A stretch of DNA of 64,000 bases from Schmidtea nova (Eukaryota), in assembly GCA_044892505.1 (NCBI GenBank), contig CM097883.1, positions 410,006,001 through 410,070,000 of the forward strand. The letters run 5' to 3'. Numbering within the stretch: the stretch's first letter is position 1; each line of letters begins with the position of its first letter. The notes under the pieces were generated by a model that did not search any database, was not told the DNA's origin, and saw only the letters and a list, made by a program, of their open reading frames with translations. This document shows, one piece after another, positions 1-64,000 of this stretch. A program made the translations under genes and the position numbers.

Positions 1-2195
1 TGGAGGTAGATTATCTGCAAGGTTCAATTTGGTGAATTTGTGGTGATAAGTGTGGAATTTTTTATATAAGATGATTTTGAGATAAATGGTGATGATGTCT
101 GATGAAGATGTGGGGGTTGTCAGTTTGTATGTCGTGGTAGTTGGATGAGGTGTAGTATAATGACTGTGTGTTCTATTGTTACTGTTGTGTTTGTGTGTGA
201 TTGTACGATGAGTGATTTAAGACAATTGAGTGCTTGTGAGTGTGGTTGGACGTACAATTCTAACTAGCATGGCTGTGTGAAATTTTTGGTATGGTTGGTT
301 GGCGTGTATTTGATTGTTGAATGTTATTGAATGATATTGTGTATGTGTGTCTATTGTGTTTTATATGGATGATGCTTGTGTATTAGTATGGATGATGCTA
401 TTGAGTGAAAAGGGTGTAAATTTTTGCAATGAGTGATGTAACCTTATTTTTGAGATATCGTGGGGGTAGTTATATTATTAAATAAATTATACAAAATATT
501 TTTTAAAGTTAAAATAATAAAAAATTTCTAAATTAGACTAATAGTAATAATTTTTTAAACCAAAATAATAATAGTAATTTTAAATTAAAATAATAATAAT
601 AATTTTTTCAATACTTTTTATGGATTTTTTAATTTACAATTTTTCGAAAATTAACTAATGATGAAATTTATAAGTTTTGTAATATGTATTTTTGAAGTTA
701 AATTTTTATCTTTTTTGAATATATATATTAATCATAAAATTTTTCCTATAAAATTTCAAATTCAGATTTTTATAAAATGATAAAAAATTTTTAATATAAT
801 AATAAAATTGCAATCCATAATTTCTATGGGGTTTAATATAAATTTTGATTTGCAAATTCTCTGGGATTTTATGAAAGAATAAAATCTTTTATATAATAAC
901 AATATTAGGAACCAATTTTGGGTTACAATTCTTCATTATAAAATCTTTTCAGCATAATAAAAAGCAAATTTTTATTCCTGATCAAAATGAAATAATAATA
1001 AAAATATTTTATCCATGAATTTCGAGATCTAAATATGCATTTAATCTAAAGAGATTTATATACTAAATAAAAATAAAAAATAAAATGAAATAAGTTACAC
1101 CTTTTTCGACGAATATTTTTAACATCAAGTGAAGTAAATTTCGGTTTTGTTGAGCATGAATTTCCCAATTAAAGTGCACGCGACTTTTTCGGTACACTTC
1201 ACTTAGGAATTTCAGGCTCTCGAAAAACAATATTCACAGGAAAACTTATTTAGACCATAATGAGCTTTAATTCAGATTAAATCAATACTTATTTCACAAT
1301 TTATTTCACTTCATGGGCATTATTTTAGACTTGAGCATTGTTTCGAACGATTTTCTTTTCATCATTAGCATCCATTTCTCTTGCATTTTTTTTCATGAGA
1401 TGAACGTTGTTGAGAGTGTGAAGGTGAAGGCGAGTACGAGTCGATTTTTAATTAGTAATATTTCCTATTTTAGATTTCAAGATATGAGTTAATTGCTATG
1501 TTATATTACGAAATTGCTTATGTAGATAATAAAAATATGATACTCTATTATAATAAAATCATTAGTATAACAAAACCTTGCTCTTGGCCAAACCGCGGTT
1601 CCCCAGTTGGGATGACGCGAATTTGGATGTATGAGCCTCACCTTAAAGTGGAAATATGGGCTGGCCGATTACCAATCAGACAACGATCCACCCAGGCTAC
1701 TAACAGATCCGCACAACCAAGGCTGGACGGATCGTCAGAAGATATGGGAGATGAAAAAAAAATTATTTAATTTCATAAGTTTATTTCGACAATTTTTTGT
1801 AGTAATTTTAGGTGTTTTGGGAACTTGTGAGTATAATAAACAAAAATATTTTCGAACTCAAACTGAATAAAAATAAATTTTTAATATTTAATAATATCCA
1901 AATAAAATAATTACATCATATAAATTAACAAAAATAATACGTTTTAAAATAACACGAACGTGAGGAATGGGATGATCGACAGGCATGATTGCCGACGATC
2001 CCATACCCCTCGGGCAAGTTTAAAGAGAGAATAAAAAATAAAATGAAACAATCCTTACATTCCAAGTTCGAATTTTCTCAAATTTATAACAATACGGCTT
2101 CCAGACGTTCGTAAAGGATTCGTAGTGTCTCCAAAAATCTTCCCGAATCAAATTGGCAAAATTCTTAAATTTGAAATTCTTTCCCACAAACTCTT

Positions 2196-2287
2196 GCAGC
2201 AAAATCTTTCAAAAGGAATTCTAAATTCTTGGCAGCAAAATTTTTCAAAAGAGTTCTAAATTCTTGGCAGCAAAATCTTTCAAAAGG
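2196..2287 (+). repeat. 35-36 bp tandem repeat, about 2.6 copies
   Basis: GCAGCAAAATCTTTCAAAAGGAATTCTAAATTCTTG units start at 2196, 2232 and 2267. Confidence 0.9.
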
Positions 2288-2385
2288 AAAATTTTCTTTT
2301 CGGAAAAATTTTCACAAATTTTCACCAAATTCTGAGTTAGCAAAATAAAAAAAAATAAGAATTTTTCCACAAAAATCTGAGATCT

Positions 2386-2411
2386 GCCATTTTGATGGCG
2401 GTATATATACC
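2386..2411 (+). promoter_or_regulatory. YY1/Pho-like motif (GCCATTTT / ATGGCGG) with TATATA, conserved in the repeat family
   Basis: GCCATTTTGATGGCGGTATATATACC; near-identical at 63374-63397. A CAAGATGGCGG site also lies on the minus strand near 27015-27025. Confidence 0.4.
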
Positions 2412-3165
2412 ATCAAATTTTCTCTATCTCCGGTAGTGCAATAAAACAAATTGTTCTAGAATTTTCTCTTAATTTTTTCTAAATTAATTCTAATGATTTT
2501 CCGAAAATTAATTCCATATTTTTGTATAATAATTTTTTATAAGCTATAAATAATTTATTTTAATTAAAAATTTTTATGTTTGAATCGAAATTTGTTCGAT
2601 TTGATTTAATTTATGATTTTCGATCCATATTAATTCTTTCTATTGTTAAATGTGAAATTTTGTGATAAATTCACAATTTTCTTCTAAAATTTTGTTAATT
2701 TTTCTGCACTGAAGATTTTATGACAAAATTCTGTTCTTTATGGGCACTTTCAATGGGTTTTCCGCCTATTCTAGCTTCCAAACATTCTGCTTTTAATTTT
2801 TCTCGAGATTTCAGTGAAAATATTCATAAATTCGCAGTTAGCGCGTACTCTACCGGTTGCTGTGTTTTGATTCATCTTCACCTTTTGGTGTTTTCCACTT
2901 AATTGTTGGATTTTCAATGGAAGCTAAGGTTAAAAATGGAATCTTGCGCGTTCTCTACCTATGGGGTTATCGTTTTATTAAAACAAATTGCGTTTTGGCC
3001 CAACATTACTATAGCGTTTGCTATAGTAAGCCAAATTCGAAATTCAAATTAAAATATTAAAAATAATTCCCGAACATAATGCACCTAAAAAATGATAAGG
3101 GGGGTTCCGGTATACGCAATACCATCCAAAATAATAATAAAAAACAATTCCCATTATTCATATAC

Positions 3166-3170
<5 letters not shown>

Positions 3171-3204
<34 letters not shown>
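3171..3204. repeat. (TA)n microsatellite
   Basis: Direct inspection. Confidence 0.95.
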
Positions 3205-3206
<2 letters not shown>

Positions 3207-3764
3207 CTAACCAATAGCAATTTTTTTTATTTATTGTCTTTAATTTTTTATCTCTAAATTATTTTATTATTATTATTAATTAAAAGTAGTTAAAATAACA
3301 CAATTGAGATTAAAAAATGTAGCTAGATAATTTAAAAATTTTATTAATTAATTTTCTGTAATTACTATTATAAAAACAAAAATGATCACAAAAATTTTTA
3401 AATGTAATAGTTTGTATAATGAAATTAATATAGTTTGATTAATAAACGAAACTGCGCTCATTTGAAAATATTTATACGAATATTTTCTCATTTTCGAAAT
3501 CAATTAATTTTATCAGAAACTTGTTTTATACAACGAGTATTCAATAAAAATATAGAACGTAAAATGATGGTTGATTATATTTTTGACATTGCTTTAAAGT
3601 TTAATTTAACAAATCTAATAGGCATGTAAAATTGTAGTCCTACTAAAGGTCTGTCGTATGAATATTTAATATTGATTAAAACTTTACAAAGTGTTTTTCC
3701 AAAAAGATAGAAAAATCTTTGAAAATCCTTTGACCTTGACATGACCTGTTTGACACGCCATGAG

Positions 3765-3880
3765 TTATAACAACAATTATGAAGCGTCATCTTGTAGCCT
3801 GACTCACGCCTGATCCGACCAATGAGTCTTCATGATGAGTCATTGCTTACCCGATGAGTCACAACTACCTACTTAAGATA
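3765..3880 (-). repeat. Dispersed repeat rich in AP-1-type TGA(C/G)TCA sites; inverted copy of 16411-16545
   Basis: The reverse complement aligns with 16.4-16.5 kb (GTAAGCAATGACTCATC...AGTCAGGCTACAAGAT). Confidence 0.75.
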
Positions 3881-4631
3881 TTACACATTACACTACTGTG
3901 CAGGCCATTAAACAGTAAATTTTCAGTAGTGTAGATTTGCTATTTGAAGGTTTCAATTCTACTTCTTGTTTTCTCCACTATCTGATCATTTTCTCAGTTT
4001 GAGGTCTTTAAATGCTCTTTCTGCAGCTCGATTTCTATGAACTTTGGCATATTTTATGTTTAAACGAAACATTATAAGAGATTTTTCATTAAAATAAATT
4101 GTGGGGTTAAAAGAATAAAATAAACAAAAAACAAAATAAGAACACAGGGCAAATAATTCACTTGCTTCAATTCATCGATGTTAAATCTATTATAACAAAG
4201 ATTTCACAAAATATTCACAAGTTATTTTAGGTCCTACAAGACGCTTGGCGCATAACACGCAACTTTACTTTTATGCTGTTATTTAAAAAAAAATATTTTT
4301 CTGCTTACATCACAAAAAACGCAAAATACTTTTAAAACAATTCTTTCATAAAAGGGAGCGCCTGAAAATGCCGTTGTTACTGATGAAATATTGTTTATTG
4401 TCAAATGAGGTGATGTTGATGTTTATGGTGCAAGTGGGAGGGAACCCACTAATTCCTCGACAATGGTAAGTAAATGAATGTCAAACAATAATGATAAAAT
4501 TAGAAATTAAAATGGTTAGAATTATTTTTGAGGAAAATTATTTCCTCTATTAATGTAATTAGGATATTTAAATTCTTAAAATTTTATTTTGTTTAAATTG
4601 ATTGGAGAAAGTAATCATTTAAAGAATACAA

Positions 4632-6125
4632 ATGATGAATAGCTTGGTGACAAACAGTGACTGCCCGATTTGTTATGATTCCATGTCAAGCAATAACTTT
4701 ATCATTTTCTCACATTGCCTTCATCGGGTATGCAAAAGGTGTGCAGAAGAGATCATGTTCCAAAACTCGCCTAAATGCCATCTTGATAATCAAAAAATCA
4801 AAAAAATATTTCAATTTCAAATTGACCAAAACAGTGAAAGTGAATTTATAATTGAATCAAAATCTTCACGAGAATACCTGGATTCCATTTTATCCGGGGA
4901 GCCGCAGTCAATAATGGATAATGTTGATGATAATTGTCATTTGCTAGCATTATTTTTCAAAGAACATTTACTAAACAGAGGAAAATTTTTCAAAACAATA
5001 AATAGTCATTTGAACAGCTGGATAGAAAGGAATGAATTAATTGTAAAAGAACAAATATTGGACTTCAAAAACTGGATTGGATCTCAGTATTTAGATGAAC
5101 CTCATTTCTTAGATGTTCTAGAACTAATAGACACGAGGCATAAAAGAATCATTTACGAGAACTATCTTGACATACGTGAGCTTAAAATAATACCGAGATG
5201 TTATAAGAATTTGGAAAATTCACGTTATATGAGATTATACAATTTTTGTGATGTTATCCCGTCATTTCAATGTTTAACTGCTCCAGATATTACTAAAGAC
5301 GTCCAGCAAGAACTGATGAAGAACTTCATAAAAATTATTGAATCGAATTTGGAAGGATTCAAATTTGCATTTCAATATCTTACTTTCTTCGTATTGTCGT
5401 TCTCGAGGAATAATAGAGAATTGTATGAGAAAATACAAATAGATATTGATAAAGTAGATTTCCACAGATGTTTGATTTGCGTTGGAGAAATCAATAAATT
5501 GAAATTCGGAAAATTGTCAAATTGCGAACACAAAATATGCAGAGATTGCATTCACGATTTCAAGATTACCCATGCAAGTTGTCCATTTGATGATGATGAG
5601 TTTAGTGACTTGTTAATGATCAGTGACGATTCAATCAAAGGTAAAAAAATGAAAAATGAAACGGCTTTTCATTATTTATGTAGACATAAAAAAGATATTT
5701 ACGAAGAGTTAAACAAGGATATCCATGAAAAAAATAATGATTTCAGAGATAATTTTGAAAAAATATCTAAGACGAAATTGAAAATTTTCAAGGATAAATT
5801 GCATTCTTTGGCTTTTGCATTAGATTCAGATTCACACAATGATGAAAAGATTAGTAAATTACATAAAGAATTACAACAAATATTTCTGGAACTCCGTAAT
5901 TACGACTACTCTGGATATGTGCTGTCAGATATTAACTATGAATATCGCCGGAATTGTGTAAAAATGTTTATATTTCAATTCACTGATTCGGATTGGTGGG
6001 ATTATATTAATGTTAGCTGTGACGGAAATGATATGATAGAAAGTCTTAATGAAATGGTAGATTCTTTATTTCAGGATAAGATAAATCAAATTATGGTAGA
6101 CACTATTTTGAATAGTTTACCGTAA
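4632..6125 (+). CDS. Single-exon 497-aa double-RING finger protein (putative E3 ligase), paralog 1
   Basis: Intact ORF. Two C-x2-C...C-x-H-x2-C-x2-C...C-x2-D motifs (CPIC..CLHRVCKRC..CHLD and CLIC..CEHKICRDC..CPFD). Paralog at 27642. Confidence 0.85.
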   Translation: MMNSLVTNSDCPICYDSMSSNNFIIFSHCLHRVCKRCAEEIMFQNSPKCHLDNQKIKKIFQFQIDQNSESEFIIESKSSREYLDSILSGEPQSIMDNVDDNCHLLALFFKEHLLNRGKFFKTINSHLNSWIERNELIVKEQILDFKNWIGSQYLDEPHFLDVLELIDTRHKRIIYENYLDIRELKIIPRCYKNLENSRYMRLYNFCDVIPSFQCLTAPDITKDVQQELMKNFIKIIESNLEGFKFAFQYLTFFVLSFSRNNRELYEKIQIDIDKVDFHRCLICVGEINKLKFGKLSNCEHKICRDCIHDFKITHASCPFDDDEFSDLLMISDDSIKGKKMKNETAFHYLCRHKKDIYEELNKDIHEKNNDFRDNFEKISKTKLKIFKDKLHSLAFALDSDSHNDEKISKLHKELQQIFLELRNYDYSGYVLSDINYEYRRNCVKMFIFQFTDSDWWDYINVSCDGNDMIESLNEMVDSLFQDKINQIMVDTILNSLP

Positions 6126-7039
6126 GAACTTTTGGGATGATTAATCGGTCTAGATTAAAATCTATATAGAGTTCAGGCTCCCGGTGGTTTTCTCTGGCCA
6201 TCTCTAGTAGACCTCTGACATGAGTTCTCTTGAATATACATGTCAGCCGTGTCTACCGGAATGGAGAATCTAGTACTCGGATCTGATCTGGCGACCAAAT
6301 TGAATAAAATGTGAAAGATTTGGGGTTGGGGGTAAATCGAGAGATTTTGGGTTGAAGCAATCTTAAAAATGTTGAACTAAATACCGTGGCGTGGGCGTGT
6401 TGAAGAAAAGATTTACTTGTATATCACGCATAAATCTAGAAAATGATAAATTTTGAAAAGAATCCAGAAGGTTGAGAAAATAATTAAATATTTTAATTCC
6501 GTGGGCTAAAAGTCTAGCTAAGTGGAAATATTCACATCTAAACCGAGTGAAACACGCTGGCAAAACGTCACAAGTTTGTCATCGGAGCCAATGAAGCGTC
6601 ACAAGCTAATTATCAACTTAGCCGAAGTATAATGAGATGTCGAATGCATAATCACCACGACGTGAAATCCGCAAGAATCGAAGCACAAAATTATCCAGTT
6701 CAACCGAAGCGTGAAATTTACATAATACCTTCTTTAAGTACCGTTTCCACTCGAACGAACCTCAGCGAGTCGTTTTATCGAATATTAATGATATTACTTC
6801 ATTTCCCCCTGATGGCAACTGTGCATAATTTATTGTGTCCAGAAAGTGTATATAAAGAGAGGAAAAGGAATGGGAAAATTTTCATATATGAATTCTATTA
6901 TAAAGTTACGATCGCGAAGAAATATACTAGTAAATTTGCGGCGTTTGGAGTGACAAAAACTAACAAGGATTTTATGAGAAAGAAATGCATCCTAAACGTG
7001 TTACTGTAGTTGGCAAAGGTACCTAAGCATGATAACCCA

Positions 7040-7440
7040 GGTTTTTGTGCCTCAAATGGATTATATGAATTTCAAAGGCTTGTCGTTCCAACAGGACGGT
7101 GCCACTTGCCAAACGTCACATCAAACAATGGAATTATTAAACGAGACATTCCTAGTCATGTAATCTCTCATTTGGATGACAAGAATTGAATTGACCCCTT
7201 ATATCGTGCAATTTAAAGACTTTCTTTCTCTGAAATATTGCAAAGTCAAACGTTTATGTCATCAAGTCCAAGATCACCCAAGCCTCGAAGGATGAGATAT
7301 GACGCTGTTTTACTGAAATCCAGAAACCGTTATATCAAAGCATTTGTCAGATGTGTTGTTCCATACATAATTCCCACATGTTTACTTTATGATTGAATAA
7401 AACTTTTTCTATTTTTACATAAAAAATGATTTATTTAGAA
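7040..7440 (+). mobile_element. Tc1/mariner transposase relic (C-terminal part)
   Basis: FQQDGATC..TMELL motif followed by a decayed FFLW..KS.VY-like segment; stops and frameshifts. Confidence 0.7.
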
Positions 7441-7649
7441 TTTAAATTTTCCACTCTTATTTTCAACTCTTTAGAACAAAGAACGCGTAGATGGATCAGT
7501 GCCCAGGTATTCTGAGTAGTATAAATACCAATCCAAAACGCTATGAGGTCTTAATGTCTTGTTACTTTCACTAGTAAGTCATTATTCAGTCAACGTTTTT
7601 ACGATCATACATTTGTCACTACAACGAAGTTTGGAAAAACTGTAAGTGT

Positions 7650-7900
7650 TTGTACTTGGTAAAATTATTGCTGGTTGATCATGCATATCATCCCTTAAGA
7701 TGAAATAGGATCAGGTCTTCTGTTGGCTTTCGAGCAATTAGGAGGCTCTCATTTCTGATGATACATTGGCATGAGCTATGTTGCAAGTTGCAACAACATG
7801 CCAATCGCATTCAACCTCTTTTAAGGAGATTCGCAGAACCCACCAACTGACTAGTCGGGTGGGATGAGATAACAAATCTCTTTTTGGAGGCGTTTCCTTG
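7650..7900 (-). mobile_element. Possible Gypsy RNase H relic
   Basis: Minus-strand RLVSWWVLRISLKEVECDWHVVATCNIAHANVSS weakly resembles RLARWALxLxEYDFxIxHxxGxxNxxADALS. Confidence 0.3.
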
Positions 7901-9929
7901 GAGCTTAACATATTATTCTTGAAACTGAGAAAACTGAAGTGTTCGGCATATCGATATCTCAGAAAATAAATATATGTTCAAAAGAGTTCAATCATTAAAA
8001 TTGCAAATTATCGGAAGGAAAAACTAATAACAACAGATTCGATTGCGTACATGACAAACGAATCGTATCAACCCAATAAATAGCTGTTTAAAATTTATAA
8101 AATGATGCTGAAAATTATGATGATCTTAAAAATAGAGCCGATTGCTTGTACTTTTAAAAATAGAAAAATTATTTTTAGACAACAAATGTTGTTGACAAAC
8201 AATGATCATTGTCACTCAAGGTGAGAGCAACATTAGTGAATTCGGGGTTTAACCACCGAAATGTTGTTGCATTCAAAATAATTCATATTTTTTAATCGAC
8301 TTTGAAATTGAAACTAGATTGCGGTACATGGATACCAGAAGCGCACTAGCTAAACTGACACAACATACAGTGGCATATTATGTGTCACATACGCACATAT
8401 TAACCAGGACAGCATCAGGTAATCATTTGGTAATTGTGATATTGAATGCAATTTATTAGCCGGTGTTAATCTTGTTCTTGTTATTTATATAAGATCATCA
8501 ATTTAATATTCTGTGAACCTCAACAATTCGAGTCTTATTAATTCTAAGATATTATTCAATCATCAAGCTTTTTCAGGAACATTCAATAATTCACCAGCAG
8601 CAAGACTGATGGGAAGAAAGATAGCATCATCTGTTAAACAAGGGATAAATAGTTTACTTCAAAAATAAAAATATGAAGATCACTATCAAAGCAGCATCTA
8701 TTGTAAATGCATGAAATAACGCATCATACATAAACGTAAACGAGGAACAAGCTCCTCCCAACAATGAACAAATATCCAGTGCAAGACTTACAGAGAAAAT
8801 ATAATTATAAAGAAATCAACAAGGAGAAAACTGATTTGAAAGCCAATAAAAGAACCATTCAACGGTCAAAGTAGTATATTACTGGAACGGGTGAATGCAA
8901 TATATTTTTTTAAATATAATTTAAGATTGTTGTTTAAATATTGTAAAATAAAATTACAATTCAAACAACATGTCATTTAACTCACAACAAAGAGCCTTTT
9001 CTTATATTTTAATTAAAAGATAAATCTTAATAAACAAAATGAAGTCGCTTATCAAATATTATACTTAAGATCTGTTGAACCTGATTTCAAAATATTAAAG
9101 TGCCGAAAAAAGGGTCAAAGATCGCACTAATATTATTTTTTAAAGTTGATTTATTTAAATAATTTATGAATGTACTTTTATTTTATTTTTTTGAGTTTTA
9201 AATATTGTCGCTGCTTGTTTGGTCACTATAGGTATATGACTGTTTATTTATTATTCATTTGCGTATTCACAGTGACAACGCATATGTTGCAAACATCAAA
9301 TATCTCTCCCGCATGCCGGTTACGTTTTAGTGAGATGAGCAGTCAAGGAATACACAATACAACTAAATGGCTTAGATAAGAGATAATAAAAATAACCTAC
9401 GACTGAAAATTCAAGATCGAAAAAAAGAAATTAATTATAATTGAAACTTATATAAAATAATTTAATAAATCTTTTATACGATATAATGTAAACACTTGAA
9501 AAAGTCTGGTGAATAAGAGGAAAATATTTTGATTTATTGCCTAAAAAATGAAAATAAATCAAATCGAATAAAAATTAAAGGTGACGAAAATTAAATTTTT
9601 TCATGTTTTACTATTTTCTGGACTAGATAATATTGTTCTTTTGTGAATTATCATTCAGTTCAGTTTTCATATTTTTTTAAAAATCAGACCAAAGTTATTT
9701 TTAGTAATTTATCTTACAAAGGATATTTTGACTTGTTACACCTGTGGTGTTCTATTTAAAAATCACTTATCCATCTTAACAATATTCATATACTATGAGC
9801 AACATCTAGGAACCTCCATGGGTCTTGTTGGAATTCATAGTATCTGTAGTGTCTTATTAAATTAAATATAGTTTATCTACAAATTTATTTATCGTTGTTT
9901 TAATATTGATTAAAAATGGCAAGCAAAGA

Positions 9930-10130
9930 AATTCAAATGAAGAAAATGAGAGTTTCATGAAATACAATGCAGCAGACAAATCGAAATGCAAAGATGACAG
10001 TTTCATTAAATAAAAAGCACCAAGCAAACTCAAACGCAAAGATGAAAGATTCATTAAATAAAAGGCAGCAAGCAATCTCAAATGCAAAGATGATAGATTT
10101 ATTAAATATGAAGAAGGAAGAAATTCAAAA
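9930..10130 (+). repeat. 48-bp (16-codon) coding-like tandem repeat, about 4 copies
   Basis: Translates QMKKMRVS*NTMQQTN / RNAKMTVSLNKKHQAN / SNAKMKDSLNKRQQAI / SNAKMIDLLNMKKEEI. Confidence 0.75.
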
Positions 10131-10497
10131 CTCAACGCACCGACATTTTTGTTTAAATAAAATTTTATTGTTTACAGTAATTTATTTCAGTGTTACTAAA
10201 GTATCAATAGAGCATTATCGTATTTAATTCTGTCTAATTTCTTGTCACATAATGAGGTAAAATCTTAGCCCTTACTTTCCAGCCATTAACATTTTACTAC
10301 AAATTGCAAGTAAAGTATTAAGTTAAATTTCAATTCATATTTCATCATTTTTATCAGCTTCATAATTTGACATTTTAAATAGTTACACATAAAATTGAAA
10401 TATTTATTTTATTGTTAGGCTTGAAATTTAATGTGAATTTCATAAGTATGAATGGATTAATAAATTGCTGTATCTTACTGTTGATTTTTCTTGCTCA

Positions 10498-11340
10498 TGT
10501 TGGGTATTTATCAATTAGTCGGTGTTGTTGTCTTATAGGATTGATTCAAGGAACGCAACACAGTAATATTTATTCGAATGTATGAAAACACTTATTCAAT
10601 ACAATTTTTAATGACAATTTTCTTTACACAATTTCAACTTGTCTTCGCTACTTTTCCAATTAAAGCGAAGATAAGTCTCCCAAAGCAAGATATCCCTTTC
10701 TGGTACGCAGCGTAGAATAAATTTGATTCAGACTGACACTTGTATCTTCTCTTGTCTTACTATTACTAACTTATTGTTTATTTTTCTTCGACCATTCTGG
10801 CCCACTTTGAAATTTGTATATCTTTTTCATACTATTCCCTTTTAATTGAATCCTCTTATCTGATTTAGTTATTTGGTGGGTGACTCTTACAGTTTGACAA
10901 ATTATTTTATTTTCCCGGGTTTTCTTTATTATCAATTTAACAATTCTTTGATTGGTAATCAGTCGGGTTCCCTTTTTAATCTCGGGTTTTTCTCATGATT
11001 AATTTCCCCGGGGATCAATTTGGTGATCACCCGGATTTCTCACACTGCTCGGGTTTCCCATTAGCCAATTAACTTTTAATTAATTTATTAATTTTACAAT
11101 TATTTCTTTCTGTGGACTCCTTTTTGATTTTATATTACCATATTTGAAATCGTCTCATCATGTGACATCCATCCCATACCAGTTCCTATCGCTAAATATT
11201 TATTTTTAAATTTCCCCAATTTTTGTTAATTTTTGTAATTTAATTATTACTTTTTAAAATTTAATTTCATTTTTTATTGATTTGCACAAAGTTTTTGTGT
11301 GTTTTATTTTATTTCGTGCGTGTTCAGACAAACCCCAACA
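10498..11340 (-). mobile_element. Solo LTR, family shared with 57278-58083 and 59975-60702
   Basis: Termini TGTTGGG...CCCAACA with 4-bp flanks CTCA/CTTA. An alternative start at 10479 gives a perfect CTTAC 5-bp TSD. AATAAA lies near the minus-strand 3' end. Internal blocks align with the 57-58 kb copy. Confidence 0.8.
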
Positions 11341-11479
11341 CTTACATAGTGTAAATGACTTTGGACATTGTACACAAACTAGTATCAATCATAATGATAA
11401 TTCACCCACATTTCCATGTTCTTCTTATCAGTATTTAAGTTAAAAATTGTGTTCCGACAGATTGACCATCTATGTTTGA

Positions 11480-12000
11480 AATTGTGACTTTATTGTACTC
11501 TTTGTAGTGTTCAAAAAACAAATACAATGTAAAACATATTCATGTAAAGCCAATAGCAGTTTCCTGGTTACAAATTAACCCTTTTCATAAGCTGTTAGAC
11601 ATCAGGGTAATAAGCGATAATAAATTCGAAACTACCTTTTTGATTTGGCTCAAAATTGTTCTAATAGTTTCAAAATTAATATCATTGTAAAAAATTAATT
11701 TCCGACCTATCTAGATTATGATACTTTATTGAGGCGGTCAAAACAATATTCAGAATTTTCAGAATTTTCAGAATTTTCAGTCCATTTAATTGATTTATCA
11801 CAGCTGAAGCTTCTAAGTGTAAAGCTACTGTAATTTTGATATAATTTTTGTAAAAGTGTCTATAGTAATTCACCAGGCCCAAAAATGATCGAATTTTAAT
11901 TAGCAAAATTCGGTTTTGTCTCTTCAGTATTATTCTTAATCCTGCTTTTTGAATTCTTCTAAGAACATTCCGTAACCGCTTGCCATTTACAAGAATGGCG
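11480..12000 (-). mobile_element. Gypsy pol relic (RT/RNase H junction)
   Basis: IRSFLGLVNYYRHF in ORF 11682-11906; decayed. Confidence 0.8.
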
Positions 12001-13460
12001 TCTAAATAACCAATTTATGTACCTATGGTACATATATGTACCACTCGGGACGAAAGGGTTAATTGTTGGTTTCATAGAAAGAATTTTTCTTTTTATTATA
12101 TCTAATCGTAGGAAGTTATTTAATCTTATCCATTATAGTCAATTTGATTGCGAATGTTTCGATGAACTTTATCAGCTACTTTATCATTTGTTTTTCGATT
12201 TTGAAATTTTTCAACGGTGTATTTGCTTCATTTCAAAGTATATAATCTAATGTTTCTATCCATTTTAATTCATTTCGAGCAATCGAAACTGAGATTGACT
12301 GTATCCCATTTCAGTTTTATTTTTGTATCTAACATAAGAAATATTATCTGTCTTTTTCGGTAGAGCAACTCTAACTAATCTTTTCCTATCTCCTCGGGTC
12401 ACCATTATGTGTACATTTTTAGCGTAGCAATAAAAATATAGAAAATCTTTTAATTATTTACTCAATTAAAATTAAAACATTTACAATTGTGAAAATAAAT
12501 TGAACTAATTTACTATCTATGTCAAATGAAATAACCTATTTGACTAATATATGTTTATATAGTATAATATTAACCGATAAATATATGACAGAATTTAAAA
12601 GATAATTTTACAATAATATTATATAAAATATCATTTGTTAAATAGTAAAACTATTTATAATATTTTTATTTTGTAACTTTGTCTTAATTTACTGCGTTAC
12701 TTAAAAACAGAACAACAAACAAACAAAATTGTTTCTTTCTTATATTAACAATTACGTGAAAACGTTTATTGACACATTACACATTTCATGTTTTGAAAAA
12801 TTAATATGAAAATCATGCAAAAATTTTTAATTCTAAGTTAAAATAATTTTATAAAATTAATTTTTTAAATTTAAATTATAAAATTAATCAAATTCTAATA
12901 AATTAAGTAAATTGAAATAAATTATAAATTTATAATTATAATAATAACAACATTAGAAGTAATAAAAAAATACTCATACTAATTCGAAGATCGGAAATTA
13001 TATATTATGCAAACATTATATAAAGTATAATTACAAATTTTAAAAAATTAGGTAATGTATTATATTTAAGTTAGCATTTTAAAATTATTATGATATATTT
13101 TACGATATTGAAGTTGTTTTATGAATAATATTGTTATATGTAAAATTATCGCATAAATTTTATTAAAAAATTTTTAATTTTCTTGTATTTTAAGTCAGTA
13201 ATAATCTAGTTAGATATATAATTTAAATTTTTAAATAAAATTTTTAATTTAATATAATTTTTAAAAATTTATTTATTTATTGAATATCCTGTTTAAAATC
13301 AGATTTTTCTTTCAAATCTATTTATATAATTGTTTGAATAATAATGTATTATAAGACTATTTTATAATCTTATTTTTAAAAAGTATGTTCTTAATTAAAT
13401 ATTTTTAAATTTCATTTCATATCAGTAATCTATATTTTATTGATTTAATATTAATTTCAG

Positions 13461-14441
13461 ATGCCTTTACAAGGACAAAATGTTGTTAAACTTGGGAAGA
13501 GTTTTAAAAACAATGTTAAAAGCAATTTCGTTACTTTTCAATATGATTTCATTCCAGATTCTGTTGATAAAGATCAACCCGGTGAGGTTACAGTTGAAAG
13601 TGACAACTCCATTTGTGTTAATTTACCAAATAAATCAGGATCTTATACTCAGTATAAAGGAACATTCAGAGATTCTTTAAAGGATTGTGTTTTACTTGTA
13701 AATAAAAAAGTAATTTTCAAGTTTAAATATTTTCTTTTTATAATGCATTCTCAAGACAGGTGAAATGACATTAGAAAAGTTAGATTATATAGTTAATTTG
13801 AAAAATACAAGAACACCCGTAAGTCGAACAAAAAAGAAATCATCGAGTGTTGAAAATTCCTCAGATTCCTCCAGTGACGAGTCAGTAAAGACAATGGTTA
13901 ATAAAAGCATTCATGACAATTCAAATGACGTAATATATTAGAATTTTGAAATATTTTCGATTTTAATGTCTTTTATAAGTGTGATACTCAATTGAATCTC
14001 AGTGATGATTTATTTGGGGATTTTGATTCAGGCGAAGTAAATTATACCATGAACCATTCATTTTACATAAATTCATTTTATCAGGATAATAATACTAAAT
14101 ATCGTGAACCATCACCAAAAAAGAAATCTAACAACAACATAGATTTGTTTGATTTCCCTCAATCTTCTGTTGTCAGTGGTAACAATAAGCACCAACCAAT
14201 GGAAACTAATCAACATAATTTGTTATTTGGCTCGTCCAATAAAACGAATAAAAATAAGCCAGTGGAAATTGATCCATCATTATACGATGAACTGGATTAT
14301 ACTGACAGCGATTCGGAAATGAAAGATGTCGAAGAAGATAACGAAGAAGATAACGAAGAAACGAAAGTCAATGTCGTTAAAGACGATTTAGCATTGACGG
14401 ATAGTGACAGTGCCAGTGGTGGCGATTTTGATTCAGATTGA
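13461..14441 (+). CDS. Eaf: ELL-associated factor (EAF1/EAF2 family), paralog 1; exons 13461-13709, 13756-13929, 13980-14036, 14085-14441
   Basis: EAF N-terminal domain (FVTFQYDFIPDSVD...KDCVLLVNKK|TGEMTLEKL...KNTR) and acidic DLALTDSDS tail. GT-AG introns of 46, 50 and 48 nt at the same positions as in paralog 2. Confidence 0.9.
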
Positions 14442-15529
14442 GTTGATAATTAATCGTTAACGAATTTCATTAAAATATAATAGTTATTTTCATATTCACT
14501 AGAGTTATTACAATTTCTACAGAATAATTTCTTAATATATATAATTTACTTTAAATAACTTGCGAGAAATCTTATATATTTTAATCACTTAAATACCACC
14601 TTTTAGAAATAAATCGTAACTGTTACCAATACGTGCTATATCCCATGACCTATTATTAGAAATGTTACCCGTCTTAACTTAACAATTAAATGATTATCAC
14701 GGCTGAATAACGGTCACTAACTTATACTTATTTTTTATAAAAAGAGATGATTTTTTAAGATTAATTTATTTAAATTAAAAATTAATTTTATCGTTTTAAA
14801 TGTTTGGTCTATTTTATAAAATTATAATTTACATTTTTTTAAAATTATGATTAATTTGTTTGAAAATCGATCCATATTGGAATGGTTGACATTATATCAT
14901 CTGAAATAATGAGGTAGTTCTAGAAATATATTGTGCAAAATATATATTTATACATTTGGATTGGCGTTTGTTTTTAATAAAGTATATTGTTCATTATTTC
15001 GAATTTATAGTAAACTTGTGTATAAAAAAGTGTTTGTATGGCAATTGTAAACAACCATATTTATTAGTAAGTGTTCCGGTAGCCAGCAATAATCAGCCAC
15101 AAACTCATTTTAAATTAATGAAGTAAGAATAATATTTGGTCAGTAGTCACCTGGTTTATATTATCTAAATTATCTCTCTAAATTTAAATTTATGTAAATG
15201 TGAGAAAAAATACATATTTCTAAAAATTTTAATTTAATTAAATGTTATAAATAATTTGTTTTTATGTTTCTGGAAAATAATCGGTCATTTTAATCGGAAA
15301 TTTTATGAAATTAGAAAATTGTCGATAGACCAAAGGATTTATTCATTATTAAACAAGATTGAATAGACCGGATCAATTGGAGATAAGAAACAGAAAATCC
15401 GAAAACATCGAGTAAGAAAAGGTCTGCTGAACTGCAGCTATCTAACCGCACGTCATCGAATTTTAAGAATCGATATGCTTCTACATTTATATAAAATTTT
15501 AATATTACTATCACTGAATCCCGGAGACG

Positions 15530-16200
15530 CAGCACAAAATGTTGAATATAAAAAGTTTAAAAAAGAATGGAAAAAACCATAATTTTTTTGTTAAATTTAA
15601 TGATGACAGATGAAGCACACTTTCATTTAAACGGATTTTTGAATAAAAAAACTTTTAAATTTAGGGGAGTCAAAAACCGCATCAGATTCATCTAAAACCA
15701 TTACATTTCTTTCGTATTACTGTTTGGTATGTCAATATGCCCGCAAAAATAAATGGACGTACTTCCTCAAGAATGATAATGTTATAGCTCAAACAATCAA
15801 TGATATAGAAAGTGCCAACCACATTTAGTTATAGCAGGATGATGCAACCTCTCGTCCAACAAGAGCAACAATTGAAATTTTGAAGCAAAATTTTCAAAAT
15901 CGATTGAAAATAAAAAACGGCGATGAAAAATGACCAGGTTTTTTCTTTTGGGTTACGGTCTATATCACAAACTATAAAATCCGAAACAATTTAAAGAGAA
16001 TATTCGAGCGGAAATTGGTGTAACTTACCAAAAACACTAAGAAGCGTATGGTATTTACATGGCTGTAATTTAGCCAGTCGGAATGAATGGAATACATTCA
16101 GTACTGCGTGCCCCTTAATATACTTGATTTTGTAATAGTTTTCTCTTTTCGGTAAGCCTCTGTCTAAAAGCACGAGCAATGAAGTCTGTGCAAAATACAT
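15530..16200 (+). mobile_element. Mariner-like transposase relic
   Basis: MTDEAHFHLNGFLNKK and QQDDATS..TRATIEILKQNF motifs, frameshifted. Confidence 0.8.
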
Positions 16201-16410
16201 TAAATTCTTGCCATATCCTTTTCAAAATACTCTCATATAATGTATTTCATAAACAGTACCAAACTTTATTTAAACCAAATATTTCTAAACCACTTTGATT
16301 AACCACGCTAAATTCCGCGAAAGTTGGTTAACACACGCTCAATTCCCGTCAAATATAGTTTACACACACCATAATATCTCGATCGCAAATTCTAACAGGA
16401 GTGATTATTG

Positions 16411-16545
16411 GTTAAGATAGTAGGTAGATGTGAGCGCACTGGCTCACAAAGGAATGACTCATCTGGTAAGCAATGACTCATCGTGAAGACTTATTAATCG
16501 GATCAAGCGTAAGTCAGGCTACAAGATAATGCGTCATAATTGTTC
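16411..16545 (+). repeat. Second copy of the AP-1-site-rich repeat (see 3765-3880)
   Basis: AATGACTCATC occurs twice; aligns to the reverse complement of 3765-3880. Confidence 0.75.
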
Positions 16546-18116
16546 ATAGTTTTTTTGTCTTAATAACAGATTAGCCTGAATTTCCTGTCAGTTGAATGTA
16601 ATGAATAGATCTGGCTTCCAATATTTTCTAAAGGCAATACTACCATTTTTCCTAAATGATTTGGATCTTTCAAAACTGAATCCCTAAGATGTATGTATTC
16701 TTCAATCCCTAGCCTTGCTTGATTCAAGCAAATGAACAGGAGGCGCTCATTCTCAATTTTTACATACTCGTATCACGATGAAATGATGAAACAACTGTCC
16801 AAATTTCAAAATGATTTTCTTCTCCAACTCTTGACATAATTTTGTAAGCATAAAATTCCATGTCAGTATTGCCTATAGTGGATCAGTTTGAGCAATGCCA
16901 AAATAGAAGAGGATACTGCAAGGCATCATATTATCTGCGAGTCTTCGCCAAACACTGCATATTGTTGTTCCTCTAATATTCACCTTTTGGTGTCTTGTCA
17001 GTTTATGACAACCGTCTAATCATCAGTTGGCATTTGCTCCAATGCACTCTGAAAACTATTATATAATCATTGGTGAAGGAATGAAGGAACTGCACAATGT
17101 CATTACACAACAAAGTCAATTTAGCTCTGTCTTCAGTGCTGTACAAAATCTTCAAACAACATCCAATAAACCAATCTGAATTTGAGGATGATCCTGATGA
17201 TTTACAGTTGCATTATAGGTGAAAGGGTAGAAAAAGCGTAGTTTTATATTTAATAAATTTTGTTGCTGATTTGATTTTTTGCTGGATAATTTTTAAATAA
17301 GAAATAACATATATTTTAAGATTAATTTAATTAATTAATTTAAGATGTTTAAATAAAAATTTATGAAATCTGACAAATACAATTTAAATGTTTATTAGCA
17401 ATTTTAATTTAAACGTAAATTCTACCCTTTCAATAGGCAAAAGGAAAACATTTCAAGTTTGTTTGAATATGAACACTATTCAATAACATCAACACATTCA
17501 TATTAAAAAATTAAATAATAATACATTTATTTATTAACCATTTAAGACAATGTCGTCGACATCTATTATTCAATGGATTTTGATATGTAATTTTATTGTA
17601 TTCAATCGGTTGATACATTCCTTCTAGTTAATAGACAAATAGACACTTATTTATAAGTTAGAAAACATATAATTATATTTCCATGAAATTCATTCAACGA
17701 TGCAAAACTTTGGTAAAAAAATTATTAAGTATTCTGAAAAGAATTTTAAATTTTCTACGATCGATAACGTACCGAAAGCGACAAAATAGCTTAGCGGCAT
17801 TCAATATTAATTTCTAAGTAACGCGTATTCTAGATTATTCTGAAATAATAACTGAATTTGTTAATGCTCGAGTGCGCAGGCTTCAGTGATATAAATTTTA
17901 TTATTTTAATTATTGTAAATTTTGAAAAATCACAAAATATAAAAAACAATATATCGACATATTTGTGTAAAATTTCATCCCACACCTGGCCTGCAATCAT
18001 AGCTCTATTTCTAACTAGCATTCGTACGCGCAATAGATTAAAGCTTATAGAATAGGGATACCTTTCAGCTAATAAAACCATTCAGCGAACAAAGTCTGAT
18101 CATTAAAAGTCAAAAT

Positions 18117-18407
18117 CAGGCGTGTCCAACCCGCGGCCCAGGACGGCTTTGAATGCGGCCCAAATAAATACTTAAAAACTCTTAATTAATTTTACAAAAC
18201 TAGTTCATGTTGCTATTTCTTTAATTGAATAATGAAAAATTCATGAATTAATGAAGTTTAAATTACTTAAATTTGTTAACTATGTATATTTATTCTATGT
18301 TATTTGTTCAATAGCTATCCTTAGGTTTAGTATATTTTATGTGTGACCCAATATAACTCGTCTTCTTCCTATGTGGCCCAAGGAAGTTAAAAGGTTGGAC
18401 ATTCCTG
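18117..18407. mobile_element. Non-autonomous hAT (Buster/Charlie-type) MITE
   Basis: TIRs CAGGCGTGTCCAACC / GGTTGGACATTCCTG; subterminal GCGGCCC/GTGGCCC motifs; degenerate 8-bp flanks GTCAAAAT/GTTTAATT. Confidence 0.85.
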
Positions 18408-19159
18408 GTTTAATTAATTTATTAGCCAAAATTTTGGTTTCAGCTCTGAAATAATACATGAAATTTTAAATTTTCATGTGGTTTTCAGCCTTAAATAAAT
18501 TATCACAGAAAGTTTAAGTGAAAGTTCCTTTCAAATGTCTTTAATAATAAAATGTGAAAAATGATTCTTAATAATTTTTAGACTTGTTCGAATGGCTTTA
18601 TCAATTTGGATACGAGGAAAATAAAGTTCATATAGAGGAAATTGCATCCCTCTATATCAAACATTGAATTTTGTATTTCAAATTGATGATCTCATAGCTG
18701 TTATAATTTGTGTAATTTTTAGAATCAATCTTTATTGTCAATCTCCACTGTCATTAAAGTATATTATTCTGAAAAATGGAAAGTTTCCAAAATTAAAACT
18801 GGCATTACATCATCAAGGATATGAAGCAGTGGGATATTGAGACGAATTGCCTCCACTGTGCCCTTTTCAAGTCTAGAAGTACGTGCCAGGAAGAATTATG
18901 GCCATAAAAATTGTGAAATGGGAGGCAATGCTAGACTATTAAATGGATGGTTGACAACGATGTGTAACATGAGATAATGCATTACTTATTTCGTAATTTA
19001 GCTATTTCATCATACTTATTTTTATTCATTTTACTTTTTTTCTTAATTTTATCATTTATTTGTTTTTTCAAAGGTTTTGTTTTAATAAAAGTATTTTCCC
19101 GAAAATTAGACTATTCAATGTTGCGTCTGAAAGTAAATGATTTTATTGACTGTCTACGA

Positions 19160-19926
19160 CAGACCTGGGCTTGCGGCTCAAAACATAATTTTTTTAGCTC
19201 GGGAAATCATTTTTTTAATAAACAGCATGCGGCTCGAAGAACAATTCTGACAAAATGTAAAAGTTCAAGAATTTTTTTTAACTCTACACTACAAGAGCAA
19301 ACTGAACGCCCCCATATTACAATACTAAAATGGACATTTAAGTTTAAAGCTGTTTTTCAATCGGTAAATACCTTTTGCCTTTTTATTGTTTTAATTGAGA
19401 TATTTCACTGACATTAATTATAAATCAAAATTATTGATATATTTTATTTTTAAAATTTTAAAACGATATAACTCAAACATTAAATATATTGATTTTCTTA
19501 TATACATTTTTAGATATTTTTAAATATTAACACGTTAATCGCCATGTCAGTCATGTGTCTGACGCTAAGAAGTTCTACATGAGCCATGTCAGACATATAT
19601 ATCTGACGTACGCGATTTGGTAGAAGGCCACGTCAATCACAGATGTCCGACGCAAACGATACATTTGCATTATGTTTCGAAAGCTTGGCCTATCAGGAAC
19701 AAAACCTGAAAATTTCTTGGCTTACTACAAACAATAAAATGAAATAAACATAGTTATATAATGGTATATTGTTTCAGTTGAAAATTATCTAATAAAGTTA
19801 CCATGGCCCATGTGAAAATTTTCTGGTATTATCGTGGCGATTAACATGTTAAAAGAATATGCGGCTCTTTTATTCTTGATATTTTTTAAAATTGGCTCGC
19901 TTTTTGTTTAGAGTTGCCGAGGCCTG
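19160..19926. mobile_element. Non-autonomous hAT element carrying a nested MITE
   Basis: Ends CAGACCTGGGC / GCCGAGGCCTG; GCGGCTC subterminal motifs; 8-bp TSD GTCTACGA/GTTTACGA (7/8 match). Confidence 0.85.
19531..19848. mobile_element. piggyBac-type MITE (TTAA target)
   Basis: TTAA|CACGTTAATCGCCA ... TGGCGATTAACATG|TTAA; 13/14 TIR match. Confidence 0.85.
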
Positions 19927-21748
19927 GTTTACGAGAATGAATAAGTATTTATTCGATAGAAGCAGTAACGGATTGAGGTTTTATGATTAAAATCCGTTTA
20001 TTTACCAAGATCTTAACAAAATCCAGATATAACCAAGATTAGATAGTATATTGCACCGATGCCAAAAAGCTGAAGCAATATTGTTTAGTTCCGAAAAGAT
20101 AAACCAAGCTCAAGAACTAATTTTACATTTAATGAGTCAAATCTCCAGAAAATAGAGATTTTCAGATGAGTCACGAGGTAAAAAATGTAATTTAACCACT
20201 GGTGTACCGAAAGGCAGAAATATTTGCAACTGATCAACAACTAAGTGAGGCAAAAGTCAATCAAGAGACAAAGGTTAAATAAAAACCGAGAAAACTTACG
20301 AGAAAAGTAAACACAGAAGCCAGATTCAGAGACAGTTAGTAGATAAACATGACAGTCAACGCACTTAATTTGCGCATATTGAATTTGGGTATTAAATTGT
20401 AAATTCTTGTAAAAATTCTGTAATTTTGTGCTTATTTCATGTGAATTACAAATTAAATCAATGATTTATTTTATTTCACACTAAACCTACAGACATTTTG
20501 TATATACTAAAAGACGGCTTGCCGTAGATAACGGTAGAGTGTACAAGATTATCAGCAAAAACAAAAGAGATAGATGTTAAAAAATTAAGTTAGTCATAAA
20601 AAGTTGAATAAAAGCGAAAACATTGAATTTAAAATTTTTGATCAAAGTCTAAAAAGCGTTCATAAATAAAGATGAATAGAAGACCGGAAGAAGACAAAAT
20701 ACCTTCTATGGCAGGTAATGGACCCCAGGAATACCTGAGCAATTACAGTTTTTGTAAATAAGCACACTTTAAGCGAACATCTACCTACTTGTGTCACACG
20801 AATACTCATATACCCAAATCGAAATTTCTGGGAAAACATTATTAAACTTTCACTATCATTTTATAGATCCATAATAGAGGGAGATTTTCTATATTTATTG
20901 GATTTGCTTAAAGAATACCAAGCTCAGAAAATAGATCGTCTCTGGAACCCTAATAGTTATGGAAGTTTCGTTTGGTATAGGACACCGGAACACTCCCATA
21001 CTATTGAAGCGCGAACAATTTATAATGATTCACGAGGAAGAATGATTGATATAATATAAGCATGGCGAACCGACCCATCATTTAAGTAATGCTTTCAATC
21101 TTGGGATCCCCTTGCCGGCACCGAAATATTTTATATAAAAATTAAAATGGAAAATAATAGTTTAAAAAAGTTCTCATTTTTAATTTTAATAATATAAATA
21201 TACATAACAAATACAAGTATAAAAATATTCCTTACAATATTATGAATTTATTTAACATTTTCTGACTTAAAATGTGTTCTAAGTAAGCTCAAAATATTTA
21301 AAATTTCGTCCTTGAGCGATAATTTAGTTATTGTCACGTTTTTACCATGTTCTGAAAAAACATTGTTTAGCTGATTTGTATAATCATTAATTGTCTTTAT
21401 GGTGATGAATTTGCCGTGCAGATGATTGATTGCTCTGTTCTGTTATCAATAGTTTGTATCTTTAAGTTTGTTGAACTAACACTTTTTTCAATTTCGAAGA
21501 ATAGACAAAGGCAAAAATGTATAACGAACACCGATCACCGTATTTTGAAAGCGCAAATACTGATCATATTTAATCCTGAGCACCATTTGTCGTATTCCAT
21601 GCTCCAATTCAATAATCCCGGTACTGTTAGAATTGGGATCAAAGTTTTAAGCTTTTATTTTTGACAATAGGAAAATAAAGGAAGAAAAAATAGTAAAAAT
21701 CGCAATAGAAAAAAATAACAAACAAATTAATAATAAAGAATATCAAAA

Positions 21749-21889
21749 NNNNNNNNNNNNNNNNNNNNNNNNNNNNNNNNNNNNNNNNNNNNNNNNNNNN
21801 NNNNNNNNNNNNNNNNNNNNNNNNNNNNNNNNNNNNNNNNNNNNNNNNNNNNNNNNNNNNNNNNNNNNNNNNNNNNNNNNNNNNNNNNN
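21749..21889. other. Assembly gap (N run)
   Basis: Ns in sequence. Confidence 1.
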
Positions 21890-21937
21890 AGAATTAATTG
21901 ATGAAAAGAACCAATTAAATGAATTATAATTGTTACA

Positions 21938-22213
21938 CGTTGGGCAAGATTTGAATTTCGTGAAATTTTCCATGTAACGATAATGCAACAATTGAAGGGG
22001 ATATTTCGTAAGCGGCAAATAGTATTATGGGTCTGATTTGGCTTTTCATTTTATATTCAGTTTACATTTTTTGGGATGTAGTCCCATGGTTTTGGAGGAA
22101 AAAGCTTTTTATCCTGCTTTTTAGTAGTAAAGTCTCGTTGATACCTTACGAAGCTTTCACATATGCGAGAGTGAACGATGTTGTTATTTTTGTTTGTAAA
22201 TATTTACGTCGCT
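21938..22213 (-). repeat. Left arm of a ~280-bp inverted repeat (partner 27223-27502)
   Basis: The reverse complement aligns closely, e.g. CAACATCGTTCACTCTCGCATATGTGAAAGCTTCGTAAGGTATCAACGAG. Confidence 0.9.
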
Positions 22214-23632
22214 GATTAGATCAACTACAAAATAGAACGCAACCCAACTAATCAGTAAAAATAAAACCGGTTGGTTCCATAAGAACTGATTACTTTAATC
22301 ATGTGTTAGGATCAATGGGGAATTGTTGAAATTAAAACAAAAAATAAAGAGAATTTAGTTTTGAAATTATTTATCTGTCTGCTTATTTATTTATTTATCT
22401 GACTCCAAATTATGATTGATTATATATTTATAAATATAGCTATAATAGGTTGTGCTCACTATCGAATGATAGAATTAAAAAAAGAAACTCTTATATTTAA
22501 ATACTTTTTTTGAATAACAGTTTGAACACATAATTTTATCTACAGAAATAACTAAGACCGTGATCAATTGATCAATCCTTCAACGTTCCTCAAGCTATAC
22601 GATGCCTTCTAATGGCACGTCACTGTTGTTAATATATATTAAAGATTGAAGAAGAAGCAGATAATTTTGGGTATACTAAAGACGGAAGATTATCTTGTAT
22701 ACGCATTAATTATATGTTCCTTTGTAATAATTGATAAAATTTACCAAGTAGCAATTATGAACCAACAGACGGGATCTGATTGGTCGAGACAATCCGAGAA
22801 AAACTATAAAAGGAAATGTTAAAATCAGTCTAACAATGTCATTTTATCTTGTGTTGAGACAACATTTGTACTTTGAATCACTTGGAACAACATTTGGAAT
22901 CGAATAAAGGTATATATTATCGTTAGTTGTTTGTGATGATTAACCATTTTGAAACCCTCATGTTTTTCATTGATCTTGTTAAGAGCACGTCCCGACGGGC
23001 CATATCTGGCATCCCGACGCAACGCCCTTTGGGTGTTGGCCGGTGCGGCGTACAAGCACCAAACTATGACGGGGAAGCGAGTTGATTGTGAGCCCTCATC
23101 GCAATAACAGTAACAAACTAACTTATTAGATCATATAACCTCAGTCAACAAATCGAGCAGTAATTCTATCACATGCAGAGAAACTCGAACCCACATGCAG
23201 ACGAACCATTACCAAATTTTTGATTAAAGAGACACGAGAGATGAGCAAAATCGTGGACAACCGCACGCACTGATAAGGCATGCATCACAAGTTGGTAATC
23301 CAGTGATGATCATCGAATGAGGAGGTTGATTGTCATATTATGTCAAATGAATGAATGAGGCTGGTAGACTTTTTGGTAATTTTGAGCTAGGCTCCAGTTA
23401 TGACTGAATGTTTGATAGATGTGAATGTGGGCTAAATAATTCGACAAATCCGATAATGGTCTAATTTTTGACTCAATAAATACGAAAGCATAAAGTCTAA
23501 CATCTACTAACAACGAAGAGTCAGGGATGAAAGTGTGTGACTGGTGTATGGAAGGTGTGACATTGACTGAAGGATGATGATGAGAATGGGGCATGTACCA
23601 TCCAAACCCGAGGAGGAGCGAATTAAATCATT

Positions 23633-24267
23633 ATGTTCCATTTATATATAGATATGCTGAAGGAGAATCATTCAAACTTATCTAGCAAAAATCAAGGTAA
23701 CTGCCGCCGAAGGGTGGAAATGATAACGATGATGCCCAAACCACTCACACACGTTCCGGCGGACGTACAAATGACACTAGACACATGCGTCACTGGCGGC
23801 GCGAGTTTGACCAATTCGGTGAACATGATCAATGGAACCAAAATGACTTCCGAATCCAATGGGAAGGTGACCCGTCGTGGCCGTTACTTGATGCCAAAAC
23901 ATACATCCGGAACCGACCATGGTTCATCGAATTACTTTACGAAGGCGGTACTCCGAGGTGGCTACTCCACTTCCAAATTATCAAACCTCAACACCTACAT
24001 AAATTAGGGTATATCTTGATCAGCAAACCTCGCAATATACACACCGGGAACAAAATCCCGTATCCGAATTTACCATGGAAATTTCAACCCAAGTGAACTT
24101 CACGATCCCCTTGGACATGCACCGTCGTTTTCCAAGAGATCTTCATGTACGATGGCAAGCTGTGCTGGCAGCCCAACCTGACTTTCTATTACGACAATGG
24201 AGTGCGTTTCGAGGATAGCGAGTTCTCGCAGGATTGGTTTGACGAGGTGAACACAAGAGCAGACTAA
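23633..24267 (+). pseudogene. Unknown cassette, copy A+: W-x5-WP domain ORF (overlapping frames, one in-frame TGA)
   Basis: DFRIQWEGDPSWPL..RPWFIE..GGTPRWLLHFQ..LGYILISKP...*TSRSPWTCTVVFQEIFMYDGKLCWQPN aligns with the 30.8-31.2 kb translation. Confidence 0.65.
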
Positions 24268-24512
24268 TGGAATCTGCATTAATTGATATCAAACCTTCTA
24301 ATGTGTAGTAAAGTGAATAAATGTGTTACGTTTTGGCGTTGAGATTGTTGCAAATGTATGGAATGTAGAATGCAGGAATGACTGAATGAGGTTGTATGTA
24401 GAAGCCAATATCCTAATTGAACAACTATCAATGACTACGTAAATTTGTATAGAGGTGCGGCGTCGATTAAATCATTTTATCAGACTAAGTGTTTACCCGT
24501 TTTATCCTAGAT

Positions 24513-24827
24513 ATGTCAACAGTGAGAAACAGTAATAGGAGGGACAATCGCGATGACAATGAACAATTAAAAGGGCGAATTCGGTTGCTCAAAAGTGCAA
24601 TCCATCGCCAGGCAAATGAACTCGAAGGAATGAAAAGGACATGGTTTAGTCCAGACCGTACGAAAGTAATACTGCTAGCTGTCGAGGAGCAGTCAAAAGA
24701 ATTAGCAGCCACGAAGCTAGAGCTGGACAGATGCTTAAGAGCCGTCACTAGGGAGTTTATAGAGACCCATCTAAAGGAGCAAATACGTAACAGCACGTTT
24801 GAACGGTGGGTGCCATACCTCGCTTAA
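24513..24827 (+). CDS. Unknown cassette, copy A+: coiled-coil ORF (~104 aa)
   Basis: WFSPDRTK...ELAATKLELDRCLRAVTREFIETHLKEQIRNSTFERWV aligns with 31206-31623 (+) and about 55931-55560 (-). Confidence 0.6.
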   Translation: MSTVRNSNRRDNRDDNEQLKGRIRLLKSAIHRQANELEGMKRTWFSPDRTKVILLAVEEQSKELAATKLELDRCLRAVTREFIETHLKEQIRNSTFERWVPYLA

Positions 24828-25535
24828 ATATGGAAACACAGACGGAAACCATTCAAGTTACGAAAAAGGGTAATTGATTAGGCGCTAAGCAGAGATGGGA
24901 ACGGCGAACATTGGTAAATCAAATGGGTATATAGGTGGACTTATTGAGCGGCCTCTCAGAAAGACAACTGTAAATATCATTAATACAAACATTTTCAAAG
25001 AATGAATAAATGTATTTGAATTGCGTAAATCTGTTTTCTTGTAATTTCCGTTTTTCTCGCAAAGCAAATATTGGTTTGATTAAACCAAAAATACTTTTCT
25101 AGCAATGATTTACTGGATAATTTATCGTAATTTAAATTTCTGTTTAAACTAAAACTTTTACTAGCTTATATATAAATATTATACCATTAATTACTATATA
25201 TATATAAAAATTAGGCAATATTAATTACTATAAATAATAAATATCTATTTTTGGTAATTAAAAATTACTAAAAATAAACTTCTACATTATTTTATTATTA
25301 AATATGCTTTTATCAAAAATTAAGGCCTAAGGGTTTGTCTCTAATAAGCCTAGCCCCTAGAAGATTTTCGTCTCGAAAATAAAAACATTAGAACACTATA
25401 ATAAAAAATTAAAATTAAAAACCACAATATATACATAATAGTTTGGATATAGTCACAAACATACATAATCACAATGTGTTTAGCAGGATCTGCTTCTAAT
25501 TTTGTGCTTATCTCTGGCGATTTTAGCTCTTCTGG

Positions 25536-26640
25536 CTACTTCCTCAGATCGTTAAGGGCACTAGCGTAGATGTTAATAGAAAAGATATATTGAACCACGA
25601 TCACATCTAGAACGCGATGGTGGGAATAATTTGTAATAGCCATGTGGGCGACTGGTTTACAGTGAAATTTTTCTACAAGAGGAATCCATTGTCAATCAGG
25701 ATGTTCCCATCACATATTTCAATCTCCGTCCAAATCAACTGATAGATTGTTACGAATGAGATTATCCTTGCAAATGACGTTATCATTTTCTATGGTTAAT
25801 TCTTTCTTTATATTCACTTCCTGGATAATATTTGTTGGTGGCTGGAAGCTAAATTCTTCCAGGTCAGCAGGTGGTATCGAAGGTTTTACTTCCTTGGCTG
25901 TGACAGTAACTTCACTGTTTTTAACTTGTTCGGGATTGTTAGAAAGATCAACTTTACTAGTTTTTCTTTGACTGGGTGTTTTGCGAAGCTTAAACTTCTC
26001 TTTATCTCTCTTCTTAGCCTTGGCTGAAACTATGTTCTTCAGGATCTTTTAACTGTTGATTTTGGTGCTGCTGGTTTCCTTACTTTTTCAGTTTTAATCG
26101 CGCATGTTTCGTATGCGTCTTCTTCGGTTATAGGAGGTGGTATATAAGATCGCCGATAATCTGCGGATCCTTGGGCTTAGATATTTTAGATATGCTTGAC
26201 TCTGGGTGAATTTCTTCTTTTATTTTCGAGGATTTTAAAACAACGCTTCTGGTTGATACCTTTGATGACTGTTTTTGTTGATTGGTTCGTGGTTTTTCGT
26301 TGTCTTTCATGGCTTTATAGGCTGAGGTAAAAATATAATCTTCATTAGGTGGAGGGAAATGGTCAATATATTCATTTCAACATCAGCACGACAAATGTAG
26401 TGTATTCTGTCCCTTGGATGGACATGTTTTTCTCCCTTCCATCGGAGTTATTAATTTCAAGACTGCTGTTTAATTCCATATCTATAGGTCCTGTTGCTCC
26501 TGCAATGAATATTATGAATGGCTTCGTTATTGGATGTATCCATAAATTTTTCGTGTTCTGGCGCGACTTGAATTCTCGGAATAAGTCGGTTATTAAGATT
26601 ATTCCCTTGCTTCTTAGGATAATGATGATCATGTCTTGAA
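25536..26640 (-). pseudogene. Unknown cassette, copy A-: K/S/P-rich region followed by a W..WE....W.PL segment
   Basis: Frame 26040->25536 reads ...LDGD*NM*WEHPD*QWIPLVEKF..., with TGA at 25719, 25710 and 25692. Weakly alignable to DFRIQWEGDPSWPL. Further ORF fragments lie at 26128-26632. Confidence 0.45.
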
Positions 26641-27222
26641 ATTGTTTGGGCTATCTACTCGATACATTTTTTATTTGCAGTAATTTCAAGAGATATCACC
26701 CTTTTACTCACAATTTTCAAACTTTATCTTGTCAAATCCAACTTTGCATAATTACTAACAGATGCCTGACAAATTGATATATTTTCATTTCCTAATGCTT
26801 TGACAACCCCTTTTTGAGTAAAAGTTCTATCATTCTGAAAACATTTTCCTACTTTCAAAACCTTTACAGTTAAACTTTTGAGTTTGGATCCGGAATTTTT
26901 AAAAAAATCATAAAAGTTAATTGATCTATTTTCAGAATCTTCAAGTATTCTAAACCATTTATATGTTACAGGTTTTAAAAAGGTTTAAATTTTAGCGATT
27001 TTTATCGGAGGATCACCGCCATCTTGCATATTCTTTATAAAACTCAGGATTTTTTGAGTTATTGGTTTTCCGGTTTTGATTTTTTTTATTTTCTTCTCTT
27101 CAATTCCATAATTTACGGATTTAAATTATTCGTTTATTTATAATACTTAATATTTTATTTATAACCCTTAATATTTTATTTATAATACGTAATAAATCTG
27201 TATAAAAGAACAAAGGAGTCAG

Positions 27223-27502
27223 AGCGACGCAAATATTTACAAACAAAAATAACAACATCGTTCACTCTCGCATATGTGAAAGCTTCGTAAGGTATCAACG
27301 AGTAGAGATATTTCTACTAAAAAGCGGGCTAAAATGATTTTCCTCCAAAACCATGCAACTACATCCCAAAAAATGTAAACTGAATATAAAATCAAAAGCC
27401 AAATCAGACCCATAATTCTATATGCCGCTGAGGAAATATCCTCTACAATTGTTGGATCATCGTTACATGGAAAAATTCACGAAATCCAAATCTTGCCTAA
27501 CG
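27223..27502 (+). repeat. Right arm of the inverted repeat, directly upstream of RING paralog 2
   Basis: See 21938-22213. TATAAAAG lies at 27201-27208, just upstream of the arm. Confidence 0.9.
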
Positions 27503-27641
27503 AGAAAACTGTAATTAAATTTGTTGAACTATTTTTAAGTAAAAATATTTCCTCTATTAATGTAATTGAGAAATTTAAATTCGTAAAATTTTATTTTGTT
27601 TGAATTAATTTCCGAATATCATTATTTATAGAAAACAGATA

Positions 27642-29129
27642 ATGAATAGCTTGATGACAAACAGTGACTGCCCGATTTGTTATGATTCCATGTCAAGCAA
27701 TAACTTTATCATTTTCTCATATTGCCTTCATCGGGTATGCAAAAGGTGTGCAGAAGAGATTATGTTCCAAAAGCCTCCTAAATGCCATCTTGATAATCAA
27801 AAAATCAAAAAAATATTTCAATTTCGAATTGACCAAAATATTGAAAGTGAATTTATAATTGAATCAAGATCTTCACGAGAATACCTGGATTCTATTTTAT
27901 CCGGGGGGCCGCAGTCAATAGTCGATGCTATTGATGATAATTGCCATGTACTAGCAATACATTTCACAAATAGTTTACTAAAAACACAGAAATCCTTCAA
28001 AACAATAAAAAATCATTTGAACAGTTGGCTAAAAAGAAATGAATTTATTGAAAAAGAAGATATATTGGACTACATAAATTGGATTGAATCGGAGAATATT
28101 TATAATGATGATACAAGATATCCAGAAATAATAGACTTGGAGAATAAGGGATATATTTATGGGAAATATATTAACCAACATTCGTTTGAAATATTACCTA
28201 GATGTTATAAGAATTTGGAGACATCACATTTTATCAAATATTACGACTATTTTGTTGATATCCCGTCATTTCATTGTTTATTTGCTTTAGACATTTCTAA
28301 AGACATCCAGCAAGAACTGATGAAGAACTTCATGAAAATTATTGACTCTAATTTGGAAGGATTCAAATTTGCATTTCAATATCTTACTTTCTTCGTATTG
28401 TCGTTCTCGAGGAATAATAGAGAATTGTATGAGAAAATACAAATAGATATTGATAAAGTAGATTTCCACAGATGTTTGATTTGCGTTGGAGAAATCAATA
28501 AATTGAAATTCGGAAAATTGTCAAATTGCGAACATATAATATGTAGAGATTGCATTCACGATTTCAAGATTACCCATGCAAGTTGTCCATTTGATGATGA
28601 GGAGTTTAGTGATTTGATAATGATCAGTGATGATCCAATAAATGGCAAAGAAAGGAAACAGAAAACTGTTTTTGATTATTTGTGTAGACATGAAAAAGAT
28701 ATTTTAAAAGAGTTGGACAAGGACATCACTGAAAAAAATTTAGATTTCTATAACAATTTTGGAAATAAATTTAGGGGGAAATGTCTTATTTTCAAGGCTA
28801 AAATGCATTCTTTGCATGTAGCTTTAATATCATATTCACACAATGATGAAAAGATTAGTAAATTACATAAAGAATTACAACAAATATTTCTGGAACTCCG
28901 TAATTATGACTACTCTGGATATGTGCTGTCAGATATTAAATATCAATATCGTCTTAATTGTGCTGGAATCTTTTATTATGAATTTAGCAATTGTTCGCAT
29001 TGGGGGAATTATTCTGTTATCAGTTGTGACGGAAAGGAAATGATAGAAAAACTTAATAAAATCGAAAAATATTTATTTCTTGATGAGATAAATCTAGATA
29101 TGGTAGCACATTCTTTTGTAATCATTTAA
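27642..29129 (+). CDS. Single-exon 495-aa double-RING finger protein (putative E3 ligase), paralog 2
   Basis: Intact ORF with the same two C3HC3D-type RING motifs. About 100 bp of upstream sequence is shared with paralog 1. Confidence 0.85.
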   Translation: MNSLMTNSDCPICYDSMSSNNFIIFSYCLHRVCKRCAEEIMFQKPPKCHLDNQKIKKIFQFRIDQNIESEFIIESRSSREYLDSILSGGPQSIVDAIDDNCHVLAIHFTNSLLKTQKSFKTIKNHLNSWLKRNEFIEKEDILDYINWIESENIYNDDTRYPEIIDLENKGYIYGKYINQHSFEILPRCYKNLETSHFIKYYDYFVDIPSFHCLFALDISKDIQQELMKNFMKIIDSNLEGFKFAFQYLTFFVLSFSRNNRELYEKIQIDIDKVDFHRCLICVGEINKLKFGKLSNCEHIICRDCIHDFKITHASCPFDDEEFSDLIMISDDPINGKERKQKTVFDYLCRHEKDILKELDKDITEKNLDFYNNFGNKFRGKCLIFKAKMHSLHVALISYSHNDEKISKLHKELQQIFLELRNYDYSGYVLSDIKYQYRLNCAGIFYYEFSNCSHWGNYSVISCDGKEMIEKLNKIEKYLFLDEINLDMVAHSFVII

Positions 29130-30626
29130 CTCGTGAACCCATCGCAATTTTTAAAAGTTTTATAAGAAATGAATAATGATTTTTAGTTGTTAAAAAAGCA
29201 TTATTTATCCGTTGGAAATGGCATCACCAATGCAATTATTAAAGGCTTTATTTCATTTTATTGTCCATAGTTTATTCACAGAAGTTCAGCGATTCTTAAT
29301 TTGATATAGTTGACATTTTAATTTTTACGTGATTTGCTTTGATTTTATTAATAAACATACTTTATTATTATCTAGTTTGATCATAAAATATGGAGAAATT
29401 AATTATCAATCAACATGCTAGACTAGTGTCCATAAAGGATGCAAAATTATAACTAGTAGTTCAATTCTGATAAAATACGCAGAAAAACCTTGTAACAAGA
29501 ATCTAATCTATTTTTTAAGTTTATAAAATATTTCGACAGAATTTTACTTGGATTTAAAGACCGTTCGTTAATGCAATTAGAAATACACAATCTCAGTTTA
29601 TCTTTTGCATATTTATTCATAAAATATAAATAACAATTTAATAAACTGGAATAAGCATACCGAATGTAATAAGGATTATTTTAAATTCGAAAATTTTCAC
29701 TTAATAAAACTTTGTAGCAAAGGCTTATTTTGTTATTTATTAATTAATGTTGCTACAATAAAACCACCTTTTATGTTGCAAGTATTGTTATTACTAGTAG
29801 TAATGTCTGTCCAATAGTCTCGCGATCTAATGGACGATAAGTTGCCTCTCGCGCCGACTCATTTGGGAGGTGGTCGATGTGGCGTACCAGCGCTAAATAC
29901 AGGGAGCGGTTGTACGTGGGGCATATAATAAGTTTGTTTGAATCGTTTAGGGTTGAATAATGTGATTCCGCATACATAGCATAGCTGCAATAAACAACGC
30001 ATTCAAGTGAACGTAGGGCGTGCGAAATGGTAGCATTTGATATTCCATGTGTTCGTAAAAATCATTCACAACCCAGAAGTAGAATTCCAAGGGAATAGAT
30101 CACATAATCAGGGCGTTTGAATTTATTATTATTGAACACCACATGCATAGCCAATCACATACCTAGGACATTTGCATTTGCATCAACACTATTCGAGACG
30201 AGTCGTATTCAATTTAGAGTTTTTACAAGCATCGAACATATGGTTCGAGTTAGCAATAGATACAGGGTGTTCGGATAATGCGATCCCATATGAGGAGGGT
30301 ATTTGGTAATAGTGAGAATGAGTGTGGCCGAGTGTTGCTTTTTATTAGTATGATTGCGAGCAAGAGTGCTATTGAATAGCGACAACGAATGTTTGAAATT
30401 TCCGTAATTAGAATTACTCCCAATAATTGCAAATCAATTATTTACCTAGCCAAAACTTAAGGTAAACAAAGAGTTAATTGAGTTACACAAGTTATATATA
30501 TTGTAGAGATTGAGTTACTCGGCCAATTTTTGAGAAAAATTTTTAAAGTGACATTAGTTCATTTCATACAGTACAAATTTAATCCTATTCCCCAGAAATA
30601 TTGGTAAGGGAAAATGGTCGTTTTAT

Positions 30627-31170
30627 TTGATTGTTACCCAAAAATTTAGATTCCAGATCATAATCCAGGACGACAGTAACCGAAGGAGGATGTTCGCTGG
30701 GGATGTCAAATATTTTCGAAGCGGTAAAATAAACAAACCCGCGTATCGGCCATCTGAAGTCAATGAAGAGATAAATCGTCAGCTCCATTTGGTTTATGGG
30801 AGGAAGAAGACTTCGAGATACGGTGGGAAGGAGTGCCCCATTGGCCACTCTCAGAGGACTTACCCCATACCAGCCATATCAGATGGTTCATAGAAATCCG
30901 AGATGAAAATGGCACACCTCGATGGCTCATTCATTTCCAAGCCATCGAGACTCGAAAGTTGAACCAACTGGGGTACATACTACTAAACAAACCCGCCATA
31001 TTCTGACTGGCGAGGAAATCAGATACATCAATCTGTCTTTTACATTTTAACAATAATGGAAAACGAAATCCAGATGGACCGCAAACATCCGGGTGCAGGA
31101 AATATTCCTGTATAAGGAGCGCCTAAGTTGGAAACCCAACCCAGCCTTATATCGCGAGGACGGTATTTAA
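30627..31170 (+). pseudogene. Unknown cassette, copy B: W-x5-WP domain ORF (frameshifted)
   Basis: EEDFEIRWEGVPHWPL..IRWFIE..ENGTPRWLIHFQ..LGYILLNKP / RHILTGEEIRYINL...WTANIRVQEIFLYKERLSWKPN. Confidence 0.65.
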
Positions 31171-31205
31171 TTTAAAGAGACTAACAAATGTAAGAAATGT
31201 AAGAA

Positions 31206-31623
31206 ATGAAAACTACCAAGAATAGGGAAGAAAGAGAATCCAAGGAGACTATAAATGCGCTCCGACGGAAAGTTGTTTATCAGGCGAGAGTTATCGAGGA
31301 GACGCGACGTAAGTGGTTCACCCCAGCGTCGATGAAGACCACGATGATGTGGAATGAACGCCTCAAAAAAAGCTTTAAATGAACAAACAATAGAATTATC
31401 AGCGACCCATATCGAGTTGAATAAGTGTCTCCGTACCGTGTCGGGAGATTTTGTATCACAACATTTGAGGAGTCAAATTAGGGCCGCCTTATTCGAGAAA
31501 TGGGTGATGAGACAGGCAATAGAAGTAGAGACGCAGACCAAAGTCAAATCGGCAAATCAGTCAGTAATTCCGAAGGTCACAATCTCCGAAAACCCAACCA
31601 TCCCAATTATAAGCAGAAGATGA
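31206..31623 (+). pseudogene. Unknown cassette, copy B: coiled-coil ORF (one frameshift near 31360)
   Basis: MKTTKNREE...RRKWFTPASMK / ALNEQTIELSATHIELNKCLRTVSGDFVSQHLRSQIRAALFEKWV. Confidence 0.65.
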
Positions 31624-32359
31624 AAAATCGAAACCGATTAGGCTTAAAACGAAGTGGAGAGCGTCGAGCATTTGCAGAACGGTTAAACATTCAAGTGGAT
31701 TTATTGAGCAGACTGTCGGAGAAACAGCTGATGAATTTGATTGATACAAATATGTTTTGTGGATAAATAAATCGCGTTTCGTATATGATTTAAATTGAAT
31801 ATTTTTGCAATGATTGTTTGACGATTTTCTGCATTAAGTAAGAATTTTAGTAAAGATTTTAAATAAAGGGACCAGGTGTACGGCAAGGAAAGGTCTTCTA
31901 TCGACTGAACGAAGCCGTATGGGTAAGAGGGGAATTGTAACTCCCTAGGTTGCTCACCTACCTTCTTGACATACAACGGTTAGTGCAGTTCCAACGTGAG
32001 GTACGATTAGGGGTATTTCATGGGCATTATCGCGAGATTTACGATTTTATGTGGGAGATGTTTCCCTAATATAAACATCATTAAAACTCATTTTTTACAC
32101 CTATACCCAACAGTATTGTAATATTATTATTAATGAGTATGTTTTTAGTTATATTAATATTATTTTTGTTATTTTTGTAAGGGTTAGGCCCTTGGCCTTA
32201 AGCATAAAAGAATTAAATATCACTAAAAATAGAATAATTACAAAAATAGAAATAGATAATTACACTAATCATAATTGAATTACTTAAAATTAAAATAACC
32301 GTGATTAATTACTAAAAATAGAATTGGTCTATCTTTAGTAATTATAAATTATGATAACC

Positions 32360-32386
<27 letters not shown>

Positions 32387-32390
<4 letters not shown>

Positions 32391-34017
32391 GTAGACCTCT
32401 TGTATCTGCAGTTGACACTCCTTCCACAACACTTTCTAAAGTTCTTTCAGAAATTCTAAAAACACTTTTGCCTTTGGTTCCTTCTCATCTTAAAAACACA
32501 ACTGAATTCGTCTCCGAAATTACAAATACGTCTCTTCCGTTAAACTCAGGACAACAGTACTTCTGGGGATCTCTTGACGTTTCCAATCTTTACGGATCTA
32601 TTCCTCTTCACGGAGAGAATAACATTTTCGATATCGCAGCTTCTTTCTTTGAAACTCATAAAGCCAATACTGACCTCGCAGACTTAACTAAACAAGACTT
32701 TATAGAACTTCTAAAATTAGCAATAAATTCAGATACTGTCATAATTAAAGAAAAACCATTCAAACAAATTCATGGATTAGCCATGGGTAATAACCTTTCT
32801 CCCATCTTAGCCATCTTCTACATGAACTTTATAGAATCTAAGATCATATCTTTTTTTGGGGACAAAATACTTTTCTGGAAACGATACATCGACGACATCT
32901 TCATAGTCTCCACAATCCCTCTCAATCAAATCCTATCACACGCAAATTCTACTAACACCAACATACAATTTACTTTTGAAACACCGAACACAGAAGGTAA
33001 AATACCGTTTTTAGATACCATGGTAAGTTTCACAAAAGGCCAAGATACACTAAATGCAAACACCGAGCTATATTCTAAAGGTTTACATAGCGGTCATATC
33101 CTCCCATGGAAAAGCCACGTTCCACTTCAACGCAAAATCGCATTACTAATAGGAGAAAGAAAAAGAGCCATAAGAAACTGTTCAGACGCAAACAAAATAC
33201 AAGAAACATTAGAAAACTTCAAAATACGATTCCTCCAAAATGGATACCCTGAAGACTTTGTAAAGAAACACTTCCTTAACGAACCATACCACAATAAACG
33301 CAACAATAGAAAACGCCAGAAACACAATAACAATAACAAACACACAACATATCTAAGATTACCTTTCCTAAATGACACTACAGCCAACAAAATCACCAAC
33401 ATTTTTAATCAAACAGATTTGCCTATCCACATCCGTCCAACGTTCATAACCTCCGCACCGTTAAAATCACAACTCCGAAAGCCACCAATTTCCAACATCT
33501 CCAAACATAAATGTCTTTGTCGTTCCACAACCCGATGCTTTTGCTTTTCCAAAAATATAGTATATAAACTTTCTTGTCAAAAATGTGACGCTACTTACAT
33601 AGGAGAAACACAGAACTTTTCGCACCCGACTTAATGAACATACTAAAATCAAAACCAGTAATTATTACGAACACTGGGAAAAAGTACATAAAACAACTCC
33701 ATCTATAGAAGAAACAAAATGCCAGATCCTACAAGAGGGATTCAAAAATTCATTACAAAGATTAGCTTCCGAGACTTTTTTCATAAAAAAATACAAACCG
33801 TCCATCAACATTCAATTCGCACAAAAAAATTAAAATAAAATAAATTTTTTCATCCAATAAAATCATTATAAAATATTAAAAAAATAATTAAGGCTACTAT
33901 TTAGGATTAAGTAAATATAACGATAGAAATACACACTTGATAAAGGCTGTGCCGAAATATTGTGTTATTGTTTATAAAAAAAAAAATTTTGATCTATAGT
34001 CATTATGAGAATTATTG

Positions 34018-34020
<3 letters not shown>
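32387..34020 (+). mobile_element. 5'-truncated Penelope-like retroelement (RT + GIY-YIG endonuclease) inserted in (TA)n
   Basis: RT motifs RPLVS..LDVSNLYGSIP..GLAMGNNLSP..KRYIDDIF..IPFLD. GIY-YIG motif KNIVYKLSCQKCDATYIGET with a frameshift near 33610 (continues TRLNEH...KPSIN to TAA 33831-33833). (TA)n on both sides. Confidence 0.95.
33933..33965 (+). ncRNA. Minimal PLE-type hammerhead ribozyme motif
   Basis: ACAC-TTGATAA-A-GGCTGTGCC-GAAA-TATT-GTGT: stem I ACAC/GTGT, U3-A8 core variant, stem II GGC/GCC, palindromic ATAT stem III. Confidence 0.7.
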
Positions 34021-34062
<42 letters not shown>

Positions 34063-35535
34063 ATTTTGTAATTACCAATTGGACGAATAGTAAAATGAAA
34101 GAAAATAATTGATGGAAACAATCCAATCTAATCGGATAAATTATTTAATATTCCCAAACAATTATCGGGCAAAAACTTCTAATTGGCTGAATCGGCTGAA
34201 AAAAATTAGTATATGGAGTAACCAAATTCAGTCAAACAACTATTAATATTTTTTTACATTACTTACTTGCGTATAAATTGTCTTTATTTTTAACAGCTAA
34301 TTTTTGATTTTGATAACTCGTGATTCAATTCAGAAGACTTTTGTATTAGGAGAACCTTCTATTTGTGTTGAAAATAAAACTTAGTAAAGTAATTAAATTG
34401 TTTGTTTTTATTATATTTTCGGGTAACTTCTCATACATAGTGTTTTCAGTTTTTATGTGCAATCTATAATTTAAAGATTAATAATGTTCGAGGTCATGAT
34501 GGTCTTCTGGATTGCTGACCTCATGTGGCTTAAGTCATCGGTAAGCAGACTAAAAGTTAATACAACGTCATTTAAGGTTCTGAGAGGGAATAGTAGGATA
34601 CAATCAACTTTTATTGAAAGTTAACCGGAATTTTCTTGAACGAGTAGGAGTGAAGAAATTTCCATAATTCAAAATCGTGTTTGAATATTTTGCAGCAGTA
34701 ATCAATTTGCCTGGAACGGCTGTCACAGCTTAGATTAATGACAGTTTATATCCTGAGATCGACACTGTAAGTGATGTGTAGCAGTTGTAGTAATACTACC
34801 AAGTAGGAACTCGTTAATTAAAACTGATCAACGATTCAACGATATGCATATAAAATCATCTAAACAATAAAGCGATAATCAGTGATTAACTAATCTGCAG
34901 TAAAAAGTAAATCTAGCGATTTAGATACAAACGCGTAAGAAAGCATAAATAAAATGTCGAAAAGTCAACGTGTAAATCAATGAATAAACTATAATCCACT
35001 AAAGTCAACATAATTAATTAAAATCAATCGTCACACTAAAATCAACCCAAAAATTCCAGTCAGGAAATCTAATGTTTGACTCTTCGTGAAAGTAAACCTA
35101 TTGTCTAAACCAGATTCAAAAATCATCCCCGAATGTACGGCATCGCCTAAGTGGCAAGAGAGAAATGTAATGGTCGAACCGATGAGTTTTCGTCGAATTA
35201 GTTACAATAATAAATGTCGGTTGAGCATTATCATAAAAGGCAGGAAACGCAATTCACTCGGAAATTATGGTCCGGAAATCACATTTGGAAACAATATGCC
35301 ATTGACAGGTGCGGCAAATCTAACCATTAGTGAATTGCGATAACAATGGAGAAGAATTTTCGTCGAAAGCCTTTGTGAAAATCAGTAAAAATAGTAGTAA
35401 GGGAATATCAGTTTCCGTTAAACTGGGTTAAACCGCCAGAGTTCAATTACCGAATTGCACGAGAGTAAATTCTATCTAAGTGGAAAATAATTAATTCTAG
35501 TCGCATTAACAAGAACTATCAAATTTCTATCCTAG

Positions 35536-35805
35536 ATGGATCATTTTTACTGCAACGCAAAGATTTCGGGAAGAGCTAGTAGGGGAGAGGAGCCCAAGTC
35601 AAACCGAACGATCAGTATACCTCGGGAGATCGTTTATGACAACCACCTCGTCATAACAATGCCCCTCAAACAGATTCCCACTGAGCTGGCCAAGGATATC
35701 TTCATGGAACATCAAAAAGTGTTTTTACAAGACGGTGAAACATCGAGTTTCAGTCTGCATCGTGTGGTATTGGAGCGCAGAGTGGCCTATTGACGTGGAT
35801 ATTTT
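35536..35805 (+). pseudogene. Unknown cassette, copy C: F-box-like motif and start of the W-x5-WP domain
   Basis: IVYDNHLVITMPLKQIPTELAKDIF..VFLQDGETSSFSL / IVWYWSAEWPIDVDI aligns to the 56.3-56.9 kb minus strand. Confidence 0.65.
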
Positions 35806-36578
35806 TTTAATTTTATTCTTCAGGTTCCTTCCATTAACACTGCCAATAACAATGATACTAATACTACACTAACAATGATGATAACAACAACAATAACAAC
35901 AACAATAATAAATAAAAGTATAATGACGAGAAAAATGTCAATAATAATGATGATAATAATATTCACTATGATAATAATAATAAAAGTTTGCCCTTAGTAA
36001 TAATTAATAGGATCTACCTTTATAACAAACACTTTCCAATCGTCGTCCATGGTAGCCAAACCCCGGCGATTGGGATTGTTAAACAGACAATCTTCATTAA
36101 TTTATAATAATATACTAAATAATTATACCAATGCATTTGGCATGTAGTTTAAGTTCAATATATGTGTATGATTAAAAAAGACTTTGTCTGTGTTAATCTG
36201 ATTGAATGGCTTTGTTATAAATACTAGACGATTTTCGAATATAATTATTATTTTAAAATGAGTAATGAAAATGAAGAAACTCCCAAACTATATTTACATG
36301 ATCATGTTGAGATTCAGTTGATATGTGCAACAAAACTCACCAAAGCCAAATACCAACAAATTATGGCATTCATTTAAAATAGAGATTATAATACATTGAA
36401 AGAAGCATTAAACAAAATCCAAATATCCAATCGACTCTCGTGTTTTTAATAAACGCTATGCAATTTATTTATTAATCAATATCAATATTGCATTTGTTTT
36501 GGATTTATTTATTTATTAATCAATTTATTTATTAATAATCAATATCAATATTGCATTTGTTTTGGATTTATTTATTTA

Positions 36579-38525
36579 CTAGCTTTAATACCCGGCGTCG
36601 CTCGGGGGAGGGAGGAGGATTAAATTAATGAAAGCACAAAATTGTTTAAACACTTTTATTTTCAAGTACTTTGAATCAACAGGTTGTTTAATTTTAACAA
36701 TTGGTCTTTAGCTTACGCATAAGGTAAAAAAGTAAAATTTAAATTTAACAAAATAAAAAATTTAAGAAAAAATTATTGGAGTGCCATCTGGTATACAAAA
36801 TTTTTTGTTAACCCAGCTTTTGCAAACACAAATTTTTAGGATTCCCTACACGTGAGCATCCCACATAAAGTTGTCCATGGGTAAAACACGGATTTTCTAA
36901 ATTTATCCCAGCTACTTTCAATGATTGCCCTGGGATTTATTAATCGACATAGCGAATGCCAATCTGACGTGGAATTGAATCCTTTTAAAATTAAATGGTA
37001 AATTATTTGGAATGAGTGGGATCCGCGGAATGAAAACGTCTTCTCATTTTGCACAGCCTGTTAAAATTGTTGCTTCAATAATATTATTATACATATTTTT
37101 GACTGACATTCTTGTACCATTGCAAAGTTTTGGAGGATCTAGGTTACGAAGTAACATAATTGGAGATCCTATTTTCAAATTTAAGTTATGAGGAGGAAAA
37201 CCAGAAGGATTTAACGAATTAAGTTTCAGCTACACGTTTTATATAACATAACATGTGTTATTGGCATGAAAGAACTGCTGTAACTCTTCCACTATGTTAT
37301 TTCTGACGTTTGGAAGCATCGAACATCTTAGGTTTGCTTCTGTCGCGGATTCGCCCATAAAATAAATTTGCAGAAATTGTGGTTCTACATCAGCTGGTGG
37401 CAATAGGGACCCAATTCTATAGAAAACTTGCCCTTGCACTTTAAAAAATGGCATGAATCCTTCTTCGCTTACTACTCTAGAAGCACCAAAGGATGTCATT
37501 TGAAAACAGGAATTATATTTCCGTATGTTATCAAGAAAATGCCTAGATCCCGCTGTATCGCCTGTTATCAAAGATTTAAGGGGCTCTATATGAGGTTCTA
37601 ATACAGGTAATTTAATTTTACCATTAGAACAACAAAGTCCAGGGGGCTCGCCCTTTCATTTTAGCGCTCCACAATGTCTACAAACAACATCCATTAAACC
37701 GATTTGAAGCGAAAGAATATTCTGATAATCGATGTTGGCAACATTTTTGAAATCTTATAACCTATTTCGAAAGGCAGAAGCTCTTCTTTGCTCAACAAAT
37801 CTAGCTTCTCTTGCTTCGGCTGATCTACTAGCTGCAGCTCTAAACCTTAACAATGCTAATCTAGTTTCTCTTTCTTCCTCCGTTTCATTTTCTCTCGTTA
37901 ATCCAGCTCTATTTCTTAAAGATGTAAGTCTAGCTTCTCTCGCTTCGCCCGTTTCATTTTCTATCGGTAATCGAGCTCTATTTCTTTGAGATGCAATTCT
38001 GGCTTCTCTTTCTTCTGCAGTTTCTCGATCTCTCACAGCTGCAACTCTAATTCTATGAGATTCTGCTCTAGTTTCTCTTCCAATCGTTGCCCTTTTTATA
38101 TGGAGCATTTCTTAATTTTTTTTTCTTTAGTACTAAAATTAATAATGCATTCAAAAAAAATGCACAAAAAACAGAGACTTTTCAATAAGTGTACCTACCT
38201 TTTTTACATTTAAACAACTTATACAGCTTAGATATAATATAATTTTACGTAAGATATAATGTAGATATAATGTAATTTTACGTGTAACATATATATCGGG
38301 TCCAAGACAAAAACTAAAACAGGAATTTGTTATTAATTAAATTCATTAATTTTTATCTAAAAGTAACTTACGCCTTCAAATTTTGTTAATAATCAACAAA
38401 ATGTGTAATATAATTAACAAATAATTAATATTTTGTACAATAATTAACTTAATTGTTTAATAGTCAATATTATTGAAATTATTTTGTCATAAATATACAT
38501 ACAATTTTCAGCTTTATATATAAGA
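36579..38525 (-). mobile_element. Internally deleted Helitron
   Basis: 5' A|TCTTATATATA; 3' CCCGAGCGACGCCGGG hairpin then CTAG|T. RepHel N-terminal fragment FLDNIRKYNSCFQMTSFGA..FKVQGQVFYRIGSLLP and decayed PIF1 C-terminal motifs ([32 protein letters not shown]). E/R/A-rich repeat ORF at 37755-38108. Confidence 0.93.
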
Positions 38526-39479
38526 TTAATCAATATCAATATTGCATTTGTTTTGGATTTATTTTTATAATAGCAATAATAATATGAAATGACAAAAACC
38601 AGTCGGAAAGAATTTCAGTTAAGGGAATGTATGAATTTTATTAGATATCTTCTGTTATGTTATAAAAAGCTTGCAATCTGTATTTACAATGGTTTATTAT
38701 GAACCATACAAATCTTCTCAAATTATTAACAGCTATAATTTTAAATAGTTGAAGTGATTCAAACAACCTTCCTATAATGCAGTGTGAAAGTGGCGAAAGC
38801 TCTCCTATAATGCAGTACTCTTAAATTGTGATTTACATATAACGCGGAACGAATTAATCGTTTTAGGAAGGTTAACTGTATTATAAACGTGTCAATCAAA
38901 AAGTTGAATATTTGATTGGTTTCCCTGCTATAAAACATTTGAGAAAATAATTGAAAATTTAAATGATTGCTTCCGATAAGAAATTCATAATAGTTACGAT
39001 TTATGGTGTATTTTTTGAAAAATTAACTAACTTTTGTAAACTAACTCAATTCAGTTGGATTTTGATCATTTCTCACGTAGAAATAATTATGCAAAATTTC
39101 ATTCAAATAATGCTGATTAAGAGACTTATTTATGACAAAAAATGACAAAAATGCAGAACTTCAAATTATTTTCAATATTTAATTTTCAATTATTGAACTC
39201 TTTCCAACATTATTTCGAATTGAAAACGATATATTGCATACAATTTTTGCAAAGATATTCCATCTTAGTTGACAATAGTGTAATTCAATGAAATGAAATC
39301 GAATGAATTACTTTCAAATAATGTTTTTTCCAGAAAACTATCATATTGTCTTATTCGAAAACCTAATATTTTACGAAAATTATCTGAAGTGAAATTTAAA
39401 TTTTGTCACCAATGTTTAGAAACTGCCAATTTCAATCGATGCTGCAAAAAATATTTAAGAATCATACCAAATCATACCT

Positions 39480-39770
39480 TGTACTCGAAAAACCTAGATT
39501 CCGTCATTGGAAAATTCAAAGACAAGAATAAAGGATTCAAGTATGATGAGTGGGTGTTTCTTAGGTCAAAGTGTTACAGTCTTTTAAATGATGAAGAGTG
39601 CATTAAGGCTAAAGGTATAACATTGAAGGATACTAAACTGAATCATCAGTCGTACCTGAATTGTTACAATAATAATTCAATAGTTTCTGTTGATCAGTCG
39701 AGAATTGCTAGTAAGAATCATCAACTCTTTACTAATAAATCTTCTAAGATTGCCTTAACTAATCTTGACT
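39480..39770 (+). mobile_element. Maverick/Polinton protein-primed DNA polB C-terminal relic
   Basis: VIGKFKD..EWVFLRSKCYS..KAKGI..IASKNHQLFT..KIAL matches the pPolB C-terminus. Confidence 0.85.
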
Positions 39771-40251
39771 TTGGGTTGGAAAAAATGTTAGTCTGGCTTA
39801 TGGACATTATAAGGGAATTGATGTGGTTATGGGGGTGCGTGAAGATGCTGCTGAATCTGATGAACAATTTGACCAAAGATGAGAAGATTTATTTAAAGTT
39901 TTATTTTTTAAAATACTTTGTTTTTTTCTAGTTAATAAGTTCTTGAATTCTAACCAAGGTTTTTTCATGTAAAATTGATCGGAGAAGACCAATTTTTCAT
40001 GTTTTTACTTTTTGACCCTTTTTTGTTGGCCATTGAATTTTCAGTAGATTGATATAAAAATTATTGAAATCTGAGCATTTTTTAAAATTTTGGAAAAAAT
40101 GTTGAAAAAATTAATTTATTTTATATTTTTAAAAAAAATGAAAAAAAAATATGAATAAAAATCATGAAAAAATAAAAAATATTAAATTTCAGTGTTATGT
40201 CATTAATTACGTAATAAATAATCGATTATATTATTTTCTAAAGTTTTTCTT

Positions 40252-40450
40252 GAAATTATGTAATGAGTAAAGTATTATGTAATGATTATGTACCATGTGA
40301 AGAATTACGTAGTGATTACGTAATATGTAAAATATTGTGATGTTTGTGTAATATGTGAAGTATTGTGTAATGACTTCGTAATATATGAAAAATTATGTAA
40401 TGATTATGTAATACATAAAGTATTGCTTAATATGTAAGGTATTATGTAAA
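40252..40450 (+). repeat. Degenerate ~30-bp tandem repeat, possibly subterminal to the Maverick relic (candidate end near 40550)
   Basis: GTATTATGTAATGATTATGTAATATGTGAA-like units; CACTACTCCCTACTAACT at 40533-40550. Confidence 0.6.
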
Positions 40451-40856
40451 TTAGGGGTGGTCGAGTGGGTGGACTGTATAATTATTGCGTAATATATACA
40501 GTATATGGATAGATTGCTTGTGCTAGACCGCTCACTACTCCCTACTAACTAGGATAAGCAGTTTGGGTTCTCGAAATAACAAAATGGACAACTATTCTAT
40601 TGGAGAAGTACGGTGTTCGCGTGCAAGATTAATCGAAATGCAATTTAGATCTCCCTGCTGTAAATTGTCGATTTTTCGTTATAAGTTGCCAACTTGCTAG
40701 CTTCAGTTGTGATTCTTTCAAAATCGTCATTAACGAAGCTGTCTATGATTAACATAACTTTCCCAGAAATGCCCATATCAAAATGAACTTGTCGCAGCAC
40801 TTTATATATGTAGATGCCATAGCTTTTTTACATTTGTGAATATTTTCTTATCTGAT

Positions 40857-41783
40857 TTAGTGGCTGTTGATTTTCAAATGACAGGCCAAATAATAATTTT
40901 TATTCGTTTCCATAACTAAATAAACAACATTCAAATGGACTTTCGAGAGGATTTCGGGAGAATCGTCAAATCGAACTATGACATCGTTACTGCCAGACAA
41001 TGCTTGGATTTTATCATTAGATTTCGTTTTGTCCATTTCGCCACGAACTGACATTGATTGTTTAACTACTTCATTGAATTTGTCCAGGCAACGACTTTTA
41101 CAGATTACCATTATAGCTTGCAATGTAGAACTCCTGAATTCATTTGTGATTAACTTATCAATTTGTGGACTCCTGAGAAAACGATTAATTAGATCGTTTA
41201 ATTTTTCTAAATATTTGTTATCCTGCATCGGTGTAGAAATGACAACTGATTTCGAAGAATACACCTTTCCTTCCAATCCTACATACACATCGAATGCAAA
41301 CTGGAAAAACATTCTCACAATATGCGAACCGATATTGTTTTCTAAATGATCCGGATAATTTATCCACATATATTCACAGAATTTTTGACTCTGAAATCTC
41401 ACAATCTTATTTTTAGAAATGTCTTTGGATTTACAGGCTAAAAGAACTTTTTCCAATAATCTAGATGTATTTTTACTGATGATTACGCCACCCAAATATG
41501 CATTGATAGATCTAAATATAGAACCAACTACTTCACTTGTAGGATATGAAGAAACAAATCTTTCGATGATGGAGCATATTGTTGCATGAAAACATACTTT
41601 AATACCATTTTTATTCAATGAAGCGACTGTTTTAATTACAATTTCATATCTTTCTTCTTCTTCGGGTGTTTTTTCAAATGATTTCCGACATGATTAATAA
41701 TATTTCACAATGTCCAATTTAAAATTCCCAAAAATCGCATTACCAATTGGACCATAATACATCCTAAGAATATCGTCTTTCAT
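40857..41783 (-). pseudogene. NOP9: NOP9-like (Pumilio-repeat nucleolar protein) 5' fragment; intronless, in-frame TAA at 41694-41696, truncated
   Basis: EEEERYEIVIKTV..CSIIERFV, SRLLEKVLL, GSHIVRMFF and NEFRSSTLQAIM resemble NOP9 Puf repeats. ATG 41783 is in frame. About 310 codons, roughly half of a typical NOP9. Confidence 0.65.
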
Positions 41784-41869
41784 TGCCCATCTTTTCCATA
41801 ATTAAATTCAAATCTTTAAACTCCAATAATCAATTAAAATTCTCACCAAATCCTCACATTACAATCAAT

Positions 41870-42050
41870 GCGCACACAGACGCGAGACATTTAAGAGCAC
41901 ACGGACGCGAGACAAATGATCTCCATTGCAGCGCACACAGACGCATAAAAAACAAATTGCAGCGCACACAGACGCGATATAAATTTAAAACTAAAATTGC
42001 AATGCGCACACAGACGCTGACAATTAAAAAGATAATGCGCACACAGACGC
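41870..42050. repeat. Six copies of GCGCACACAGACGC with AT-rich variable spacers, upstream of the NOP9-like ORF
   Basis: Starts at 41870, 41895 (variant), 41931, 41962, 42004 and 42037; partial copy at 42576. Confidence 0.9.
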
Positions 42051-42849
42051 GTACATCCAGAAATCACCAGTGGCTATGAGTCATTATAAATTTTAAGCCC
42101 AATATCAATTGGTAGACGATTATAATAATCTGATAGAATCTCAAATTATATTATATAGGTATAACATGAAAGAGATCATAGTTCATGTATGGCAACAATA
42201 AACATAATTCCCTTGACTTTCCATTTGTCACTTTAGAATGAATATTCATCAAAAAAATCCGATATCGAGTTTGAATTTTGCACAATGATATGTTAATATT
42301 AACACATTCCAAACGCATATAATAGAAATTTCCATATATATTTTATCACGACATGATTTATATCCAATTTACCAATAATCAAACTAATTTAGTCAATTAT
42401 AATAATATATAAAACAGTTCAAAATTTTATTTCCATTAAAGATTAAATCATCTTTTCTCTAAATCAATTTCAGCCAAAAAAACATAAATTCAAAGATTCA
42501 ACAAAACAGCAACTAATTCATTTAATTCGACAACAATACAATTATAAATCCAAATTAATTATAAAAAAGAAACCTACACACAGACGCGAAGGAAAAGAAA
42601 TAAATGCACACACCTTCAGATAAATAAAAAGTATGGTGGTTCTTTGCTATTTTTGCTTTTAAATATATTCGATTTATTTTATTAAAAGAATTTTCCGTCG
42701 ATATTTTCAATCAATTCAATTTAAATATATTCTTCATAATCAGTTGTTAAATTAAACACATGTCTCGCTAAAAACAGCACGACAGTGGTTTAATTAGAAA
42801 ATACATGCAAAAATATTCAAAGGAATAATGTATCGGGCCCAATAAAACA

Positions 42850-43850
42850 TTATACTGTAATATATGTAACACTATTGTGGATTTTAAGAAAATATTTAAT
42901 GTTGATGCGCACTGAAAAACAATAGATCATGTTTTAACAGAATCTTCCGCCCGATTACATGAGTTTTTAGTACTACAGATGTCCACTTTACTGCTATGGT
43001 GGTTGAAGACTTTTTGTCGGCGGATATTCCTCTCGAAAAATTGCAGAATAAGAAGCTGTAGGAATTATTTTTGCTTAAGAAACATAAATTACCGAACAAA
43101 TCGAATGCTCGAAATTTTATTTGGAAATACAGAAAAAAATCAAAATAAATTGGTTCTTATCGTTTGTAATAAAACCGAAATATTAGGAAAGAAATATTGT
43201 AATGTAATGTGCGGATGTATTGAATCCCCAAAGGATATATGGGTGATAAATTCAGTTGCTAATCAACACATCTGCGAACTCAACATTTGTCGATAATATA
43301 ATAGATGATTCGCTGAAAAATAACTCACGTGAAAAAAGCGGGTGAAGTATATAAATCCAGAAATAGAAGTCTTTTACATGCAGTCTTGCTCATTTGATTG
43401 ATAACTATTCTATGGACATACGTGCATCTTATGAAAATTTTTACAAACTAATCGGAAGTTTAAAAGCATTGACAATAAAAAACAAAGAAAGGCAAAATTT
43501 ATTTTCCAAAATTCGCAGTCCACTTTCAATAATTTAAACATGAACGAGCTGGTGGCGTGCAGTAATGGACTATTGTGACAATCTTTCCGAAGTAAAACTA
43601 GTCGTTTCCATGAAGAAAATAGCAGACTATAAAAGGGAGAAACTATAGCAGATGAATCAGAAATTAAAAATTGGAGATTAGATTCGAGAAATAAAAGAAA
43701 AATTAGTGGAAACGAATTTGAAGGAAAAGAATTGTAATAGAGGAAGTTGGGATAGGAATTTATTGAGTTAAAAATAGAAATGTACTTGTAAGCAAGGCGA
43801 AAACGACATTAGCAGAAACTAATTTTAATGCATGATTTGGTGGAGGTTAA
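42850..43850 (+). mobile_element. hAT-like (CGGBP1-related) transposase relic, 5' part; continues at 46252-46600 beyond the piggyBac
   Basis: FLSADIPLEKLQNK, KYCNVMCG, KKAG, LAHLI, KALTIKNKERQ and SVLVSKAK motifs. A C-terminal CPPTSIVVKRNFCML..RNFDVKN segment reads best in the duplicate at ~47640-47740. Confidence 0.7.
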
Positions 43851-46247
43851 CACTAGATTTACGGAACACGTCAAATTGACGGGTTCCGTAAATCTAGTGT
43901 AAATAACTCAGAAACCACAAATTTTTGTATTAGAAATATATATTGATTATTAAGTATTTACTAACACGTGTATTTATCTGTATTTGTTTTCTTGTAAGGT
44001 CCTCTAATTTCGAGTATCTGTATGTAGTATACCTATTTTTCCGAAAACCCGTCAAATTGACGGGTTCATTTTACCAGCAGACATTTGTTCTAAAAGTACT
44101 GTTTTCTTCGCGTTGCTTTCTCCAACTATTTTATGAGTGAAGATAGTAACAGTTTAAGCGTATCAGGACAGGATCTTGCATGCCCATTTACGCAGTTGAT
44201 TGTTATAAATAGTAATTAGAATAAGTAGTAATTGTGAAAGCTTGTTTCTTTGTCTTCACTTCATTTCAATTTTATTTCATCAACGATTATTTGATTTCTA
44301 AAGGTAATTTGAAAATATAAGGATGAAAACGGTTTATGTCATATTTATTTTTATTTTGACTATAGCAATTATGAGAAAATCTCGGAAAGAAGTTAAAATG
44401 CTGCACAAAATAAACAGCATAAATAAAAGTTTATCTGACACCGAATCAGATTCTGATGCAGTTGATGCAGTTTTATCGGAAATCCGTGATGAAATTGGAG
44501 ATGAAAGCATGGAAATTGATCTTTCCGACTCTGAAGATGAAAATTACCATAACATGCGTCGCTGCAGAAAAGCATTCGTATAAATTCGGCCTCTGAAAAC
44601 GAAAGTGACATGGAGGTTGCTGATACACAGGATGATGCTGAATCCAATTCGAACGAAAATTCTATTGATGGAGAATGGCAAATACTAAAGGAAGGTGGAG
44701 GTAATGGCAAACCGCCAGCTCATACCATATTCAAAGATGTACCAGGTGCAACTGCGTATGCTAAAAGAAATAGTATGATTGGAAATGTGCGAAGCGCATT
44801 TCAACTGATCGTTGATGAAAGTATGATAAAACATATCAAAAGTTGTACTGAAGCAGAGGCATGTAGAATTTTTGGAAAGAAATGGACAATTACGAAGTCA
44901 GGATTGTATGCTTTTCTGTCAATTCTGTATGCCCGAGGAGCATATGAGGCAAAATCGTTGAAGGCATCATATTTATGGTTGAAGAAATGGGGCCCCAAAT
45001 TCTTTTCCGAAACAATTCCCAGGGACAAATTTATGGAAATTTTGCGATTCATACGATTTGACAACAAATATGAGAGGAGTCAACGTTTGAAGGCAGATAT
45101 ATTTGCACTGATTCCCAAAATATGGAACAAATTTATTGAAAATATTCAGAATTTCTATAAACCTGATGCGCATATAACAATTGATGAACAATTGTTTCCA
45201 ACAAAGACCAGGTGCCGATTCACTCAATATATGCCTCAAAAACCAGATAAATTTGGAATCAAATTTTGGTTAGCATAGGATGTTAGAAACAAATATCTTA
45301 TAAATGGATTCCCATACTTAGGCAAAGATGATACACGAGCAGCAAACATACCTCTGGGTGAATTCGTAGTTCTCAAATTTATTGATCCATATTTGGGCTG
45401 CGGACGAAATGTAACGACGGACAATTTTTTTACGAGTCTTTCACTTGCAAAAAATTACTTGCGAAAAACACAATTCTCGTTGGTACTATACGTGCAAATA
45501 AAAGAGAATTACCAACAACCGCAAAATCTAAGAAAAATAATATGCCGACATTTTCTACGCTACTTTATAAATTGGAAAGCTGTGTTCTCACAGTTTACAA
45601 GAGCAAACCAAAGAAGAAGGTACTTTTAGTCAGTACAAAACATACGTCTGTAAAAATTAAAGAAAATTCTAAACGTGTCCCGGAGACAATTGCGTTTTAT
45701 AATCAAACCAAATATAAAGTGGACGTCATTGACCAAATGGCACGAAAGTATAGTGTGAAAGCCGGGTCCCGTAGATGGCCTCTTCAAGTCTTCTACAACA
45801 TATTAGATTTAGCTGCGATCAACGCTTGGATATTGTATAAGTAGACCGCCGGAGTAAAAATAACAAGAAAAAACTTTGTTTTTCAATTAGCTGAAGAACT
45901 TGCCAGTGGCAATGAAGATACATCCAACAGTCATTCCAATCTGCAGTCACACACACAAAAATCAACTATACGAAAGACCTGCCAAATTATATTTTGCACA
46001 AAGAACAAGTCGAATAATATTTGTGTTATTTGTAATAAATATATTTGTGGGAAATGCACATCAAAAATTGCATATACATGTATAAATTGTAATGAATAAA
46101 TATTAATATATGTATATAAATATTAGTTTTATTTAAAAAATAAAAGGAATCAAGAATATTTACCAAAAATTTCAATTTTACTGAAACCCGTCAAAATGAC
46201 GGGTTTCAGTAAAATTAGGTATACAAATTATCCCCGTAAATCTAGTG
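43851..46247 (+). mobile_element. Full-length disabled piggyBac element (2397 bp)
   Basis: TTAA|CACTAGATTTACGG ... CCGTAAATCTAGTG|TTAA; internal CGTCAAA(T/A)TGACGGG palindromes. Transposase motifs IDEQLF, KPDKFGIKFW, TTDNFFTS and VDVIDQM with stops (45276, 45842) and frameshifts. Confidence 0.97.
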
Positions 46248-46995
46248 TTAAGGAGCGCTATGAAGATCTAATACGGATATTAAATAATCTAGAACAAAGC
46301 CAATATAATATTTCGACCACTTACGTGGAAATCAAAAGGGTGAATTTAAAACATGATCCTCTCTAAATAAAAAGTGATTTTACAACGATTAGCTGATAAG
46401 GATAACGAGAGATAACGAAAATTTAGCTCCAATCATATATGGTTTTTTGAAAAATTGTCATCCAACATCGATAGTAGTGGAAACTAGCGTTTTCATGCTG
46501 AAGTAAATATCGTAGGTAGGCAGAAACTTCGATGTTAAAAATGCGGCAAATTATATAAATGTCTATTATAATTTAAAAGTGGATGAGACAAATGAATTTT
46601 TAAGGAAGAAGATTTATAGTATATTTAAAAGTAAATAACTCCTATTTTACTGACTTAGAGATTAATATCTTTTGTTTAAAATGCTATTTTTACGAAAATA
46701 AACGCTATAAATAAACCGACCTAATAATAAGTTATTTATCCGAGCTCACACACTAACGCAGTAAGAAAGAGAGAATTTCTATATGACTATAGCCGAAACA
46801 TGCGGTATTATTCATAACGCTGCAGAGGGTGGCTCTCTTGAAATTCTAATAATAGGCAGACAGGCTTTAGCGTTTCCAGAGGTAACTACGAAGATTCAGC
46901 ATAGGGAATGATGTTCTAAACTGCTTTCACTTTTAACTGTTCTATGCGCTAACGTCTATCATATGAAAATATTGTCAAACTAATCGCAAGATTAA

Positions 46996-48118
46996 AAGTA
47001 TTGACAATAAAAAACAAAGACAGAATTTATTTTCATAAATTCGCAGTCCACTTTCAATAGTTTTGACAAGATGAACGAGCTGGTTGAGTGCAGTAATGTA
47101 CTATTGTGACAATCTTTCCGAAGTAAAACTAATCGTGCACATGAGGAAAAATGGAATGAACTGTTGGCAAAAAACTGAAAAAACAAAAATAATCTTAAAT
47201 AGTAGAGAATGGTAGACTATAAAATGGAGAAACCACGGCAGATGAGTCAGAAATTAAAAATTGAAGATTAAATTAGAGAAATAAAAGAAAGATTAGTGGA
47301 AAAAAATTTCAAGAATAAGAATTGTAGTGAAAGTTGACAAAGGAAATTATTGAATTAAAAATAGAAGTGTACTTGTAAGCAAGGCGAAAACGGCATTAGC
47401 AGAAACTAATTTAACGCATGATTTGGTGGAGGTTAAGGAGTGTTATGACGATCTGAAACGGATAGTAGATAATCTAGAACAAAGCCAATATAATATTTCG
47501 ACCACTTACGTGGAAATCAAAAGGGTGAATTTAAAACATGATCTTCTCGAAATAAAAAGTGATTTTGCAACGATTAGCTGATAAGGATAACGAGGGATAA
47601 CGAAAATTTAGTTCCAATCATATACGCTTTTTTGAAAATTGTCCTCCAACATCGATAGTAGTGAAAAGGAACTTTTGCATGCTGAAGTAAATATCGGCGG
47701 TAGGCAGAAACTTCGATGTTAAAAATGTGGCAAATTATATAAATGTCTATTATAATTTAAAAATGGATGAGGCAAAGGAATGTTTACAGGAAGAAGATTA
47801 ATAGTATATTTAAAAGTAAATAAATCCTATTTTACTGGCTTAGAGGTTATTATCTTTTGTTTAAAATGCTATTTTTACGAAAATAAACGCTATATATTAA
47901 CTGCCCTGATAATAAGTTATTTATCTGAGCTCACACACTAACGCAGTAAGAAAGAGAGAATTTCTATCTGACTACAATCGAAACATGTGGTATTATTCAT
48001 AACGCTGCAGAGGTTGGCTCTCTTGAAATTCTAATAATAAGCAGATAGGCTTTAGCGTTTCCAGAAGTAACTACGAAAATTCAGCACAGGGAATGATGTT
48101 ACAAACTGTTTTCACTTT
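46996..48118 (+). repeat. Tandem duplicate (~1.1 kb) of 43465-43850 + 46252-46935, lacking the piggyBac
   Basis: Colinear similarity on both sides of the insertion; single TTAA at 47433-47436. Confidence 0.92.
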
Positions 48119-48499
48119 ACAAAGGCGACAAAGTTATTTTCAAAAAACTATTTGCTTTAAGTCAAATGGGCAAGCTATGGCCCGCCTAACAATTTTATGC
48201 ATCCAGCCAATGATTTGGATACAAGTCCGTTATTATTTATTATGATTGTCATGTACTTATGTCCAAAACAGCGCAAGAATTTTGGTAAGTTAAAACTGAA
48301 CTATCACATTTCAAACCAATGACAGCTATGTTTTAAAAAGTGGCTATAAAAGTATGTTTTTAATAAAGTTTTTCTCCTGATTTCTTATTATAGAGAGTTC
48401 GATATGACAGAACGGATGATTTATAACCAGCAGCGCCTGGTCAGGTAGCGGAGGATATTGAATTTTTTTATTTAGGAAGGGTTTTAAAATATATAAAGA

Positions 48500-48688
48500 G
48501 TGGGAAGAGTAACGAACACAAATAAAATAAATAAAAGATTTAACATTTCAAAATCAAGCCTGGGAGAAACGCCTCCATTGTCAAGCACGAGATGGGGCAC
48601 AGCATATATGGTTATTGTTATCAATGTAAAATACGTGTCAATGCGGTCCGATTTGCATAGGACAGATACCAATGCGGCCCTCTGTTAA
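48500..48688 (+). mobile_element. Possible hAT transposase fragment
   Basis: STRWGTAYM resembles the hAT TRWxSxxxM motif; short and unsupported by termini. Confidence 0.3.
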
Positions 48689-49458
48689 AAAAGTTTGTCC
48701 AGTTCTCGGTTAGGTCATAGGGATCATTTTGACTTCAGCATGGATTTGGACAAATTAGTCAATAAGGTGTCTGATTATGTTATTAAAAGTTTCTGGAGTT
48801 GAATCTGCTCTCAGAAGAAATTCGGTTGGCTATACTATATAAATTTAAGTAAAGATGACGTTTCAGTCTAAAAAACCTGAAGAAACAGCGAAAATTTAGA
48901 TAAAGAAGGGAGGGAGTTTATCACATGAAATGGAATCAAGAACTGAAGAAGAGTCAAATTCGCGAATTTCAACAGAGATCCGACACAAAGTTGCTACTAC
49001 AGTCAAGAACAAGAGAATTGCTGTAGGCTCAAAGAATCATCCTTTTAACATTTGTTTATTCTCTCGATGAATTATTGTAATTATTAAAAATAATTAATAA
49101 AAATTAATTATTAAAAAGTAATTATTAAAAATATACACTTAAACTTCACTTGTCTTTAGTGCGTCTTTTCCTTTTCTAAATAGTTGTCTTCCATACCCAT
49201 TATGAATAGTTTGTATATTCGACATTTTTTTCAATTTGTGTTTATTATGTTTCGCAACAATGTTATTCGTGGATAATGGTTTCTGTGGGACGATTCTTTC
49301 AAATCAGAAAGAACGAAACGAATGATTCAGAAAGATTCGAAGAACTGCTACAAAATTTAAGTTTCTAATTGAATATTCTTGAGAAAAGTGAAGAGCTAAA
49401 AGATAGAATATTGTATCATTCTCGGTTGAATATACTTTTAAAGTCTTTGTTAACCCAG

Positions 49459-49598
49459 NNNNNNNNNNNNNNNNNNNNNNNNNNNNNNNNNNNNNNNNNN
49501 NNNNNNNNNNNNNNNNNNNNNNNNNNNNNNNNNNNNNNNNNNNNNNNNNNNNNNNNNNNNNNNNNNNNNNNNNNNNNNNNNNNNNNNNNNNNNNNNNN
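49459..49598. other. Assembly gap (N run)
   Basis: Ns in sequence. Confidence 1.
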
Positions 49599-50332
49599 GT
49601 TTATCGAACAACTTTAGATACTGACTAAAATCAATTTTTAAGGATGGAAAAATATGGAAAATTTTTAGATGCTTTTGAAGAGAATATCAAAATGATTTAT
49701 AATATTTCAAATAGCTCTAAACAGTATAAACAGTAAAAATTAAAGTATTTAATAATTTACTTAATTTAAAATGTACAAGTGCCCGAAATTTGTTGATTTT
49801 AAATATTCAGTTTTTTTCTAAGGATGAATAATATATTATTTTATCTGAGTTTCTTCAAAAGCATCAAATTAATAAAGATATATAATAGAAAATTTCAAAT
49901 TATGATTAATTTAAATTAGATTAAAAACTTATTAATTAAATTTTAATTAAATCTAATATATATGAAACCTGTACCAATAATTCCAATTTCTAATCAAGTT
50001 ATGATTTATGATCTGTTTTGAGTAAAATGTTGAAAATAAAACATTCTATTTCTCGCATTTTATTACCGTAGGAGTTTTAATTTAGAGTAAATAAATTTCA
50101 TATCATAATATTGTGCTCTTTGTATAATCAATTATGCAAACTATTAATCTTATTTAAACAAAGTCTAATCCTTATATTTTTTTAAGGAAAGCTAAATCAA
50201 ATTCATTGAATTCAGTTTTAAATGAAAATTTTTCGATTAAGCAATTTAAAACTTTTCTATTAAATAAAATAGAAAATTTATACTATTTATTATTAACAAG
50301 TAAAGCTTTGTGATACCCATTGCCAATTCACA

Positions 50333-50374
50333 ATAGCAGACTAGTTCCGAGCTTTTGGCTCTCATCAAAGCTAT
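50333..50374 (-). ncRNA. Decayed PLE-type hammerhead ribozyme
   Basis: Minus strand reads ATAGCT-TTGATGA-GAGCCAAAAGCTC-GGAA-CTAG-TC-TGCTAT, three substitutions from a canonical minimal hammerhead with palindromic ACTAGT stem III. Possible GIY-YIG remnant upstream (50400-50600). Confidence 0.6.
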
Positions 50375-53300
50375 GCAGGAGACACGAAAATTTCTCTCCG
50401 CGCCAAGTAAGTATAAAACAAAGTCGAAAGATCTTTGTTAAATACTATTCCTGTTACATTGGATATCACATCACTTGAATATGCAAGGTCATACAGATAA
50501 TCTGTAACTTGCAAACATGGCATATGAATTTCATTTTCACCTCTGCGCATTAAAAGTGTTCAACAGAAACGGTTTGCAAGTGCACATGACTGTCTTAGCT
50601 TTATTATTTCAAGTTTATTGATTAAAGAAAGATTTACGGATTACAACGATCCAATTAATTACAAGGGTTTCTTTCTATTGGTCCTTTTTACAAATTGGTG
50701 CTTGTTATGTTATTGTTAAATTTTATGCCGTACTTGTTATAATTGTATGCGAAAAGAGTTTTATGTTGAGATTTTTGTCTACGGTCCTTAATGGGTTAAA
50801 TTTCAGTAATATTAAAGGACCGATAAATATGAGTTTTTCATCGGTATTTTTATTAATTTTGTGTACAAAAAATAAGTTTATATAATTAAACAATTCTCTA
50901 TATTAATATTAAAATAAAAATTTGTATCAAATTTTATAAAAACTTTTTATATTTATAATAGTTTAAATATAATTATTATTAAATATTTATTATAATAATA
51001 TTTTAACAATAACATTAATACCCTTACATATGTTAATTTTAATGCAGAATAATAGTTTAGTTGAAGGCAACTATAAAAATTTCATTAAAAAACAGTAAAG
51101 AAAAGTTCACGAATTACAAAATTAAAAATATATACATAATAAAAGTTCACATAAAAGTTCACTGGTTATAAAGTAAAAGTTTGGAGGGAACCTCTAGCGT
51201 TGTCGAATCTAAGATTATAACTGGCGTTCAATTTTTAGGACCCGTTATTTTTATTCAAATAAAAAACTTTTGAGTTTCTTTAGTATCTTTGCCATATCAA
51301 ACCTTTTAAACTGAAATAAGGTAAAATGTTTGATACAAGTCACATCATTAGATAGTCAACACTTCCCTTGTGGGGTTTGTAAAATCTGGTATTGTACGTG
51401 AATTATATTCGGAAAATATAGTAATTAATTTGGTTTTATTGTAACAGAAAATAAATATTTTCATTTTGTTAGACTACGGATAGATTTCCTTTAAAAAAGA
51501 TAGACGAATTGTGGACACATAATTTTTCAAGTACACTCTTGAAAAAAGATGTATCAAAAATTTGTGTACCTTTTTTAAATAAAATATTTTACCTGTAGCC
51601 TTTAAAAAAATTCTGAAATATAAACAAAAAGATCAGAGAAGAGAAAAATATATAATAATGATAGCCAAAATAGTCTGAATTTAAGATTTTTATATAAAGG
51701 AGGGTTTTAAACATTTGTTTGTATATTGTTTTTAAACTGATATAAAAGCATTTAAATAGAGCAAAAGATGTAATTGAATGTCTAAATTATGCGTGGAAAA
51801 CATGCGACCTTCTTTAACAATTCAAAATTTCGAATATGATAGAAGTAATTTTGAATTTTTCAGACAGTTGGCTTTATAAAAGATTAAAATGAAGTAAAAC
51901 GAAGTAAAACGAGTTTAAAAATACTTAAAAGCCTCTCAAGGAACAAAACATATCAGATAAAGGATATAACCTGGAAGACCAACTTAGGTTACGTATCTCT
52001 AAATTAAAACAAAATATCAAAATGCTTTCTTTTAAAAGGAAAACTCATAGTAGCCATTGATTCGAAAAAGTTTATATTTATATTTTTAATTCATTATTTT
52101 ATAATTATGTTCTTTTGGATTAAAATAAATCACATACAAATTATTAACCAGAAACCGCTACAAGTCTTTTGAGGTTGTAAGCGTTTTAGGTGCAACCATT
52201 TTCTTTGAATGAAAAGAAATGCAAATTTAAGATTTTATATGAAAGTCCAAATTCTAGAATCCTCTTTCTAAAACAGGAAAGTTTACGGTTGTTAGAAGCA
52301 ATTAAATTCAAATCTCCTTTCATAATCATTTATTTTAATTAACACAAGAATTTAAAATTTCCCCAAAATCAAGTTCTGAATATTTAAACACTGAGTCATT
52401 TGTAATTCTAATATTAATGAGGATATTGGCCACATATATTTAAAATTAATATACAATATATAAAATTTTAATCGTTAAATTAATTAATTAAATTATTTTT
52501 AATTTAAAAGGAGTTTTGAAACTCCTTACAACGGTAAAAGGAAATTTTATTCACGTTGATAGATTTAAACAAACTTTAAAAGACTTGAACATTCAAGTAA
52601 CTTTTTTTTAATTTTTAAATGTTTCATGGCTTTAATTTACGTTCTAATTTTGAAGTAACTGAAGGGACCTTATTGATCAAAGGAACGCAATAGCAAGGAT
52701 ATTAGAAATATAGGTACTTTGTCAAGATAAAAATTCACCAAATTCAAATAATTCTCCTAGCGACACGTTGAGTGTGGTCGAATTCTGTACTTAGCGCTTG
52801 ATTTGCAAATTTTGAATTCTGATTATGTAAATGCTTCGTTGACCCCACCTAGTTTAACATCTAAGTTTTGAACCAAGGTAATGATACGAATACTGATTTT
52901 AGTTTTTACCACACTATTATGCAATCACTTCAGCGCTAGGAGCATGCCGAAACTCATATGTGCTTTTAAATCAGTTTAACTCAAATTTAATAAATATTTT
53001 CAATTACTCAAGATAGAATATATTAAGACATCCATGAAGTCAACGAAAAATAACTATCTCGACTTGAAAGCGAAATAGCAGGCCATCAACACAGACTCGT
53101 TGAATAAGGAAGAATGATAATATTGGGAATTCCTTACCAACTTTGTTAGGGAAAAGAAGTTGACCTAAAATACGTATACAATCCACGTAATGGAATGCTT
53201 GAATTATAATCAACAGTACTCCTCAATTGAAAGTAAGACCAGGGTAAGATATTGTTATGACTAGTGAAGGGCAATATGGATTGGAATTTGGTAAAACTAG

Positions 53301-54332
53301 AGGACCTAATATATTTCGCAAGCACGTTAGTGTCCGAATACCAAATATACAATGGCTTCTACTTCGGTTCAGAAAGTAATTTAATTTATGTTGCAGTACA
53401 ACCAGAACCCCCTACCACCCTATGATCCATGTGATTCGATTTGGACACAAGCAAGATAATATGATAGTGACAAAAGGTAGAGATGATTTCGTGTTTGCTA
53501 CGAATGATAAAGCGCACTATAGTAAGTTATAATAAAAATGCAGTAAAATGTATTGATCTTTGCTTTGGTAAATGATTGTTTTGACTCTGTTATACTCTTC
53601 ATAGGTATTTCCCTTTAGCAGAGAATTTTCATCTGTAATAGGAACTTTGCAGAATTAGTCTTAACAGTCTCCTACATTATTGTTTTATCAGTCTTACATA
53701 GGACAAGTGTCTTGATAAAATAAGAAATACACCAGAGTTAACTTAAGGAAGGGTAGGAAGCAGAAATGAGTTAACTCATCACTTTAATTGAAACCTGGAC
53801 CAGAAGTCAGTGATCCAAAAATTGAATTTTATATATTATACTTTTGTGTAAAATATTAAAGATTTTGTTCACCAACACAATTTGAACACTCAATTAATTT
53901 TATTCATGAAGCATTTATCACTTTAGTTTCAAAAATAGACCAAATTATCTTCGCATATCCTATAAATTGATATAATCAGTAGTATGGCACATTGATAAAG
54001 GTTGTGTCGAAATATCGTGTAACTAACAACCAAAAAAAATTGATTAATTATTTTACAAAAATTAATATGAAAATTATTGGATTAAAAATGAGAAATAATT
54101 TTAGATTTTTTATTGCTAAAATAAAATCTTTAATGTAATAATTCGACTTATAAAACTATGTCTATTTATCAAATATCATGTCTAACGTAAGATTTATTTT
54201 ACACCTTTATTTCTAATATTTCTGCTATAATTTATTTGTTTAAATAATAATGTAAATTTTAAAAAGTATGTGCTTCAATAATATTATTAAATTTCAGTAA
54301 TCGATATTTTGTTGATTTATGATTAATTTCAG

Positions 54333-55310
54333 ATGCCTTTAGATGGAAATCATGTTGTTAAAATTGGGGACAGCTTTAAAAAGAAGGCTAAAAGCAATTT
54401 TGTTACTTTTCAATATGATTTCATTCCAGATTCTGTTGAAAAAGATCAACCCGGCGAGGTTACAGTTGAAAGTGACAACTCCATTTCAGTTAATTTAGCA
54501 AATAAATCAGGATCCTATACTCAGTATAAAGGAACTTTCAAAGATTCTTTAAAGGATTGTGTTTTACTTGTAAATAAAAAAGTAATTTTCAAATTTAAAT
54601 AAATTAGATAACCTGTTTCCATAATGTATTCTCAAGACAGGTGAAATGACATTAGAAAAGTTAGATTATATAGTTAATTTGAAAAATACAAGAACACCCG
54701 TAAGTCGAACAAAAAAGAAATCATCGAGTGTTGAAAATTCATCAGATTCCTCCGGCGATGAGTCAGTAAAGGCAAAGGTTAATAAAAACACCCATTCTAC
54801 CTCTAATATCGTAATATATTGGAATTTCTGAAATTAATACCTTTTCTTAGTGTGATACTCAATTGAATCTCAGTGATGATTTATTTGGAGATCTTGATTC
54901 AGATGATGTAATTTATAACCGGAACCTTATAAATAATTATTTACATAAATTCATTTTATCAGGATAATAATACTAAACATAATCAACCATCACCAAAAAA
55001 GAAAACTAACAACAACATAGATTTATTTGATTTCCCTCAATCTTCTGTTGTCAGTGGTAACAATAAGCAGCAACCAGTGGAAACAAATCAACATGATTTG
55101 TTATTTGGCTCATCCAATAAAACGAATAAAAATAAGCCAGTGGAAATTGACCCATCATTATACGATGAGCTCGATTTTACTGACAGCGATTCGGATATGA
55201 AAGATGTCGAAGAAGAAATCAACGAAGAGAAAATCAATGTTGTCAAAGACGATTTAGCGCTCTCGGATAGTAGTGATAGTGCCAGTAGCAGTAGTGGCGA
55301 TTCTGATTGA
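54333..55310 (+). CDS. Eaf: ELL-associated factor (EAF1/EAF2 family), paralog 2; exons 54333-54581, 54637-54810, 54851-54907, 54963-55310
   Basis: Exons 1-3 have the same lengths as in paralog 1 (249, 174, 57 nt). GT-AG introns of 55, 40 and 55 nt. Open frame after splicing. Confidence 0.9.
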
Positions 55311-55499
55311 GTTGACAATAAAACGTTAACGAATTTTATTAAAATATAGTCGTTATTTTCAAATTCACTTGAGTTATCACAATTTGTATAGAATGCTTAC
55401 TTTATCAGTCAGATGTTAAATTAATATTTAATTGCCTAAGATTTACAAATATAAACAGACAATTGATCAGGGATTCACGGTAAAAGAAATGTAACATTC

Positions 55500-55931
55500 T
55501 GGCATCACACTGTTTCGCACTTTGAATACTTTTCTCGTTTTTTCTTTAACCCACAGTGTTTCTGTGTAATCATTCGTTTTCGTTCGTTTGTCTTTAGCCT
55601 CGTCACATTGGACCTATACGCTTCCTGCAATCCTGGGACGAGAACAGACCATGAATATAAAGTTATTTGGTGGATTTGATTTCGCTAGTCATCGGTTATG
55701 AACTTTAAGTTTATTGCCCTTTGGCAGTATAGGATTTCCACTTTCAAGACTTCGTTCTCTAGTTCTAAGTCACGAAGGGCTTGTTGTACGCACGAGAGTT
55801 TATCAGTCGTCTTTCATTGCCTGTGGAGTGAAATAGCAGCTTTATAATTCTATTATTCGTCTCTTGAGATGTCTTACTAACTATTTTGCTGTTACGTTCT
55901 CTGTTGCTTGACAACTCTTATTTGTTGTCAT
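55500..55931 (-). pseudogene. Unknown cassette, copy D: decayed coiled-coil ORF
   Basis: MTTNK...CYFTPQAMK / VQQALRDLELENEVLKVEILYCQRAIT / FITDD*RNQIHQ aligns with 31206 and 24513. Confidence 0.55.
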
Positions 55932-56336
55932 TCTGAATATTAATTAGATTTTTTTAGAGCCTGATTTGACCAAAACTATTCTCCAACCATTTGAAATTTG
56001 TAACACCCTTTCCTTATGCCAACGTTCTTTGGAGGTATGCGCACGTTACTCTTTAATTTTTTAACCAAACTACCCCGATTTACTAATTAACTAAATCTCC
56101 CTTATCATCATCAAACCCGATTACTACTTCTATTTAGTTTACCTTTTCCCTTTATACTGATTCGCTGGCTATACCAATTTTGGTGTACAGTTAGTTTTCA
56201 TGATGTATTTTCCTATTGCTCAAAAATTTCAAACTAATTACTATAAAACAAATAAAAGAATACAGTAGCAAAATTAAGTTAGGTTGAATACTTTATATTA
56301 TACTAAATATCCATAAAATATGTTCACCACACATAG

Positions 56337-56891
56337 TTACAAGGTTAGTGCACAATTGCCAGCTTCTGATAGTGAACTCACCGGGAGGGACTGAAGGGAG
56401 AATCGGATCATCTTGATAAACTCACATGAGGGAATAATTCCCGTGTATCTCAAAAATGTTTGACCTTGAATATCGCTGGGTGTTTCAACGAAATATTTTG
56501 GACAGTCCAGTAGGTATTCAAAATCGACATCAATGGGCCACGCCTGGCTTACATGCCAAATTACCTCATCCGGACTGTTTATGAACATACTAAATGTAGA
56601 AACCTTTCCCTTCATTGCATAGACCGCATTATTATTTCAAGTCGACTCCTTTCTTTCAACTCCTACTAGGGTATCATTTTTAAAAAAAATGTTCTAGAAA
56701 ATGAAAATAATGTAAATGATTTCTCTGGCTATATCTGTTGGAATCTGCTTGATTGGTATCGCCAGGACCAGATAGTTATCATATACTATCTGTCCTGATT
56801 CCTTTACCGCATTATTATTTCAAGTCGACTCCTTTCCTTCAACTCTTCCTAGGGTATCATTTTTAAAATAAAACGTTCTAGAAAATGAAAA
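56337..56891 (-). pseudogene. Unknown cassette, copy D: F-box-like + W-x5-WP ORF, interrupted by an ~85-bp local duplication
   Basis: IVYDNYLVLAIPIKQIPTDIAREII / VYAMKGKVSTFSM..VIWHVSQAWPIDVDF..KYFVE. Direct repeats at ~56623-56707 and ~56806-56891. Confidence 0.65.
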
Positions 56892-57277
56892 TTACGTAGG
56901 TAATTTAAATTGTACAATTTTAACAATGTTTTAACTCATATTTAAATTAGTTGGTGATACCCAAAACGGGAATTACTTGTCCTTTCATGAAATTTGACAG
57001 GAAATGGCGGTTTCCTGTTTAAAGTTATTTCTCCCCCGTGGTACCTCACATTTACAGCGCTTTTTACGCGGTTCAATTTTTTTCTTATTTCTTTGATTTA
57101 CGAGCAAGTATCCAGGGATTGGCAATGTATTTCTAGACTAACTAGCATTAGTTACACTACAAACGTTGCTTGCAATGAGTAACTACTCGTTAAACAACAG
57201 TTATATTGTTACCATAGAATTAGATCCTGTTATGGCAACAACACCGACAAGGGCTGTTATAGCCCAAGTCATGCTAT

Positions 57278-58083
57278 TGTTGGATTATTAAGGTGTAGTC
57301 AGTAAAATCTGACTCCTGTGTTCTCTTTCAATCACGAAAATAAGTGAAACCTAACCCAACACATTAACTTTTTATTTTCAAATGAACAACACCTTTAATC
57401 ACAGAAAGTTACTAATGTTCTGCACTCTTCTGCGTGAGGGTAGAACAGCCAATGGGATATCTCCCTCTCTGGTACGCAAGAAGATTAATTCAAATTCTAC
57501 CTTTGGTTTTCTCTTAACCTTTCCTTCAAATAGCTTCTACTAGTTTGTAAAATTCTCTTTATTATTAAAATTTATCTTCTACCACTTTGGCGATATCGGC
57601 AATTTGTTGTCATCCCGTCGGCCTAATTGGATCAGTCGAGAAATAAAATAATTAAATTTGTTTGATCGCCGCCTTATTGAGTTTCGCTGCTAATGGGTTT
57701 TCGGCTCTTCTCCGGACATCCTTGCTCATTCAATTTATTTCGATAATTAAATGATTTTGGTGATACTCCGGGTTTCCCATTAGATCGGGTTTCACATTGG
57801 CTCGGGTTTCCCATTAATTATTTTTAATTAATTTGTATTTTCTTAATTTATCTTTCTGTGGGTCCTTTTTCAATTTTATATACCCATATTTGAATTCGTC
57901 TCATCATTTGGCATTCTCCCATACCAGTTTCCCCGGTTGCATATTTATTTTTGAATTTTATAAATTTTTAATTAATATTTGTACTTCAATTATTATTTAT
58001 CCGATTTTATTATTTGTATCGATTTGCACATAGTTTTTGTGCTTTTTAATTTTTATTTCAAGCCTGTTCAGCCAACCCTAACA
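57278..58083 (-). mobile_element. Solo LTR, same family as 10498-11340
   Basis: CTAT|TGTTGG...CTAACA|CTAT 4-bp TSD. Shared blocks CTCGGGTTTCCCATTA, CCATATTTGAA(A/T)TCGTCTCATCA and TCTGGTACGCA. Confidence 0.8.
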
Positions 58084-58631
58084 CTATGTACACGTCTCAG
58101 ACAATCTCTATTGAATATATTGATTTATGTAGTCTGAAAGAATGAAAATAAATGAAATAATATTAGATTAATCAATAATCTATTCATATTGAATTAATTA
58201 AAATATTTACTATAGCTCTATGCATATTATTGCAAAATGTAAAGAAAAAACGTTAGCTATGTAAATATATGTGAAATTTTATTGCTTTTTAGACTTGTAG
58301 AAATCTAAAAATAAAAAATTTATAGTAAGAAACTATTTTATGAAATCTAAAACAAAAATATAAGAATATTGCAGAAAAAAACTTACAAATTTTATAACAG
58401 TAAAATAAGCGGCAATGAAAATCTTAAAATTATATGCTAAAAACAAAAACACGATTTTAAAAGACTTATTTTATTTTGTTAAGCTTCTTCGCCTTTCATT
58501 TTTTTGATTTCGTGTACTTTTTACAAGTTTTTAAATGCTAGTGCTGAAAATTTGTGTTAATTAGGAGAAAATGTTTTTCAACTCATGTTTGATAAAAATA
58601 TGATATCGCAAATGGACTTGTTAATTTTGTA

Positions 58632-58938
58632 CAACTGCCCGCGGGCCGCACGTGGTCCATTTCATTTTATTTTGCGGCCCGTTGAGGCTTTTTTTGCCTT
58701 ACAATAACAGTTTTTTGAAACGATTTCAAAAAAGATTTCAACAAAGTTCTAATTATTTTATGAATTTTAGAGTCTTATTTTAATAAAAAAATAGATAAAA
58801 TTTAAAATTTAAAATGATCAATTTTTTAATAAAAAATAAAAAATTTATGCTCTTTTTTCGATGTTTTTTTAAACGTTGCCCGCGCGAAATTTTTTTGTTT
58901 GTATGTGGCCCGCCGTTTAAAAAGGTTGCTCATCCCTG
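58632..58938. mobile_element. Degenerate hAT MITE
   Basis: GCCCGCGGGCCGCA and GCGGCCCG subterminal motifs; right end GGTTGCTCATCCCTG; left TIR eroded. Confidence 0.65.
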
Positions 58939-59974
58939 CATTAAATTGAAAAGTATCAACATATTATTTTTTCTACATTTTACTAATCTGCCTTAGTGTT
59001 ATAAACATTTGGTCAACCATAATTATGTAATTTTTATTTAACACAATTTTCAATAATTGCAACAGATTGATACTTACATAAAAAAATATTTTTTTTCGGA
59101 TATTATTTTTATTCCTTTACCCCGACGTGCTTTTAATTATACATTTTCTGGAGATTATTCTCAATCTCGACGAGTTTTCCTAATATGCTTTACCTAAACA
59201 GGATAATAGTTATATTCAGTTGAAAAAAAATTATGAAAATAACCTCATGTGAAAAAATGTTAAATATAAATATAATATTTTTTTTCAGTTGTTCATTTGA
59301 TAATAAAATAAAGAGCACTCCGCTGCTAAAATTTGTCAAACATAAATGAGAGGGGTCAAATATTAAAAGGTAAAGTAATCATTTTTAAAATTTTTTGCAA
59401 TGCATTCAATTTTATTTTTAAAAAATAAAAAAATATAGTTTTGTACTTGCATTGATAAAATCTTATGCCTCATTTTTGAAAACAAAAGAAATTGTATGTT
59501 TTAGAGCATAGGCTGAACAAAGTGCATCCAGTTTCCTTTCTTGTGCAGCCATTACCATTGTGATTAAAATATAAAACAAAATATTTTGTTACATTTTATT
59601 TTCAGAAAATAAAAATTGATTTTCTATTTAACTTAAATTGTCATGAAAAACGACAATATAAGCACATCGTCAACACACAAGCATCGAAAATAATAAAATT
59701 AATATCTCTTTCTGAAAATAATATGCTTGTAATTACGGGGTTATGCATTTTTACATACTCATTTATGTATTTTTATATACCCATATATGCATTTTTATAT
59801 ACCCATATTTTTTATTTATATCTAATATTTATATGTAATTATGTTCAATATAGTGGTCCAATTGAACCCTTGGTTAAATATAATCTGAAAAGATTGCAAT
59901 ACAGGTAAAATTGCGTCCAGGTAAAATGGACGTAAAAACTTTACATTTAAACGAATTTGAATTTGTTTTTTTTG

Positions 59975-60702
59975 AGTCAGTACAAAAAAGAACAAATTGC
60001 AAAATAATAAAAGTGCAAAAATTAATTAAAATTAATCAAAAATTAAAATTTAATATTCGTCGGGGGAAATGGGTATGGTTGAACGTCAATCAAAAGACAA
60101 ATACAAAAATAATAACAAAAATTTATTAAGGGGCCCCAGAGAAAGTTATAATGAAAAAAACAAATTAATTAAAATTAATTAATCGCTTAATGGGAAGCCC
60201 GAACGATGAGGAAAGCCAGGAGCACAAGAAGTTCCTGAGAAATCAAAGGAGGGTGATTGTGCAAAACAATTAAAGATAAAACCCACCCGGGAGATAGTGA
60301 GGAATGGACAATTTAATTTGTTATTGTCCCAATTAGACCCAAAGATTTGCACATTTCTAGATAATTATTTTCTTGATAATAGTATAAAAAGAGAGCAGAA
60401 AAGAAACGAGTCACCAGTCGACCAAAAGAGTTTTAATAAACCTTATTCAAATAAAACGTACCAAAAAAGGCGATTATGCCTTGAGTTGTCTACCTTAACG
60501 TTGATCAAATTAATTAACAAAAGAAAGTGCAAATTGTTGGAAATATTGTAAATTGTATCGATTGAAATTAAAGAGAAATTGTAATTGCCGTGACAATCAA
60601 ATAAAAATATCCTGTGTTGGATTTTATTGATTTTCGATAAATAAAAGTACACGAGGAGTTAGATTTTGAACCAAACTAATGTTTAAATAAAATAACCCAA
60701 CA
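59975..60702 (+). mobile_element. 5'-eroded third LTR of the same family, opposite orientation
   Basis: GGCCCCAGAGAAAG...TTAATGGGAAGCCCGA matches the reverse complement of 57.8 kb; ends CCCAACA at 60702. Confidence 0.65.
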
Positions 60703-61209
60703 AATTGAATTTTTTTTTAAATAAAAGCAAATTTTTTAAAAGAACAAACTCATTTCCCCAGCTGCTAATAACCACCATAGATAAAAGCCCGTTGGTTCGT
60801 GTATTGCATTGGATTAAAAGTTTTTTGCGGCCAGCATTTTTGTAATTGTCAATTTCTGGCCAAGCATTCTCTGATCTTCGGGCACCCCTGCTTTAGAGAG
60901 TTTCAACATATTTCAAAATTTAAGGTTTTTCTGAATGTGTTCCTGAATTTCATTAACGTATTTTCTAAGTATTTTTCACGTACATTAATTGTACCAGCCA
61001 TTTATCTAACAAATTGAAGAATTAACTCTTGGAATGAAAGGCTGGAATACTCTATAATTAACAAGAACTGAGCTTATACAAGCCAATATTTAATTGTAAT
61101 AAACAAGCCTAAATTATGTCAAATAGTACCATTCATCCCACAATGACAACTTTTACAAATCTATTATATCAAAATGCAAGTTTTTGTGTGTTTTTTTAAT
61201 ACAATTTAA

Positions 61210-61570
61210 TAATAAAATCAACAAACATACATGAATCCATAATACATATATTAATTTACTCCCTGTACCAAAACCAGCTACTGTATTCGCACTACACTGA
61301 AGAGCATTTACGAAATAGTATTTTGCATATTTTCACTGTGGCGGGTTGTTGACTGTCAATATGACCTTGACGTTGCTGTGGCTCACATCAACAACTCAAC
61401 ATACAAAACATTAGATTAACCATCTTGTTTGCCCGTCACAATGTAACGTTGGTAATGCAACAAATGGGTGGGTATTCGCAATCAGTGAGCATCGAAAAAT
61501 TCGAAACTATGATTGACCGAATATCTCCTGGGGCCAAGGGCTACCGATAGAACGTTTGATGCCCAAAAAC
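61210..61570 (-). pseudogene. Unknown cassette, possible copy E (distant W-P / RWLI similarity)
   Basis: IGSPWPQ...CDGQTRWLI*...ILTVNNP versus VPHWPL...ENGTPRWLIHF...ILLNKP; several stops. Confidence 0.35.
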
Positions 61571-61828
61571 ACTAACCAAACATTAAATCTTGCTAGTATT
61601 GCATTAAAAATAAAAAAAACTTTAATTTTTAGTTTACAAACAATAATTTTATTTCCAAATTTGGTTTTTTCCTTACTTTTATATAATTTTTTTTCTTGTT
61701 TGAATTACTGATAATATTTCATTTGTTTAAAACTCTATTTAACCTTCAACAAGTTTGAACGCTGCTCACTTTTTCTAAGCATTTGATTGGAAAATGCATG
61801 CGAACTTATTGTTCTAATTCATTAAATC

Positions 61829-62188
61829 TTGCTCCAATTTTCTATAAAAGCCTATTTATTGACAAAACAAGTTGATTTGTTAATTAAAAATGGTAAACTG
61901 GAATTAATTACTTCCATAGTATCTAAATTCGAAAACTTGGATCAATGGTTCCAATCATTCTCACAATACAATGTCAATCCTAAATTGTTAATTGAGTTCC
62001 TTAATTCCAAAGAAATAACTGAACAGATAAAAATTTACGGTCTTCCTACAAAGCGTCAGCTATTGATTTCTATTGGAATAGAATTGAATAAATTGCTTAA
62101 AATATATGCTAATATCCTCTTAATCGAATACGGAAATTTAGAAAGCATAATTTTACTTCTTAAAATTATATGCCACCTAAGAATATAA
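61829..62188 (+). CDS. Unknown 119-aa helical ORF upstream of the GT-rich tract
   Basis: Open frame only (TTG start); no recognised motif. Confidence 0.25.
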   Translation: MLQFSIKAYLLTKQVDLLIKNGKLELITSIVSKFENLDQWFQSFSQYNVNPKLLIEFLNSKEITEQIKIYGLPTKRQLLISIGIELNKLLKIYANILLIEYGNLESIILLLKIICHLRI

Positions 62189-62219
62189 AAGATCCTGAAA
62201 TTTTGTTTGTAAATTTTGT

Positions 62220-64000
62220 TGTGTAAGGGATGATATTTAATATAATGGACAATTTACAATGGATGTGATTAATTGAGTGCTTGTGGAGTATATCTAGATA
62301 TGTGATGCAGACATATGTTGTTGGATGAATTTTTTGGGCGTGTGATGCTGATGGATGTTAATGCATGAAATTATGTGGTATGTGTGTGTTGTAGTTAAGT
62401 GGATGTTGTATGTGGTATTAGATATGGATGGTGTTAATGAATGGAATGGATGTGTTGTTTTGCAAATATGGATGTATTATGACTTTTGTGATATCGGGGG
62501 GGGGGGGGTATTTATAAAATAATATATATTTATATATAATATAATTTTAGAATTAAAATGATAATAATAATTTTATAATTCTTTCTACAAATTTTAAATT
62601 TACAATTTTATAAAAGTTATATAATAATAAAATTTCTAATTTTTATAATATGATAATAAATCTTTGAATTCTAATTTTTATATTTTAAGGATATATACAT
62701 AAAATAATTTTTAGAATTAAGATAATAACCATATCAATTGTAAATTTTTCATGCAAAATTTTAAATTTAGAATTTTATAAAATAATAAAATTTCTAATAT
62801 AATAATAAAATTTTTGACTTATAATTTTCACGTATTCCAATATAAGGTTTGATATAAAAATTTCTAGGAAAACTTTTGATTTATAATTTTTATATTATAA
62901 TATTTTACATAACATAGTATTTATAAAAGTGAATTTTATTTTTATAATCAATTCTGAAAATTCTATAAAATTTATACAATAAATAAAATTTATTCATAAA
63001 TTTCCTAATCCAAATAATTCAATCAAAAAAAAATTTTATATATTAAATTATCTTATAAATAATTTTCATAAAAGAATACATAACATATCATATAATAATA
63101 CATAGACGAATGTTAAAATAAATCAAAATACCTGGGCCGGGTAGCGAGGGCATGATCTCGCGGGCCTTTACAATTAGGAAACAAAATCAAGTTTCTTACG
63201 AAATGATTCGATTACCGGCTACAAGTAATCTTCTTCTCGTAGTATTCTGGTAGAGTTATACTGGTATACTAGTTGGCAGTAAGAGATTCTCTGTTAAAAT
63301 TTCCCTACTAAAAACCTCAAAATTTTTAGCAACAAAATTCTTCCACAAGTTCTTCGTAAATTCTGATTCTCTTCATTTTGATGGCGGTATATATACCTTC
63401 TTCTGTGTGTTATATTCATTGAAGTATTAAAACAAATTGTTCTAGAAGGAGTTTCTAATTTTCTAGAAATTAATTTCAACAATTTTCCGCTAAATCAAAT
63501 TAATATTTTTACACAAAATTTTCATAAAACTTTAAATAATTTATTTTTAATCCAAAATTTTACTTTTGAATTAAAGTTTATTTTAATTTGACTTAATTTG
63601 TTATATTTTTCGACAAAAATTGTTTTCTTTTATATTTTTACGAAATTTTATGATAAAATCGCAATCTTCCTTCTGAAAATATGTTAATCTTTTCACAACT
63701 GAGGTTTGGGTTATTATATGGGTTTTCTACGTAAATATTCAATGTTCTTTTGGCCCATTCTAGTTTTTAGGCTTGTTTTTATTTAACCAGTTCGGTTTTA
63801 ATTGATGTTTTGGTTAAATTAGAATCTTGTGAGCTCTCTACTTGTTGTGTTACCGCTTTATTTAAACCAATTTTAGTTTTCGCCCAACAACTGTGTCTAC
63901 ACATAAAACATCTAGCAAGGATATGATTGTAGAAAAAAATCTGCACAAACAAAACAGTAGTTTGTACAGCTTCCTGGACATTGTTTTGCTGATGCATTTC
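62220..64000 (+). mobile_element. Second copy of the 1-3170 repeat (candidate 3' UTR, PPT G13 at 62496-62508, long LTR); runs off the window
   Basis: Same ordered landmarks as 1-3170. Confidence 0.5.

Follow-up and report, generated by a model that had tools for sequence, protein, structure and literature searches.

The ORF cassette recognised in the 64-kb stretch of DNA analysed here (the window) very probably belongs, layout included, to the ~3.2-kb LTR of giant Burro-type Ty3/Gypsy elements, whose inner part it forms; the assignment to Burro is made from its published description (size and domains). The two genes of the cassette, ORF1 and ORF2, are conserved inside the LTR in at least three old lineages, and probably in a fourth. 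Both evolved under purifying selection, and they constitute two orphan protein families for which neither homologs nor fold matches were found. The window itself holds relics: probable old solo LTRs at 22.7-25.0 kb and 29.8-32.1 kb, and a distant lineage E at 35.5 and 55.4-56.9 kb. The preliminary description had proposed an old, abundant accessory module of an undescribed mobile element or virus; the first part is borne out, and the family is abundant, with 150/150 scored places at E<=5e-22 from 4230 first-look candidates, while the parent turns out to be of a described type.

Genes within paired LTRs

At all eight paired loci that were fetched (lineages B and C), ORF1 and ORF2 lie inside both LTRs, which are 99.6-100% identical within each pair and surround a polyprotein; the element is ~30 kb long (29.9 kb in one copy). 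These loci comprise five of the 12 same-strand pairs 24-27 kb apart that were counted by eye among 150 lineage-B matches, two of five 44-kb pairs and one lineage-C locus. TG..CA LTR ends and matching outer 4-bp flanks are present in 8/8, including one irregular locus at which both LTR copies share the upstream flank, and a tRNA-Pro primer site, polypurine tract and polyprotein stand in regular order in 7/8. The primer site follows a 6-nt spacer and matches a genomic tRNA-Pro(TGG); a candidate site immediately after the LTR was dropped as a product of chance flanks. In addition, true solo LTRs carry an exact 4-bp duplication in six of eight cases, against 0/72 mismatched control pairs. Because paired LTRs flank gag-env-pol together with a primer site and polypurine tract, the parent is a Gypsy element with LTRs. 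The earlier observation that the cassette itself contains no RT or integrase held.

The polyprotein (5,666 aa in one copy) encodes, in order, CCHC, fusion glycoprotein, protease, RT, RNase H, integrase and ankyrin domains, and is followed by a separate TRAF/MATH ORF. The env domain (PF24664, residues 2102-2442, E 8e-71) precedes the protease at residue 2629 and lies in frame between gag and protease. Pfam at E<=0.01 detected no BIR, BCL2-like, SUMO-like or dUTPase-like motif in one copy, where the published calls relied partly on HHpred.

For lineage A, to which the two LTR relics at 22.7-25.0 and 29.8-32.1 kb belong, 139 LTR ends of this type have the primer site behind them, against 0 in the control, and the primer-site-linked ends nest in the tree among lineage-A solo ends. 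Six old loci of this type were fetched, with a full primer site in all six, a 5' RING ORF in three and a polyprotein in one; inspection by eye of 150 matches yielded no full-length two-LTR lineage-A element at 24-27 kb spacing.

Several other candidates were set aside. A young 2,992-aa Gypsy family, considered as the parent, has different LTRs; a putative circular-virus concatemer, a 5.4-kb array, consists of a RING gene and an LTR relic in tandem; an apparent LTR pair at C1:346.2 Mb is a 21-kb tandem duplication; a signal of long terminal inverted repeats came from a neighbouring repeat; and a supposed 47-kb subfamily reflects nested Gypsy or Maverick elements in 2/2 fetched loci.

Relics in the window

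The features identified in the window are collected in Table 1. The profiles for ORF1 and ORF2 score 230 and 107 bits on the window, whereas 21 control windows of 64 kb, reversed or shuffled, gave 0 bits at best. The W-rich ORF and following coiled-coil ORF first noticed on the plus strand are real as relics of the two genes. Copy 1 shares 78-86% DNA identity with a 3852-bp LTR that retains both termini (G000 C3:26.42 Mb), in blocks at 22735-23467, 23512-24861 and 24860-25043, and its match to the nearest relative ends at 22735 and 25043. Since both termini are lost, its own flank duplication is unreadable; a 4-bp duplication is present in 5/6 of its complete lineage-A relatives. ORFs in the same order had also been seen near 31 kb, and the corresponding homologs in copy 3 were recovered from copy 1 by tblastn (E 6e-19 for ORF1, 5e-13 for ORF2). 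The structured 3' block of copy 3 terminates in CCCAACA. The window copies are likely decayed solo LTRs left by LTR-LTR recombination.

Table 1. Features of the 64-kb window
Feature	Position	Strand	Details
Copy 1, lineage-A relic of a probable Burro-type solo LTR	22735..25043	+	both true ends gone
Promoter-like motifs, copy 1	22776..22830	+	CCAAT box 22776, TATA box 22804, initiator-like TCAGT; aligned across lineage-A copies
Predicted splice-donor-like AAAG/GTA, copy 1	22906..22915	+	closes short leader exon
GC-rich double hairpin in leader, copy 1	22980..23058	+	conserved; copy 1 lacks 16 nt of hairpin 1
ORF1 relic, copy 1	23654..24267	+	frame change near 23777; in-frame stop 24094-96; acceptor-like TAG directly before ATG; AATAAA at 24316
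ORF2 relic, copy 1	24513..24973 (end approximate, ~24970)	+	frame change near 24816; acceptor-like TAG before ATG; AATAAA at 25005
Copy 3, second lineage-A LTR relic	29817..32111	+	hairpin block, ORF1, ORF2, structured 3' block
ORF1, copy 3	30773..31182	+	
ORF2, copy 3	31209..31760	+	
Lineage-E ORF1 fragment	35536..35790	+	tblastx to 56-kb copy E 1e-10
Lineage-E relic	55417..56892	-	ORF1 homolog then ORF2 homolog
Far end of family-D 3' LTR	22304..22703	-	same LTR as next row; collinear matches of L192, L194
Gypsy family D	25243..26638	-	relic of ORF behind pol, polypurine tract, 3' LTR start
Family-D polypurine tract	~25347-25370	-	

The members suspected further downstream belong to the distant lineage E, for which 150 of 1352 candidates were scored. 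Profile-profile comparison places lineage E near lineage B (77%, E 2e-5), with only 19.5% (E 0.001) against lineage A, and an ORF2 homolog lies downstream of ORF1 in 11/15 lineage-E loci (>=9 bits). A search for the LTR ends of lineage E did not find them. A further possible member at 61.2-61.6 kb proved to be a 227-bp dispersed repeat (61339-61565) that matches neither profile.

The supposed second copy on the minus strand (26640 to 25536), described as meeting copy 1 tail-to-tail, gives no match with either profile and is instead part of an unrelated Gypsy element, family D. Its ORF matches a 690-aa ORF behind pol (E 2e-16 and 5e-14) that belongs to a full family-D element with 967-bp LTRs (G000, C1:504.08 Mb); a weak KilA-N row for this ORF was dropped on the same grounds. 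The stretch has DNA relatives at 70-77%, and the (TA)n near 25200 falls within it. L192 and L194 match the window collinearly at 26361-25243 and then at 22703-22304, and copy 1 is nested between the two halves of this family-D 3' LTR.

Two orphan proteins under purifying selection

ORF1 is a W-rich orphan of 160-210 aa (~205 aa in unbroken relatives), and ORF2, of ~200 aa, comprises a coiled coil, a linker, an Arg-rich helix and a Leu-rich helix. ORF2 can be aligned across lineages A, B and C. ORF1 is only 14-27% identical between A and B/C, and its A and B profiles match each other at 96% (E 3e-9). The past purifying selection suggested by the preliminary description was confirmed, with dN/dS values of 0.35 (A) and 0.12 (B) for ORF1 and of 0.26 (A), 0.09 (B) and 0.13 (C) for ORF2; values near 0.1 are as tight as that of the RING ORF in the internal region of the element (0.20). 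Codon periodicity is restricted to ORF1 and ORF2, with a lineage-B phase ratio of 2.3-7.0.

A Cys-rich minus-strand frame had also been reported upstream of ORF1 (23190..23300). The Cys strings do exist, and the loose pattern recurs in 4/20 leaders, but the region carries no coding signal: the string at 30.2 kb is interrupted by two stops, and comparison with seven relatives gives a phase ratio of 1.0-1.2, that is, no codon periodicity. We regard it as leader sequence, and its reading as a degraded RING gene was dropped.

Searches for relatives of the two proteins were negative throughout their respective scopes. For ORF1, a word search gave 0/31 homologous candidates, and a profile search of 1.84 billion proteins gave a sole match (E 4e-4) to a tandem-repeat protein judged spurious; the ORF2 profile search gave 0/4552. 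None of 203 pattern matches in metagenome contigs was homologous, Pfam reported nothing at cut-off for either protein, and the Atlas had no usable match for ORF1 and, for ORF2, no row reaching 0.9. Rfam on eight loci returned nothing except one chance row. The structure model of ORF1 (pLDDT 68, pTM 0.59) had no fold match in PDB, BFVD or a wide VIA search (best Z 2.8), and that of ORF2, built of long helices (pTM 0.26), had none in PDB. These negatives do not by themselves show novelty.

Promoter, leader and RNA structures

The CCAAT and TATA motifs of copy 1 recur at LTR positions 350/379 in lineage B and 370/399 in lineage C. This set, ~1.1 kb upstream of ORF1, is the only conserved CCAAT/TATA promoter seen. 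The donor-like motif is present in 19/20 lineage-A leaders, a set anchored on that motif, and is not plainly matched in lineages B and C. Three runs of unspecified type contained no junction at the positions where splicing is predicted, which is uninformative.

Two covarying RNA structures lie on the sense strand. In the leader hairpins, 88% of cells are paired across 24 copies and 11/25 pairs show compensatory change, a level reached by 1/500 shuffles, with slid controls 29-41% paired. The second is the 3' block, a compact and strongly covarying structure at the LTR end. Poly(A) sites at AATAAA are weakly supported, because this word is common in AT-rich DNA (31/33 random-looking 260-bp stretches).

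A possible regulatory switch and its alternatives

Judging from the motifs, transcription would start ~400 nt into the LTR, which would place the ORFs in R/U5 and imply a minus-strand strong-stop DNA of ~2.8 kb. A short leader exon would be spliced to an acceptor immediately ahead of either ORF1 or ORF2, and the resulting messages would end at AATAAA within the LTR. ORF1 and ORF2 likely formed a unit for early regulation, with an ORF2 that would bind the element's own leader RNA. A Rev/Tat-like role of ORF2 is speculative, though possible: the protein may oligomerise through its coiled coil, place its Arg-rich helix on the leader hairpins, and promote read-through or nuclear export of unspliced genomic RNA, giving an early-to-late switch like that driven by Tat and Rev in complex retroviruses, with ORF1 as a cofactor or acting on the host. 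The strict Arg-rich pattern is found in 15/24 ORF2 sequences, and an Arg-rich helix of this kind can be merely a nuclear localisation signal; the last helix has conserved hydrophobic spacing by eye and no clear class-1 export pattern. The most far-reaching version is doubtful: that Burro LTRs hold a two-gene Rev/Tat-like module, an Arg-rich protein with its cognate hairpin, downstream of their own promoter, as an independent complex-retrovirus-style switch in an invertebrate Gypsy element with ~2.8-kb strong-stop DNA, such that each solo LTR, at thousands per genome, would be self-sufficient and trans-acting.

It is possible, if somewhat less readily argued, that both proteins act on the host, as PIWI/piRNA anti-silencing factors or cell-fate effectors expressed from any LTR, solo LTRs included. 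In line with this, the text of PMC6431247 credits Burro with many host-directed domains, Burro is given as a PIWI target de-repressed on smedwi-2 knock-down in the relevant text of PMC8532177, and ORF1 diverges fast between lineages and is selected within them, in an arms-race-like manner. Neither sequence nor fold matches a known effector, however, and this account leaves unexplained the conserved hairpins that the leader carries ahead of the genes.

An unlikely alternative keeps the same element with another geometry, in which the ORFs occupy an extended U3 and are driven by an internal promoter, as with MMTV sag and HIV nef, and genomic RNA starts near the 3' block, leaving a short R-U5. 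A 2.8-kb strong-stop DNA is indeed far beyond the usual length, the compact covarying block sits at the LTR end, and a TATA-like word occurs at LTR position 2853 in lineage B and 2943 in lineage C. Yet the 260 bp before the 3' block contain CCAAT in 1/33 copies and TATA in 6/33, against 16/20 each at the upstream promoter of lineage A.

It is equally improbable that ORF2 binds DNA and transactivates the LTR promoter, with the basic helix on DNA as in foamy-virus Tas. A dimer-type coiled coil with a basic helix would fit, as would faint bZIP Pfam rows, but these rows (1/29 members each) do not rise above chance, the basic helix follows the coiled coil on its C-terminal side, beyond a disordered linker, opposite to bZIP, and covariation in the conserved cis element is that of an RNA, with many sense-strand G-U pairs.

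Finally, it is highly implausible that the cassette stands alone, as part of an endogenous virus or of an unknown element unconnected with any known retrotransposon, or that it is a DNA transposon of the Ginger kind, having TG ends and 4-bp duplications: most lineage-A copies do lie alone with such duplications and homologs were found in no other genome, but the paired LTRs around gag-env-pol with primer site and polypurine tract argue against it, terminal inverted repeats are only ~6 bp and imperfect, neither long inverted ends nor a transposase occurs inside any unit examined, and the primer-site-linked copies refute it for lineages A-C.

Significance

LTRs are usually treated as non-coding, and solo LTRs at most as promoters. 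With genes inside the LTR, solo-LTR formation would spread units of promoter plus gene and would not take coding capacity away, each leftover being a small self-contained gene unit. This arrangement also raises the question of how a strong-stop DNA as long as the predicted ~2.8 kb gets made. For the largest LTR elements known, it would offer a regulator and a hairpin that can be tested together, in a regeneration model where RNAi works. We note that ORF1 and ORF2 will be mis-annotated as lineage-specific host genes.

Comparison with known systems

The text of PMC6431247 describes Burro as a giant Gypsy of dugesiid planarians, ~30 kb long with a polyprotein of 4,873-5,140 aa and BIR, BCL2-like, SUMO-like and dUTPase-like motifs. 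The elements described here resemble Burro (GYPSM1) in their ~30 kb, in a single giant polyprotein that carries env in frame between gag and protease, in ankyrin repeats, in an accessory ORF of TRAF/MATH type and in very many copies. They differ in that the TRAF ORF follows the polyprotein, that the latter reaches 5,666 aa, and that BIR and BCL2 were not detected; two selected genes inside the LTR are unmentioned in that paper's text and figure legend. Burro is already known, and a literature search at the level of text found no description of whole selected genes inside its LTRs, though an earlier mention is possible.

The text of PMC7264820 and PMC5408684 describes additional ORFs of unknown function in plant and rotifer LTR elements, some of them nuclear, which like those here are conserved and have been proposed to act in the manner of retroviral accessory proteins. 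Such ORFs are internal, either ahead of gag or in the stretch from pol to the 3' LTR, and are lost on solo-LTR formation, whereas those of the present elements lie inside the LTR downstream of promoter motifs.

Coding sequence within an LTR is a feature shared with MMTV sag, HIV nef and foamy bet. In those viruses a single ORF lies in U3, upstream of the main promoter, whereas the present LTR carries two whole genes apparently downstream of it, for which no sequence similarity to the viral ORFs was found. Rev, Rex, Tat and lambda N are Arg-rich RNA-binding regulators. Although ORF2 has no detectable homology to these and no clear export-signal spacing, and its RNA binding is putative, it resembles them in its Arg-rich helix, oligomerisation helices and Leu-rich helix, and in the presence of structured RNA in the same element.

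ORF1 and ORF2 are conserved genes carried inside an LTR

The window is AT-rich animal DNA dense in repeats, and the plus-strand cassette proposed in the preliminary description proved to be real: relics of ORF1 (a W-rich orphan protein frame) and ORF2 (a coiled coil with an Arg-rich helix) lie within copy 1, and the same order is found again at 30.8-31.8 kb. In searches with profiles made from natural open frames (39 ORF1, 51 ORF2), these relics scored 230 and 107 bits, respectively, as opposed to a best score of 0 bits over 21 control windows. An ORF1 search of the Schmidtea nova genome gave 4230 candidates, and 150 of the 150 scored were matches, figures that do not represent copy numbers.

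Anchoring 42 copies on ORF1 revealed a common unit with unrelated flanks, which starts with TGTTGG, has a donor-like AAAG|GTA ~500 bp further downstream, contains a conserved CCAAT-TATA-initiator set and ends sharply at CCARCA. Complete solo units measure 3.1-4.7 kb, and an exact 4-bp duplication was present at six of eight, compared with 0/72 mismatched pairs (the eight exclude a ninth table row, the 3' LTR of an irregular full element). These ends and duplications are features of an LTR.

The suggestion of past purifying selection was borne out by dN/dS, taken as the median over non-independent pairs within a set dS range. Values for ORF1 were 0.12 in lineage B (89 pairs), 0.35 in A (16) and 0.35 in E (15), and those for ORF2 were 0.09 in B (129), 0.13 in C (63) and 0.26 in A (12), whereas the two shifted sense frames gave 1.1-2.4; the antisense frame sharing third positions gave 0.19-0.53, above the sense frame in every case. 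Along the lineage-B LTR, both ORFs show strong codon periodicity and the sequence between them shows none; two further segments have a raised periodicity ratio at only 4-5% divergence.

The GC-rich leader block upstream of ORF1 forms two hairpins, in which 11 of 25 pairs are changed on both sides; covariation was as high in 1 of 500 shuffles, a control inflated by relatedness, with the structure derived from the same sequences as tested. The structured 3' block has compensatory changes in 15 of 28 predicted pairs and, since G-U pairs are frequent, these patterns point to structures on the sense strand. CCAAT and TATA occur as a conserved set only upstream of the ORFs (16/20 each); before the 3' block they were found in 1/33 and 6/33 copies, respectively.

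The parent is a giant Burro-type Gypsy element

A second pair of ORFs, homologous to the first but diverged from it, was found beside one copy; this is lineage B (profile-profile comparison of ORF1 between A and B: 96%, E 3e-9), whose best 150 hits include, counted by eye, 12 same-strand pairs spaced 24-27 kb. Eight paired loci were fetched (five of these 12, two of five pairs at 44 kb and one lineage-C locus), and all eight are elements of ~30 kb, not counting nested insertions, with ORF1 and ORF2 inside both of their 3.2-3.3-kb, 99.6-100% identical LTRs. One copy has an open frame of 5,666 aa encoding a CCHC knuckle, fusion glycoprotein, protease, RT, RNase H, integrase and ankyrin repeats, with a RING ORF 5' and a TRAF/MATH ORF 3' of it. 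This architecture matches that described for planarian Burro/GYPSM1 (PMC6431247). The element class is already known.

The primer site is complementary to tRNA-Pro(TGG) of the same genome. At L134:7954-7977, as at all primer-site loci, a conserved 6-nt spacer, TAAATT, separates it from the LTR, exceeding the usual 0-3 nt. Genes for this primer tRNA form a tandem array at C1:459.6 Mb (period 308 bp), and the tRNA pattern has 1106 matches genome-wide. A lineage-A-type LTR end followed by the primer site occurs 139 times (control, 0), lineage C forming the majority; among older such loci fetched, the full site was present in 6/6, the RING ORF in 3/6 and the polyprotein in 1/6. In a 3'-block tree with many weak inner branches, primer-site-linked ends nest among solo lineage-A ends, including the nearest relative of copy 1. 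Lineage A itself yielded no element with two LTRs, an outcome to be expected of an old lineage now surviving as solos. In one full element (L138-L141, C1:514.4 Mb), the second LTR copy repeats the 300-bp upstream flank of the first in place of the polypurine tract, through conversion, recombination or assembly error.

Additional ORFs in LTR elements have been reported from the internal region, in the available text of PMC7264820 and PMC5408684, whereas ORF1 and ORF2 lie inside the LTR. In the literature searched, including the available text of PMC11410931, we found no description of genes located in Burro LTRs; they may be shown in figures or supplements, in the original Burro paper or in the Repbase entry.

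Nested insertion and neighbouring elements

Copy 1 is inserted into an unrelated Gypsy element on the minus strand, family D, within its 3' LTR; relatives of family D match 26632-25243 and then 22703-22304, collinearly. Because these matches flank copy 1 in order, the supposed meeting of two cassette copies tail-to-tail is one element nested in another, with sequence deleted at either junction. The minus-strand ORF counted as a cassette member belongs to family D, its relic matching a 690-aa ORF behind pol in a full element with 967-bp LTRs. Codon periodicity is absent from the Cys-rich frame, and the possible relative at 61.3-61.6 kb proved to be a dispersed repeat of 227 bp; the two remaining related loci are indeed members, of the distant lineage E, for which LTR ends were sought and not found.

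Coordinates of features in the window and at related genomic loci (L031, L100; C1 and C2, contigs of the S. nova assembly)
Feature	Position	Strand	Remark
Copy 1 (lineage-A LTR relic)	22735-25043	+	both ends lost
ORF1 + ORF2 relics	23.65-24.97 kb	+	profile and sequence matches
Copy 3 (lineage-A LTR relic)	29.8-32.1 kb		3' end kept
Lineage E	35.5-35.8 kb; 55.4-56.9 kb
Inverted pair	21938-22213; 27223-27502		281 bp, 90% identical; brackets whole nested block
ORF behind pol	25536-26638; L100:3635-5704; L031:1076-2728	-
Penelope-type RT fragment	32348-33634		at (TA)n
Helitron-like fragment	37239-38111		by eye
Maverick polymerase-like fragment	39284-39931		by eye
piggyBac-like fragment	44553-46099
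EAF (ELL-associated factor) gene	13.2-14.5 kb; 54.1-55.4 kb		two copies, 83% identical
Double-RING genes	4623-6125; 27609-29129; C1:52.57-52.81 Mb; C2:54.1-54.3 Mb		intronless, ~500 aa, many copies

The EAF copies, with duplicated RING genes nearby, represent an old local duplication. Elsewhere (C1:51.04-51.07 Mb), two inverted lineage-A LTR relics, 98% identical and 21 kb apart, surround Maverick genes. In arrays, a RING gene and a Burro LTR relic are joined head-to-head as a 5.4-kb tandem unit, the RING ATG lying ~130 bp from ORF1; the RING genes are possibly an expanding E3-ligase family exploiting LTR sequence.

Two other Gypsy families carry interrelated 550-690-aa ORFs behind pol (E 7e-11), which had no Pfam match; by eye, their middle part resembles a DEDD-type exonuclease, such as the available text of PMC5408684 reports for rotifer elements. 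In a very young ~12-kb Gypsy family (2,992-aa open frame, dozens of copies), gag and protease of the L031-L032 copy are separated by a stretch that looks env-like by eye, the gag-env-protease layout of Burro in a smaller element.

Proposed expression and function

Taking the location of the ORFs inside the LTR, their selection, the motifs and the covariation as established, we propose that transcription would start ~400 nt into the LTR, that a leader exon may be spliced to acceptor-like sites directly before each ATG, and that the short messages would terminate inside the LTR. Given such a start, the ORFs would lie within R/U5, with strong-stop DNA of ~2.8 kb; retroviral LTR genes are located in U3. 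With a putative poly(A) signal and donor in its 5' LTR, the element would need means to make and export full-length RNA.

ORF2 is predicted to contain long helices and a disordered linker as well as an Arg-rich helix with a Leu-rich one after it. For ORF1 the prediction is a small alpha-beta domain (middling confidence), and the protein may most simply be a partner of ORF2 in the same unit. Host-directed or anti-silencing roles for the two proteins would fit the targeting of Burro by PIWI, reported in the available text of PMC8532177, and seem to us somewhat unlikely. That ORF2 is a DNA transactivator we consider improbable. Tat, Rev and lambda N use an Arg-rich protein together with structured RNA for the production or export of full-length RNA. 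By analogy, we tentatively suggest that ORF2 may act in this manner to make or export the full-length RNA of the element, the same parts being present here as the Arg-rich ORF2 protein and the conserved leader hairpin.
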